64,000 bases of DNA from Naegleria gruberi. Lineage: Eukaryota. Positions 1 through 64,000 of this stretch are shown piece after piece; position 1 is the first letter of the stretch; each line of letters starts with the position of its first letter. The DNA is taken from NCBI GenBank assembly GCA_000004985.1, contig GG738905.1, one strand, 5' to 3'. A program made the translations under genes and the position numbers. Below the pieces are notes generated by a model, which saw nothing but the letters and a program-made list of their open reading frames with translations, ran no database searches and was not told where the DNA came from.

Positions 1-13
1 AAATTATCAACCT

Positions 14-2239
14 ATGGGAAATAAATTTGCCAAAGGTGCTAGGTTTCGTCGACCAAATCAACAAGACGAAACCTCTCAAAGAAATGATGAAGCAACCTCT
101 CCCTCCCAATATCGTATTGTGAGTACAGAAGAAATTCAAGCCAATTCCTCTCCTTCCAATCATCATCATCATCCCAACAATAATAATTCCAATTTTTCTT
201 CTTCTGACTCACCAACACTCCGAAAATCCAAATCAAATCGAACAAGAAGTTTGAGTACCTCCACAACAACAGGTGGTAACAATGGTAGTAGTAGTAGTGG
301 TAGCAATAATGCTCGTTCAAGTCCAGGTACCTCTCCGACAAGTCATCATCAACGTTTCCTTCTGACCAACAATCATACAACAACAACAACTCCAAGCCTT
401 GCATCCTCTTCATCAACAACAACAAAAAATTCCCCGCCAAATTCTACAGTAATTTCCAATCAGAAAAAAAAGAGTGGTGTTGGCGGTTCGTTCAGGTTCC
501 GATCATTGAGAGGGAATAATTCGGCATCGGCATCATCATCGTCTTCATCATCGAGTAAGAAGAGTAAGAAGAGTAATGAGGGAAAGCATAATGAAAAGCA
601 ACAACCTCAATTGCAATTGAATGATTCGAATTTGAATTCATCAGTGCAAAATAATCAACATCATCACCATAATAGAACAATATCAAATGGTTCGACACAT
701 AGTGGTGCAAGTGGACATTTTCCTCTACTTTCATCATCATCGACTGGAATGATACAAACTGGTGGACATTTTCATAGAAAAACTTCAAGTCAGCCTCCAC
801 CTAATTGGGCTACTTTTAATTATCAAAATTCTGGAAGTTTATTGTCTCCTAATGGAACTGGTAATCCATTGGTTAGTTTACAAATGTCTCCAAGTCCTTC
901 ATCATGGCAGAATAATTACTTTATCTATAATTATGCAATTTTATCATCATCAGCTCCACAACCTTCCACAGTGAATAGAAGTTTATCTAGCTCACCAATG
1001 AGTGTTTCTTCAGCTGCTTCAAGTGTTAGTAATTCGAGAGATCAATTAGTGGAATATCAATTGATGGAATTCTCACCACAACAACGATTGGTTCATGAAA
1101 AACTGAGGGCCATGTTTCCTTCCATGAAAAATGTGCCTGACTATTTCTTGGCCTATTTTTCATTGGTTCTTTCAGATGAAATAACTTTGAAGGAGACAAT
1201 CTTTTCAAATGTCAGTGATATTTCATTCTACTTGGAAATGCAATCCAAGATTGAAGAATTATTCCTCGAAGAAGAGGAAAGACTCGGAAAATCACCTAGT
1301 ACTTCTAGAATGGATCATTTCACTCCTAAATCACCAGCTTATCATAGTGTTACCAATGACAATCTTCTTGCGAACACTACTGAAGATGGTGACATTAACT
1401 ATTCTTCCAATTTTTTCAATTCTAATGATGCCTATGAAAATATTACCTCTAACCTAAATTTGAACGACTCATATTCTAGTAATAACACTTCTACCGAAAA
1501 AGGTGATATTCCTTCCTCAATTATCAATTTCCAATTAGATTTCCTAAATCCTTTCCACATGATGAGCAGAAGTGAGCTCACTGTTCGCTTAATCATTCTA
1601 CCAAAAATTTTCAAAAATGTTTTCTATGCAAAGACTGAAGTTGCTCAATTAATGTCGCCTGTATTTTCTACTAGAAATAATTTACACTTCCGAGATTCCT
1701 TTATTCACAACGACGAGTTTGTTGTATGTATCATGATTGGATTTTGGGTACTCGAGTACATTCCATCCTCTGGAATTATTGTACCAAAACTTATTTATGG
1801 ACCATCAGAGCTATTTTCATATATACAGAGTATTCCTGTAATTGCCACTCTGAATAATAGTGATGGACACGTAATGAGTGCACTCATTTCTACAATAGTT
1901 AAATGGAATTGTGAAAAGAAGAATCCAAACACTAACTCTATGACGTTCATTGATGACTTACTAAAGACACTACACATTAACTTTAAATATGCCCATAATT
2001 CAACACTTGAAAATTGGAGGAAGGGTAACTCATCTCTTGAATGGACCATACCAAATCATTACAACCTGCTAAAGGATCCTAGTGTAAACACTACTAGTTC
2101 TCGAGTTTTGAAATTCAAATCAATTGAAGATTATGAATTATCAGTGCCTAAAATTGTTCACACCCTGAGTAGTGAATTGTTAATTTCTAATGGAGGAGTT
2201 TTTGATTATCTAAGTTGTCTCCAAAAATGTTTCTCGTAA
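14..2239 (+). CDS. hypothetical S/T/N/H-rich low-complexity protein (741 aa); N-terminus MGNKFAKG fits the N-myristoylation consensus; the C-terminal half is non-repetitive and looks conserved
   Basis: 2.2-kb uninterrupted ORF from the ATG at 14. The TAA stop at 2237-2239 overlaps a consensus GTAAGT donor, with a candidate acceptor ...tttatag at 2312, so a short extra 3' exon is possible. Confidence 0.55.
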   Translation: MGNKFAKGARFRRPNQQDETSQRNDEATSPSQYRIVSTEEIQANSSPSNHHHHPNNNNSNFSSSDSPTLRKSKSNRTRSLSTSTTTGGNNGSSSSGSNNARSSPGTSPTSHHQRFLLTNNHTTTTTPSLASSSSTTTKNSPPNSTVISNQKKKSGVGGSFRFRSLRGNNSASASSSSSSSSKKSKKSNEGKHNEKQQPQLQLNDSNLNSSVQNNQHHHHNRTISNGSTHSGASGHFPLLSSSSTGMIQTGGHFHRKTSSQPPPNWATFNYQNSGSLLSPNGTGNPLVSLQMSPSPSSWQNNYFIYNYAILSSSAPQPSTVNRSLSSSPMSVSSAASSVSNSRDQLVEYQLMEFSPQQRLVHEKLRAMFPSMKNVPDYFLAYFSLVLSDEITLKETIFSNVSDISFYLEMQSKIEELFLEEEERLGKSPSTSRMDHFTPKSPAYHSVTNDNLLANTTEDGDINYSSNFFNSNDAYENITSNLNLNDSYSSNNTSTEKGDIPSSIINFQLDFLNPFHMMSRSELTVRLIILPKIFKNVFYAKTEVAQLMSPVFSTRNNLHFRDSFIHNDEFVVCIMIGFWVLEYIPSSGIIVPKLIYGPSELFSYIQSIPVIATLNNSDGHVMSALISTIVKWNCEKKNPNTNSMTFIDDLLKTLHINFKYAHNSTLENWRKGNSSLEWTIPNHYNLLKDPSVNTTSSRVLKFKSIEDYELSVPKIVHTLSSELLISNGGVFDYLSCLQKCFS

Positions 2240-2403
2240 GTATTATTATTTCTAAGATATTTAATTTAATGATTAATGTTGTATTTCATTATCTGATCAA
2301 TAACATTTATAGAGAGGACTATTTCATGTTACAAACAATTAGAGCCTCATTACAATTAAAAGAATTCGCCCACTTGAAATAAATGCAGTTCAAATTTTGT
2401 TTA

Positions 2404-3493
2404 TTAAAGCATTTGAATAGACTTGTTATATTGTTTAATTTCGTGGCACTTGACACGATTTTTCTTTTGACATTTAATTCTAATATCAACACCTGCATGA
2501 GAAAATTTCATAGCTCTTGGTGGAACAAGTGCAACAAGATCATATCTGACCTTATTCTTCTTTGACTTGTAGAAATCCACAACTCTGGCAAATTCTGGAA
2601 TGGCAGCATTAATAGTTGAAACAAATTTGGCATCGCCAGTTCTAGGTTGACCAAAAGTAATTAATTTAATCTTGGCATTCTTATAATCAACGTATTTTGA
2701 TGAAACAAAGTCCAAAGCAGCAATACTAGTAACAGCAGCTCCCTAATAATAATTATTAATTTTCCAATCAAATGTTTTAAGTAATTAAATTAAATTCCGT
2801 TATGTTGTTGTGAAAATCCAATATCCAAAAATGTTCAATGATAATTCGGATCACAAATTTATCACCATCATCCTTTCGTATAAATTCTAATAAAAAAATA
2901 TAACAAACCTTTGAATGTCCAGTAAACATGACAGTGTCAACTTGATTTTCACTACTAAAAACCTTCTTTAAAGCAGCAACCAAAGTTTCCTTCAATTTCT
3001 TATAATGTTGCAAGAAACCTCTATGAACCTTTCCATTTCCATTAAAATCAGTCAACTTGAAATTAAACGAATCAGCCCAATTTTTAACATTCTTTGGTTC
3101 AACTCCTCTGAATGAAATTACAACAGTTCTAGTCAATGCATTATAATAAATTTTGAAAGAAGTTTGTGATGAACGATGAAACTTGACAACTTTGTAATCT
3201 TTGGCATTTGGCAGGGATGAACATTTGACAATTGGAACTTGTGAAATTTTGTTATGATAAACATCTTGAGAGAAAAATCCTGCCCATTCAATATCTCTTG
3301 GACAAATAGTTTTCAATCTTCTATTCACAATTTCCATTTCCTTGTCACTATTGACAAGTGACTTGACAGTTTTTGCGACATTTTTAATCTTCTTGACAGC
3401 TTGCTTTAATTTAAGTCCTTCTACTTGTTGTGTGTAGATGGAAAACAAGGCAAGCGTGAGAAGAAGAGCAAAAACTAATTTGTTTGCTTTCAT
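2404..3493 (-). CDS. secreted triacylglycerol lipase, class 3 (alpha/beta hydrolase); two exons, join(3493..2909, 2749..2404) with intron 2750-2908
   Basis: N-terminal signal peptide MKANKLVFALLLTLALFSIYTQQVEG. Lipase_3-like motifs VVISFRGVEP and HRGFLQ. The nucleophile elbow GHSKG is reconstituted across the hand-found intron (donor AAG|GTTTGT, acceptor ttattag|GGAGCT) and is in frame with ...AAVTSIAALDFVSS...GQPRTGD. Confidence 0.8.
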
Positions 3494-3660
3494 TTGTCGG
3501 TTGTGAATTTTTTTTTAAAGATAATTTTCAAGTGACCTGACAGCTGAATTTGTGATGTGAGAAAGTGTCGTTTTTTTGAGCTCTGGCCCATTACATGGAT
3601 AATTGGTGATCTAGCAAGGCATGAGATTTTCATTTTACAATACAAACGAATGAGAAAAAT

Positions 3661-3702
3661 CTATTCGAAATATACAAATTTCGAATAATATTATTCGAAT
3701 AG
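3661..3702. promoter_or_regulatory. 42-bp palindromic element ctattcgaa-N-atttcgaat-N-ttcgaatag about 170 bp upstream of the lipase ATG
   Basis: ctattcgaa at 3661-3669 and ttcgaatag at 3694-3702 are perfect reverse complements, with a further TTCGAAT core between them. TTCGAA(A/T) cores recur in other 5' intergenic regions of this window. Confidence 0.4.
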
Positions 3703-3928
3703 TATTTTCATGAATAATTTGAAGAAATGAATGTTTTATTAGTTTCAATAATATTAATCATAATGATGAATCCTTTGTTGTTCAGACATATTGGAACAAT
3801 ACCTTTCGAATTCAATCATTATACATTCGTTCAATTTCCCATATTATTTTCAAAATCTTATTTCACATATTATCTAAATTGTAACATTGTAAATGGAAAC
3901 CAATTTAAATTGCAACCTAATCTCTCTA

Positions 3929-4321
3929 TTAATAAAACATATTGTAAACTTTAATATCATCCTGAGTTTCCTTTAACTCATCCTTCATGTCAGAAATAAT
4001 TCTCTCTCTATATTCCTTATGTAACATTTCTGGATAGTCCAGATATTCCCTAAAATAGGAATCTTTGAGCAAATTTTGAACCAAGACTTCACGTCCCATT
4101 CCTTCTGGATTACCGAGATAGACTGACCAGAGTCCATACTTTTTAGAATTCTTCATTAAATGATCTGGAATTTGTAGAGAATGTGCATGTTGAGAATAAA
4201 CTGAATTACCATCAAAGGCAAATCCATAATATTCGGACATGTTTTTAAAATCATCACTGTCTGATTTGACTCCGTCTTGAGAGAGGAGAAAATCAAGGGC
4301 AAGTTGTTTGGTTTGTTCCAT
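3929..4321 (-). CDS. hypothetical 130-aa protein
   Basis: clean ORF starting MEQTKQLALDFLLSQ with balanced composition; no recognisable domain. Confidence 0.4.
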   Translation of the reverse strand: MEQTKQLALDFLLSQDGVKSDSDDFKNMSEYYGFAFDGNSVYSQHAHSLQIPDHLMKNSKKYGLWSVYLGNPEGMGREVLVQNLLKDSYFREYLDYPEMLHKEYRERIISDMKDELKETQDDIKVYNMFY

Positions 4322-4888
4322 CAAGTGCTTTCGTTTTTTTTTAATCTACTTTCGGTTAGTATTATTAGAAAGGTTAATTTAAATGAGTTTTTTATATAGG
4401 ACAATACCTTGTTTAACACTTACTAGAAAAGGAATGAAGGAGATAATGCATTTTTACCAAAAATAATCCAATCTAGATGGATAATCATTAGAAATAAACT
4501 GTTATCTCACTTTAGTTTGTTTGGATTGAATCAAATTGGAGGAATCTAATTGTTGAATAGGAAAATATCAGTTATTTTGGACCAGCTTTCCATCATTAAT
4601 GATGTGAAGAAAAAGTTCAATTGGATTAATTTTCAATTATAAATTTAGTTTACTTTCCATTAAGGTTTCTCTCTTGTCAACTGCTCATAATCATTTTAAT
4701 TTCTGGCCAAACTGAATAACATATGATAAGAATGATTTCAATATTTTCTTTCCATCTTCTAGAAAGTATCCAAATAATACTTTTCCCTTCTTTGTCAACT
4801 AACTTTTCAAAACATTGTAAAAAAAGATTCTTGTAAAAAAACATTTCAACGCTCAATTCTGTTAGTAAAAACAAACAAAAAACGAAAC

Positions 4889-5644
4889 ATGTGTTGGTCT
4901 CTCAGAGCTTCCTTGTTCTTTTCCATCCTAGGAGGATTGATGACTTTGGATCAGATTCGAAGAACACTTGCTATTCGAAAGGAGTGGAGAGCACGGAGTA
5001 TATCTCAAGTATTAATGTACCTGTCGTATACCTTGATGGAATTCCTACAATTTCTACAGTATTGGTTTGGAATTGAAGGAACGTGTGGCACCACTTCAAA
5101 TATTTTCCTGTCAATTGTGGCTCACTTTCTAATTTGGACTCAACCACTGGCACACAATTATTGGTGTTTAAGGAATACAGCGAAGGGAAGAAGTACTTTC
5201 AGATATGCTTTGTTTTGCTCCTTCTCCACCCTAATTCTGGCAAGTATCAGTTTGGCAATGGGTTATTTTCAAGTTGGTGGATTTGGTGTTGGAATTGAAA
5301 ATGACAATCTGGAAGGTGTTCCAGGAAATGTTTTGGGAATTGAAATTCAAAATGTGAATACCAAATTGTGTTCAATGCAAGGACCTAATCATTTATATTG
5401 GATGTTTCCCTATCATCCAATATGGGGACATGGCATTTCGTGGTTTACTTGGTTGATGGTTGCTGCATTTCCTCATTTCTTTAGATATTCAGTTAAGGAT
5501 AATGATTTCTTTGGAAAGAGTTGGGTGATGGGAAGTGTTGTCGTTGGTGGATGGTTAGTTGCCTTGGCAGTCACTTTGACAATTGGCAATTTCCATGAGA
5601 CACCTTCTTATTGGTGCCTTATTTCAGTTCCATGTTTGGTGTAG
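4889..5644 (+). CDS. hypothetical multi-pass membrane protein (251 aa)
   Basis: ORF with about 6 hydrophobic helices and a W/F/Y-rich composition typical of an integral membrane protein. Confidence 0.45.
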   Translation: MCWSLRASLFFSILGGLMTLDQIRRTLAIRKEWRARSISQVLMYLSYTLMEFLQFLQYWFGIEGTCGTTSNIFLSIVAHFLIWTQPLAHNYWCLRNTAKGRSTFRYALFCSFSTLILASISLAMGYFQVGGFGVGIENDNLEGVPGNVLGIEIQNVNTKLCSMQGPNHLYWMFPYHPIWGHGISWFTWLMVAAFPHFFRYSVKDNDFFGKSWVMGSVVVGGWLVALAVTLTIGNFHETPSYWCLISVPCLV

Positions 5645-5696
5645 CCCTATGTGTCTGCATTCTTCAATCCTAAACGATTCATTGTTCGAGAGGAAT

Positions 5697-5968
5697 TGTA
5701 TGTCAAAATGCCAAAGTCTTCATCTTCTGAATATGATTCAAAGAAAGTTGCCTAATTTTTGAGGGATGAGAATTGATGGATTGAAAGCCTCCATCTCATT
5801 GAGAATGAGCATTGACAATAATAGTGGAATCATTCAATGTCGATTTGAAACTATTTCAAATAAATTTCGAGTTGGAATCTGCTACTTTTTTTAAGTGTTT
5901 GGTGATAAACGTTGGGTCAATTTGTTACTTTCCATTTTGAGGAGTCATGCAGATTTCTTGAATGAAAG
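5697..5968 (+). repeat. repeat A copy 1 (about 270 bp), directly abutting the retroelement's left end
   Basis: about 93% identical to 10149-10418 (aaagtcttcatcttctgaatatgattcaaagaaagttgcc...gatttcttgaatgaaag). Confidence 0.85.
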
Positions 5969-8900
5969 TTGAAGTGAGTACCCCACTCACTAAGGTTTAT
6001 TGTAAACTACACACACCAATAAATATGAAAAATTTTTGTCTGAAAAAATTTCAACACAGCAAGATGTTAAAAGACAAGATTTACGCTCTTATTAAAGAAC
6101 ACTCCAGTGATGTTATGGCTAGTATGCCTCCAAACACCATCAAGATGGTATTGGATCTACTTGGCGAAAACCCTGAAGACAAAGAAAGATGGCTAGAAAT
6201 TGTTGAAGACGCAGGTGGTGCGTTATTCAACAACTTCTCAACAAAAGCAGAGGCCCAGGAATACTTTACCAAAGGTATTAAGAAGTTAGCAAAGAGTGGT
6301 AAAGTTGCTTCCACTAGAAGTAAGACTACCTCTTTGCAAGAGGCAAGCACTCCAAGTAACATGAATAAGACTTCTTCTTCATCTCAAATGGCTACCCCAA
6401 AGGTTTCTAGCGTTAGTCAGGTTAGAGAGTTCGTCCAAAAGAGAAGGATTGAAGAAACAGACGACAAGGAGTGGAAGAGAAGAGGTGTTATTCTTGACCC
6501 AGCTGATTTCCTTGAAAAGCCAGCTACTTGGAATCTCCCAAGTAGACAACAATGGGAAGAGATGAACCGCCAAATCAACATTTTAGTGGTCGGTAAACAG
6601 GTTGAAGAAAAGGTTAAGGAAACGTTTCCGCCATTGAGTACCAATAACCAAGCATTGAAAGCAGAGTACGACACCTTGAAAGAGGTCGCAGGAAGCGTCT
6701 ACGGTGCTGCATTGTTGAACAAGGATGAGTCAGTTGCAGACAAGTTGGAGGGTGCCATTGAATATATCAAGGAGAAAGCGGTACACCTCAAGCTCGTTTC
6801 CTTCGACAAGCATCTTGCGGAGAAGGTTCGTATCATTCGTTCAGATAAGACCTGGAGAGAACAGGCTGACCTTATTAAGGTCGCCTCCAAGTTGATGAAG
6901 GTAGAAAGTGAAGTGATTAAGAATGGAAACTTGCCAGTCATCAATAATATGACTAAAGCTGTTGAAAAGGCAAGAGATACCTATCCTGTAGCTTCCCACT
7001 GTTTCAAATGCGGAGAAGTTGGACACTTGGCAAAGAATTGCAATAAATCCACTTCCAAATACGTCTCGGTAAGTACTATTTTTCGATCCTCCAGATGCGG
7101 CAGAGATACGGGAGAGGAAACAAGCTGTTCACTCCATTTCGAATGCTTGGAAGGAGTGGAAGAGAAGAGGAGCGAAACCTTCGATAATAAGGCTCCTGAA
7201 AGAGGGTGTGAAAGTGCTTCCTTCAACAGGGTTCAAAAGATCAGTGGAGACAGTAAATTCAGCCAAGTTCTCAATAAGGGAACTACAGTGGTTGGAAAGG
7301 GAGATAAATTTGCTAAAGAAGATTGGTGCATTAGAAGCTTGTCAGAATGCGGAAGTAGTGGCCAAGTTCAGATTGGTACCAAAGGGAGAACAGTACAGAT
7401 TGATTGTAGACTTGAGACCCTTAAACAAATATTGCCTCATCCCCAAATTCAAGTACAACACATTGAAGAGATTCTTAGAGTTTATTCCAGAATCTGGAAC
7501 CATGTTCCTATCATCATTCGATTTGAAGTCTGGGTACCACCAGCTAAAAGTCCACAAGGACTCAAGAAAATTTTTTGCTATCAACTATTTTGGACAATTA
7601 TTACAGTTTACTGTGTTGCCCTTTGGCTGGAATGGATCACCATAGAACTTCACTTTGGTAATGAATCAAGCGGTAATTTTGATGGAATCACCACTCATGC
7701 GTCTTTCCAATTATTTGGACGATGTGCAAATAGTGAATGTAGTGGAAGAAACAATAGCCGTACAGAATGTAGAAATATGCAGGGAAGATGCAAACCAGCT
7801 TGGTTTAGTGTTAGAGAGAAGAAAGAGTGTAATGAAACCAATGACAGAATTAGTAGTGTTGGGGTCATGTGTGAATATTATAACGAAGACACTATCAATG
7901 ACAGAGGCTACGATAGTGAAGATTACGAATATGATAAAATCAGTACTCACGCGGATTCATTTAGGCAAAACAGTGTCGGTAAGGAAGATGAGTTCGATAA
8001 GCGGGACAGTGATTGCTTATTTGGAATGTTTTATCCCAGCAAGGGTGATGCTTGCTCCCATATTCGCCTTAATAGCAAAAACAGTAGTGAAGTACGGATG
8101 GAAAGCTTCGGTATTCGTAAGGGATGTCAGGGTCATTCACAACCTTCAATGGATTATTGCAAATATAAGGATGTGGAATGGAAAACACTTCCAGAGGCCA
8201 TCATTGGTCTATTACTTCTGGACAGATGCATCAGATTGGGGTTGGGGAGCATATTTCGAGGAGAAGGACTTGAAGATAGGTGGTCAATGGTCGGAACAAG
8301 AAAGAAAACTTCATATCCATATAAGAGAAATGTTAGCGGTGTTAAGAGCTTTGATGGAATGGAAGCATTTGTTCGAAGAGAGAAAGATCATTATTTATGT
8401 GGACAATTGGATTATCTTACACAACATTTTAAAGGGATGGGCAAAAAGCCCACTTATGAGAAGGTTAATTATGAGCTTCTGGAGAATTATATTCAGCCAC
8501 AATATAACTCTATTGTCTGTGGAATGGTTACCGTCGGAAGAGAATTATATGGCAGACGGGATCAGCAGGGGGATAATGAACGATCCCACGGATTGGGAGA
8601 TGACTATTCCAGCATTTCAAAGGATTCAGAAGGAACTTCTAGTGGAAATAGGATTCGACAGATTCGCTTCCCACGTAAGCTTCAAAGTCAAGCCTTACAT
8701 GGTAAGAGAAAGAAATTTCAGAGGAGAGAAAGCAGACGCCTTCTCTACATTATGGACAGAAGAGGTTGTAAATTTGTGTTGCGTCCCATTCAACTTAATA
8801 GGAAGAGTATTGAAACATTGCGAAGAATCAAAAGCTATAATGGTGTTGATTCATCCAGTATGGAAGAGAAGGTTTTGGTGGCCAATTCTAGAAAAGTATC

Positions 8901-9927
8901 GTATAAGGAGTGTATCGATGAATGGAAAGGACTTCTTTACAAAGTCCAATACAGGTCACGTAGAACCTTGCAAGAAATCTTGGCTATTAGAGGCAAGTCT
9001 GATAGATTGTCGAACTCGGAACTAATTAGAATTGCCAAGGAGGTCATTAGCTCTCACAGATACAAAGAGAGCACTGACAAGAACTACAGAAGATATTGGG
9101 TGCGCTTTATTAGATTTAACATTGAAAGAAAGGCTTGTTTTCCTCCTTCAGAAGATAATCTTATTGCTTTCCTGACGAACATGTTCCTTAAAACACCGTC
9201 AGGAAGCAACTGCAGTGCAGCATATGCTGCTATCATGGCATTTGCCAAGAAATTTAGTTTAGATCAGGGAATGCGAGGAGATAATATTCGAGAAGTTTTA
9301 AATGGAATGACTAATCTTTCAAGAGTGGCTAGTGAGAAGGAAAGAAATGCTTGGCAACTAGAATTTATTAGAAAGTGGGTGAGCATAGGTAGGAGAAGCG
9401 TGTCTGACAGAGAATTTGTATTATACACATCTATGATGATCATAGGTCTACGAACTATGTTGAGAGGAAGTGAACTTGGTGAACTAAAGACCGAAGATGT
9501 TCAATTTCTTCGCTTGGAGAATGGTAAAATGGCAGTCAAATTGAAATGTAGAAGAGTTAAATCTAGTCAGGGTAGAATGGGTAGAATTATGTGTATAGAG
9601 AGTACAGGAAATGATTTGTGCCCAGTATCTTGGTTGAATAGGTGGATGGTGTATAGAGATCAAGGTGATTACTTATTTGGTAATAGTAAGGCTTTGACTA
9701 CAATCGACATTTCGTGGATACTGAGATTTGTGGCGTCAGTTATTGGAGTAGATGGATGTTTCTCCTCTCATTCTTTAAGAATTGGAGGTGCTAATGAAGC
9801 AGCTCAAGCAGGTTTTTCTCTCGCTGCTATTCAAGCTTTAGGCAACTGGTCTTCAAATGCGGTTGACAAATATTTCAGATCTGAGTTTTTCTATAGTAGA
9901 AACGTATCAAAAGAATTGGGTTTCTAG
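5962..9927 (+). CDS. element frame-1 ORF: Gag-like N-terminus with CCHC zinc knuckle and tyrosine recombinase C-terminus; the middle 1.9 kb of this frame overlaps the RT/RH frame
   Basis: Zinc knuckle CFKCGEVGHLAKNC. C-terminal recombinase motifs RGSELGELKTEDV ... HSLRIGGANEAAQAGFSLAAIQALGNWSSNAVDKYF (R..HxLR..GNW..Y). Confidence 0.7.
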   Translation: MKVEVSTPLTKVYCKLHTPINMKNFCLKKFQHSKMLKDKIYALIKEHSSDVMASMPPNTIKMVLDLLGENPEDKERWLEIVEDAGGALFNNFSTKAEAQEYFTKGIKKLAKSGKVASTRSKTTSLQEASTPSNMNKTSSSSQMATPKVSSVSQVREFVQKRRIEETDDKEWKRRGVILDPADFLEKPATWNLPSRQQWEEMNRQINILVVGKQVEEKVKETFPPLSTNNQALKAEYDTLKEVAGSVYGAALLNKDESVADKLEGAIEYIKEKAVHLKLVSFDKHLAEKVRIIRSDKTWREQADLIKVASKLMKVESEVIKNGNLPVINNMTKAVEKARDTYPVASHCFKCGEVGHLAKNCNKSTSKYVSVSTIFRSSRCGRDTGEETSCSLHFECLEGVEEKRSETFDNKAPERGCESASFNRVQKISGDSKFSQVLNKGTTVVGKGDKFAKEDWCIRSLSECGSSGQVQIGTKGRTVQIDCRLETLKQILPHPQIQVQHIEEILRVYSRIWNHVPIIIRFEVWVPPAKSPQGLKKIFCYQLFWTIITVYCVALWLEWITIELHFGNESSGNFDGITTHASFQLFGRCANSECSGRNNSRTECRNMQGRCKPAWFSVREKKECNETNDRISSVGVMCEYYNEDTINDRGYDSEDYEYDKISTHADSFRQNSVGKEDEFDKRDSDCLFGMFYPSKGDACSHIRLNSKNSSEVRMESFGIRKGCQGHSQPSMDYCKYKDVEWKTLPEAIIGLLLLDRCIRLGLGSIFRGEGLEDRWSMVGTRKKTSYPYKRNVSGVKSFDGMEAFVRREKDHYLCGQLDYLTQHFKGMGKKPTYEKVNYELLENYIQPQYNSIVCGMVTVGRELYGRRDQQGDNERSHGLGDDYSSISKDSEGTSSGNRIRQIRFPRKLQSQALHGKRKKFQRRESRRLLYIMDRRGCKFVLRPIQLNRKSIETLRRIKSYNGVDSSSMEEKVLVANSRKVSYKECIDEWKGLLYKVQYRSRRTLQEILAIRGKSDRLSNSELIRIAKEVISSHRYKESTDKNYRRYWVRFIRFNIERKACFPPSEDNLIAFLTNMFLKTPSGSNCSAAYAAIMAFAKKFSLDQGMRGDNIREVLNGMTNLSRVASEKERNAWQLEFIRKWVSIGRRSVSDREFVLYTSMMIIGLRTMLRGSELGELKTEDVQFLRLENGKMAVKLKCRRVKSSQGRMGRIMCIESTGNDLCPVSWLNRWMVYRDQGDYLFGNSKALTTIDISWILRFVASVIGVDGCFSSHSLRIGGANEAAQAGFSLAAIQALGNWSSNAVDKYFRSEFFYSRNVSKELGF
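5969..6088 (+). repeat. 120-bp terminal direct repeat B1 of the DIRS-like element
   Basis: ttgaagtgagtaccccactcactaaggtttattgtaaactacacacaccaataaatatg...gatttacgctc is identical to 9973-10092. It contains the ATG and first ~40 codons of the element ORF. Confidence 0.9.
7208..9025 (+). CDS. element pol frame: reverse transcriptase + RNase H, interrupted by one in-frame TAG at 7646-7648 (degenerate copy or readthrough)
   Basis: RT motifs LVPKGEQYRLIVDLRPLNKY, FSSFDLKSGYHQ, VLPFGWNGSP and then YLDDVQIV after the stop. RNase H motifs TDASDWGWGAYF ... EKADAFS. Confidence 0.75.
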
Positions 9928-9972
9928 TAGGGGCTCATTGTTTTCGTATTTATTGGTGTGTAGTTGGATAAA

Positions 9973-10092
9973 TTGAAGTGAGTACCCCACTCACTAAGGT
10001 TTATTGTAAACTACACACACCAATAAATATGAAAAATTTTTGTCTGAAAAAATTTCAACACAGCAAGATGTTAAAAGACAAGATTTACGCTC
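9973..10092 (+). repeat. 120-bp direct repeat B2 (right end of the DIRS-like element), followed by the gap
   Basis: identical to 5969-6088; preceded at 9947-9965 by an inverted copy of an internal B segment. Confidence 0.9.
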
Positions 10093-10098
10093 CCACCA

Positions 10099-10148
10099 NN
10101 NNNNNNNNNNNNNNNNNNNNNNNNNNNNNNNNNNNNNNNNNNNNNNNN
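10099..10148. other. assembly gap (50 N)
   Basis: run of N. Confidence 1.
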
Positions 10149-10418
10149 AAAGTCTTCATCTTCTGAATATGATTCAAAGAAAGTTGCCTAATTTATGAGA
10201 ATGGATGAGAATGGATGGATTGAAAGCATTTCATCTCATTGAGAATGAGTATTGACAATAATAGTAGAATCATTCAATGTCGATTTGAAACTATTTCAAA
10301 TAAATTTCGTTATTGCAATCTGCCACATTTTTTAAGTGTTTGGTGACAAATGTTGGTCAGTTTGTTATTTTCCATTTTTGAGGTGTCACGCCGATTTCTT
10401 GAATGAAAGATTTCTCTT
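10149..10418 (+). repeat. repeat A copy 2, followed by unique non-element sequence
   Basis: about 93% identical to 5697-5968; ends at the same ...gaatgaaag boundary. Confidence 0.85.
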
Positions 10419-12292
10419 GTTGAACGTGATTTCCAGATATCAAGCTAAATGAAAATCCAAATGTTGTCGATATTCGTTGAAATTGAAAATTCATGAAGGA
10501 AAGCAACATTTCCATACAATTACAATTTGTTTCTTATCACCACTCGAGATGATCTTGTTTCATGTGATCTTTCGAATGAACTTGTGAAAGATCCTAATTA
10601 CAAAAGTGAAACTGTTCAATAAAAATTACGTTAAATGCAATGTTTTAAAGATGTTGATGAATATTTCATTTACAGTCGTCCTCAAAAGGTAATATACTGT
10701 CGAGTTCACTCATTCCCAATTACGAAAACATTTCTAATAATTCATTCAACATCCAATAGAGAATCTTCAAACTATGAAAACATGATCTCCACAATCTCCC
10801 CATTAAGTCGAATATTCCAAACCAATTAGTACTTTGAATTAAGGGCATTTAACCTATTTGGATGCTTATTTCCCCTTAATTGGACAATTGCACTACGGTA
10901 CTTCCTCAACAGTCCATTGAGATTTTTTAGATAAAATACCCAAAATTCAAGGCACCTTGAAAATAGTTTAAAGGAAGCCATGCATGTGAGATGATGAAGA
11001 AGGCATGTTTGCATGCGAAAGTTATGATGAAATCTAGTCATGTACATGTTGGTGCACATGACAGTATGTGAGAAGATTACATGTCTACTCTTTGATGTTG
11101 TAAGGGCATGTCTGAATGAAAATCCACACATTGGATGGAGATGTATGTGTGATGATAAGAGAGATACTCATCTTGATTAGATCTTTTACTTCTGCAGAGT
11201 TGGAAATAATTAAGAACTGTTTGTCAATAGTACTTACCAAGTTTTTGTTTTCCTTCATGTAATCATGGTGATGTAAATTGACATCATGTTTGTCAAGAAT
11301 GAACATGAATCAAGTGTTTAGCATGGAGTGGTTGTGCGTCACTACTCCATCAACATGTGAAATTATTTCACACCAACAAGAACAAAAGGTAATTTAGCAA
11401 CAAAACACATATATGGCAAAGCACACCCCCATTATCACCAAGCAAACTGTTCTTTCAAGATGTTCCATCACCTCACTTGAATCTCGGTTAGTGGTGCTAC
11501 CATTGAAAGTTGTTGATTTAAATCTTGTCCACCAAAAGATGAGAGGAAGTAGTGCGCACCTCATTGTTGCCTGGTTGGTGATGTTGTTCTTGTTGTTGAA
11601 TTGGTAATAACCAACTCAAACAAACAGCCTCAACAAGAGTGCATTTCATTGCTTTGCAATTTGCTTTCTTTTTTTCTAAAGTGTTGTTCATCATCATATC
11701 GCTTAATATTTATTTTAAGAGAGTAATCAGGTGGTGTGTGATTCTTGGACTAGTAGTGCGCAGAGTGATTATTAGTATTATTATTATTAATTATAATCAA
11801 TTATTTATATCTTTAAAATCATCAACACATCAAATATTTAATAAGGGTTTGAGTTGTTTCCCGCCAAAAATATAATTGACTCTTGAAAGGGGTAGGTACC
11901 TACCTGATCATTTATTTATAATATTATTTAATATTATAATATCTAAGATCTTGCTTCGAAACTCTATCAATTGATTTCTTTTAAATTTTTAAGAACTGTA
12001 GAATCATAAGAATTACCAAATAGAACGGACCAAAGCAAAAGAGAGTAAAATCTGCGATATATCTCAAATCACATCCAATTTAATCTTAAGAATCCGAGAT
12101 TCTATTTTTACGCCAAGTCGCTACAAGTACGGAAGTAAAGAGCCATAGAGTGAAATTTTTTTGCTATTAGATTGTGGACTCCATTGTGTTTTAGTGGTCG
12201 AGTGACAGTTTCAAAGTTATAAGAAACTCTAAAAAATTGAACACATCTCTCACTTTGAGGTTCCATTACTGAGAGAATAGTTTCGAATAATT

Positions 12293-14029
12293 ATGTCGGA
12301 AAGTGACGAATCTTCAAGGGAGGAATTGGCAACGAACAGTGTTTCGAATAGTGCTTCATCTGCTGTTGGTTATCTACATGTGAAAATGCCCCAAACAATT
12401 CTCTCAAAACGACAAAGACCAGGCATAAACTATTCAAATCAGCAACAACACAAAAATCCATCATCAGACCCATCACAATTTAACATTGTAGACGAAACAG
12501 ACAAGACAACACTCGATGTCAATAAGAAACTAAGAAAGAAGCGAAAGAAAAATCTACCTCCATTCCTTTCGAATACATGTCAACAACAAAAATCATCAAC
12601 ACCAAACAGCAGCAACGACAATTTAAATAATGGTAATAATAATGAAGAGGAAATTTTGGATTCAATCGAAGATATCGATCCTTCCATCAAGGTCTATGCA
12701 TTCGAAAAACCACTAATGACAAGCGCTACCAATTTTAAAGATAATTACTTCATACTGACACCTGTCGTGAACAATACTACATCTAGCACATCTAATAATG
12801 CTACTGTTAATTCTACAACTCAACATGTTTCCTCTCCATCAAGAAAATCTCAAAATCAAACTATCTCAACTAATCCGCACCGAAAAAATTCTAGACGAAA
12901 ATGTTCGTCTTCCTCCTCTTCAAACTCTTCCAATAACAATAATACTTCAGCAGCATTACTTTCGAATAATAATCTGTCTAGTACTACTCCACATGTTGTA
13001 AATTCGACAAGTGCTGTACATGTTCATAACGCTAGGAAATCGAGTCAACAACAACAACAAGTATCACATGTGATTATTGAGTATCCACAACAACATCAAC
13101 AACAACAACTTGCAAATCAACAACAGTGTGAATTAGGTGGATATGAGAATGGTAATACGGTGTTCAAGTTTGGTAATTCCTCATCTGTTCGTGAAGTTTC
13201 TGGCATGGATAAATTGACTGAGAATCCCCTTAATGATTTTTTACAACTACAATCCTCGTTGAATAGTAATAATGCGGGTAATAGTGGTGTGTCTTCGGCA
13301 GTTGCCTTGCTAGCATCAGTATTGGCCAATAACCAAGTTTCGAATAATGATTCGAATGGTTCATCTATGGCTTTTGATTACGATTCCATGATATCCATGT
13401 TGGATAAATTGCTTTGCAGGCAACCAAACATGTCATCTTCATCTGGTGCATCTTCATCTGATAACATGTTATACAACATGCACAATAATAACACAACTAG
13501 TCCAACAAGTTTAGTTTCAAATACTAATCCTTCAAATCTATTCATGACAAGTGGCAACAACATGCAACATGGTACCTCCTCCACAACATCCCAAAATCAA
13601 CTCAATAATTTATCCCTTCAACTCATTTCACAAATTGTTGAACTCTTAATTCAACGATATCAACAACAATTACAAAGCGTATTAAGCCAAAATCAAATAT
13701 CGAATTCTTCATCATTGAATAATTCTCCAATTTCCAATCCAACCTCCAATTTTGTACAACATTTATTTAATCAAGATCCTCAAGTTTCGAATATTTCGAC
13801 GAACCTATCTCAATATATAATGAATGCTCGATTTCCATCCAATGATGATTCGAATAATCAATTGCCACAAATGGTAGATCAGCAACAACTGAATCAGACA
13901 TCCATGCAACCAAATAATGTTTCGTCCTCCTCAAACGAAACAATTTCACAACAAGACATTCTAAGGTTTATTCTCCAAAATCAACATCTTCTCTTTCCAA
14001 ATTCGAATAATCAATCAAATAATCAATAA
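12293..14029 (+). CDS. hypothetical N/Q/S-rich low-complexity protein (578 aa) with basic KKLRKKRKK (NLS-like) stretch
   Basis: long ORF from an ATG in good context; strongly biased composition; TTCGAAT motif just upstream. Confidence 0.5.
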   Translation: MSESDESSREELATNSVSNSASSAVGYLHVKMPQTILSKRQRPGINYSNQQQHKNPSSDPSQFNIVDETDKTTLDVNKKLRKKRKKNLPPFLSNTCQQQKSSTPNSSNDNLNNGNNNEEEILDSIEDIDPSIKVYAFEKPLMTSATNFKDNYFILTPVVNNTTSSTSNNATVNSTTQHVSSPSRKSQNQTISTNPHRKNSRRKCSSSSSSNSSNNNNTSAALLSNNNLSSTTPHVVNSTSAVHVHNARKSSQQQQQVSHVIIEYPQQHQQQQLANQQQCELGGYENGNTVFKFGNSSSVREVSGMDKLTENPLNDFLQLQSSLNSNNAGNSGVSSAVALLASVLANNQVSNNDSNGSSMAFDYDSMISMLDKLLCRQPNMSSSSGASSSDNMLYNMHNNNTTSPTSLVSNTNPSNLFMTSGNNMQHGTSSTTSQNQLNNLSLQLISQIVELLIQRYQQQLQSVLSQNQISNSSSLNNSPISNPTSNFVQHLFNQDPQVSNISTNLSQYIMNARFPSNDDSNNQLPQMVDQQQLNQTSMQPNNVSSSSNETISQQDILRFILQNQHLLFPNSNNQSNNQ

Positions 14030-14161
14030 ATTGAAAGTTTGAAACTCTTCTCAAAACTTCAATAATTGTCATTGTAATCTTAATTCGCATCTTTACAATG
14101 ACAAGTTCACATTTCCAATCAGCGCTGATGAACTTGCCACAAAATTTACAATAAAAAAAAA

Positions 14162-15136
14162 ATGGCATCACTTGAGGAACAGCTTTTACTTCGTCGTCAA
14201 TTAATCTTCTCCAAAGTTACGGAAAAGATTGGACCTTCCCTTCCCAATGATGATAAAAAAGAGGCAAATTTAATGATTCGGGTGGCATGTTTCGTCTATA
14301 AAAAAGATGGAGCCGATCGACATTGGAAAGACCTGTTGCAAGCCTTGACTGATACCTCACATCCTAAGGAGAGAATTATTAAGAAAGATGATCACAGTGA
14401 TGGACATGAGATGATGCCTCACTTGTTGAATTTGAAAAGAGTTCAATTTGAATGTATTCAATTTGATCCGAATGATATTGGAAATGGTCAATTGATAACT
14501 AAAAAGATACATGTTGTGTTTTGTGGAGGAGGATTGGGTCCTGCACATGCTAGTCAATTGGGAGGAAAAGGAAAGAGGGAAATTATCAAGTTCTTGGAAC
14601 AGGGAGGAGGTTATATTGGATGTTGTGCTGGAGCTTATTTAGCATGTAGGTAATCTGTGATATTTATTGAATATTCTAATATTGAATGGAATGAAAAATA
14701 GGCACAGCGTATGATGCTTCTTTAAGTTTCTGGAATTATGGATTGATTGACTATCATATTCTTGATTTGTCAATGTGAAAACACTCCACAAGGTTCTGAT
14801 ATTCTCGTTTCAAACTTGAACGACTCTATTAGAAATGTCTATTACAGAAATGGACCTCTCTTTACACCAGTTACAGATGAAAAACTTCGTGAAAAGTATT
14901 CGGGAAACAAGATTGGACAATCGATGGTTTTACAAAATTTCAAACAAGAATTCACAAAGAAGAAGGTTGATTTGGAATCCAAATCAGTCATGATCGATAC
15001 TCCCTCCATAATTGCCAATCAATATGGTCAGGGAAGGGTTGTGGTGTTTAGTGCACACCCAGAAGCTTCAGATGAACAGGTTAGAAATGAATTCAAATGT
15101 GCCTTTGTTTGGGCTTCCTCTCAATTGATTTATTGA
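14162..15136 (+). CDS. class-I glutamine-amidotransferase-like / BPL_N-like fold protein; two exons (about 14162-14645 and 14793-15136)
   Basis: VVFCGGG ... GGGYIGCCAGAYLAC resembles the nucleophile-elbow region of GATase1-like domains. Two same-strand ORFs are separated by an AT-rich segment with candidate GTAGGT donor at 14646 and acceptor cacaag at 14792 that keep the frame. The family call is tentative. Confidence 0.45.
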
Positions 15137-15146
15137 AAACACAATC

Positions 15147-15719
15147 TTAATGATTTTTTGGTAGTGTAACTGCCAATGTGATAATGACAATGAGGATGGA
15201 CAGACAGACATTGAATGCCACCAATGACCAAAATGTTGATTTTGCCAATTGTCCATATTTTCTTGCTCCTCTCACTTCATGACTTGAATATTTAAAGACA
15301 AACATGTATGGAATGCAAGCAAAGAAGGGTGTAAAGATGAAGAATACTAGAAATGAAATGACAGTAGCAATCAAAAAGGCATTCTTTGCCTTGTCAGTTT
15401 GATGTTTCTCATGAAACCAATTGTTGGTTCCAGCATTTGTGTAGGGATGTTCTTGTCTATTCACAAGAGGAGTTGAGGTTGTTTCAGCTGTTGTAGTATA
15501 AACCTGCTGTTGTTGCTGAGGAGGAATCAGATTTTGTTTCAAATTCTCATGGAATGGATGCGATGTATAATGAATCGCTTGAGGAGGTGGAGGGATTTCT
15601 CCATTACTTGGATAGGCAGAATTACTGTACGAAGTAGAATTGACTGTTGCTTGGTAATTGGTTGGATTCATTTTTTCAAAATTTGTTTCTTCAATTTGAA
15701 ATGATCTTATTTCAAACAA
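15147..15719 (-). CDS. small membrane protein with Pro/Gln-rich N-terminus and two C-terminal TM helices (CD225/dispanin-like topology)
   Basis: ORF with hydrophobic segments FLIATVISFLVFFIFTPFFACIPYMFVF and FWSLVAFNVCLSILIVIITLAV; the true start is probably the internal MNPTNYQ. Confidence 0.4.
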   Translation of the reverse strand: MFEIRSFQIEETNFEKMNPTNYQATVNSTSYSNSAYPSNGEIPPPPQAIHYTSHPFHENLKQNLIPPQQQQQVYTTTAETTSTPLVNRQEHPYTNAGTNNWFHEKHQTDKAKNAFLIATVISFLVFFIFTPFFACIPYMFVFKYSSHEVRGARKYGQLAKSTFWSLVAFNVCLSILIVIITLAVTLPKNH

Positions 15720-15999
15720 TTGCCTCTTTTGGAATTGTTACAAAATTGGAAATGTAATATTTTTACATTAAAATACTCTCAAAGAAAAAGGTTTATTTTG
15801 GAGTAATTTTGGTCGTACGAAGGAAGAGGAATAAACGTAGTGGTTGTCGTCGTAGTGGAGGAAACGAAAGGATTAAGATTCCAAAGTTCCTGCGCTTATA
15901 AGCTTTTATTCATTAATTTTCCAAATTGATTTTGAAATGATATTTGAATTAGGGGCATTGTGATGGATAATGATGGACACACATGTGGTTTACATGTGG

Positions 16000-16549
16000 T
16001 TAGTCTTGAATGGGTTGATAGGCATGTCCTTGAGAATCATAATATTCAGGAGGAGGAGAATCTTCATATGCTGGAGGTTGTGTAGTGGTGCTCAATTGAC
16101 CACTTCGTGTTTTCTCAGGAATTATTCCAAAATCTTCAGCTAACAACTCAATTGTGAGTGTTCCCTTTTGTGCATTGTGCAAATTCAAAGTCAATTGTTG
16201 AGCTATTCCTTTTTCCAAACTGTCCAATGACACTGATGCCTTGCCAATCACATCATTCACCAATCGATCATAATCAAAAACTTCAAAATAAATAGTTTCT
16301 ATCTCAGGATTAAAATTTGAAGGTAAATCCATGTGGAAAGTGGCATTCCAATCTGGATTGCAATTCTTCTTGATGACTTCTGTTCGTAATTGAATGGTAC
16401 CGAGTTGAATTTTGACAAATGGATCTTTAAACAATTAATGGAATGTTAAACAAGATAATTTGATGAGAAATAAACTTACCAGAAGTGCCTCCTCGATCCT
16501 TTGCATCTAAATCTCGGCAGTTAATAACTGTTAATTTGAGTTTTGGCAT
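16000..16549 (-). CDS. C2-domain protein, paralog a: join(16549..16480, 16424..16000); C2 followed by a short Pro-rich tail with PPxY motifs
   Basis: Exon 1 encodes MPKLKLTVINCRDLDAKDRGGTS. Donor G|GTAAGT, acceptor tttaaag. Exon 2 encodes DPFVKIQLGT...NCNPDWN...FEVFDYDR...[12 protein letters not shown], then QPPAYEDSPPPEYY. Confidence 0.8.
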
Positions 16550-16624
16550 TTTTTTGATTGATATGACGCTTGACTTTTGTGAAAAAGGATACATGTCGGA
16601 CTAATAAGGTTTATAGTTCAACAT

Positions 16625-17467
16625 TTATTGATTATATTGTGGTGGATAACTTGGTGGTGGTGGTTGAGAATAACCAATTGGTGGATACCCTTGAAAATTT
16701 TGATTTGGATATTGAGATTGATCTGAATATTGAGGTGGTGGTGGTTGACATTGAGATTGATCTGAATATTGGGGAGGAGGAGGTTGTGAATTGAATGAGT
16801 TATCATTTTGAGGAGGAGGTTGATTAGGAATTGGGTATTGAGGAGGTGATACAGATGATTGATTATTCGAATAGTATTGAGGTGGAGGAGGAGATGAATT
16901 GCTGCTATCGTATTGTGGAGGTGGAGGAGTGGGAGGTTGTGTGTTAAAATTATTAATATTCGAATGATTATAATTCAATTGAGTGGCACTTCTGTTGTGA
17001 ACAGATTGTTGTGTTGGCAGAGTTGGTGGTTTAATTTCTGGAATTATTCCAAAATCCTCAGCTAGTAACTCAATGGTGAGTGTTCCTTTGTGTGCATTGT
17101 GTAAATTCAATGTCATTTGTTGAGCTATTCCTTTTTCCAAGTTGTCCAATCGAGCAGATGTCTTTCCAATCAAATCATTTGATGAAAATCTATCATAATC
17201 ATAAACATCAAAGTAAATACTTTCAAATTCTGGATCAAATTTTGCTGGCAAATCCAAATTAAAAACAGCATTCCAATCTGGGTTACAATTCTTCTTGACA
17301 ATTTCAGTTTTAACTTGAAGAGTGCCAATTTTAATTTTGACAAATGGGTCTTTAAAGAGTCATGATGATTTGATATTATGTCAACAATTTAACCTACCTG
17401 AAGTGCCACCCATATCTTTGGCATCTAAATCCCGAGCATGAATAACTGTGAGTTTGAGTTTTGGCAT
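16625..17467 (-). CDS. C2-domain protein, paralog b: join(17467..17398, 17349..16625); C2 followed by a long P/Q/S/Y-rich tail
   Basis: Exon 1 encodes MPKLKLTVIHARDLDAKDMGGTS. Donor GTAGGT, acceptor ctttaaag. Exon 2 encodes DPFVKIKIGT...NCNPDWN...FDVYDYDR...[12 protein letters not shown]. Confidence 0.8.
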
Positions 17468-17582
17468 TTTTTTAAAGTTGACTTGGTTTGTGATTGATGT
17501 TTAGATTCCATTATTGAAATTACAATAAATTCATTGATAAGCATTAAATTGCTAGTTTAAATTACAAATTTATAGTACACAA

Positions 17583-18663
17583 TTATTGGAATGGTTGTGG
17601 AGGATATCCCATTTGAGGTGGGTAACCCATTTGAGGTGGGTAACCCATTTGAGGTTGTTGAGGGTAACCTTGCATTGGCTGTTGTGGATAGCCTTGCATT
17701 GGTTGTTGAGGATAACCTTGCATTGGTGGTTGTTGTGGATAACCTTGTTGCATTTGAGGGTAACCTTGCATTGGTGGTTGTTGTGGATATTGTTGATAAC
17801 CCATTTGAGGTTGTTGTTGGGGATAACCTTGCATTGGTTGTTGTTGAGGGTAGCCCATTGGTTGTTGAGGATATCCATAACCTTGCACTCCCTGTGGTTG
17901 ATAACCCATTGGTTGTTGTTGTTGTTGTTGTGGATAACCATAACCTTGAACTGGTGGACCTTGATTGAGTGGTTGTGATTGAGTAACTGATTGAGTTGGC
18001 ATGGCTTGTCCAAAATCTTCAGCCAACAATTCCACAGTCAAAGTACCCAACTTGGAATATTGCAATTTGAGATCGACACGTTGTGGTTGTCCCTTATATA
18101 AAGTTCCCAAAGCAACTGTTGCCTTACCAATAATATCATTTCCTCCAAAACGATCATAATCATAAACTTCAAAGACAGCACTTTCACTGGCTGGATTAAC
18201 AGAAGGAGGCAAATCAAAGAACAAGGTTGTGTTCCATGTTGGATTGCAATTTTTGCTGATGTGATCAGTCTTTCTTTGAACGGAACCAATTGTTACTCTA
18301 ACATATGGATCTAAATAGTATTAATTAATTAATATATAATGATGATGATAATGAATGATTATTAATATATATATGAATAATATTTGTTAACCAATCACAA
18401 AATCATTGTTAATGTACAAAACAATATTAAATATATTAAAATCGATTGTACATTGTAGTTGAATAACACAAATAATATAAGAAATATTTCATTGTTATAA
18501 GAAATTCATCATCATGGATGTAACATCACCAAAATTCATCATCATCATCACATGTAAAATTAAATCATCATCAAATTCGCATCATCAACCTACCAGAAGT
18601 ACCACCAACATCCTTTCCTTCCAAATTTCTAGCAGAAATAACAGTAATCTTGAGTTTGCCCAT
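17583..18663 (-). CDS. C2-domain protein, paralog c: join(18663..18594, 18310..17583); C2 followed by a QGYPQQP repeat tail
   Basis: Exon 1 encodes [23 protein letters not shown]. Donor GTAGGT and a 283-bp AT-rich intron. Exon 2 encodes [27 protein letters not shown]...FEVYDYDR...[10 protein letters not shown], then (Q)GYP repeats. Confidence 0.8.
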
Positions 18664-18881
18664 TCTTTGTGTGTCTATTTTTTGCTAAAGTTTCCATTCC
18701 GTGTTGCTTGTTTGAGAAACTCATCGCGTTTCATGTGTTTTATAAATAAGAATGGATCGCTCATGTTCATGTGTGTATTTTTACCGCCAAAAAAAACTAC
18801 AATATGAACTTTGTTTTATTCCTTACCTCTGGGGTTGATGATGGGAATGTAAAATTATAATTTAATATAACAGTTAGTTTA

Positions 18882-19253
18882 TTAAGTTTGACTTGGATGA
18901 GGAGAACCTCTCAAGTGAGGAAGAATAGTATGATGTTGGGAATGATGAGGTTTGAAATGAGAAATAATTGGTCTGATTATATGATGAGAACCAAATACTT
19001 TGAATGGTGGTTGGACGGTATCACCCGATTGTTGTGGTGTAGGAATGGAAATTTGTGGCAATTGTTCTTGTTGGACGGTATCACCTGATTGTTGAGGGGT
19101 TGGAATGGAAACTTGTGGTAATTGTTCTTGTTGGACAGTATCGCCTGATTGTTGTGGAGTTGGAATGGAAATTTGTGGAAGTTGGCAATCAACTAAACAA
19201 TTGGCAATAATGAAGCATGAAATGAATAGCAAGAGAATGAGAAATTTAGTCAT
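18882..19253 (-). CDS. small secreted repeat protein (123 aa): signal peptide plus three 24-aa tandem repeats QLPQ(I/V)SIPTPQQSGDTVQQE
   Basis: N-terminal MTKFLILLLFISCFIIANC. Three near-identical 72-bp DNA repeats at about 18990-19205. Confidence 0.5.
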   Translation of the reverse strand: MTKFLILLLFISCFIIANCLVDCQLPQISIPTPQQSGDTVQQEQLPQVSIPTPQQSGDTVQQEQLPQISIPTPQQSGDTVQPPFKVFGSHHIIRPIISHFKPHHSQHHTILPHLRGSPHPSQT

Positions 19254-19556
19254 CTTTTTTGAAAATGTTACTAATACCTTTTCATTCTTCCTGAATTTGA
19301 ATCATTGTAATGCCAATGAACAATGTTAAATTGATATGTTTCGTTTAAGGATATTTACAGTTTAAAGATTTTTCCCAAGAGAGGATTTGGACACTTTGGT
19401 ATTTTCAAGCAGATGGTAATGTTATATTTATATAGTAATTCATCTTTTGTGAAGTTAGAAATCCAACTGTTTGTGACCTCTGCGTGTTAGAAGAAGAAGG
19501 AGAACTATATAAGGAAGATAATGTATTATTTACACAATTTCAAGAAGAAATTCAAA

Positions 19557-20325
19557 TTATTGATATGGTGGATATCCTTGTTGAGGAGGATATTGTTGTG
19601 GTGGATATTGTTGTGGGTATCCTTGTTGTGGTGGAAAACCACCTTGTTGTGGGTATCCTTGTTCAGGAGGATAGCCATATCCTTGCATTGGAGGTTGTCC
19701 ATAGTATGGTTGTTGTGGATATCCTTGTTGTGGTGGATACATTTGTTGTTGAGGGTAACCTTGTTGAGGGTAACCTTGTTGAGGATATCCTTGTTGTTGT
19801 GGTGGAAAACCACCTTGTTGTGGATTAGTTGTGGTTTGAGTAGTAGTTGGTATGGCTTGTCCAAAATCTTCTGCCAACAATTCAACAGATAAGATTCCAT
19901 TCCTTGAGTTGGCCAACCTTAAATCAACTTTTTGAGCGTGTCCTTTGTAAAGTGTTCCCAAAGCAATTGTTGCTCTTCCAATCAAGTCAGAAGATCCCAA
20001 ACGATCATAATCAAAAACTTCAAAAGAAGCTGATTCTGTGGCTGGGTTGACACTTGGTGGCAAATCAAAGAAGAGAGAAGTATTCCAAGTTGGATTAGTA
20101 GTCTTGGTCAAGTGGTCAGTCTTGTGTTTAATTGTTCCAACAGAAACAACAACAAAAGGATCTATTCAGTGTTTAAAATATGATATTATTATTCAGTAGG
20201 ATTATACAGATGTAAGTGTAATGATCAATGAAATTGTTTAAATAGTAACACCTACCTGATGTACCTCCAATATCCTTTCCTTCTAAATCACGTGCAGAAA
20301 TGATGGTTACTTTAAGTTTGCCCAT
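19557..20325 (-). CDS. C2-domain protein, paralog d: join(20325..20256, 20161..19557); C2 followed by a QQGYPQQ repeat tail
   Basis: Exon 1 encodes [23 protein letters not shown]. Donor GTAGGT, acceptor ctgaatag. Exon 2 encodes [27 protein letters not shown]...FEVFDYDR...[10 protein letters not shown]. Confidence 0.8.
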
Positions 20326-20669
20326 TGTTGATGATTGTTAAATTAATTGATGAACAGTGTTTGAGGTGTTTTTTTTGTTTTTAGAAATTATTGGTTTTGC
20401 AAAAGTTCCAATTTTAAATCTCAGAACGAATATTGGCAAGTTCAAAAAAGTTGCTCGCCCAATTAGATCGCCATCAAATTAAACAATTATGGACTTTTGG
20501 GTAAATAACAAAAAATTGAAAGCAAGGTCAAGGGCATGCTTCATTGTAACAAAACTGTAGTCCTTGAGAATTATTAATAATATAATTATTATTTTTATGT
20601 TAGAAATATTCAAAATTAAGGTATTTCCAAAAAAGTTAAGCACAATTATCAAACAAAAACAGAAAAAAA

Positions 20670-21911
20670 ATGTTCAAACACCAAGCTCAAACATTTCCCG
20701 CCAATTTTCATCAAGATGATGAAAGCGCACTAGATGATATTGAAACAACACTCTCAATACATAATAATCCATCTTGTTTTAATCATCATCAATTATTGTC
20801 TTCCGATACCATCACAATCATTGCAAGTTTCTTGCCAATTTCCGATTGGTTTTCAATGAGTGCTGTGAATGAGTGTTGGTTTCAAGCTATGCATCACGGA
20901 ATGAATCATGAATGGAAGAGAATTTATTATAAGGAATGGAAATTGGATCGAATCATTGCTCATCATGACCATTTGAAACTTTATGATGAAAATGATTTAA
21001 AGATGGAAAAGGGAAAATTTAATCCTGGTAAAGGAGAAGAAGAAGAACAGCACGATGAGGAAGATAATGATCATGATGATGATTTGAGAGGTGATGAGGA
21101 GGGAACAGTGGATTGGATGAGAGTGATTCAATACTATTTAAACAAATTACCAATCAAGACAGAAACTGTGGAGAGAGGAGAATGTTTAAACTTTTGTGAG
21201 GAGAGGAATAAGAGAATGGAATGGGAAAGTCCAATAATACAGAATGGAAAGGGAATTGTGGAGGGAGAGAATAGTTTTAGTATCTTTCAATTCTCGTTTC
21301 ATGTATTGAATAGAATGAAAGAGTCGATTGAGAATTTCAAAAATATGGACGAAAGCTTGGAAGATCTGCAGCTGGAACTATTTAAACAATATAGAGTTTG
21401 TCTATTTATGGAATATTTGAGTTTGGGATTTAGACCTAGTGTAGTTTCAGATGTAGTTAATATTTGGGAAGGAATTTATGATAATGAACCCATTCTAACA
21501 TTACCTCTAGTTTCCTTTCTCTTTATACTACATCAAGACAATCCAATAGAAATCATGGAAGAGTTCATTCAGGAGGAATATGGTGAAATCTCCAATTGGA
21601 TCTACGTTTCACTTTCTCAATGTCCACAAGATCGATTAGGATTCTCTCTAATTTTGAAAGAATTGGATCTCACTAACTTTTCCTATGATTGGAATGGAAA
21701 GCTCCCTTGGTACCATCAAACTGATATCAATGAAAAGAATTTCCCACTCTACCTTGGAGTTTCCCAACATTTAGCTGATTATGAAACAAGCTACTACATG
21801 GATGATTATGACACCTCTCCATGTCGAGTCTATCATTTGAGTATTTCATGTGAATTATTGGCAACTCATCATGTCAAATTGTACAGAGAGGAAAAGATAA
21901 TGAATTATTAA
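20670..21911 (+). CDS. hypothetical protein with N-terminal F-box-like motif and an acidic E/D-rich stretch (413 aa)
   Basis: ORF; TITIIASFLPISDWFSMSAVNECWFQAMH resembles an F-box. Confidence 0.5.
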   Translation: MFKHQAQTFPANFHQDDESALDDIETTLSIHNNPSCFNHHQLLSSDTITIIASFLPISDWFSMSAVNECWFQAMHHGMNHEWKRIYYKEWKLDRIIAHHDHLKLYDENDLKMEKGKFNPGKGEEEEQHDEEDNDHDDDLRGDEEGTVDWMRVIQYYLNKLPIKTETVERGECLNFCEERNKRMEWESPIIQNGKGIVEGENSFSIFQFSFHVLNRMKESIENFKNMDESLEDLQLELFKQYRVCLFMEYLSLGFRPSVVSDVVNIWEGIYDNEPILTLPLVSFLFILHQDNPIEIMEEFIQEEYGEISNWIYVSLSQCPQDRLGFSLILKELDLTNFSYDWNGKLPWYHQTDINEKNFPLYLGVSQHLADYETSYYMDDYDTSPCRVYHLSISCELLATHHVKLYREEKIMNY

Positions 21912-22047
21912 CTGTATCTCTCAGTATTCTTCAATATTTTGTAATAATAATTGCAAAGTTCTCGTGAGAAAAATTCTGAAAAATGTAATATTCTAAAAAT
22001 TCTAAAAGTAACTTCATCTCCATCAAAAACAACAACAAAAAAAAAGA

Positions 22048-22737
22048 ATGACAATTTCTAAACCACCTCCATCTTCAGGTAATAATAATACCTCAACAGG
22101 AGCAGTAGAAGAATCCATTATTTTGCAACAAGCTTTATATTGTATAGAAGATAATTATGATGTGATGATGGCCTCACCAATCACGCTCCAACTCATCTCA
22201 TCAATTTGTACCAATATTGTGACTCATCCGAACGAGGAAAAGTTTAGAAAGATTAAAATTGCCAATCCAAAGTTTAATGACTTTGTGATGGGCGTTGAAG
22301 GAGCTGTAAATTTATTAATGTTGTGTGGATTTGAAATTGATGATAGTGGAGAGTATATTATTCTCAAGAAGGAGAATTTTGTTGCTAGTGATTTGAAGGA
22401 TTTGATTGCTGCCATTGATATCAAGACAAAGAATAATTTAACTACACCACAAAAGCCAAGTAGTAGTAGTTCAGCATCATCAAGTGTTGTGAAACCAACT
22501 GGTAGCAGCAGTTCAGTTTCCGATGCTGAAATAGAAGAGAGAAAGAAGAAAATGATGGAAGAAAAGAAAAAGATTCAAGCTGAAAAGGACAAAATCAAGC
22601 AACAATTGCTTGCTGATAAGGAGGAAAGAAAGCATTTGCCAACTGGTGTTTGCTCTAGAAAGACTACCAAACCAAATAGCACTTCTAAAAAGACTTTTAG
22701 AGACATTGGCGTCGAGCTCAACAAGGGAGGAGGCTGA
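22048..22737 (+). CDS. PUB (PNGase/UBA-or-UBX) domain protein with K/E-rich coiled-coil C-terminus
   Basis: ITLQLISSICTNIVTHPNEEKFRKIKIANPKFNDFVMGVEGAVNLLMLCGFE matches the PUB-domain core. Confidence 0.55.
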   Translation: MTISKPPPSSGNNNTSTGAVEESIILQQALYCIEDNYDVMMASPITLQLISSICTNIVTHPNEEKFRKIKIANPKFNDFVMGVEGAVNLLMLCGFEIDDSGEYIILKKENFVASDLKDLIAAIDIKTKNNLTTPQKPSSSSSASSSVVKPTGSSSSVSDAEIEERKKKMMEEKKKIQAEKDKIKQQLLADKEERKHLPTGVCSRKTTKPNSTSKKTFRDIGVELNKGGG

Positions 22738-23083
22738 TGTTAATGGCAAGGAAGTTGAGAAAGAGATAGAATTTGATTGTTGTTCACTTGATTGGAAGAA
22801 GATTGAAAATATTTGAAATAGCTTAATTAGTATTTGAGAATCTTGATTCCAAAAAGTGATAGCATGTTTTGAGGATGACGATGTAAATGGTCAATTCAGC
22901 TTGTATTGCACCCTCAAATAGGTCAACAAGCAATCATTCACATCTGAGATCAACATGTTAAAACATGTCAAATTTGAACTTGATTGATTTCTTTGCCTAG
23001 ATATTTTAAATATCTTTTTATTAAATAATAAATTAATGATGTAAAACATTTCTACATTCCTCACACAAAGTTTAAATATCTAT

Positions 23084-24037
23084 TTACAAAGTACCGAATT
23101 GAACATAGACAGCTCTAAATTCCCATATTCTCTTCAATAAGAGACCTGCAAAACCAACAAAGATAGCACCAATCAAGACAACAACAAGAGCCCACCAGTC
23201 AAATCCGATATGAGTTCCAAATTGAACAGCAAAATCCAAAACCAAATAAATTCCACTGAATGGAACAAGTGAAACAATACTTGTAAACAACCACATACAA
23301 GCCAATACTAGAATAGTGTTGATATAATTCTTGTGAGTTTTCAAGAGACCAAAGAAGAATTCTTTCCTTATGATCATTATGCATGATATTAAACCACAAG
23401 TAGCTCCAAACAAACTCATCAATGCAGCAATTACCAAACAAAAAACACTAATTCCACTAAAAAGACTCACTTGATCATCTTCCAAATATCCGTTATCTTC
23501 ATAATAATCCTCATTCTTATCATACTTTGCATGATAATCTTGCACAAAATCAATAGTCAACTTGATTTCAACAAATGACAAGATTAAAAAGATAACCGCA
23601 TAAACGAAATTCAAAATTGCTGCAATCAATGGAATTAATACCCTGATAGGTTTTGGATCTCCAGCACCTCCCACAACACTACTACTAATATCACTCTTTT
23701 CAATTGAAACTCTAATATTATCAACTGATGGTTCGGCAATTGGCTCTGTTCTTTCAACTTTTTCATCAACCGTTTCTTCATCATTAATTTTCTCCTTTTT
23801 TTCATGATAATGATCTTCGGAGGTATTATTTACTTCTTCTTCATGATGAGAAGATGATGTTGTTTCTTGTTGTATCATTTCATCTTCCAATTCTATTGTT
23901 TCTTCGCGATAGACAGGTATTGTTGTTTGTTCTTCCTCTTCATGTTGTTCTTCATGTTGTTGTGATGATTCTTCGTTAATCACCTCATCAACCATATGAC
24001 TCACAGTGTTGTTGTTGTTATTTTCATTATTGGACAT
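23084..24037 (-). CDS. hypothetical membrane protein: acidic N-terminal half and about 4 C-terminal TM helices
   Basis: ORF with hydrophobic helices IRVLIPLIAAILNFVYAVIFLIL, LFSGISVFCLVIAALMSLF and others. Confidence 0.45.
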   Translation of the reverse strand: MSNNENNNNNTVSHMVDEVINEESSQQHEEQHEEEEQTTIPVYREETIELEDEMIQQETTSSSHHEEEVNNTSEDHYHEKKEKINDEETVDEKVERTEPIAEPSVDNIRVSIEKSDISSSVVGGAGDPKPIRVLIPLIAAILNFVYAVIFLILSFVEIKLTIDFVQDYHAKYDKNEDYYEDNGYLEDDQVSLFSGISVFCLVIAALMSLFGATCGLISCIMIIRKEFFFGLLKTHKNYINTILVLACMWLFTSIVSLVPFSGIYLVLDFAVQFGTHIGFDWWALVVVLIGAIFVGFAGLLLKRIWEFRAVYVQFGTL

Positions 24038-24335
24038 TTTTTTGCTAATTATTTTTTTTTTAAATCTTTTGTAAAATGTGTTTCAATTAATATTATTGGA
24101 GCAATGACTATTTGAGTGAGGGTTGCCAATTGGTTGTTGTGGAATGCATTGGAGAGTTGACTGCTTGTTGTGAAATGTATTGGTTTGTTGGGTCGCCCTT
24201 GTATGTAAAATAATTGTAATGATATTTTAAATCTCCGATTCAAATTCGAAACTTAGTTCTATTGGGGAATCCAAAAGATGCATTCAGAGTGATAAGTAAG
24301 ATATTCAAGATCCTATTGTTTGTAAAATAAATAAT

Positions 24336-27300
24336 TTATATTCTTCTTTCACTTTGTGAGTAAGTGTTGGCATTTCTGTTACCACCATAATTGTTTTGTT
24401 GGGAAGCATAAGGACTTTGTCTAGCTTGGGAGTATGGGCTAGTAGATGGTTGTTGATTGGATGGTTGTTGATTGTTGTTGGCAGTAGTGGAATAAGGTGA
24501 TTGTTGGGCAGCAACTGTGGCAGCGTATGGACTTTGGGAGTAAGGTGATTGTTGAGGAGTTGAGGAAGCATAAGGTGATGGGGCATACGGACTTGTTTGT
24601 GGTGTAGAACTGTATGGAGACTTTTGATAATTATTGTTAGAATTGGACGAGTATGGACTATTTTGATAATTTGGAGGATTAGTTCTTTGACCTCTATCAT
24701 ATGAATCATCTCTTCTTTGATACCTACTATCACCACCATAATTTCTATTTTCATTTCTATTATCATTTCTATTATCATTTCTATCAGAATAGTTGCGATT
24801 ATTATTTCTATCACCAGAATAGTCTCTGTTGTATCTGTTGTTATTATCATTTCGGTTATTATCATAGTTTCTGTCAGAATTATTTCTATATGAATTATTT
24901 CTGTCATCTCTATTGTCATTTCTTTGGTAATCCCTGTTATCATTACGTTGATAATTCGATCTGTCACCTCTGTCATAATTTCTATTATCTCTGTTATCAT
25001 TACGTTGATAGTTATTGTCTCCTCTATTTCTATTGTGGAAGTTGCCACTTCTTGAAAAGTCTACACGTTCTCTATTGTTATAGTCGTGTCTGCCTCCACC
25101 TCCATTTCTTCTAAAGCTCAAATAGTTATTTCTTGGTTTACCATTCATAATATTATCAATCATTTCTCTTGAAGAGCAGAAAGTGACAGTCTTTTCACCA
25201 TTTTGTCCAATTACAACTGGAACACTGCCTGAATCCAAAATTGTTGGCAACATTCTTGGAGGAAGTGTTACATTTGGTAATAATTTGGCAATATACTTGC
25301 ACTTGGATTTTTCAACCAATGGGAAATCAAAACAAGCACTAACAGCTGCAGTCTCTGCAACATCATCTAATAAATCAGCTTTCCATGGTACCTTAACCAT
25401 ATCTGAAGGTGCCACCGAGAGTGGATCTTGTCTGAATGTACCTGCAACATCTTTTGATGCCTTATTAAAGTCAACAAAGGAACTATCATCCAAATAGCAT
25501 GACATGATTGAATTTTGGAGTGGATGTTCAAAGTGAACATATAGAGTAGTATTGCCTAGAGTATTTCTTTCCTTTTCCTCACTTGACAATTTAGGTTCAA
25601 CAGTCTTGATGGCTGCTTGTAATTCTTCTTGATCAATGAAAGGAAGTAAGCATACACCCATCCATGTCTTGGTCTTTCCATTCAAATCAATCTTGAAATC
25701 TGTAGGGTAATAGTTAATAATTGGACTATCATCAGACAACATCAATTCACGATAACATGGAGGAAGAGCATGAGAACTTCTTGGAGGTAAAACACCCAAC
25801 AATTGAGAGAAAGGTTTGTAAGGTTGACCTTTCTTAAAATTGAGACCAAGTTTTGAACTATCAACCATGGCCATATCAGAAGCAAACGGAGCAAAATGGT
25901 AAGGATAGAACCAATCCCAAGAATCACAACCAGTATAATAATATCTAAATACCCAAACCAAACCTTCCAAATATTTCAAAGAAACATCCCAATATTCATC
26001 AGTTCCAATATTAATATCCATCTTGTCCTTGTAATATCTTTCCTTCCATCCCTGAGAACCCAATTTCACTGTATCAGGGAATTTTTCGGTATCAACATTC
26101 TTTGCTTCATCAAGTCTTAATTTCAAGCTATCTTGATATTGTTTGGAATCCATTTTAGAGATGGAAGATGAGGCAGCACCTTCAACCGAAGTTGTGGCTG
26201 TAGATGATGGTTCGGATGGTTGTTCCTCAGTTTCTTTTAACTTTTTTTCAACAGGAGCTTCCTCTTCCAATTCTTCATTTTCCTCCTCATCCTTTTTTCT
26301 TTTACCTAGGAATGATTTTTCAGGTGTATTTTCCAATCCTTGCTTTTTTCTGAAATCTTCATATGGATTTGTAATGTGACCAAACTTTCCACGATGTTCT
26401 TTCAAAATTGGAACAATTTCAACACCTTCAGGTTTGTATGATTGATCCTTTCTTTCCTTTTGTTCACGCTTACGTTGTTCTTGTTGTTTTTTAAAGTATT
26501 CTTCTCTCTTTTCTCTGACAGAGAATATTTTATCTTCATACTCTGAAACTTGTTTGAGCAGATACTGGACACGTGAAACATTGACATCACCATTTTCTGT
26601 AAGATAACCACCCATAACAGGTAAACTCTCCTTGTACAATGCAAGTAACAAGTCAATTGCACCTTCTCTAATATCCAAAGAAGGTAAATGAGGTAAGAAA
26701 TCGTTACCAACAAAGAAGCAAATAAAGACAAAATCATCCAAGCCTCTCTCAAATTCATATTGGAACGGAAGACGATCAGTTTCTTGTAGCAATTCAATTT
26801 CCAAATATTCTCTCAGTACACTAATGTGTAAAATTTCTAATGGCTTGTATTCATAGGGATGGGCACCACTATTCTTCTTTTCCACATCATAACCCTTTCC
26901 TCCAGAATTTTTACCAAAATTGACTTTTTCTCTTAGATTGTAAAAGTATGGTTCGTGTGTTGCAAGAGCAAGCATTGTAAGATCAGCATCCAATCCATGG
27001 ATAACATGACTAGTATTTGGATTATATCCTTTCATTTCTCTTTGGGATCTAATAAAATCCATAATTTTATGTTCTCCTTCACCTGGAACATTTGCATCAC
27101 TTAAAATAATTTTGACCTTTTTCCATCCTTCATCAGTGGTCAACTTCATGTGAATGAAATATCTTAGAGCTTTTCCTAGACGATACATGAAAGGAGTACC
27201 AGGAGTAATCACGTTTGAATCCCAATTATCTCCTGCAGGGTGAATTTCAAAATATTCATCCTCTTCCTCCTCCTGATTATTATTACTATCTTCAAATTCT

Positions 27301-27944
27301 TCATTGAGTGGCATATCATTATCTTCCATTAATAAACTAGCTAATTCCTTATTCTTGAAAGAAGAAAGTTTTTTCTTTTTCAAAATTCTAATTGGTTTCT
27401 CTGCAATAGAATCAATCTTTTCTGGTGGTGGTTCTAATCCACGACTAATTAATTCCTCACGTAAATCTCTTTCAACTTTCTTTTGATCTTCCATATCTTT
27501 TGCAGATTTATAACGACGAGCACGTTGTTGATTTTGTTTGGCTCTCGGAGCAGGACCATCAACAGCCATGAATAAAACTTTTCTTGGTCTGATGGCTGCA
27601 TAAATTCTCTCTACATATTCAAAGATCTTTTCATACATTTCTTCTTCTGTTTTAGGTGCTTCTTCATCTTCTGGATGGCAACAAGGGTGAATAATACCAT
27701 TCATATCCAAATATAAATTATCAAATTCTTTTCCGTTAGGATTTGGTTTGGTTGTATCAATTCCTTGGGTTACAATTCTAACAGTCTTCTTTTTAATGGT
27801 TGGTAATTGTCCATCAGCAACCTCAAAATCATCATAATTTGATGAAATTGTTGTTTTTTGTACTGTAGGTATTTCTTCAACACATTCCGATACAATATTT
27901 GGATATTTCTCTGTTAAATATCTATATAATCCTGGTACACCCAT
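24336..27944 (-). CDS. XRN-family 5'-3' exoribonuclease (1202 aa) with RD/RN-rich and SPY-repeat C-terminal tail
   Basis: N-terminus MGVPGLYRYLTEKYP plus conserved XRN_N acidic residues (LYLDMNGIIH, FMAVDGPAPRAKQNQQRARR, GEGEHKIMDFIR, HGLDADL). The tail has RNDNRDNRNYDRGDR and repeated SPYS/SPYA units. Confidence 0.9.
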   Translation of the reverse strand: MGVPGLYRYLTEKYPNIVSECVEEIPTVQKTTISSNYDDFEVADGQLPTIKKKTVRIVTQGIDTTKPNPNGKEFDNLYLDMNGIIHPCCHPEDEEAPKTEEEMYEKIFEYVERIYAAIRPRKVLFMAVDGPAPRAKQNQQRARRYKSAKDMEDQKKVERDLREELISRGLEPPPEKIDSIAEKPIRILKKKKLSSFKNKELASLLMEDNDMPLNEEFEDSNNNQEEEEDEYFEIHPAGDNWDSNVITPGTPFMYRLGKALRYFIHMKLTTDEGWKKVKIILSDANVPGEGEHKIMDFIRSQREMKGYNPNTSHVIHGLDADLTMLALATHEPYFYNLREKVNFGKNSGGKGYDVEKKNSGAHPYEYKPLEILHISVLREYLEIELLQETDRLPFQYEFERGLDDFVFICFFVGNDFLPHLPSLDIREGAIDLLLALYKESLPVMGGYLTENGDVNVSRVQYLLKQVSEYEDKIFSVREKREEYFKKQQEQRKREQKERKDQSYKPEGVEIVPILKEHRGKFGHITNPYEDFRKKQGLENTPEKSFLGKRKKDEEENEELEEEAPVEKKLKETEEQPSEPSSTATTSVEGAASSSISKMDSKQYQDSLKLRLDEAKNVDTEKFPDTVKLGSQGWKERYYKDKMDINIGTDEYWDVSLKYLEGLVWVFRYYYTGCDSWDWFYPYHFAPFASDMAMVDSSKLGLNFKKGQPYKPFSQLLGVLPPRSSHALPPCYRELMLSDDSPIINYYPTDFKIDLNGKTKTWMGVCLLPFIDQEELQAAIKTVEPKLSSEEKERNTLGNTTLYVHFEHPLQNSIMSCYLDDSSFVDFNKASKDVAGTFRQDPLSVAPSDMVKVPWKADLLDDVAETAAVSACFDFPLVEKSKCKYIAKLLPNVTLPPRMLPTILDSGSVPVVIGQNGEKTVTFCSSREMIDNIMNGKPRNNYLSFRRNGGGGRHDYNNRERVDFSRSGNFHNRNRGDNNYQRNDNRDNRNYDRGDRSNYQRNDNRDYQRNDNRDDRNNSYRNNSDRNYDNNRNDNNNRYNRDYSGDRNNNRNYSDRNDNRNDNRNENRNYGGDSRYQRRDDSYDRGQRTNPPNYQNSPYSSNSNNNYQKSPYSSTPQTSPYAPSPYASSTPQQSPYSQSPYAATVAAQQSPYSTTANNNQQPSNQQPSTSPYSQARQSPYASQQNNYGGNRNANTYSQSERRI

Positions 27945-28078
27945 GGTGATGAATATATATTATTAGAATGGTGCTGATGATCAAACGATGATGATGAAAA
28001 ACAACAATCGATGACGATCAAATTTTTTTTGAACTTTTTTAATAAAATTATAAAATACTTTTGGTTCAATTAAACGGC

Positions 28079-31000
28079 TCAAATTCTTAGCATGTTGAAA
28101 ACTTCCTTCTTGAGGGAATCTAATAGGATTGGTTTGTAAATGACAGAGTCAAAACCATGACCCACTAGAGTATCAACACTTTCCCAAGTATTGGCTGTAA
28201 TGGCTAAAATTGGTGTTTGTTTTTCAGTTTCGTTTTGTTTCTCTGCTTTACGAATCATTTCACATGCTTCCTTACCTGAAAGAATTGGCATGAAACAATC
28301 CAACAAGATAATGTCGTACTTCTTTCGTTTGTACATGTTGAAACATTCCATTCCATCACAGGCTACATCAATATCTTTAAATCCAATAACTCTTAGCATT
28401 TTGGTGAGGATTTTCCTATTAACTGCATTATCATCTACAACAAATATTGATTTCTTACTAATGTCAGGTCGAATAGGACTGGATGGGTGGTGAGATTCTG
28501 ATCTTTCACTTGTTGGAGAGGCTGTTTCTACTCCCAAGAATGTTGGCATGCTGCCTACTTCAACAATTGATTGTCTTGGGGTACAACTGGCTTTCTTGCA
28601 ATGTGCATTGTGCGGTTTCTCTTTCAACACCAAATCAGCCAAATCAACAAACTTGATCGGTTTGGTCAGGTATGAGAAAGTTTGATGATGTCTTGTTTCT
28701 CCTCTGAATATTGAAGGAATTATCATGCAATTCAATTGTTCCACAAATCTAGTGCCTTGAATTTGAGTACAGAACGATTCTGGGCAGAAAATCATATATT
28801 TACAGGAATGATCTGCAACATGGAGAATATTTTCAGATTCTTGAACAAAATCTGCATGAGTTTCAAAATCTTGAATAAGCACAACTCGTTTGAACAAGTT
28901 CAAATAGGAAGACAGTACTTGTCTAAAAACTGGATCCTCATCAATAATGATAATACTCAAATCTTGTGATTGATCTTCACTTAGAACGTCCAATAAATTT
29001 TCTGGATTCAAATTAATGTGAGTTGAGGAAGAAGAGCCTTCAGAATCTGTAACTTGCTCTTGTTTGTCCATTTCTTCGAGAGGGATATAGACGTTCATTG
29101 TTGTTCCTTCTCCTACTCTTGAGTTGACAATAATCTTTCCTTCCATTTTCTCAATAATTTGCTTAGTAATATTCAATCCAAGTCCATTTCTATTGGTATT
29201 GATGAGACTACTTCCTCCATTGTTCAATTTTGTAAATTCTGATTGTTTAAAGTAGTGCTCGAATCCTTGGGTCTTTTCTTGTTTTTCTATAATGTGGAAT
29301 GGTTTGAATAAACTTCCAATTTGAGACTCTGAGATACCACATCCATTATCTTGACATTCAATCTTGAGATAGAAGCAATTCTTCTTAATTTCCTCTTCTT
29401 GGAAGTGTAGTTTCAATTCCTCATCCTTTGCCTTTTTACATTTGAGCAGGACTTGACCTCCCTTAGTATACTTGATCGAATTTGAAACCAAATTCATTAC
29501 AATTTGACTGATCCTCACAGAATCTCCCATTAAAAACATTGGTACTTTGGAAACATCAAAGAATGAATGTAAAGTATTCTTCTTTTCAATTGCTAATGGA
29601 GAAAATACACAAGTTATGGATTCTATCAAACACATGACATTAAATTGTTCCACCTTCAGTTTGATATTTCCAATTTCCATTGAACTCATTTGAAGAGAAG
29701 AGGATAGGATGTGTAATAAGAGTGCCGCATTTTCATGAACATCATTAATCATTTCTGAGAAGGAAGCGTTTGAAACCATGCAATGTTTACAACTCTCTGA
29801 ACAATCTTCACTCTTATAAATATTCTTAATTAATTCTACGGAACCAATAATGGCATGAAGTGGATTTCTCAATTCATGAGATAGTGATGCAATAAATCTC
29901 GTCTTTTCATAATTTGAAACTCTTTCCTTTGCAATTTCTACTTGATGACTAGTGTACTGATTATTTTTCTCTGTCAAGTGTTTGGAGAAGAAGAAAGATC
30001 CGATTAATACTGTATTCTGAATTACAAACACTTCCAACACTTTAACATAAAAGTCTGCTCTTTCCTTCTCACTCAGTAAATCGTACCACATGTAAAAAGA
30101 AGTAAGTAAGGAAATGGTGGTGAAAGCAATCAATTGCCCACATCCAAATAATATATAACTAGACTTGTAATAAAACGACATGGACACTACAAAAATCTTA
30201 AATGTTGTAATGATATGCATAGGACTTAATGGTCCATACTTGATTTGCATTGCAATTTGTACAAAATCAGCAAGAGATATTCTCGATAAGTTAATCATGG
30301 AAAAGGCATGTAAGGTTGTAACCTTATCTAATATAATGTTCACGCCCATATGTATAAAATGTTCCACAACTAGTACTATAACGAAGAATAACGGTCCTAT
30401 ATCCCATGATGCTATTGCTCCAAATATAATTGGCATGATGGCCAGATAGGACCCGACTGTTGAGTGGCAACTTTGTTGTTGTTTCACTTGTTGTAAATCT
30501 ACTTCGTCTTTGATCGCTGCTGATGAATTAGCACTCCCTGCTGTGGAAGATGAAGGAGATGGAGGAACTGAATTGTTATTGGTGGTGGTAGATGAAGAAT
30601 TATTAGTTGGACTATTTGAAGAGTATTTGGCCTTAATAGAAGAGGATGGCGATTCGGGGGCCATCTCTTCCTGGTTTGGCATTCTCTTCACCACAATATT
30701 GCCATTACTTGTTTGATGGTCTAATTTTCGGAAATTCTTACTTTTCATTATTGAGGCACTCATTGGTGATGAGAAATTCATATTATTTCTTATGCTATTG
30801 ATGGTGCCTGATCTTCTATCCTTCTTTAATTGTTGTTGAGTGGCCACAGTGTCAAATTTGTCTTGAAGAAGTGAAGGAGGAGTTAAGGAAGGTGAAGATG
30901 TACTCGTTGTTTGTGGGGAAGAGGATGATGAGAGAAATTCATCATCTATTGCTTCCATAGTTGGTGTTGTTGCTGCATTAAAAGTGTTGTTATTATCATC

Positions 31001-31213
31001 TTCATCTTTATGAGGGACGGAAATTCGGATGGGAGAATTAGGTTTATAGTGATGAGAATTGTTGTTCGTTCTCACTGAACCTTCTTGTTCATTATTGAAA
31101 CGATCATCACCACCAATTGATGTTGTTGTTATTATATTGGAACTATTTGATTTGAAATTGGATATCAAAGATGTTGTCATGACTATGATGGCCGTGGAAG
31201 TTATCTTTTTCAA
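28079..31213 (-). CDS. hybrid sensor histidine kinase (TM region + HisKA + HATPase_c + receiver domain)
   Basis: H-box SHELRNPLHAIIGS; G-boxes DNGCGISESQIGSLFKPFH and GLGLNITKQIIEKMEG; receiver FVVDDNAVNRKILTKMLRVIGF...DIILLDCFMPILSGKEA...K; several TM helices upstream. Confidence 0.9.
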   Translation of the reverse strand: MKKITSTAIIVMTTSLISNFKSNSSNIITTTSIGGDDRFNNEQEGSVRTNNNSHHYKPNSPIRISVPHKDEDDNNNTFNAATTPTMEAIDDEFLSSSSSPQTTSTSSPSLTPPSLLQDKFDTVATQQQLKKDRRSGTINSIRNNMNFSSPMSASIMKSKNFRKLDHQTSNGNIVVKRMPNQEEMAPESPSSSIKAKYSSNSPTNNSSSTTTNNNSVPPSPSSSTAGSANSSAAIKDEVDLQQVKQQQSCHSTVGSYLAIMPIIFGAIASWDIGPLFFVIVLVVEHFIHMGVNIILDKVTTLHAFSMINLSRISLADFVQIAMQIKYGPLSPMHIITTFKIFVVSMSFYYKSSYILFGCGQLIAFTTISLLTSFYMWYDLLSEKERADFYVKVLEVFVIQNTVLIGSFFFSKHLTEKNNQYTSHQVEIAKERVSNYEKTRFIASLSHELRNPLHAIIGSVELIKNIYKSEDCSESCKHCMVSNASFSEMINDVHENAALLLHILSSSLQMSSMEIGNIKLKVEQFNVMCLIESITCVFSPLAIEKKNTLHSFFDVSKVPMFLMGDSVRISQIVMNLVSNSIKYTKGGQVLLKCKKAKDEELKLHFQEEEIKKNCFYLKIECQDNGCGISESQIGSLFKPFHIIEKQEKTQGFEHYFKQSEFTKLNNGGSSLINTNRNGLGLNITKQIIEKMEGKIIVNSRVGEGTTMNVYIPLEEMDKQEQVTDSEGSSSSTHINLNPENLLDVLSEDQSQDLSIIIIDEDPVFRQVLSSYLNLFKRVVLIQDFETHADFVQESENILHVADHSCKYMIFCPESFCTQIQGTRFVEQLNCMIIPSIFRGETRHHQTFSYLTKPIKFVDLADLVLKEKPHNAHCKKASCTPRQSIVEVGSMPTFLGVETASPTSERSESHHPSSPIRPDISKKSIFVVDDNAVNRKILTKMLRVIGFKDIDVACDGMECFNMYKRKKYDIILLDCFMPILSGKEACEMIRKAEKQNETEKQTPILAITANTWESVDTLVGHGFDSVIYKPILLDSLKKEVFNMLRI

Positions 31214-31548
31214 AATGTAACGATATTAAAATGTAATAATAAGAAGGAAATTATTGACGTTGTGTGATGGTGAGATATGTAAAGCTTTTTGTTTTTGTTG
31301 TTCATATTTAGCCCACTCACAGGGCCTTATTAAGGGTGTTGTTGCTCTTAATAAGGATAATAGATTTGCTTGATAAACAATATTTGACGGGGTTTTGCTT
31401 CTTTTATATCCTCTCTATGTGACCAAAAAGTATATTTTTATAACAAGTTCATCTCCTGGTTCTGAACGTGTTTCTGTTGGTGAAAGAATATGAGGCAAAA
31501 AGTACAAGTTAGTAATCTGATTGCAATATAATCATATATAATAATATA

Positions 31549-32694
31549 TTATAGAATGAAACAAAGATCCTCGAACCAACCCACTCGTTGACCTGCAATC
31601 TTTTTCAATGACATTTGTTGCATTTTTAGCTTGGCCTTACATTCGAGGCCAATATATGGCGTCTTGTTCGTAATCAATTCTGCAGTGTCTCCATCTTCAG
31701 TATTTGGATAAAAGTAGTAGATTAAATTTTGATAATTCAAATCTTTGGTGAATGGGTTGATTCGCATATCGGCAGTTGCCTTAATTTCTTCAAGTGTTCG
31801 GGCATAATTCCAAACTCTTAGTTCTGTAAAATCAGCACACATATTGACACCTTCCCACAATACAATCTTTGAAATTAAAGAATCTTTGTCGAATGAATGT
31901 GTAGGATATTCTAAGAAATAGTCCTGATTCACTCTAACCTTGATGTTATCTTGCTCAAAGACAAGCACAAAATGTTGCCACTGATCTGGTGCAATATAAT
32001 TAATAAATCTCATATCAGTAGTATTAAAATTGATGTAAAGAGCTCCAATAGAAAGACTTAATTTGATAGAACGTGATGCTGAACAAGTAATAGTCAACAA
32101 GTCGCCACTAACATTCTGCTTAAATCTAGCCCAAAATTCAATTGTAAAATTACTCATCAAGATGGGTTCGCTCATGTCCGTAATCTCTGATATTGGTGCT
32201 ATCCTTTCCATCATATCCAAGTCAAACATATAGGAAGCATCAAATAGTTCATTTCCAATAGCCGAATAGGGTCTTCTTATTTTCCCAACAGCTTGTTTCA
32301 AACTAGATTTATACGTTAATCCCAACTTTTCTCTCACATCTTCCATATACTTTTCATCCTTCTTCATCATGGCTTGTAATAATAATTTATAAACCAATGA
32401 ATCCTCACTCTCAAACAAATCATGACACATTGTATTCAAAACAGACAAGATTGGAATATAACCAACACCAGCAAACTGTAAAATCATTCCGAAAATCTCT
32501 GATGGCAACTGATCAAACCCTGTAGGCTTTCCCGAAAAGGCTTGTTTTGGTGTATGAATACTAACAAAATCCTCTAATTTTTGTATATTGTGATTGAGAG
32601 TGGGATGTTCTCTTTGGGAGGCTCTCAACATGCCGAGAGGTCCTTTCGCAAAGAGTGATTGAACAACATCTTGTTTATGATAGGAGGAAGACAT
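31549..32694 (-). CDS. F-box-like protein with C-terminal ConA/LamG-like beta-sandwich region
   Basis: LPSEIFGMILQFAG...ILSVLNTMCHDLF is F-box-like. The C-terminal half (WQHFVLVFEQDNIKVRVNQDYF...LRVWNYARTLEEI) resembles a LamG/ConA-like fold. Confidence 0.5.
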   Translation of the reverse strand: MSSSYHKQDVVQSLFAKGPLGMLRASQREHPTLNHNIQKLEDFVSIHTPKQAFSGKPTGFDQLPSEIFGMILQFAGVGYIPILSVLNTMCHDLFESEDSLVYKLLLQAMMKKDEKYMEDVREKLGLTYKSSLKQAVGKIRRPYSAIGNELFDASYMFDLDMMERIAPISEITDMSEPILMSNFTIEFWARFKQNVSGDLLTITCSASRSIKLSLSIGALYINFNTTDMRFINYIAPDQWQHFVLVFEQDNIKVRVNQDYFLEYPTHSFDKDSLISKIVLWEGVNMCADFTELRVWNYARTLEEIKATADMRINPFTKDLNYQNLIYYFYPNTEDGDTAELITNKTPYIGLECKAKLKMQQMSLKKIAGQRVGWFEDLCFIL

Positions 32695-33172
32695 TTTTTT
32701 ATTTTTTATTTTTTTTTAAATTTATTTGATGAACTTTAATATCTAAAGTCCTAGATGAACTTTTAGAAATTGTTGATTTAAGTTTTTAATTTAAATTAAA
32801 ATTTTGTAAATTGAATTGCAATTGTAAATGTAATCTTTTGTAATCAATCTTTGAGAACACCTAGAACCGAACTAACTTTATATTTATCAATACCGAGTTC
32901 TATTCGAAAGAACATTTACTTGTGAAACTATTAATAAAATGGTTTCAGATAATCATTTCAATTTTAAGAAAATGAAAATTCATTCGAACTCTGCACCCGA
33001 ACTCGAGTTTAATAAACAATTCAAGAGACTTTGTATTGGAAGTTTAGTTTGATGAAAGGAATAACCATCTCCAAGCTTAACACAAGCTGGAATTTGCCGT
33101 TGCTTAGTTACATGTCAGAACTTTATCTGTCAAAAATCATTAACAAGAGATCCCAAAATTCAACACAAAAAA

Positions 33173-36100
33173 ATGACAGCTTCAACCACAGTGTTAATAT
33201 GCCTGTTGTCTTACTTGTTTCTTTCCTTCTTCTTTACTTATAACTATGCAGCCGATCAAATTTACTATTCGAATCGTCCAACTTCACAAATGACGAAACC
33301 TTTCGTATATCAATTAGCAAGTGGTGCACCTGTTGCCCTCTCGATCAAATATTTCGATAACACAGGTGATTACGACAATGTATACCACTTCATCCCTGAC
33401 AATCCCTCAGCAAAATCCAACTTTACAATGCGTTTCTATGTTGATGGATTTTCGAATATTGCTTGGAGTGCTTTATTGACTAGTTTGGTATCTGGATGGA
33501 ATTCAGTGTCGAAATGTGGAGTTTTAGTCAAGTCAAGCTTGTCTAGCTCTAGAGAATCGACCACTTCACAAAATTCCACATTCTTTAATACACCTCTTTC
33601 CATTTCGAATAGTGATAAGTTTAATTGTGTGGTTTCGGCTAATTTTGCAAAAGCTGGATTGTTTGAAGTGTTGGTTACTCCAAAATCTAATTATGAAGAG
33701 GGTGTTTATTTATTTGAATATACTCCTGTGGCTGGTTTAACAGCTGATCAATCTTTATTTCAGGCAGAATTGGTCGTCTATTCGAAAACCACCTTTACGA
33801 AACTTGTTGGAAATCCGGTGGTTGATCCAAACAGTTTATTGGAAATTCAGGTAGCTCAACCAAGTATAATTGATCCAACTAATCCACCAAATCTCGATAA
33901 CGAAACTTCCACTTCTTACATTCCATTGAGAGATAACTTTGGAATGAATGCTATTGTTTCTTCTGCAGTTTCTAATAAGATGAATTTGATTTATACATGG
34001 CAAGTTATGAGAGTTTACAAATTGAACACTGCCATAATTGATGTCATGCCAAAAACTAACTATCTCGGTAAATCCAATACTCTCCAAGCCATGTATCAAC
34101 AAAACAGTTTAGGATACTCCTCTCTCGTTTTATCTCAAGATAAAATACTCTATGCTGATACAGCTTACAAGGTAGTGGCCTCAGTTTACTCCTCCTCTAA
34201 GACTCTCATTGCTAGAAAGATCAAATACTTGAGAACGCCACTCGATTTCTCTCCAGTCTTGTCAACTGTTGGAACTGTTTCACCAACCATTGTCAATTTC
34301 ACTGATCCACTCACTTTCAAAGTAACCTCTAATTTCAAATATAGCGACAATTCAGATGCCACTAATTTACAATTTGCATTTGGTTATTTGGATACTTCCC
34401 TAATTAAGAGTTCTGATGTCATGAGCTTTAGTAATTTGGACAATGTTCCTTACTCGACCATTATGCAAGGATTTGTGAGGGTGACTGATTATTCCACTTC
34501 CAAAATTATTTCTTCCTACCTTCCACCAAGTTATGCTTTGGGAGAAAATCAAAAATCTTGGAAGACTCTTTTGTTTGTGAAGGATTTAAGTTTTGGAAAT
34601 GTGAAAACTTATGCTTTGAATGGAGTTATTGTGAAACCAGTGGCTCTCGAGGAGATTTATCGATTTGTATTACCTTCAGCATTTATGAGTGTTTCCATTC
34701 CACAATTGAAAGGAGTAGTTGGCTTCACAAGAAAATCCTATCAAAGCACTGCCAATTCAACACTGATTGACTTGGTTCAAAGACGTTTATTTGCTGTCAT
34801 TCAGAACAAGTTGGCAACCATGACTGAAAATGATACTGACAAGTTGGCAGATCTTGCTAGAATTCTCGATATTTGGGCATACAATGCAAAGAAAACTATG
34901 GCGAATATGGTAAACACAGATGGAGATGCTATTTTCACACTCTTGTACAATTTCATTTCCATGATTAAGAAAGATGCCAATCAAAACAAGTACACTGGTG
35001 ATGTCACTTCCAAACTTCCACTTGGAATGAAGGATGGTACTGTTTTGGATATACTGACCTCTCTGTTGTCTAGTTGGATGAAAGTTTCTCAATTCAAATC
35101 GAAAACTGCATCACTTGTGAAAATGCTTTCGACTAGTATTGTTGATAGTATTTCACCAAGTGAAGAAAGAAGATATTCAACTGATTCTATTGTATTTTCT
35201 ATTAGAAAGGATTATGCTTCTAATTTTAATGGAACTACTTTAACAACTGATTCTTCATATCATTCAGTTGTCATGCCAACTGTTTCAGTATTCAATTCAA
35301 CGAAAGGTCTGTATGGAACTGAATTTGTAACCTATTTGGAAAATCCAAACAATTCCACATCATCCAGTGGTGGAAACATTACCAGTGATGTAATTTCCTT
35401 GAGATGTATCAATCCATCAGGTGATTACTTCCCTCTTAGCGAATTGACTGATCCAATTGTTTTGAATTTCAACTTGTCCATAGCCAACATTTCAAATCCA
35501 GATTTATTGGTCTGTAAATATTGGAATGAAACTGTCAGTGATTGGTTGTCCAATGGTTGTACAAGAACTGCCCTTCTCACATACGGTGATTACTATGTAG
35601 TTGAGTGTTCCTGTGATCACACCACTCAATTTGCAACATTTGTTGAGTTTCCAACTTCAACTACCAATTTAACTTTAGCACAAAAGCAAGCTTACTACAT
35701 TTTATGGGGATTTGATATTGGAATTGGTGTCATATTTGTGATTGTGAGCTTGATAATGTTATTACTGATTTGTATCTTTAGAAATTCACAACCTGTCAAG
35801 GCCAAGTACATTGCTCCATTTGTGGGAATGACAAGTATCTTTTTAGAATCATTGTTGAGCTATGTTGTTAAGTCATCGCTCATGATTGGTTTCACAGCAA
35901 CCAACTCGACCAATATTTCATTCTATTTGAATACTATTACATATTGTTCTGCTGTTATTATTAGTGTGGCTTTCGCAGAAACAGGAGAAGATTTGGCTTC
36001 TACAGATCATTTCCTCAAAGAGTTTGTACGTTTTCCTTGTGGTATGCTTGCCCTTGGTTATCTTTACCTATTTCACAGGATTTTCCATTGGAAGAATTGT

Positions 36101-37199
36101 TCAAGAATCACTCAATTCAGACACCTCTAAGCAAATTTTCACTTCTTCCATCTATACCATAGTTACCTCGAGTTTTATGGGTGCAATTCTTCTATTCTCA
36201 CTTGTTGCAGTTTCCTTAATATTCATAGTTGACTTGATTTATGCCTTTGCTGTTGAATATAGAAAACCATACATTGATACATCAGAGATTTCAGGAACTC
36301 TTGTGGAAATGAGTGAATCTCAAAGCTCTTCTGCATTCAGCACTGATTCGAATAGCAATTCCAAGAAGAAATTCAAAGATTTGGAAAGCTTTAAAAAGGC
36401 AAAGGATATTACCATGTCTTCCATGTACAAATTCTTTGTCCAAGATGATCCTTTATTCTTCCGTTGTGAGAGTTTGCTTTTCATTTTCTGTTTGGGAGTG
36501 TTATTGATCTCGTATGTGTTTGGAATTGTTGGATTAGGTTTCTTTACACTCACTGGAAAGGCATTGAGTACAAGTGAAAGCGCATTCGAAACTTCACTCG
36601 TTATGGATATCATCAGATTAGTTCTTTCAGTTGTGTACTTTGTCTTGTACATTCTGGTCTTTGGAGATTTGTCACTTTTGATTTACATTTTCAAATATAG
36701 AAAGTACAGAGTTTCGTCCACTTCAGGTTCCACAAGTTTTTCATCTGAATCTCGATACGACAATGAATTACAAGAAATTCTGAATGACGGCTTAGCTTAT
36801 TCCTTATTCGAAAAGTTCACAGTCAAGGAATTCTCAAAGGAAAACCTCCTCTGTTACAATTCCCTACAAGAACTCGAAGATGAAAAACAATTTTATCAAA
36901 AAGATTTGGAAAATCAAGTGAAAATGTTGGAAGAAATCATTGAAAAATATTTAACACAAACTAGTTCATTTGAAGTTAACATTCCTTCGAACACAAGAAA
37001 GAATCTCATTAATTTGATTAAATCAAAGGAAGGTCTTACAAAGGAAAATGTAAAAAAGTCGCTGGAATCTTTGAAATCTGATATTCTGGTCAACTTGACT
37101 GATACCTTCTCAAGATTTACTACTTCTCAAAGTTATGAATTTTGGACGCAAATCAAGGAAGAAAAGGAAAGATTGATGGCAAGAAATAAAATGGTTTAA
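33173..37199 (+). CDS. GPS/GAIN-like motif + 7TM receptor + C-terminal RGS domain; large extracellular N-terminus
   Basis: Signal peptide MTASTTVLICLLSYLFLSFFF. About 800-aa ectodomain ending in the GPS-like motif CTRTALLTYGDYYVVECSCDHTTQFATFVEF. Seven hydrophobic helices follow. RGS core AYSLFEKFTVKEFSKENLLCYNSLQELEDEKQFYQKDLENQVKMLEEIIEKYL. A frame switch near 36020-36080 means a short intron or a 1-nt frameshift. Confidence 0.7.
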
Positions 37200-37399
37200 T
37201 GTTTAAATTCAATAAGGTATTGGCAATTATTTTTCAATAGTAAGCCAAATCTGAATGAATCAAATTTGAGATTGATTTAAAATATTCTTTAATACGGAAC
37301 TGAAAAGCTAAATTTCAAGGGTGTAAATACATTGTTTTAAAGGTTGAGGTTTATTTTAAGTGTTTCTAATTATTTACAATTAATAATCATTTTCACACT

Positions 37400-38524
37400 T
37401 TAATGCTTTCTAGGAAATGCAAATAAATATTGAGGAGGAACTGCCACTTGATATTCCAATTCATGAGCAGCTCTAATTGGCCAATAAGGATCATTCAATT
37501 CCTGTCTTCCAATTAAAACCAAATCCGCCTTTTGATCCTTAATTAAATCATTAGCAAATTGAGCATCCTTAATTTTACCGACAGCGCCAGTTGCCAATCC
37601 ATCAACTGATTTCTTGACACCTTCAGAGAATGGAACTTGATAACCTTGAACAATGGAAGTTGGGGAAAGTAATTTGGCATTTGCATTGTTGCCACCTGAA
37701 GAACAATCCAACAAGTCAACTCCACATTTTTGTAAAATTTTGGCTAGCTCTGTAGTATCTTTCATGGTCCATCCTTCATCACCAACATATTCATCTGCTG
37801 AAATTCTCACAAATAAAGGCATTTCACTTGGAATATTCGCTCTAATTCTTTCAACTAATTCAACCAAGAATCGAATACGATTTTCGAAACATCCACCATA
37901 TTCATCACTTCTCTTATTCGAAGTTTGTGAAAGAAATGAAGAAATTAAATAACCATGAGCTCCATGAATCTCAATTAAATCAAATCCTGCCTTAATAGCT
38001 CTCTTTGCAGCATCCACAAATTGCTGAATCACCTCTTGAATTTCCACAATGGTCAACTCTGCTGGAATTCTATGATGTTCATCGAATGCAATTGGAGATG
38101 GACCTACAACATCCCATCCTCCTTGTTCATTTGTGAGTGCTTTTCTACTATTCGCTTCCCAAAGTCTTCCTGTTGATGCCTTTCGTCCGGCATGATTCAA
38201 TTGTAAACCGATATGACCTCCTTGTTCATGGGCAAATTGAACAATTTTTGACAACATGTCAACATGTTCATCTTTGTAAATTCCCAAGCAGCCTGGAGAA
38301 ATTCTACCAACATCTGAAACACCAGTTGCTTCTACGATAAATAAACCTGCTCCACCGACAATTCTACTGCCAATATGTTGGACATGCCAGAAATTAGCAA
38401 ATCCATCAGTTGCTGAGTACTGACACATTGGAGAAACGACAATTCGATTCTTTAATGTTAAGCCTCTAACGGTGAATGGTTGGAAAAGTGGTGGAATGGA
38501 AAGTTCTTGTTGTTGTGTGGACAT
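37400..38524 (-). CDS. NADH:flavin oxidoreductase / old yellow enzyme, YqjM-type (bacterial-like) family
   Basis: NRIVVSPMCQYS, GAGLFIVEAT, HAGRKAS and the downstream GGNNANAK (TIM-barrel FMN oxidoreductase signatures); single exon. Confidence 0.85.
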   Translation of the reverse strand: MSTQQQELSIPPLFQPFTVRGLTLKNRIVVSPMCQYSATDGFANFWHVQHIGSRIVGGAGLFIVEATGVSDVGRISPGCLGIYKDEHVDMLSKIVQFAHEQGGHIGLQLNHAGRKASTGRLWEANSRKALTNEQGGWDVVGPSPIAFDEHHRIPAELTIVEIQEVIQQFVDAAKRAIKAGFDLIEIHGAHGYLISSFLSQTSNKRSDEYGGCFENRIRFLVELVERIRANIPSEMPLFVRISADEYVGDEGWTMKDTTELAKILQKCGVDLLDCSSGGNNANAKLLSPTSIVQGYQVPFSEGVKKSVDGLATGAVGKIKDAQFANDLIKDQKADLVLIGRQELNDPYWPIRAAHELEYQVAVPPQYLFAFPRKH

Positions 38525-39030
38525 TTTTTTGAATTTGAATTATTGGAAAGGTTAGTTTAGGAAAATCTATTTATTCGAAAGTCGAGTTTCAATGAGGATG
38601 CAATTATTGTGAGGTTGCATAAATAATATCATCGAATTAAACAGTTCGTAAAAGAAAGTTTACCAAAACTGTTCGAAAGATAATCGTCCAAAAGATTGTA
38701 AATCTCCAAATATAGAATTTAGGATAGTAAATTAGATATTCCACTGTTCAACAATCTAGTTCATCTTAATTATTCGAAATCCGAATAAATGGCGTTATTT
38801 TAAATATATTCATTTTGATGAACTAGAAAACAGTTCAAAAGTAGTTTCGAATAATGTCATTCTAATTTATCCGAATCTATTTCGTATAATTTTTTTACAA
38901 TGAAATTTACAGTTTTCAATATTACAGTCATGTATTTGTTAAAATTAAATTGCTTCCATACAAAACATCAATTAGAAACAGAACACCTCAGACAAGTGAC
39001 ATTAAATAATTATTAAAAAATTTAAAAAAA

Positions 39031-41055
39031 ATGAAAGCACCCAGCATTCGTCTACTTCTCACACTCTCCCTGGTCGGCCTCTTCTTCATCATTATTACTT
39101 TCGGATTATTTTCAAAACGTAAAGGAAATGACATTTCCGAGTCAATTACAACTGGACGTGTGGCATTAGATAAAATTGACAGCAAATCCAGCACTTCAAA
39201 ACCTGCACCACCTCCACCTCCTCCTCCTCCTACCTATTGTGTATCCAATGATGTTCTTTACTTTGGTCAACTCACACATAATGGAAATTTGAACGGACAA
39301 ATGAAACGAATGTATGAAGCAGTTCATCCGAGAAGCAAGGAACCATTCTTGAAAAAGGAAAATACATTTTTCTTTACGGATATCGAACCATCTCCTTCCC
39401 ATGTCTCATTCTTTTCCAGAATTACTTTAATGGCATCAAAAGGAGGGAAGGTTGGATATGATGGAGCTCAGAGACGTTTTCTCGAGTCAATTTTTACAAT
39501 GTTAGAGTTGAAGAAGGAGAGGAATGATAAACGAGTGAGATGGTTCATGTTGAGTGATGATGACCATATGAGTATTCCTGCTAATTTGATGCGTACATTG
39601 GCAAAATATGAATTGAAATTGGAAAGAGGTGAATTGAGTGTGGATGAGCCATTAATTATTGGAAGAACACCTGAATGTAGAGCTGTTAGTGGAGGAGCTG
39701 GTGTCATCTTTAATGAAAAGGCCATTGAAGTGCTCAAGGTTAATATGGAAGAATGTATTAAGAAAGTTGGTTTACAATGGTATGATTATACCATTTACAG
39801 ATGTGTGAATGATGTTCTCACAAAGACAAAGGAGGAAAAGTGCAAGATTTTGAAACATGAAACTTCCATGCATTGTTGTAATTACATGTATTTCTGTGAT
39901 CCTTCAAGTTTTAAGGATCCACCAAATTTGAGCTGGTTCAATAGATTTAGAAAGGCAACTGGATTCCATTACCTTCAAGGAGATCACGTCAATAGGATGA
40001 AGGAGAATTTACCAGATAGTTTCTTTACAAAGATTGATAAATGCTTCCCAGTATCAGAGTTAGAGAAGGAACTTGATGGATACATGCCAAGTGTTTCATC
40101 TTCAAATAAGAATTTACGTGAAATTTTACAACAAGTTGAAAGTATGCCAGTAGTGAGGCCACCTTCACTCGATTGGATAAAGAGTGAATCGAAACAGCAA
40201 GATGAGAGTGTTGTCTCTTTCATGACAGGTTTGATTGAAATAATCTTTAGCAATTGGGAAAATCAATTCGCAAGCAATAGAAAACCAATAGATCAAACTC
40301 TGGAGAGAAAGGACATTGCCATTGCTGTTATTCCAAGTCCCCTCATTGAATCTAGAGCTTCACTCATTGCTAGAGAATATAACATCTCATCCCAAGTTGA
40401 ACTCTCTCTCAATTATTGGCAACAATCTGGATTTAATGCTCATGTATGTGAATCCACACACACTTCAAAGATTTCTCTCTATGCAGAGTGTCTGAAAAAG
40501 TCATCAACATCCTCCAAATGGACCCTAGTTGTCTCCGAATCAACAAGAATTAATTCAGATTCCCTCCTTCAATATTTGAAAACTTTCAGCAATTCTGCAA
40601 AGCTTTACATTGGTGGAATGCGATCAGCTCAAGAATTAATCCTATCACAATTGGAAGGAAAATCTATTGGACTTCCATTTGGAGCTCTCTTTGCTGTTAG
40701 CTCTCCATTCATTGAGGAATATTTATCCATCGCCACTACTTCTTCTACCTTGAAGGAAAGCATCATTCAGGAACAAATCAACGATCGTCTTCTCATTCCA
40801 AATACTGGAATGATTCTGAGTGGTGGTCACTTTTTCACTCATGCACCAGAACACTACTGCACAAAAGGAATTACAAATGTAGAGTCGTGGATTGAAATGC
40901 AAGTTCCAACCAAAGAATTGGAACCAATGACTGTGACCTTCTCTCCAACTAATAATTGTCTTGGAAGAATGAATTCGATTAATCAATTTTTCAATAAGAT
41001 TGATAAGAGTTTGCTTGGATCACCTACTGGCATTAACCATAATTGTTTTGAATAA
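39031..41055 (+). CDS. type II membrane protein, Fringe/GT31-like (DUF604-like) glycosyltransferase candidate
   Basis: N-terminal signal anchor LLLTLSLVGLFFIIITFGLF, poly-Pro stem, and RWFMLSDDDHMSIPANL (DxD-type motif) in a Fringe-like context; tentative. Confidence 0.45.
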   Translation: MKAPSIRLLLTLSLVGLFFIIITFGLFSKRKGNDISESITTGRVALDKIDSKSSTSKPAPPPPPPPPTYCVSNDVLYFGQLTHNGNLNGQMKRMYEAVHPRSKEPFLKKENTFFFTDIEPSPSHVSFFSRITLMASKGGKVGYDGAQRRFLESIFTMLELKKERNDKRVRWFMLSDDDHMSIPANLMRTLAKYELKLERGELSVDEPLIIGRTPECRAVSGGAGVIFNEKAIEVLKVNMEECIKKVGLQWYDYTIYRCVNDVLTKTKEEKCKILKHETSMHCCNYMYFCDPSSFKDPPNLSWFNRFRKATGFHYLQGDHVNRMKENLPDSFFTKIDKCFPVSELEKELDGYMPSVSSSNKNLREILQQVESMPVVRPPSLDWIKSESKQQDESVVSFMTGLIEIIFSNWENQFASNRKPIDQTLERKDIAIAVIPSPLIESRASLIAREYNISSQVELSLNYWQQSGFNAHVCESTHTSKISLYAECLKKSSTSSKWTLVVSESTRINSDSLLQYLKTFSNSAKLYIGGMRSAQELILSQLEGKSIGLPFGALFAVSSPFIEEYLSIATTSSTLKESIIQEQINDRLLIPNTGMILSGGHFFTHAPEHYCTKGITNVESWIEMQVPTKELEPMTVTFSPTNNCLGRMNSINQFFNKIDKSLLGSPTGINHNCFE

Positions 41056-41822
41056 ACTATTCGATAAACAAATGCCAAAGTATTAAAGTTTTTTATGTTT
41101 CGAATATGGTTTTGTGTTTGATATATAGCTCTCTGAGAATCATATCTTGTGGTGTCCACTCTTCGACGCCACTGGGATTCTTATAGACCATTAAATCACG
41201 TACAAGCATTAAATTATGTTGCAATACCATCATAGTTTCGTCTGGAATACTTTCCAATATTGAAAATTTTGAATAGTCCAACAATGAAGCACATCCACCG
41301 TAATCATGTGATGCTATCGTTGTGAAAAGTAATGGATAACACATCCTTGAAAATAGGGTAATAAAACAACGTCAGCTTGGTCACCTGGTACTGAAATTTT
41401 CTTATAGGAATAGTAGAGAACTGCATCCATGGTAAAACAATATTTTCCATTCAATTTCTCGCCACAGTGTTTGTGTTGTAAGTATTGTTCATTTTGCTTG
41501 AATTCGTGTACATAAATCTTTGGCCATTTCTTTCCAACAGCCCTTCCATAAACCGAAAGTAAATTAATTCTCTGATCGAAAGAAGATGAAGAGGTAATGA
41601 AGGAAGGTAATGACTTTCACATTGCATCTTGGATGCTTGACTCCATTCGTTTGGATTATTTTTCGAAGAACTAAAGTTGAAAGTATGCATATTCCTTGGA
41701 TTGGTTGCCATAACTTCCAATTCGTGTATTCTAACGAGTTGATGTTGTATGTATTTGATGGATTCTTCTATTTTGGCATTTTGAGAAGATTGAAAGAAAA
41801 AAGGGAGAACATTCAGCGATTT

Positions 41823-42436
41823 TCAAGGCGTGGACAGCAATGGGCATGTAGTTTGAGAGGATTGGTTTTGAAATCCCATTGGACGAAACTTTTGAAACTC
41901 CTTTACAACTCCATAAACTTCTCTACTAGATGCGAATATCAACCATGGATTATTTCTACTCATTGTAATTTGTTTCATCAACACTTGTGTGTTGATATCT
42001 TGACATGTGTCTTTTTCCAACTCACACCACATGACAATGACACCTCTCACGTTTGAATTGTTGAAGATTTCTCTTAAGATCAACTCATCTCTCATATCGC
42101 CTTGAATGTATTCAATTTGGTTGACATGTTCTTTCGCAAATTGAGTTTCTTCTTGAACTATTGGATGAGCATCGAGCACAATAATTTTGGAGAAGAATGG
42201 TTGGGATGTCTTTTCTGATATGAGAGCATGTAAAAGTGGATAACCAACATTTCCAGCACCAATCATTAATAGGGTTGAAGGAACATCCTTTAGTCCACTT
42301 TCGTCTAATTCTGAACTAGTGGAAAGAGAGGTTTCTATGACTGCTTGTTTCTTCTTATTAAATATACCCAATAATATGGTATTAACGTAGAGAGAGCAAC
42401 AGAGCAAAACTATTAGAAGAAGTTGTTTTTTCATTT
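41823..42436 (-). CDS. NAD(P)-binding extended-SDR (epimerase/dehydratase-like) protein, N-terminal exon; further exons probably continue to about 41093
   Basis: signal/anchor MKKQLLLIVLLCCSLYVNTILLGIF, Rossmann motif MIGAGNVGYPLL, ASSREVYG; downstream same-strand ORF fragments suggest introns. Confidence 0.45.
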
Positions 42437-42920
42437 TGTTTTGTGTGATGTTTACAAATACGAAAGCAGTTGCTTTGAACGAAATTGTGTCGATGGGGCT
42501 CACTAAGATTGAACTTATCAAAAATCGTCTCAAACCCTATACTATCCCCTCCATATATAAACCATTTCTAAAGAAAGAAAGGAAAATTACTTTAAAATTT
42601 TTTAAACTTACCCAATCTGCAATTATAATTTACTGGAATAGATGAACAGCCATGAAATTCGTATTTCAACATATACTTCACGCAGCACTTGCTACATAGA
42701 AAATATGTGGAAGGGAAGAAACAGAAGCAAACATGAGAGTTTGTGCCAGCTCAGTTTCGTATAAAGATTCAAACACAGTAATCACAACCCAAAAGTAGTC
42801 AATTTCCAATAAATTGTATTTGGTTATTGTTTTGTTGTTGTTATAATATGCTGTAACAACTACAATTTATTGGAATTTTCAAATTTCATTGTTTTTTTAT
42901 TATTTTTAAATTTCGAATTG

Positions 42921-44756
42921 TTATAAATTAATCTTGAAAACCTCAATTTCCTTAACTTTGAAATTATTTCTTGTTCCACCATGTAAATAATTTCCAGCTT
43001 GTTGACTTCCTTCCACAATTCCCTCAGGCAATTCGAAAGATCCTCCAAGATTCGAATAAGAATAATCACCTGTAGCACTCTCATTGCAAATATACAAATC
43101 ACAAGGAAATCCATACGAAACTGAATAAATATCTCTCATGAGTACTGAATTACTTTGTTTTCCATTTTGAAGTTTTAACACTTTCAATTCTAGTTGACCA
43201 TTTACATCAATTACCTTAAAAAGGAAGACAGATTCATCTGGAAAGTAGGTTGCATTTTCTGGTGATTGCCAACTAACAGATGTGTAGCCTCCAAATATAT
43301 TACCATGTTCAGATTTGATTAGTGACAGAGTTGGACCTTTGTTGTCACATTTTTCATGGAAGTTTTTCGCACTAAATCCATCTCTGGTAGCTCTATAAAG
43401 AAGTTCGATAGTTGGCTTGCTTTTTGTGAGAGAAATGAGATTTCTGATTAGGTTTTTGTCTGTAATTAGTTTCGAATTGATATGTTCGAAACTAGATGAA
43501 TCATATTCGCAACCATTCCAATTGCATTGATCAAAGAATGTATTAATAAATGAAAATCTAATCAAATTTTGATTGGAAAGGTCAATATTTTGGAAACGAA
43601 TGTCCTTAATTTCTCTCGTTTCGAATAATGAAAAATCAATAAGGCAAGAATCGAATATATTTCCTTCATAAGGTGATAAATCTCTCAATGAATTTCTAAA
43701 ATCAATTCTCTTGAATGTGCATTGTTGAAATTTGGCTTTGAGATTGAAATCCATTTCTTCAAATACTGATTGGTTGAATTGACAATTGACAGCTTCAAAA
43801 CCAGGCACATGAAGCTTCTTGAAATGAGTTCCTTTGATGATACAGTTTGATAACTTTGAATTAGTTAAATTACTTTCCCAAATAATTGCCTTTGTCAAGT
43901 CAACTGAGTCAAAATCAATATTTTCCAAATTAGAATTTGACAAGTTACAGCATGAGAGATCACTGTTCGGTAATATTGCTCTTTTAAATGAAGAACGAGT
44001 AATACTTGAGTGGGCTAAAGTAGTTCTTGTCAAATCACAACCTTCAAAATTACATTCTACCAAGCAGCAATTTTTCAAAGTGGCATTTGACATGTTGCAA
44101 CCACTAAAAACACTTCCTTTCAAATTGGATCTATCTAAAACAATACCACGTAAATCCATTCCACTAAAATTACAATTAGTAAATGTGCAATCTGTCAAAT
44201 TAGCTTTTGCCAATTTTAGCTTTCTCATGTCATAACTGTTTAACCAAACTTTATGCTGAGTTGATTGCATCATTTGGATGAATTCTTTCATGGTAATTGG
44301 ATTGTAATTGTGTGATTCCTGTTTTAGTAATTTTGAAAAGTTGAACATTTGACAGGTGCAGAGAAATTCCTGTTTGATGTCACTTGTGATTTCACCAACA
44401 ATTTTAAACTTTAACCAATTGTAAAGTAATTTGAAAATCTTCGGATCACAATCTATGAAAATTGGTTGATTGGCATTTGACAGTTGACCAGAAATTATTT
44501 TACCAAATTCATTGGCTGGTTCTATTGGATTGTTAATAAAAGTGGTTACGGAAACAGTAAAGAGAGTTCCGCCAACATTCAGAGTAATTGGATCACTCAT
44601 ATGGTTTCCAATACCTTTAGTTTGATTAGTTTCATAATATTCTACTCTTTCATAATTAGTCAATGATTTACTTTGATCAACAAAATTTTGATTAGTATTG
44701 TTTGGTTCTTTCATTTTTTTGAAACTTGTTTTTTGAAATTGATCTCTACAATTCAT
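42921..44756 (-). CDS. KCTD-like BTB/T1 domain + pentapeptide repeats + C-terminal TLDc domain protein
   Basis: BTB PITLNVGGTLFTV...IFIDCDPKIFKLLYNWLKF. Pentapeptide repeats ANLTDCTFTNCNFSGMDLRGIVLDRSNLKGSVFSGCNMSNATLKNC. TLDc LLYRATRDGFSAKNFHEKCDNKGPTLSLIKSEHGNIFGGYTSVSW. Confidence 0.8.
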   Translation of the reverse strand: MNCRDQFQKTSFKKMKEPNNTNQNFVDQSKSLTNYERVEYYETNQTKGIGNHMSDPITLNVGGTLFTVSVTTFINNPIEPANEFGKIISGQLSNANQPIFIDCDPKIFKLLYNWLKFKIVGEITSDIKQEFLCTCQMFNFSKLLKQESHNYNPITMKEFIQMMQSTQHKVWLNSYDMRKLKLAKANLTDCTFTNCNFSGMDLRGIVLDRSNLKGSVFSGCNMSNATLKNCCLVECNFEGCDLTRTTLAHSSITRSSFKRAILPNSDLSCCNLSNSNLENIDFDSVDLTKAIIWESNLTNSKLSNCIIKGTHFKKLHVPGFEAVNCQFNQSVFEEMDFNLKAKFQQCTFKRIDFRNSLRDLSPYEGNIFDSCLIDFSLFETREIKDIRFQNIDLSNQNLIRFSFINTFFDQCNWNGCEYDSSSFEHINSKLITDKNLIRNLISLTKSKPTIELLYRATRDGFSAKNFHEKCDNKGPTLSLIKSEHGNIFGGYTSVSWQSPENATYFPDESVFLFKVIDVNGQLELKVLKLQNGKQSNSVLMRDIYSVSYGFPCDLYICNESATGDYSYSNLGGSFELPEGIVEGSQQAGNYLHGGTRNNFKVKEIEVFKINL

Positions 44757-45300
44757 TCTACATTTCCAACATGGCTGTGAAACACAAATTTATTTACAAA
44801 ATTAATTTCACACCAATGGAAGATGGAATTTCTTCATTTGAAATCTCTCCAATCAACAACAATACTGAACCACTCCTCGCCAATCTCACATTCCTTCAAT
44901 ACCACTGCTCTCAACACTCAACTGTAACAAGATATCAATGGAAATTGAATAAAAATTCGAAACGTGATTGTAAACTTTGAAAAAACATTTCATGATCGGA
45001 AGCTTGATTCACCATGATGTTTACAAACTGTAGTTGTTGTAAGAAGATAATAGAATTCATACGCTAATTAAATGATTGGTTAGAAAGTCCTCCGTACTAT
45101 TATAATCCGATAACACATTTCCTTTCTTGATCTATTTGGCTAAATGGGTAAATTTAATACCAAACTGTTAAAAAGATCATGTAATTGATTGAATCATCTC
45201 CACAAATTTCACACACCATTTTCTATAAAGCAACAAGTCAGCAGAAACAACAACAACACAATTCAAAATTTTTGAATAAATTAAATATTATATTTTACAA

Positions 45301-46077
45301 TTAATGAGTGAGCATACAAGTTCTGGCCTTTGATTGATCATTAGAGAATCCAAAAACTGAAACAACAGTTTCAGCAGCTTGCTTTCTATCATAAATACAA
45401 GTAACAATCAAATCCAATGCCTTCATCTTATCATTATCAAATCCAAAAACTCTCAAAACAGAAGCAGCTTCAGTTGAGCTCATTTGACCAATATTGTTAG
45501 TTTGCTTCAATTGAGTCAATGCCTTAACCTTATCATTATCAAAACCGAACAAATTCAAAATGGTGACCAAATCAGCACCACTGACTGGACAACATTGAGA
45601 TGAGGAGTAAGTTTGAACTGCCTTGACCTTATCATTGTCGAATGAAGCATTTCTGCAGGCAGCAATAATTTGTTGAGCCAAAGCACCACTGCTCATTTGT
45701 GGTTGTGGAGAGAATCCAGAGGTTGTGGTAGTTGTGGTTGTGGAGAAACTGGCATTAACAGTTGGTTGTTGGTGATATTGAGGTTGACCGTATTGTTGTT
45801 GAGGTGGGACGTTCATATTAACACCAAATCCTGGCATATTCATGGAAACACCCATTTGTGGTTGTTGTTGGTATTGTGGTTGACCGAAAGATTGTGGTTG
45901 ACCGTATGGTTGTTGAGTTGGAACATTCATATTGACACCGAATCCTGGCATATTCATGGAAACACCAACTTGTGGTTGACCATAAGGTTGATTTGGTTGC
46001 ATATTCATATTAACACCCATTTGTGGTTGACCATATGGTGGTTGATTAGGAGTACCCATGCCAAAGTTAAAATTCAT
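45301..46077 (-). CDS. prion-like G/Q/P/N/M-rich N-terminus + four DUF4476-like repeats (FGFDNDKxKA)
   Basis: likely start MNFNFGMG at 46077; repeats SFDNDKVKAV / FGFDNDKVKAL / FGFDNDKMKAL / FGFSNDQSKA. Confidence 0.6.
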   Translation of the reverse strand: MNFNFGMGTPNQPPYGQPQMGVNMNMQPNQPYGQPQVGVSMNMPGFGVNMNVPTQQPYGQPQSFGQPQYQQQPQMGVSMNMPGFGVNMNVPPQQQYGQPQYHQQPTVNASFSTTTTTTTSGFSPQPQMSSGALAQQIIAACRNASFDNDKVKAVQTYSSSQCCPVSGADLVTILNLFGFDNDKVKALTQLKQTNNIGQMSSTEAASVLRVFGFDNDKMKALDLIVTCIYDRKQAAETVVSVFGFSNDQSKARTCMLTH

Positions 46078-46508
46078 TTTTGTGTGATTTGATTTGATTG
46101 TTGGACTCGAATGAGTTGTTGATTTGTTTTTTTTACTGTTGTGTGATCTTGTTGTGAAGAGATATTTATTATGCGTCCACTGTAATATCAATCGGCTTGT
46201 GTGTTACTTGCAATTCACATTACAGTGGTTGCATACAGGTCACCACATGGGAGTATGTAACATTGGTTATTGACTCAAGTCATTGGTTATTGTAAAATAT
46301 GACAGATTACTGTGCTCGGAGGGTAAAACACATCGGGTAGTGAATAGCGAGCGCGATGAAACTCCTCTTACATTGAATTACAAATAAATATTAAATAATT
46401 TATGATAGATATCGAGATTTAACACTCCATTGCGGAATGTGGTACTAGAACTGACATGTTGGTTGAGTAGAAAATTCCACTACAGAACTGGAATAGGTTG
46501 ATAAAAAA

Positions 46509-49500
46509 TTAGAATCGATTAGATGAGGTAATTAGTAATTCCAAAGCTTCAACCCAATCACTACGATCTTCTTCTGAGGCAGCATTGAAAACAAATGTTC
46601 TATTGAGGGTTGATAATTTAAAGCAATTAGCCCTTCCGGCTTCCTTTTCAATTTCAGGTGCCATTTGAATACGTGTTCCTCTGAGTGCAACACTCTTAAT
46701 TGGTTTTGGATCTCCTTGATTCTTATAATAGGAAAGCTGGTATTGGTTTGCTTTACCACCTTCGAGTGGTTCAAGTGCCATGAAACGCTTCTTCCACGAT
46801 TTGAATCCACCACCTTGTTTAATCAAGTAACCATTCTTGTTCTTTGCCTTTTCAAATTTCAAATCTGATGAACCACCACTACTGAGAATTGATTCACTTC
46901 TCGATTTGTTTGATGAAATGGAACCAATAGCAGATCCTCTCACACTCGTCTTTACAACAGCAGATCTGCCAGTGGTGGTTGAGGATGAAGCTGAACTACC
47001 ACCCGACTTTTCTGAACCCATGAGTGGATTAATTGTAACTGTAAATTCAGGTTCATAATCAACATCGTCAGACACAGATGAAGTTATTGATGAATTAGCA
47101 GTAGAAGATGAGGTAGTCATTGGATTTGAAGCAACAACAGTTGTACGGAGACGAACTGTGGCACGTTTCTTTTGGGTTGTTTTGGTTTCATCATCATTTG
47201 AAGAGTGGGAAGTGAACATTCCACGAGACTTGTTTGGAGAACTCAATTGAATATCATCTTCATAGTAATCAGTGGATTCCTCTGAGAATGATGAAGTACT
47301 TCCTCTACTGATGTTGTTGGTATTACTATTATTGGTGTCATTATTAGATGTGGCACTTGTTGGAGGAGGAGAGGTCATAATGATGGAACCACTTGTACCA
47401 ATAACACGGGAATTAGTAGGAGTGGAAGGTGATGGTGATTGGTTGTTTGAAGCTTGTTGTGGAGTTGTGTTTGGAGTGGCAGCTTCAGTTGGTGGTTTTA
47501 CAACAACAGTTCTCCTCACTACACGAACAATCTTCTTTGGTGCACCAGTTCCATTTTCATCAGTTTCACCACTAATGGATGGACGAGGTTGTGAATTTTC
47601 AGGTGGAAGAGCAACATGTTTTGGTTCTGAAAGTCTTGGTTGTTGTTGTTCTGGTTCAGTTGGTTTGACTTTCTCTGGTTCTTTCTGTACAACAACTGGT
47701 TTGGCTTTTGCAAGTTCTTCCTTTTCCTTCTCGAGGGTTGCAACTTTTTGCTCTTGTTCAAGTTTTTCACGCATGACACTTTGAAGTTGTTTCTTTAATT
47801 CTTCAACTTCAGAGGTGAGCTCAGAAACAGTAGAATTCAAGACATAAACTTGCTCTTCAGTTTGTTTGATTGATTTTTGGCTATCCTTTTCCAATTTTTC
47901 ATATTTTGATTTGTATTGAGAAAGTTCCTTCTCCAACTTTTTAGCATGATCATTGGCAGAGTCAAACTTGCCTTCCAATTCAGCTTTGGAGACTTCAAAT
48001 TCATCCTCCTTGTCTCTCAATTGTTGCTCCAAATCATTGATGGTGTTTTGCTTTTCTTCCATTTGATCTGAAATTTCCATAATTTCATTTTGTAAGGTGA
48101 GCTTTTCTTGCTTTTGTTTCTTGACTGCTTCCTCCAAATCTTGTTGATACTTCTTTTGGAGTTCTTCAATTGTTACATTCTTTTGGTTTTCAATTTCAGA
48201 AATCTTTCTTTCTTGTTGCTTGATTTGTTGACAGTGCTTTTCATTAATTTCCTTGATCTTTTCATTGGTTTCAATTTCGAATTGAGTTTCAACACGTTTA
48301 CGCTCATCTTCAACAGCCTTATTCTTTTCCAATTCTAAGGAGCTCTTTGTTTGTTGGATAAGAATTTGGGATTTTTGTCGTTCTTCCTTCAAGGAAATGT
48401 CCAATTCCTCAGCCTTGGTCTTGGCTTCACTCCATTCATTTTTGATAGCAGCAATTTCACTCTCCTTGTCTTCAATCTTCTTTTCGGCTTGAGACGTTTT
48501 TTCTGCTTGTTCAGAGACAAGTTTTTTCACTTGAGAAACTTCCAATTCGTGAGCAGATTTCAAAGTTTGTTCAAGAGTTTCCAATTCCTTCTTGTGTGAA
48601 ACTTTGAGTTGGTTGGTGGTTTCAACTTGAACTTCCAAATCTGATTTGACAGAACTCAATTCCTGTTGGGTTGATTGAAGACTTGCCTTGGTTGTTGCTA
48701 CCAGTTCCTTCTCATTTTGGAGATCCTTCTTGATTTGATCACGTTCTTCAACCAATTTTTGGTATTGACTCTCCTTCTCAGAGATGATAGAATTCAATGA
48801 TTCAATCTTGGTTTGAAGTTCCTTACGTTCTACATTGAATGATTCGACACTAGAGAGATTTGAAGTAACCATTGAGTTCTTATCTGATAATTCCTGCTCC
48901 AATTTACTCTTTGTAGTTTCGAGAGCAGTAACCTTTTCTTCGTAGGTTGTTTTGATGGTTTCCAATTCTGACTTGGATTCTCTCAATTTCTTTTCAGCGG
49001 CCTCAAGATCTTGAGTTAACTTGTCAATCTTTCCTTGAGCATTGGATTTTTCTTCAGACATATTCTTGTTAAACTCATCTTGCAACAATTGAACTTGTTG
49101 TTGGTGTTGTTTTTGTTGGGAGATTTTTTCACTTTCAAAAGTCTTTTCCAATTTTTCTTTTGACTTTTCGGCAGCTTCCAAACTGGCAACAGCCTGTTCA
49201 TGCTTTTGCTTCCATTCTAAGAGTTCTGCAGTTTCAGTGGCGAGCTTACCCTTGATTGTTTCAAGTTCTTCAGAAATGGATTCCTTCTCCTTACCAATCT
49301 TTTCCAAATTGTGTTGTAAGCTGGCAATTTCTTGTTGGAGCTGATTCTTTTGTTTAAGTTTTTCATCTTCCAATTGAGTGACTGTTTCTGAAAGTTCCTT
49401 GATTCTTTGCAAGTTTGTGTTATTTTGACTGTCGAGAGCTGTTGATGATTCAACATTCTTTTCTTGCAAGTTATTGATTTGTTGTTGGAGTAAATTAGCT

Positions 49501-52500
49501 TCCTCAGCTTTGGTCTTGAGTTTGTTCTCTGTATTGCTCAACTGCTCTTGCAAGGAGATGATATTTTGTTTGTATTCACTTTCCTTCTTGGAAGCCTCTT
49601 CTAAACTTGTCTTGATTTGAGTAATTGTACTCTCTGACTTGACCTTTTCAGTAGTGAGGGTTTCATTTTGCTTTTCAGCTCTTTCAGCACGATCACGAAG
49701 TTTGATAGCTTCTTCCTTCTTTTGTGAGAGTTGGGATGAGAGATCTTCAATTTCTTTCTTGAGCTCAGTGTTGCTGTTAGTCAAGTTTTCAATAGCAATT
49801 GAATTTTCTGAGATTTTAGCATTCAAGATTTGAATTTCCTTATTCTTTTCTTCAATTGTCTTTTCGAGTTTGGAAATTGATTCTTGGGAGGATGAAAACT
49901 TTCTCTCCAAATCAGAAACCTTGGATTGTTCTTCGGAGAGCTTGGTTTCACTCTCTTTGAGTTTAGTTTCTAGAGAGGACTTTTCAGACTTAAGAGTGGA
50001 AATTTCTTGTTCCTTTGTTGAAATTGTATTTTGCAAGGTTGAAATAGATTCCTTTCCACTTTCAATACTCTTGTTGAGAGCTTCAATTTCCTTCTCCTTT
50101 GTAGCGATTTGGTTGTTAAGAGTATCAATAGAGGTCTTATTTTGTGAGATGGTTGTTTCCAAATCCTTCTTCAACTTTCTTTCTTCCTCTAATTGATTTT
50201 CAACATTTTCCAAATCTGATTTAGATTGTTTGAGGTTGTCCTTCAAGGTATTAATGTTATTCTTGAATTGTTCAACTTGATTACCCAAATCGTCGTTTTC
50301 CTTTTGAATGGTCGAAATCTTTAACGATGATTCTTGTTCTTGCTTTTCTAAATTTACAATCTTGAGAGACAATTCGCTGGCAGCTTGCTTTTGCTTGTCA
50401 AGTTCTTGTTTGAGGTTGTTCTTTTCCTCTAGTGTCTTGTTCATATCATCCTTCAATTTGGAAATTTCCTTCTTGGCTTCTTCTAATTGGTTATTGATAC
50501 GAGTCATGTTCTTTTCATTTTCAATTTGAATGAGAGAGAGTTGATTCTTGGCTGTTTCAATAATGGATGGTCCCATAGTATCAAAAAGAGCGCTTTGGGC
50601 AGCTGTACACAGTTGCTTGACATCAGTTGTGAGTTTTTCTCTAACTTCAGCTTTAGCACGTTTAATTTGTTTGGAGAGAAGTACAATCTTGGAGGAAACA
50701 GATACCTTATATGATTCATGATTAGATTCAAGCTTTTTCTTTTGTTCTGAGAGGTTTTCAACTTCTTTCAACTTTTCAGAGATGGTATTGTTCAATGTTT
50801 GTAATTCCTCGATTTGTTTCTTAATCAAATTTTCATCATCACTATTCTTCTTTTTCAACTCTTGTTCTGACAATTTAATGGCATTCAATTGAGTTTGAAG
50901 AAGTTCGATTTGATCCTTCAAGGATGTATTGACTTGATTCAATGATTGATATTGAGATGACAATTCTTCTAAGTTGCCTTGGAGCGTCTTAATTTGTTGT
51001 TTTTGAGCATGATATTCCTTCTCAGTTTCTTGCAATTTCTTCAAATCAGTAGCAACAGATGCTGTTATTTTTAACAATTTCAATAATTCAATTCAATTAA
51101 TAATAATATACTTACAAATCAATTGATCGGCTGTGTTATCAATAGTCTTGGTGATTTGTTCTACAGGTACATTATCTTGTTTGTCGGAGACTTTTTCGTT
51201 TGCACCTTCTTCTGATTCAGTTCCATAAGGTGTTAAATTTTCAGATTTTACACCCCTGATTACAACATTCTTCAATGTTGAATCAGCAAACTCTAAATTG
51301 TCTGTTGTAAACTGAGCAGCATGTGGAATGGCAGGAGAACAATTTACAACTGTTGTTGTACAAGTGTTGTGCAATGAACGAGAATAGAGAATAGCAGATA
51401 AACTCGAAGAATAGAATTGACTATCATCTTCTTGTGCCTTTGGATCATTAATCAATGTGCACAAATCATAGAAGGTCAAGTGACCATTTTCCAATTCTTC
51501 CATTTCTTCTTCAGAGACACCAACCAATGGAGATTCCAAATCTATAACAGTTAATTTGCTGTTGACTACCTTTTGCTTATTATTGTCCTTTTGTTGCACA
51601 GTTAATTCTACAAATAAGTTGGAGGCAAACTTGGTTTCCTTCTTTACCTTTTCCAATTTTCTCTTTCCGATACAAGATGCCAAAATTTCCAACAATTCAT
51701 CATCAGCACCAACATATTGTTCAATCAGGCCATTAATTTCAATCTCTTGAGTTTCTTCCTGAAGTAAACATTCCAAACCATTGAATTCTTTAATAATTAA
51801 AAAATTATTCAAAAATCCAGGATGATATGTTATTGTTGTTGTTGTTGTTGAAGAAGAAGAAGAATATTCCGAGATGAATTATATTATCAGGATGAAGTAA
51901 ATTTGTTTTTTACAGTAAATTTTAAAAACAAACAAAAAGGGCGCCAAACAATTAAAACATGTAAAATAATGACTTACCTTCAGAGCCTTGTTGTTGCACG
52001 TGAGTTTCATTCAACAAATCGCAAATAATACCACTTCCACTCCAAACCTCATAGACACTCACCTTGATAGTAAATTCCAAACTCTCATCACTCTCCACAA
52101 TAGCATCAAATACACCTCTAACAAAACGAGGTAAAACACCATCATTTTCCTTTTCTTCTTGCCAATCAATGATAGAGGCTGGATTAACAGCTTCCGAACC
52201 AAACATGGTGAAGGTTTTACCAGACTTTGGTGGAGCTCCCCATGAGAGGAAGGTTACATTCTTACCAGACATGAAGGTGGAAATCATAGGCTTGGCTACT
52301 TCATCATATATTTCCTGTTGAGAGGTGTTCATGTTGAAAACACGATCAAATTGATACTCTTTAGGTTGTTCCACACCATACTATAGTATTATTGTTATTG
52401 TTGTTAGCATTATTATTATTTAGTAGCATATGTTGGAGAAAAGAGATGAAGGAGAAATTATTGTTCATAGTATAAGAGTTCCACATCATCAATAATTATA

Positions 52501-52815
52501 TTAAATAGTAGTAAAATTGTGTTCATTTCATCATCGTACGACATTAAAACATAATCATCACCATTAAATACAAATTTCATAACGATTTGAGCATGATCGG
52601 ACATTTTGGATGCATTATAATTTCATCATAATAATTATTAATACAAGTGAATTAATTCACTTTGCTTACCTTCAACAATAACTTTTTACCAGACTTGTGA
52701 AAAGCAGCACAACATTTTGTAGCATCTTCTTTGACTGCTGTTGGTGGATCAATGGCTAACACATGAGGCCTGAAACGAATGAAAAGTCTGAGTTTTTCAT
52801 CCGATGTTGCCATGT
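46509..52815 (-). CDS. kinesin-like motor (divergent) + about 1,300-aa coiled coil + C-terminal PH domain; at least 4 exons (about 52815-52670, 52378-51981, 51797-51113, 51056-46509)
   Basis: Exon 1 encodes MATSDEKLRLFIRFRPHV. Motor core YQFDRVFNMNTSQQEIYDEV...GKNVTFLSWGAPPKSGKTFTMFG...GVLPRFVRGVFD...KVSVYEVWSGSGIICDLLNE. Later degenerate switch motifs YSRSLHN and LTVIDLESP. Donor/acceptor pairs found by hand (GTAAGC, GTAAGT, GTAAGT). C-terminal PH GYLIKQGGGFKSWKKRFMALE...RSDWVEALELLI. Confidence 0.7.
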
Positions 52816-53309
52816 CTATCTGTCAATTTAAATTTTTTTAGATGAAAGGTGTGCTTGACAAGTGTTGTGCGAATGAGTATCAGGTTATTTGATGACAATG
52901 AACAAGCTTGACAAGCAGATCTAAAAAAACATCAACACACACCAGACAAGTGATAGAGATCTCTTGTGTGAAAACAATTGGATGTGATGAGTTTACAAGA
53001 TGTGCAAATTGTAAATATAATTAATATTGATTATTTAAATATTGTTGTAGCCATGAAGGTTCATAAAAACGGAATAATATTATTACCTTAATTTTAAAAT
53101 GTTACAAGATTGTGACATTAATGTTCCGAAAGAGAAATTTCTCTTTGGCTTGATATCTGGCTGTATTAATATGATATTTAATAATAATTAATATATTAAT
53201 ACACAATTTTAAGATGTTGGAATTAATTTTTATTCTTGATGTTCAATGTATTAGATAATTGGAAAGCAACAAACAGGAACCAAGATTTAAAACTGTAAAA
53301 TTTAATTAT

Positions 53310-54818
53310 TTATTTTCTATTTTCAATTTTCCTCTTGATGGTTGTGAGGATTTTTCTCTTTTCTTTCAATTGTTGTTCATACACAACCTTAAATCGATGA
53401 TGAGTGTCCATCATCAAGACACACATTTCACATTCTACAATTTCGAACAGATTTTCAGGCAATGATTCATTCTCTCCCTTTGCAAAATAATCTAAAGATT
53501 GTTTGACATTATCAGCAATTTGTTTGCTAGTATTGACAGATCGTTCACCTCTAACATCCAAAAAGTCTGTGTGTATCTCAAATGCAATCTCAAACTTTTT
53601 CTTTTCAATATCGTATAAATCCTTTTCTGTGAAACCCTTCTTACCCTTTTTCTTCTTGGATGCATCTTCATTACTTGAGGTTGTGGTTTCAGAGAATTGG
53701 TCAGATCCACTCAAAATGTCAGTATCGTAAAGGAAGACTTGAATCTCAAAGCTCCTCTCACACAACTTTTTGTAATCACTAATCTTTTCAAGGAGTAAAA
53801 AGTTTTCTTCACTTCTTTCAATTTTACAAAATTCTTTGAATTTCTCACTAAGAGCTGGATCATTGATTGTGTCCATCAGCATATACTTTTTGACTTGTCT
53901 CAGTTGCTTTTCCTTGGTTGTATCTTTTCTAACTGAAAGCGCGATATAAGCAACCAACACTGGAATCACAATGACCATAGACACAACAAGGATAATGAGT
54001 GAGATGAGGGTTGTGGCCAAGTCTTCATCTGCAATCAGATTTTGCATGTTAATAACATAATCCAAAACTGGTTGAACTTCTTCGGGATATCCGGCCAAAT
54101 AGTATTGATAAAGTGATGAATCAAGTGTATTGATAGCTTGAGTATAATTGGATGCTCTCACCATATCTACAACTGATAGCTCTACCTTGACAGCTTTTCT
54201 TGATCTAACATCTTCTCTGCTCATATTATTTCTTTTAGAATAGACAACATTGTCTGGAACGGAGACAAGTAACACATTGAGCACCTCGTAATACTTATCA
54301 TGATAGGTCATGAATAAATCAGTATATTGAAGAGAAAGTGTTCTATTGTATTCTGAAACAGCAGAAACTCTACAAGAGAGCTTCATCAAATCTCTATAGT
54401 AGCTTGCGTCTGTTTGCAATACTTGCACATTGTTGTACAAATTGGTGACAATCGAATAGTTAACAGAAATAGCTGCCAACAATAAACAGAATGCTACTGT
54501 ACTGATGGATAGAGCAATCATACTTGTAAGCTTCAAACAGTTCAGCTCCAAGATACCACAACATGTGTGAATTTTGAAAGCCTTGTTATAGAATTTGGTT
54601 ACAGATGATGAACGTGGAGTTTTCAATGATGATGGGAGTGACTTTTGTTTGTGAATTGAATCTCTTTTGGCCATTTGATTATCTATATCAACGATATCAA
54701 TGGTTGTTTGGCTTGTCAATGAAGTCAAATTGGAACCTGTTGGTGGTGAGACAATCTTCATTTCGTAAGACACATGTTGGCTGGTGTCAATATTCTCAGA
54801 GGAGGAGATGTTTGTCAT
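53310..54818 (-). CDS. 2-TM receptor-like protein (extracellular sensor-like domain between two TM helices) with cytoplasmic RGS domain
   Basis: TM1 LTSMIALSISTVAFCLLLAAISV, TM2 LISLIILVVSMVIVIPVLVAYIAL. RGS core SEKFKEFCKIERSEENFLLLEKISDYKKL...FEIAFEIHTDFL. Confidence 0.65.
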   Translation of the reverse strand: MTNISSSENIDTSQHVSYEMKIVSPPTGSNLTSLTSQTTIDIVDIDNQMAKRDSIHKQKSLPSSLKTPRSSSVTKFYNKAFKIHTCCGILELNCLKLTSMIALSISTVAFCLLLAAISVNYSIVTNLYNNVQVLQTDASYYRDLMKLSCRVSAVSEYNRTLSLQYTDLFMTYHDKYYEVLNVLLVSVPDNVVYSKRNNMSREDVRSRKAVKVELSVVDMVRASNYTQAINTLDSSLYQYYLAGYPEEVQPVLDYVINMQNLIADEDLATTLISLIILVVSMVIVIPVLVAYIALSVRKDTTKEKQLRQVKKYMLMDTINDPALSEKFKEFCKIERSEENFLLLEKISDYKKLCERSFEIQVFLYDTDILSGSDQFSETTTSSNEDASKKKKGKKGFTEKDLYDIEKKKFEIAFEIHTDFLDVRGERSVNTSKQIADNVKQSLDYFAKGENESLPENLFEIVECEMCVLMMDTHHRFKVVYEQQLKEKRKILTTIKRKIENRK

Positions 54819-55615
54819 GGTTGTGTTTTTTTGTTAAGTGAAAAAAGCCAAAGGTAAAACCTTTTGAACTAGTTGAAACCAGTTGTTGGATTCGAGGAAA
54901 GTCAGTCATTTTTTTCGTTTAAACCCCACTTGATAACCTCTTACTATTTCAAGCAATTATGCCCCTTGTCGCTTTTGACTTGTAGATAATATTGGTGTCA
55001 AGAATCGAAGTGGACACAAACATGTAAGAGGTAGGTGTGACTATGAGTCTCTTCTTTGAGAAAATCTAACGCAATGAATGCTATTTTGAACGTTACTTGG
55101 TGTTATCTGCTCTGAAATTCAAAATCCAAATTTGTAAACAATCATCAAAGATAATAAAATATTATTTTCATTGTCTCGGAGTAACTGAAAGTTGGTCTCA
55201 TGATTGGTGTGGTGCTTCCAAAGTAGTTGATTTGCATCATTGTATCATTTTCGAATCCATCAACATGTGCAACAAATTGATGCCAATGCCAGACCTATTG
55301 CATCTCGTGAATGAGTTGATGAAACATCTCATATTGAGTGTTATCAAAAGAACCTGTTCATCACCCAAAGTATTGGAAATATTCAAAGTAGCAAGAGGAA
55401 CCACTATTTGAAAATTCGTTTCATATTCAAAATTTCAAGAATATAAGCTGCGGATTAAACAATTGTGTATGATTTGCATTTTTTAAAATCAAAAGAACAT
55501 GTTTTGGCGGGAAGCTTGGTAATTGGTTTATTGGACTAAATTTCACGCAATAAATCATCTTCATCAGGAGATTCATCTAGCCACTGAGATTCATCTACCT
55601 TATTCCTTTTTTTTT

Positions 55616-55665
55616 NNNNNNNNNNNNNNNNNNNNNNNNNNNNNNNNNNNNNNNNNNNNNNNNNN
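55616..55665. other. assembly gap (50 N) flanked by two about 90%-identical copies of a ~125-bp segment (55441-55600 and 55666-55790)
   Basis: run of N; gcggattaa(a)caattgtgtatgatttgcatttttt...ggcgggaagctt...ggactaaatttcac(g/a)caataaatcatcttcatcaggagat occurs on both sides. Confidence 0.9.
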
Positions 55666-55906
55666 GCGGATTAACAATTGTGTATGATTTGCATTTTTTT
55701 AAAATCAAAAGAAAATGCTTTGGCGGGAAGCTTATTGGACTAAATTTCACACAATAAATCATCTTCATCAGGAGATTTACTTGTTCATTTGGAAATTCAT
55801 CGAGCCACATCAGTTCTGAGGTTGGAGACAACTTGGGAACCTGTGGTGCTGCAGTCTCTCTACCTTATTACTTTTTTTGTGTTTGGATTCTGTCATAAAA
55901 AGGTAA

Positions 55907-55978
55907 ATATCAGGGAAGGAGTTGAACCTCCGCCGAATCGTTAACAGCGACTCATGCTTACCACTACACTACCTGAAA
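55907..55978 (-). tRNA. tRNA-Asn (anticodon GUU), 72 nt, no encoded CCA
   Basis: Hand fold of TTTCAGG-TA-GTGT-AGTGGTAA-GCAT-G-AGTCG-CTGTTAA-CGATT-CGGC-GGAGG-TTCAACT-CCTTC-CCTGATA-T. This gives a 7-bp acceptor (one mismatch), D arm with GG, anticodon loop CU-GUU-AA, and T arm GGAGG/CCTTC with TTCAACT loop. Confidence 0.6.
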
Positions 55979-56263
55979 TACCCCATCAAAGCTCTAAAAA
56001 TTCTGAGCTAATTGACAAATTTAATTTTAGTACTGAGAGTTCCATTTGCAGAATTTAATAAACTTACTTTAAATTGCCAAGTGTATTAAGAAACGAACAA
56101 ACTAGACTGTTACAGGGCAGAATTCGGTGCTGTATCTTTGCAATTGTTGATGTCAAGAAGCTAAAATATATTTGGTAAATCACTCTTTACCTTACAGAAT
56201 GCTGGAATGACTTGTTATAAAATATTAAATTAAAAGATATTCGAAATATAATACATTTTATGG

Positions 56264-57280
56264 TTATCTTCTTATTAAAGGTAAAGTTGTGGCAACTTTT
56301 TCGTCCAATTCCCTTTCGTCATCATCGTCTTCATCACATTTCTTTTCCTTAACATTGATACGATCAGGAGTACTTGGAGTGGAGGATGTGGATGGCACTG
56401 AACTTGGTTGCTTCTTGGCAAAAACAACTTGAACGAGACCCATAGTAATCTTATAGAACCAGAAAATATTTAAAATACAAATTGAACCAATCATTAGAGT
56501 TACAAGAATAATCCAACCAAGTGGGAATGAACACCAAGTTTCAGAATCTTCCCAAACCAAATGTGGTATGTAAAAGCAGAATGAAATTCTAACAATACCG
56601 AATGTCAACCACATCAAGATGCCATTATAAGCATATAATTTGGAATCTTTCATATTGCATTTAGAAAAGAAATATCTTTGATTCACAAAAGGTGTAGAAA
56701 TTTCAGTAAACATCATGATAACCATCAATACTATGCATTTTTCCCAGACAGCACTTCCAAGCAATGCAACTATTGAAATAGAATGGTGGAGAACTGTTTC
56801 CATACCTCCCAGGTGAGGATAATTTCTTGCAACAATGTACAAGTCATATAAAAAGTAGCCAACACAATAGCCAATCAAGAAAATGCATGAACGATCGGAA
56901 AGTGACAAAATTCCAACGTTAGGGGATGGCAGATAAACAAATACGATACAGTACAATGAAATTAGTGAAGAAAGAATTGCATGAATATTAGAAACAATTC
57001 TACTATTCCATTCTCTTCTTTCTTTTTCCTCGCCAAAAATCTTCTTCTTAAAAGTAGTGCTATATTTCTTTGAAAACCAATCTGATCCGTAAGCATACAT
57101 TAGAGAGTGAAAGATTAAACTCAAAACACTCATCACAGGAAGTAATAAACCAAAATTCTGAGGAGGATGGTCTGGTGTTGAGAAAACACCCTCGTTGACA
57201 TACCAACTCCATCTATTAACAAAACTACTTAATAATCCATTCTTACTATCGATAAATCCACAAACTGCTGCAGAAGACAT
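56264..57280 (-). CDS. TLC-domain (TRAM/LAG1/CLN8-like) multi-pass membrane protein
   Basis: 338-aa ORF with 6-7 TM helices and the TLC-like motifs HHSISIVALLGS and MFTEISTPFVNQRYFF. Confidence 0.7.
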   Translation of the reverse strand: MSSAAVCGFIDSKNGLLSSFVNRWSWYVNEGVFSTPDHPPQNFGLLLPVMSVLSLIFHSLMYAYGSDWFSKKYSTTFKKKIFGEEKERREWNSRIVSNIHAILSSLISLYCIVFVYLPSPNVGILSLSDRSCIFLIGYCVGYFLYDLYIVARNYPHLGGMETVLHHSISIVALLGSAVWEKCIVLMVIMMFTEISTPFVNQRYFFSKCNMKDSKLYAYNGILMWLTFGIVRISFCFYIPHLVWEDSETWCSFPLGWIILVTLMIGSICILNIFWFYKITMGLVQVVFAKKQPSSVPSTSSTPSTPDRINVKEKKCDEDDDDERELDEKVATTLPLIRR

Positions 57281-58252
57281 TTTACAATATATTGGACGTT
57301 ATAGTCAGTCAAGAACGAGAGGATTAAATTGATCAGGAGAATAGAACTGATTCGGAAAATCTCTAAAGATCAACCAATATATATTCAATACTACCACTAC
57401 AAATGAGAGTGTAATTGCACACAACGAGCTTGCACTTCTAGAAAGCTTGTTGTTATTGTTGTGAAAGCAGAAGAATATTCTCTGTTGCAACTTTTTTCAA
57501 AGGCTTGCTGAAAAAAAGTGAAGTGAATTTTTTTTTGAGTCGAAACAGCCCAACAACTTTCGGCTGTGTGGTCACCACTCGCATTCGAAACAAGGAAGAA
57601 AAGCTTTGATTTTTTGCATGGTCGATTTCCGCTACCTTCAGATGAGACGCAAAAAAGATTCGATCTTATTCGAAGAGGATCACCGTCAATTTGTCAAGTT
57701 TCAACTGTCAAGATGATCTATTCGAATCCATTTTTGAAAAAAATTAAAGCATTACTATTATTTAAAACATGATAATATTATTATTGGCGAGTTGGTAGAT
57801 TGCTGATCAACAAGATTGGAGTGGTTGATTGTCAAAAACCGTAATGTAGTTTGTTGTGGAAATGTTGAAAAATATTCGAATCGTGAGTTGGAAGAATCTC
57901 AGTTTAGTTGAAAGTTCGTAAAAGTTCGGAATATACTCTCCATTCCAACACAGAAACACTTGGGTTTTGTAATGGAAATAATTTTCTTCTTTTTTCATGA
58001 AGCCTCATCTATGCCCAAATCGGGAATTGAATATTTATTGTTATTATTATTTTATTATTGTGGAGTGTTTTATACACTGTGTAAGAGGAGATGAAACAAT
58101 TACTGTACAAATATCTTGTAATTATTGATGAGGAGAAACAACATCCTTCTCCGCGGAATAAACCAAGAATCAAATAATTTACAAAAAAAAAATAAACAAC
58201 AACAACTTCATCAAGAAGAGGGTTCCATCATCAACACATGCTTCTAAGTAAT

Positions 58253-59290
58253 CACTGCGACTTCCAAAGTAAAATCCTTCCGATCCTTTGCAGCAACAAT
58301 TAAAGCACTAGGAGTTAGTGGGATTGGAAGTAAATGTTTGTCTACAAAAATCGTCAAACTAATTTATTTTGAATAATAGCATCACCAAACTGTATCCATC
58401 TTCTTTTAGCTTTTGATTTCTATTGTCTATTAGCTTTATATCTTGTTGGTGTTTGTTGGCTTGTTTATACTATCATTTCCAGACATGTGGAGATTCAAAT
58501 GTATTGTCATCACTAATTCATAACAATTTGAAATGACTACCAAGTGATTACTTACTATTATTCATTGGATTGATAGAGAATATTTTGAATAAGGTTTACC
58601 ATAGTATTTGGAATAGGATTGTAATAATTTGATTGATATTACTTCTGCTACCATCATAATTGTTTTAACATTCATCACCACCAATCTAATCTTTGATTGA
58701 GTAGAATTGTCATCATCTAATATACTTCTGTGTACTCAATAAAAGGAGAATACCTCTACTCATCATCACTACTGATATTTATCATCATTTTGGAATATTT
58801 CAATTATAGTAACTGGGCTACATCTCACCAATAGTAATAGTAGTAGTATTGCTTAATGGTGATTCTTCTCGGAATGAATAATAGTAGTTTTCTATCATCG
58901 GAAAATTCAAACTTCTAATCATCATTACGCTGGAATTCATCATAGTTTGATTAATTTTGAAAATACACTCAAGTAGTTCATCATCCTCCAAACTTTCTAA
59001 TTTGATGAATTAGAGAACCCAAAACTGACATTATAATTTTGTGAATCGAGTGGATTAGGCTCAAGCATAAGGAATAGAACACCAACAAAGAAATCCTTCA
59101 ATCCCATAGTTGGTTTGAATAAATACCGCAAGTTCAAATCCACCAAACCATTTTCATCAATATTCGGATGCCAAATTCTAGTTTTACAAATAATGTTAGG
59201 TGCTTTATGAGGATATTCATGAGGAATGATCAATTCAAATTCACGTGGATGATTCTTCCATATTCCTTCACTTGGAATTACAACAAAAAC
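58253..59290 (-). CDS. ubiquitin-conjugating-enzyme-like (UEV-type, no catalytic Cys seen) protein; multi-exon, boundaries approximate
   Basis: FVVIPSEGIWKNHPREFELIIPHEYPHKAPNIICKTRIWHPNIDENGLVDLNL...LEPNPLDS is a UBC fold in which the HPN motif is followed by LVDLNL instead of the active-site Cys. A candidate last exon encodes ...SALIVAAKDRKDFTLEVAVIT. Confidence 0.4.
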
Positions 59291-59806
59291 AAAACAATGG
59301 TAATAGTAATCTTATCCAATTGATTTAGGAGTGGTTTCTATTTTTTTGTAATTAAAACGATGCATAGCCAATCGAAGGACGGAAGATTTTTTTTCAAAGA
59401 AAATGGTGTGTAAATTTACGCAAGCCAAATTTTCTTAGGAAGACAGTTAATAAGATGAATGTATTTAATAGATGGAAACATAATATAAGAAAGAAAGATA
59501 ATTATAATATGTAGCAATACACTGATAGAATAGTTTTGTCTTTTTTTATCGCTTCAACTGCTTTATTATTTGAGAAAATCAATAAACATAGGCGCTGAAT
59601 TTTTTTCTCACTGATTCTGAGCTTTCGGCAAACGTTCGGCAAGAATGATTTGGAAATTTTGAAATTGGAAATTGTTCTACACATGTTTTATAATATATTG
59701 CAGACTGTATGTTCCATCGGCATGAAAGATGGTTTACAACGAACTGTTCAAAATATTGATATGTTTTTTTAATTATAAAATTTATTTTTATTTTCAAAAT
59801 TAAAAA

Positions 59807-60292
59807 ATGCCAGAAACGGACAATCAGTTAATTTATGATGCTGATTATGATGTTAAAGAAATTTTACCAACAATTTTACTTCCCGAGGCAGTTAGTAAAA
59901 CAATTTTAGGAAGAATTACAAATATTATTAAAATTAAAATTACCAACACAAAAGATGAGTGGAAAGGATGTGTTTTCCTTCACGAGTTTAGGATGACACA
60001 TAATCAGCATTTTGAAGGTGATCGTAGAGTAATATTATTAAATAATTTGGGACATATTGAAATGGCCTATCTTCCCGGAATCATCCAAGAAGATATGTTA
60101 CGGAAATTGGAAACGGTTTATGAAAATCATAGTACAGATTTTACACATGTTACTCCGATTGCTGGTACATGGAATAGATATGGTAACTGCATTAAAGAGT
60201 CTAAACGTGCAACAGAAAAGGAAAAGAATATATTATCTGAATTGGCATCTATTTGTGGAGTATTAGTTAAACATATTGTATCATCATTTTCT
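59807..60292 (+). CDS. hypothetical protein, 5' part (about 160 aa) truncated by assembly gap
   Basis: ORF from ATG at 59807 with balanced composition that runs into the N run at 60293. Confidence 0.4.
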
Positions 60293-60342
60293 NNNNNNNN
60301 NNNNNNNNNNNNNNNNNNNNNNNNNNNNNNNNNNNNNNNNNN
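60293..60342. other. assembly gap (50 N)
   Basis: run of N. Confidence 1.
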
Positions 60343-60525
60343 GTAGAAAAATTCTAATTTAAAAATACTATATTTCATATATTTTTTTAAAAAAATAATT
60401 TATTTTTTAATTTATAGTGAGTTTTACGGACTTTTATTTAATCATTTTACCATTGATTCTTTATGAATTTTAAAATTTTGAATTGACAATAAATTTTTAT
60501 TTGTTAAATGCTACATTTTAACTAT

Positions 60526-61062
60526 TTATTTTCTTTTTTTATTCTTTCTTCTTATTGGCTTGACTATTTCTTCTTCTTCTTCTTCTTCACTCTCTTCCTC
60601 TCCATATATTACAATATTTACATTTTCATCTTCTTCTTCTTCATCATCATCATTATTATCATTATAAATTATTTCAACTCTTTCATCTTCTTCATCTTCT
60701 TCAAATTCTTCTAATTCATCTTCTTCATCCTCTTTATCATCATAAATTACAATATCTTCATCTTCTTCTTCTTCTCCATCATATTCTTCTTCTTCTTCTT
60801 CAACTTGTTCATCTCTATCTTTTCTAATTTTTCTAATTTTAATTATTTCAAATACTTCTTCATCTTCTTCTATATTTTCATCTTGTTCATCATAATTTTC
60901 ATCTTGTTCATCATAATTTTCTTCTTCTTCTTCTAATCCAATTTCTTTTCTCAAATTAATATCATTTAAGGTTCCATTAATCTTGGCAATATTTAATCTA
61001 TGAATCATCATTTTCTTTAAATGAGTATTCTTTCTTTCCATTTTAACAATCTCTCTTTCCAT
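60526..61062 (-). CDS. highly acidic (E/D-rich) small protein with basic C-terminal KKRK; start lies about 35 bp from the telomere-like array
   Basis: ORF MEREIVKMERKNTHLKKMMIHRLNIAKING... followed by long E/D runs encoded by (GAA/GAT)n-type triplet repeats. Confidence 0.4.
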   Translation of the reverse strand: MEREIVKMERKNTHLKKMMIHRLNIAKINGTLNDINLRKEIGLEEEEENYDEQDENYDEQDENIEEDEEVFEIIKIRKIRKDRDEQVEEEEEEYDGEEEEDEDIVIYDDKEDEEDELEEFEEDEEDERVEIIYNDNNDDDEEEEDENVNIVIYGEEESEEEEEEEIVKPIRRKNKKRK

Positions 61063-61099
61063 TCTTTTCTTTAATTCTGCTTCAATTTTAATAAATTGA

Positions 61100-61632
61100 G
61101 GGGTTTGGGTTTGGGGTTGGGGTTGGGGTTGGGTTGGGTTTGGGTTTGGGTTTGGGTTTGGGTTTGGGTTTGGGTTTGGGTTTGGGTTTGGGTTTGGGTT
61201 TGGGTTTGGGTTTGGGTTTGGGTTTGGGTTTGGGTTTGGGTTTGGGTTTGGGTTTGGGTTTGGGTTTGGGTTTGGGGTTTGGGTTTGGGTTTGGGTTTGG
61301 GTTTGGGTTTGGGTTTGGGTTTGGGTTTGGGTTTGGGTTTGGGTTTGGGTTTGGGTTTGGGTTTGGGTTTGGGTTTGGGTTTGGGTTTGGGTTTGGGTTT
61401 GGGTTTGGGTTTGGGTTTGGGTTTGGGTTTGGGTTTGGGTTTGGGTTTGGGTTTGGGTTTGGGTTTGGGTTTGGGTTTGGGTTTGGGTTTGGGTTTGGGT
61501 TTGGGTTTGGGTTTGGGTTTGGGTTTGGGTTTGGGTTTGGGTTTGGGTTTGGGTTTGGGTTTGGGTTTGGGTTTGGGTTTGGGTTTGGGTTTGGGTTTGG
61601 GTTTGGGTTTGGGTTTGGGTTTGGGTTTGGGT
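61100..61632 (+). repeat. telomere-like hexamer array (TTTGGG)n, about 88 perfect units, with degenerate TTGGGG/TTGGG units at the proximal (left) junction; continues into the gap
   Basis: directly visible: ...gagGGGTTTGGGTTTGGGGTTGGGGTTGGGGTTGGGTTGGGTTTGGG(TTTGGG)n; the G-rich strand reads 5'->3' toward the gap. Confidence 0.9.
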
Positions 61633-62890
61633 NNNNNNNNNNNNNNNNNNNNNNNNNNNNNNNNNNNNNNNNNNNNNNNNNNNNNNNNNNNNNNNNNNNN
61701 NNNNNNNNNNNNNNNNNNNNNNNNNNNNNNNNNNNNNNNNNNNNNNNNNNNNNNNNNNNNNNNNNNNNNNNNNNNNNNNNNNNNNNNNNNNNNNNNNNNN
61801 NNNNNNNNNNNNNNNNNNNNNNNNNNNNNNNNNNNNNNNNNNNNNNNNNNNNNNNNNNNNNNNNNNNNNNNNNNNNNNNNNNNNNNNNNNNNNNNNNNNN
61901 NNNNNNNNNNNNNNNNNNNNNNNNNNNNNNNNNNNNNNNNNNNNNNNNNNNNNNNNNNNNNNNNNNNNNNNNNNNNNNNNNNNNNNNNNNNNNNNNNNNN
62001 NNNNNNNNNNNNNNNNNNNNNNNNNNNNNNNNNNNNNNNNNNNNNNNNNNNNNNNNNNNNNNNNNNNNNNNNNNNNNNNNNNNNNNNNNNNNNNNNNNNN
62101 NNNNNNNNNNNNNNNNNNNNNNNNNNNNNNNNNNNNNNNNNNNNNNNNNNNNNNNNNNNNNNNNNNNNNNNNNNNNNNNNNNNNNNNNNNNNNNNNNNNN
62201 NNNNNNNNNNNNNNNNNNNNNNNNNNNNNNNNNNNNNNNNNNNNNNNNNNNNNNNNNNNNNNNNNNNNNNNNNNNNNNNNNNNNNNNNNNNNNNNNNNNN
62301 NNNNNNNNNNNNNNNNNNNNNNNNNNNNNNNNNNNNNNNNNNNNNNNNNNNNNNNNNNNNNNNNNNNNNNNNNNNNNNNNNNNNNNNNNNNNNNNNNNNN
62401 NNNNNNNNNNNNNNNNNNNNNNNNNNNNNNNNNNNNNNNNNNNNNNNNNNNNNNNNNNNNNNNNNNNNNNNNNNNNNNNNNNNNNNNNNNNNNNNNNNNN
62501 NNNNNNNNNNNNNNNNNNNNNNNNNNNNNNNNNNNNNNNNNNNNNNNNNNNNNNNNNNNNNNNNNNNNNNNNNNNNNNNNNNNNNNNNNNNNNNNNNNNN
62601 NNNNNNNNNNNNNNNNNNNNNNNNNNNNNNNNNNNNNNNNNNNNNNNNNNNNNNNNNNNNNNNNNNNNNNNNNNNNNNNNNNNNNNNNNNNNNNNNNNNN
62701 NNNNNNNNNNNNNNNNNNNNNNNNNNNNNNNNNNNNNNNNNNNNNNNNNNNNNNNNNNNNNNNNNNNNNNNNNNNNNNNNNNNNNNNNNNNNNNNNNNNN
62801 NNNNNNNNNNNNNNNNNNNNNNNNNNNNNNNNNNNNNNNNNNNNNNNNNNNNNNNNNNNNNNNNNNNNNNNNNNNNNNNNNNNNNNNNNN
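61633..62890. other. assembly gap (1258 N)
   Basis: run of N; ORF-track entries 61071-63953, 61088-62983, 61096-63012 and 61134-62948 are artefacts of translating N and hexamer repeats. Confidence 1.
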
Positions 62891-63953
62891 TTCTTCTAAC
62901 CGTATTATTCTTCTTAATTTTGTTGTTGTCTTCCTTATTGCCTTCTGAATCTGATTCATCAGCTTCAGGTGGTTCGTTCTCAATAACTATTTTTTTCCAA
63001 ATATTCTTTTGAACATGGCAATATACAGAATTTTTCTTTTCTTCACTAAAATCTGACAAACTTTCAGAACATGATTTCAGTTTCTCGAAATCTTGTTTTA
63101 AAGTTGCCAATGTTGTTTGCCATTCTGAACTAATCTGCATATTAGGATTTGTTTTCAATCCGTGCCATTTCTTTTTGAACTTGGAGGACATGTATAACGT
63201 ACGTGTAGGAAGCAAAATAGATTCTGCAAAGGAAGGTAAATTGAATTTACCTTTATGATTTGATTTTCTTTGACCTATCATTCTACCAAGGGAATGATAT
63301 GCTTCACATCCTTGATTCATATATTTTGTTAAGCTTCCATACTTTTCCAAAAGATCCGGTAAATGATACAAAATAATATTAATATAGTAAGCAAGTTGAT
63401 CATTTGGAAAGGCTTCTCTTAAAACCTTTTTAGTGAAACTCAAATACTCTTTCAATTCTTCTTTCTTAAAATTCAAATCCAATAGCCCTTGACTGGCTTC
63501 AAGGTAATGATATATTATGAATCTAAGTGATGACCACACTTTAAAATCATTATCATTAAATTGGGTATCCGATAATGATTCCATCATAATTGATTCATAA
63601 TTTAACAAAATCATATCAGCTTGATCTGCATTCATATAAGGAACTTCTAATTCAATTTTGTCATTTGTCGCTTGTAGAGCAAGTGTTGTGGCAGGTTGTT
63701 TCTTTCTAAATTGAAATTGAGACATTCCCTTCAATTTCTGAATTTTAGCTTCGAGGGATTTAATTCCTGACACTGTCATCTTAGAAATTTGAAGGGATAA
63801 CAAACAGCCAACAATTCTCAATTTTGCATGAAGTATGTCAATAACTACATTGGTGAATAAATTTGGAAATTTTTGAAAATAATGAGCTGGGGGAGCAAAA
63901 GCAAAATCCTTCTCCATTCTATCATCATATACACAGGGACAATATGGACACAC
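62891..63953 (-). CDS. N-terminal ~350 aa of a Cys-rich (CPYCPC) protein, possibly transposase-derived (TNP2/EnSpm-like or similar); C-terminus lost in the gap
   Basis: ORF begins MCPYCPCVYDDRMEKDF; segment IILYHLPDLLEKYGSLTKYMNQGCEAYHSLGRMI is reminiscent of conserved transposase-family blocks; family assignment uncertain. Confidence 0.35.
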
Positions 63954-64000
63954 AAAGTTTCGTTTGATGTCAGAAATCTTCCATAATGCACTAAATCCGA

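What the first reader, a model, noticed from the sequence alone, without database searches (positions are those of the whole stretch)
46509..52815. Degenerate kinesin motor joined to a very long coiled coil and a C-terminal PH domain
Hand-reconstructed exons give an N-terminal kinesin motor (IRFRP, GKNVTFLSWG...GKTFTM, KVSVYEVW..DLLNE) whose catalytic motifs deviate from consensus. The P-loop GQTGSGKT is replaced by GAPPKSGKT (one-residue insertion). Switch I SSRSH is replaced by YSRSLHN. Switch II DLAGSE is replaced by IDLESP, losing the invariant Gly. It is followed by ~1,300 aa of heptad coiled coil and a PH domain. The PH tail recalls kinesin-3/Unc104 cargo binding. The motor looks ATPase-impaired. 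This may be a pseudo-kinesin tether that binds microtubules and phosphoinositide membranes without motility.
Basis: partly seen in the sequence, partly recalled or inferred. Interest (0 to 1): 0.6.

Follow-up and report, generated by a model that had tools for sequence, protein, structure and literature searches.

The report
Conserved dead-kinesin, coiled-coil, PH-domain protein
This Naegleria gruberi gene encodes a kinesin-like head that has lost the residues needed to burn ATP and, it seems, to grip microtubules, joined to a very long coiled coil and a lipid-binding PH domain; it belongs to a small conserved family that has been listed but never studied.

Summary
The gene is real. It has four exons on the minus strand (52813-46509), GT-AG introns of 289, 190 and 54 nt, and encodes 1,923 aa. 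The window is Naegleria gruberi.

The protein has four parts:
- a kinesin-fold head (Pfam PF00225, E 5e-37, only 128 bits against 361-383 for canonical motors);
- about 1,100 aa of coiled coil;
- about 310 aa of disordered linker;
- a PH domain (E 3.7e-19) with a TAPP1-like phosphoinositide-binding motif.

Its "switch I" (YSRSLHN) is really helix alpha5. True switch I (SSRSH) is absent altogether.

The six basic residues examined at the kinesin-1 microtubule interface are also replaced, and loop L8 and the L11-alpha5 segment each carry net charge -9. Microtubule binding is therefore not supported.

The head is nevertheless the most conserved part of the protein: 81% identity to a sibling species, dN/dS about 0.06. 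The same degenerate architecture occurs in Willaertia magna and in at least two environmental sequences.

Wickstead et al. 2010 list one N. gruberi "KISc-PH, divergent, family not determined" kinesin, probably this gene.

Best reading: a hydrolysis-dead pseudo-kinesin head on a phosphoinositide-anchored coiled-coil tether, with an unknown binding partner. It is a new variant of a known kind and of moderate interest.

The parts
46509..52813 (-). Whole gene: ATG at 52813, stop codon at 46511-46509, 1,923 codons
   Evidence: Reconstruction; conserved in the sibling species
52670..52813 (-). Exon 1 (aa 1-48). Includes the N4 motif RFRP (52766-52777) and the family-specific KCCAAFHKSGKKLLLK
   Evidence: Willaertia P0006 reads straight across the exon 1/2 junction
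52381..52669 (-). Intron 1: 289 nt, GTAAGC..TATAG, 25% GC
51978..52380 (-). Exon 2. Includes the P-loop GAPPKSGKT (52213-52239) and an extended L5
   Evidence: The exact exon ORF is seen in an ENA metagenome (P0020)
51788..51977 (-). Intron 2: 190 nt, GTAAGT..AAAG, phase 1
   Evidence: same position and phase in the sibling species
51116..51787 (-). Exon 3.
51062..51115 (-). Intron 3: 54 nt, GTAAGT..ACAG, phase 1
   Evidence: the equivalent intron in the sibling species is 95 nt
51255..52813 (-). Kinesin-fold pseudo-motor head (aa 1-360, interrupted by introns 1 and 2)
   Evidence: PF00225 E 5e-37, 128 bits. 81% identity to the sibling species, dN/dS about 0.06. An AF2 model of family member P0010 has TM 0.80-0.83 to kinesin-1
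47781..51152 (-). Coiled-coil stalk, about aa 395-1500 (interrupted by intron 3). One proline (P571) lies in a conserved break
   Evidence: Heptad periodicity above a shuffled null. Only sub-threshold coiled-coil Pfam hits
46851..47780 (-). Disordered S/T/N/P-rich linker (aa 1501-1810) with two conserved basic strands: KKIVRVVRRTVVVK (47496-47537) and KKRATVRLRTTVV (47133-47171)
46536..46850 (-). PH domain (aa 1811-1915). The beta1-beta2 motif GYLIKQGGGFKSWKKRFMAL lies at 46773-46832
   Evidence: PF00169 E 3.7e-19. Closest PDB relatives are the TAPP1 C-terminal PH and DAPP1. Family alignment

Best explanation
This is a functional N. gruberi gene for a kinesin-derived pseudo-motor. It belongs to a small family found so far in Heterolobosea (two Naegleria-like species and Willaertia magna) and in unnamed environmental protists.

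Shown:
- The head keeps the kinesin fold, the Walker-A GKT, the adenine-pocket motif RFRP and Asp231.
- It lacks switch I (SSRSH), the gamma-phosphate-sensing Gly234, the Glu236/Arg203 salt bridge, the neck-linker Asn-latch and the six basic microtubule-contact residues examined.
- Its former microtubule face is strongly acidic.
- It is nevertheless the most strongly constrained part of the protein.

Inferred:
- The head cannot hydrolyse ATP or step. At most it holds nucleotide as a static cofactor.
- The head now acts as a binding module for an unknown, probably basic, partner rather than for canonical tubulin.
- The roughly 1,100-aa stalk dimerises the protein into a rod that would be about 160 nm long if the coiled coil is continuous.
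- The C-terminal PH domain, on a flexible linker of about 310 aa, anchors the rod to membranes rich in PI(3,4)P2, PIP3 or PI(4,5)P2.

Overall the protein would work like a long coiled-coil tether or scaffold, similar in layout to EEA1 or a golgin. One end is held on a phosphoinositide-marked membrane and the other presents two dead-kinesin heads.
For: - Gene model and organism.
- Kinesin homology with a low score: 128 bits against 361-383 for canonical motors.
- Motif-by-motif alignment with kinesin-1 and four canonical kinesins: GKT, RFRP and D231 are kept. S201, S202, R203, H205, G234, E236, N327, K237, K252, R278, K281, R284 and R321 are all lost in N. gruberi and lost or aligned to gaps in the other family members. 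Net charge is -9 for L8 and -9 for L11-alpha5, against 0 to +5.
- Purifying selection: head 81% identical with dN 0.13 at saturated dS, against 55% for the stalk and 38% for the linker.
- The neck is variable in length between the orthologues.
- The family shares the head, coiled-coil and PH architecture and the same losses: sibling species, Willaertia KAL9656503.1, JGI P0018 and locus L003.
- Invariant core residues across the family.
- A family head is modelled confidently as a kinesin fold.
- PH domain; PPBM motif definition in PMC4746654.
- Coiled coil.
- Canonical N. gruberi kinesins keep all the motifs lost here.
- Naegleria amoebae have no cytoplasmic microtubules (PMC9036621).
- Precedent for a kinesin-related protein that works without microtubules: Smy1p (PMC2141741, PMC4966985).
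Against: - Nothing here measures binding or catalysis.
- Loss of canonical contact residues does not prove loss of microtubule binding. Costal2 lacks R278 yet binds microtubules (PMC2141741), and KIF26B lacks the catalytic motifs yet sits on microtubules (PMC3387196).
- Naegleria makes cytoplasmic microtubules as a flagellate, and its mitotic tubulins are divergent with reduced negative charge. An acidic head could therefore have co-evolved with them.
- Two prolines in the N. gruberi P-loop may abolish even nucleotide binding.
- The partner of the head, the lipid specificity, dimerisation and the expression stage are all unknown.
- The AF2 model used an alignment containing canonical kinesins and is of a homologue, not of this protein.
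Confidence: 0.5

Rival explanations
1. One reading: a static, rigor-like link between microtubules and membrane. The dead head still binds microtubules, for example the cortical array of the flagellate or the divergent mitotic tubulins. The PH domain binds membrane, and there is no motility.
For: - The kinesin fold is kept and strongly constrained.
- The precedents KIF26A/B lack catalytic motifs but bind microtubules constitutively (PMC3387196).
- Costal2 binds microtubules without R278 (PMC2141741).
- Naegleria mitotic tubulins reportedly have reduced negative charge.
Against: - All six basic contact residues examined are non-basic in N. gruberi, and non-basic or aligned to gaps in every other family member. 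The L8 and L11-alpha5 faces each carry net -9 in N. gruberi.
- L11 and alpha4 are shortened.
- Canonical N. gruberi kinesins keep PYRDSKLTR.
- Amoebae lack cytoplasmic microtubules (PMC9036621).
Confidence: 0.3
2. A Smy1-like cofactor. This is a more specific version of the best explanation, in which the dead head and stalk recruit or regulate an actin-based motor or an actin assembly factor on phosphoinositide-marked membranes in an actin-driven amoeba.
For: [quoted passage not shown] Its head, coiled coil and tail together enhance binding of myosin V to cargo (PMC2141741, PMC4966985).
- Naegleria amoebae rely on actin and lack interphase microtubules (PMC9036621).
Against: - No sequence link to Smy1 was tested.
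- No myosin- or formin-binding motif was identified.
- The case rests entirely on analogy.
Confidence: 0.12
3. A still-active, unconventional ATPase motor that uses non-canonical catalytic residues.
For: GKT, RFRP and D231 are invariant across the family, so nucleotide may still bind.
Against: - Switch I is absent, and is deleted outright in Willaertia and P0018.
- There is no Gly234, no Arg203-Glu236 pair and no Asn327.
- The neck differs in length between orthologues.
- The N. gruberi P-loop contains two prolines.
Confidence: 0.03
4. A decaying pseudogene, or a gene-model artefact that fuses two genes.
For: The Pfam score is low. My exact model is not in the protein collection.
Against: - The reading frame of 1,923 codons is intact.
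- Intron positions and phases are conserved between species, and head dN/dS is about 0.06.
- Single uninterrupted proteins with head, coiled coil and PH domain exist in Willaertia and in a JGI metagenome.
Confidence: 0.02

Closest known systems
Smy1p (S. cerevisiae kinesin-related protein)
   Same: A divergent kinesin-like head followed by a coiled coil and a tail. It deviates in both the catalytic pocket and the microtubule-binding sites, and it functions without microtubules (PMC2141741, PMC3387196).
   Different: Smy1p has no PH domain and a much shorter stalk, and it retains R278. Homology beyond the shared kinesin fold was not tested here.
KIF26A/KIF26B (kinesin-11) and Costal2/KIF7
   Same: Non-motile kinesins that lack the IFAYGQT and DLAGSE motifs and serve as scaffolds (PMC3387196, PMC10585591, PMC5881503).
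   Different: They still bind microtubules and are metazoan signalling scaffolds. They have no long coiled coil plus PH layout. The protein studied here has also lost the basic microtubule interface.
Unc104/KIF1A (kinesin-3)
   Same: An N-terminal kinesin head and a C-terminal PH domain that binds phosphoinositides on cargo.
   Different: Kinesin-3 is an active motor with SSRSH, DLAGSE, a K-loop and an FHA domain. None of these is present here. Wickstead et al. left the N. gruberi KISc-PH protein unclassified as 'divergent'.
Kinetoplastid KISc-PH kinesins (tabulated by Wickstead et al. as X2 for the Leishmania entry and discussed as kinesin-X1)
   Same: A KISc-PH architecture in another Discoba lineage. 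It is judged to have arisen independently of kinesin-3.
   Different: Those motors score much higher against the kinesin HMM (for example 244 against -61 on the scale used in that paper). The relationship to this family could not be tested here.
EEA1 and golgin-type coiled-coil tethers
   Same: The overall layout: a lipid- or membrane-binding domain at the C-terminus, a coiled-coil rod of about 1,000 aa or more, and a globular binding module at the N-terminus.
   Different: There is no homology, and those proteins bind Rab or Arl GTPases. The analogy rests on my own knowledge and was not tested.
TAPP1 C-terminal PH and DAPP1 PH domains
   Same: These are the closest solved PH domains (E 5e-9 and 1e-8). 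They share the KQG...K[KR]R[FY] motif.
   Different: Lipid specificity cannot be read from sequence. Those domains sit in small adaptor proteins.

Membership tests
Kinesin superfamily (homology and fold) | Significant match to the kinesin motor domain profile over most of its length | tested here: met
   PF00225 E 5e-37, 128 bits against a cut-off of 29.3, profile positions 25-323 of 327. PDB kinesin-1 hit at 2.4e-21. A family member models as a kinesin fold with TM 0.80-0.83.
Catalytically competent kinesin motor | P-loop GQTxxGK[ST] | tested here: inconclusive
   The sequence is GAPPKSGKT. GKT is kept and APPKSGKT still fits [AG]x4GK[ST], but Gln86 and Thr87 are lost, there is a one-residue insertion, and two prolines are present. 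Other family members read GGISSGKT, GGKTTGKT and GDAMTGKT.
Catalytically competent kinesin motor | Switch I SSRSH | tested here: not met
   The aligned position reads TKFAS in N. gruberi and is deleted in Willaertia and P0018.
Catalytically competent kinesin motor | Switch II DLAGSE (Gly234 and Glu236) | tested here: not met
   The sequence is DLESPL. Gly234 becomes S, A or E in all six family members. Position 236 is L, R or Q in the five members that have a residue there.
Catalytically competent kinesin motor | Basic microtubule-contact residues (K237, K252, R278, K281, R284, R321 of KIF5B) | tested here: not met
   All are non-basic in N. gruberi. In the other family members each is non-basic or aligns to a gap. 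L8 carries net -9 and L11-alpha5 net -9.
Catalytically competent kinesin motor | Neck-linker Asn-latch with the neck coil directly following | tested here: not met
   N327 becomes S, T or L. About 35-45 poorly conserved residues, variable in length, precede the coiled coil.
Kinesin-3 (Unc104/KIF1A) | FHA domain after the neck | tested here: not met
   There is no FHA hit in any part of the protein.
Kinesin-3 (Unc104/KIF1A) | Lysine-rich K-loop in L12 | tested here: not met
   L12 reads DPKAQEDDSQ, which is net acidic.
Kinesin-3 (Unc104/KIF1A) | Motor groups with kinesin-3 in a phylogeny | not tested
   No tree was built. Among the 60 best PDB sequence hits (147 in all at E up to 1), kinesin-1 ranks first, followed by kinesin-5, and no KIF1A chain appears. 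Wickstead et al. left Naegr_71914 as 'ND, divergent'.
Kinesin-11 (KIF26, Smy1, VAB-8) | Motor groups with kinesin-11 in a phylogeny | not tested
The resemblance is functional (a dead motor) only.
PH domain, phosphoinositide-binding class | PH fold profile plus the motif K-X-Sm-Xn-[RK]-X-R-Hyd-Hyd in beta1-beta2 | tested here: met
   PF00169 E 3.7e-19. The sequence is KQG-GGFKSW-KKR-FM, and the motif is conserved in all five family PH domains and aligned with TAPP1. Motif definition in PMC4746654. Lipid binding itself cannot be tested here.

The most novel reading that the evidence does not exclude
Heterolobosean amoebae, which have no interphase microtubules, carry a conserved family in which the kinesin motor fold has been exapted. 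Catalysis and tubulin binding are both gone. The former microtubule face has become a conserved acidic surface for a new partner. The head sits on a phosphoinositide-anchored coiled-coil tether about 160 nm long. This would be a family-level case of a cytoskeletal motor fold repurposed as a microtubule-independent pseudoenzyme.
Probability: 0.4. Interest if true: 0.65.

Novelty: new variant of a known kind. Interest (0 to 1): 0.45.

Why it matters
Dead or non-motile kinesins such as KIF26, Costal2/KIF7 and Smy1 are few, and they are known mainly from animals and yeast. This finding points to a separate family conserved across species in a distant eukaryotic lineage. In it both the catalytic switches and the microtubule-contact residues are gone, yet the head is under strong purifying selection. 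The host cell has no cytoplasmic microtubules for most of its life. If the head proves to bind something other than tubulin, it would be a clear case of a motor fold evolving into a new interaction module. It would also identify a candidate membrane tether in Naegleria, a genus that includes the pathogen N. fowleri. The claim can be tested directly with one recombinant domain.

Tried and rejected
- The word-indexed homology search was insensitive for this protein. It returned 3 and then 12 hits and failed to recover even known family members.
- A scan of metagenome contigs with a family alignment failed twice: first no usable pattern, then 260 pattern hits with none confirmed.
- Identifying the organism from the neighbouring XRN gene failed, because the best hits were only 43-55% identical and came from across eukaryotes. 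Exact look-up of neighbouring ORFs then gave N. gruberi.
- My 1,923-aa model and most of its exon ORFs are not in the protein collection as exact sequences, so the annotated accession could not be retrieved.
- My early impression that the genome was dictyostelid was rejected.
- Literature searches for pseudo-kinesins and for Naegleria or heterolobosean kinesins with PH domains found no study of this family.
- Expression data for jgi_71914 in the 2024 Naegleria time-course supplement lie beyond the stored part of the file.
- Single-sequence AlphaFold of the Willaertia protein gave an uninterpretable head with pLDDT about 25-35. The run supported by an alignment was done on the homologue P0010, not on the window protein.
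- Kinesin-3 membership was considered and rejected (no FHA, no K-loop). The pseudogene and two-gene models were considered and rejected.
Full report
**The gene and its source**

The minus strand between 52813 and 46509 carries four exons: 52813-52670, 52380-51978, 51787-51116 and 51061-46509. They are joined by GT..AG introns of 289, 190 and 54 nt with 15-25% GC. The product is 1,923 aa long.

Six neighbouring ORFs are exact matches to annotated Naegleria gruberi NEG-M proteins on a 290,827-bp scaffold. One of them, EFC38784.1/D2VX05, lies immediately upstream. My first impression of a dictyostelid genome was therefore wrong.

The four-exon model has independent support:
- An orthologue rebuilt from two contigs of a related species (L002 plus L001, 1,979 aa) has introns at the same positions and phases.
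- Homologous proteins read straight across each junction. Willaertia P0006 has KCCAAFHKNGKNILLKYGV across junction 1/2, and P0018 and P0008 cross junction 2/3.
- Proteins with head, coiled coil and PH domain in a single chain exist in Willaertia magna (KAL9656503.1) and in a JGI metagenome (P0018). In locus L003 the head ORF is directly followed by a 707-aa coiled-coil plus PH ORF.

**What the protein contains**

- Residues 39-352 match the Pfam kinesin motor domain at E 5e-37, but with only 128 bits. Two canonical kinesins scored in the same way give 361 and 383 bits, and other family members give 69-99.
- The best solved relatives are kinesin-1 heads at 2.4e-21, followed by kinesin-5 and KIF4. 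No KIF1A chain is among the 60 best hits.
- A heptad signal above a shuffled null runs from about residue 395 to 1500, with a single proline. Only sub-threshold coiled-coil families and no FHA domain are found there.
- Residues 1501-1810 are S/T/N/P-rich and poorly conserved (38% identity), apart from two basic strands.
- Residues 1811-1915 are a PH domain at E 3.7e-19.

I aligned the head with human KIF5B and four canonical kinesins from the searches.

- P-loop: confirmed as GAPPKSGKT, where canonical kinesins have GQTxxGKT.
- Switch II: confirmed as IDLESPL, where canonical kinesins have VDLAGSE.
- Switch I: not confirmed. YSRSLHN lies downstream of switch II and aligns with kinesin-1 RILQDSLGGN in helix alpha5. 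At the real switch I position the protein reads KETKFASNLF, and Willaertia and P0018 simply delete that loop.

SSRSH, Gly234, the Arg203-Glu236 pair and the neck-linker Asn327 are all missing. RFRP, the GKT of the P-loop, Thr94, Gly97 and Asp231 stay invariant across the family.

**The microtubule face**

Six KIF5B residues were examined: K237, K252, R278, K281, R284 and R321. The first five are microtubule contacts described in the alanine-scan literature cited in PMC2141741. All six are non-basic in N. gruberi, and in the other family members each is non-basic or aligns to a gap.

L11 and alpha4 are shortened. Net charge in N. gruberi is -9 for L8 and -9 for L11-alpha5, against 0 to +5 in the canonical sequences.

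This is not a general adaptation to Naegleria tubulin. Canonical N. gruberi kinesins printed in the Wickstead alignment keep SSRSH, DLAGSE and PYRDSKLTR.

**Selection and family**

Against the sibling species, synonymous sites are saturated. The head is 81% identical (dN 0.13, dN/dS about 0.06). The stalk is 55% identical, the linker 38% and the PH domain 62%. The dead head is therefore the most constrained part of the protein. The segment between the head and the coiled coil differs in length between the two species.

An exhaustive HMMER search of 1.84 billion representatives with the exon 3 translation found only 15 proteins at E below 1e-3:
- Six are family members: P0001 (the sibling species), P0004 (the cluster that includes the longer P0018), P0005, Willaertia P0006, P0008 and P0010.
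- The rest are ordinary kinesin-1-like motors near E 1e-5.

Every family member lacks SSRSH and Gly234 and carries the signature [FY][FY]xx[SA]Lxxx[LM][FY]SRxxxN in place of PYRDSKLTRLLQDSLGGN.

An AlphaFold model of member P0010, built on a 25-sequence alignment, is confident (pLDDT 85.7) and superposes on kinesin-1 heads at TM 0.80-0.83. Two caveats apply: the alignment contained canonical kinesins, and P0010 is a homologue rather than the window protein.

**The PH domain**

Its closest solved relatives are the TAPP1 C-terminal PH domain (5e-9), SKAP55, DAPP1 and myosin X.

The beta1-beta2 segment KQG-GGFKSW-KKRFM fits the Lys-X-Sm-Xn-[Arg/Lys]-X-Arg-Hyd-Hyd motif associated with 3-phosphoinositide binding. 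Its end points are nearly identical to those of TAPP1 (KQG and KRRYF; PMC4746654). The motif is conserved in all five family PH domains. Binding itself is an inference.

**Mechanism**

Shown:
- a conserved family with a kinesin-fold head that lacks the hydrolysis and switching apparatus and the canonical tubulin-binding residues;
- a coiled coil of about 1,100 aa;
- a flexible linker;
- a PH domain with a lipid-binding signature.

Inferred:
- The protein is a dimeric rod, about 160 nm long if the coiled coil is continuous (1,100 aa at 0.148 nm per residue).
- It is anchored by its C-terminus to phosphoinositide-rich membrane.
- It presents two dead heads that bind an unknown, probably basic, partner and perhaps hold nucleotide statically.

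I rate this reading at about 0.5. It stays open for three reasons. KIF26B binds microtubules without catalytic motifs (PMC3387196). Costal2 binds microtubules without R278 (PMC2141741). Naegleria mitotic tubulins are reported to be less acidic. An active motor and a pseudogene are both very unlikely.

**What is already known**

Additional file 3 of Wickstead, Gull and Richards (2010, PMC2867816) lists 39 N. gruberi kinesins. Exactly one has the architecture KISc-PH: Naegr_71914. Its family is marked 'ND' and it is flagged 'divergent', with an HMM score of -61 on their scale. It was therefore left out of their phylogeny.

This is very probably the present gene, although I could not verify its coordinates. 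I found no paper that analyses it, and none that reports the family, the lost microtubule interface or the selection pattern.

The closest functional precedents are:
- Smy1p, a divergent kinesin head that works without microtubules;
- the kinesin-11 and Costal2 type of non-motile scaffolds.

Unc104/kinesin-3 shares only the head-plus-PH idea and fails every kinesin-3 feature that I tested.

**Verdict**

The finding is a new variant of a known kind (a pseudo-kinesin), previously catalogued but uncharacterised. It is of moderate interest and can be tested directly with a recombinant head and PH domain.

Noticed in passing
window 61101-62890: About 89 near-perfect copies of GGGTTT (61101-61632) run directly into an assembly gap of Ns (61633-62890). 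This could be a telomere-like array, marking either a chromosome end that was mis-joined in the scaffold or an interstitial telomeric repeat.
   Followed up: partly
window 5962-9927 (+): A 1,321-aa ORF ends in a tyrosine-recombinase domain (Phage_integrase, E 2.8e-9). It may be a DIRS-like retroelement.
   Followed up: no
window 28079-31213 (-) and 24336-27944 (-): A hybrid histidine kinase (HisKA, HATPase_c and receiver domains) lies next to a single-exon XRN 5'-3' exoribonuclease. The best homologues of the XRN gene are only 43-55% identical and come from all over the eukaryotes.
   Followed up: partly
window 42921-44756 (-), 45301-46191 (-), 55906-55979 (-): Three further features: a protein with pentapeptide repeats and a TLDc domain; a Q/P/M-rich protein with two DUF4476 repeats immediately downstream of the pseudo-kinesin gene; and a tRNA-Asn(GTT).
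   Followed up: no
L002 4772-5650 (-) and L001 6474-8386 (-): In the sibling species a different PH-domain gene lies head-to-head with the pseudo-kinesin gene, and two bacterial-type SH3_3 genes lie downstream. Neither flank is syntenic with N. gruberi.
   Followed up: no
window 47133-47171 and 47496-47537 (-): Two basic, beta-strand-like motifs (KKRATVRLRTTVV and KKIVRVVRRTVVVK) are conserved between species inside the otherwise fast-evolving disordered linker. They may be contacts for the acidic head or regulatory sites.
   Followed up: partly
PMC2867816 Additional file 3 (not in the window): Ten of the 39 N. gruberi kinesins in that catalogue are flagged 'divergent / ND'. They include a KISc-MORN and a KISc-kinase-SAM architecture, so degenerate kinesin heads may be common in this genome.
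   Followed up: no
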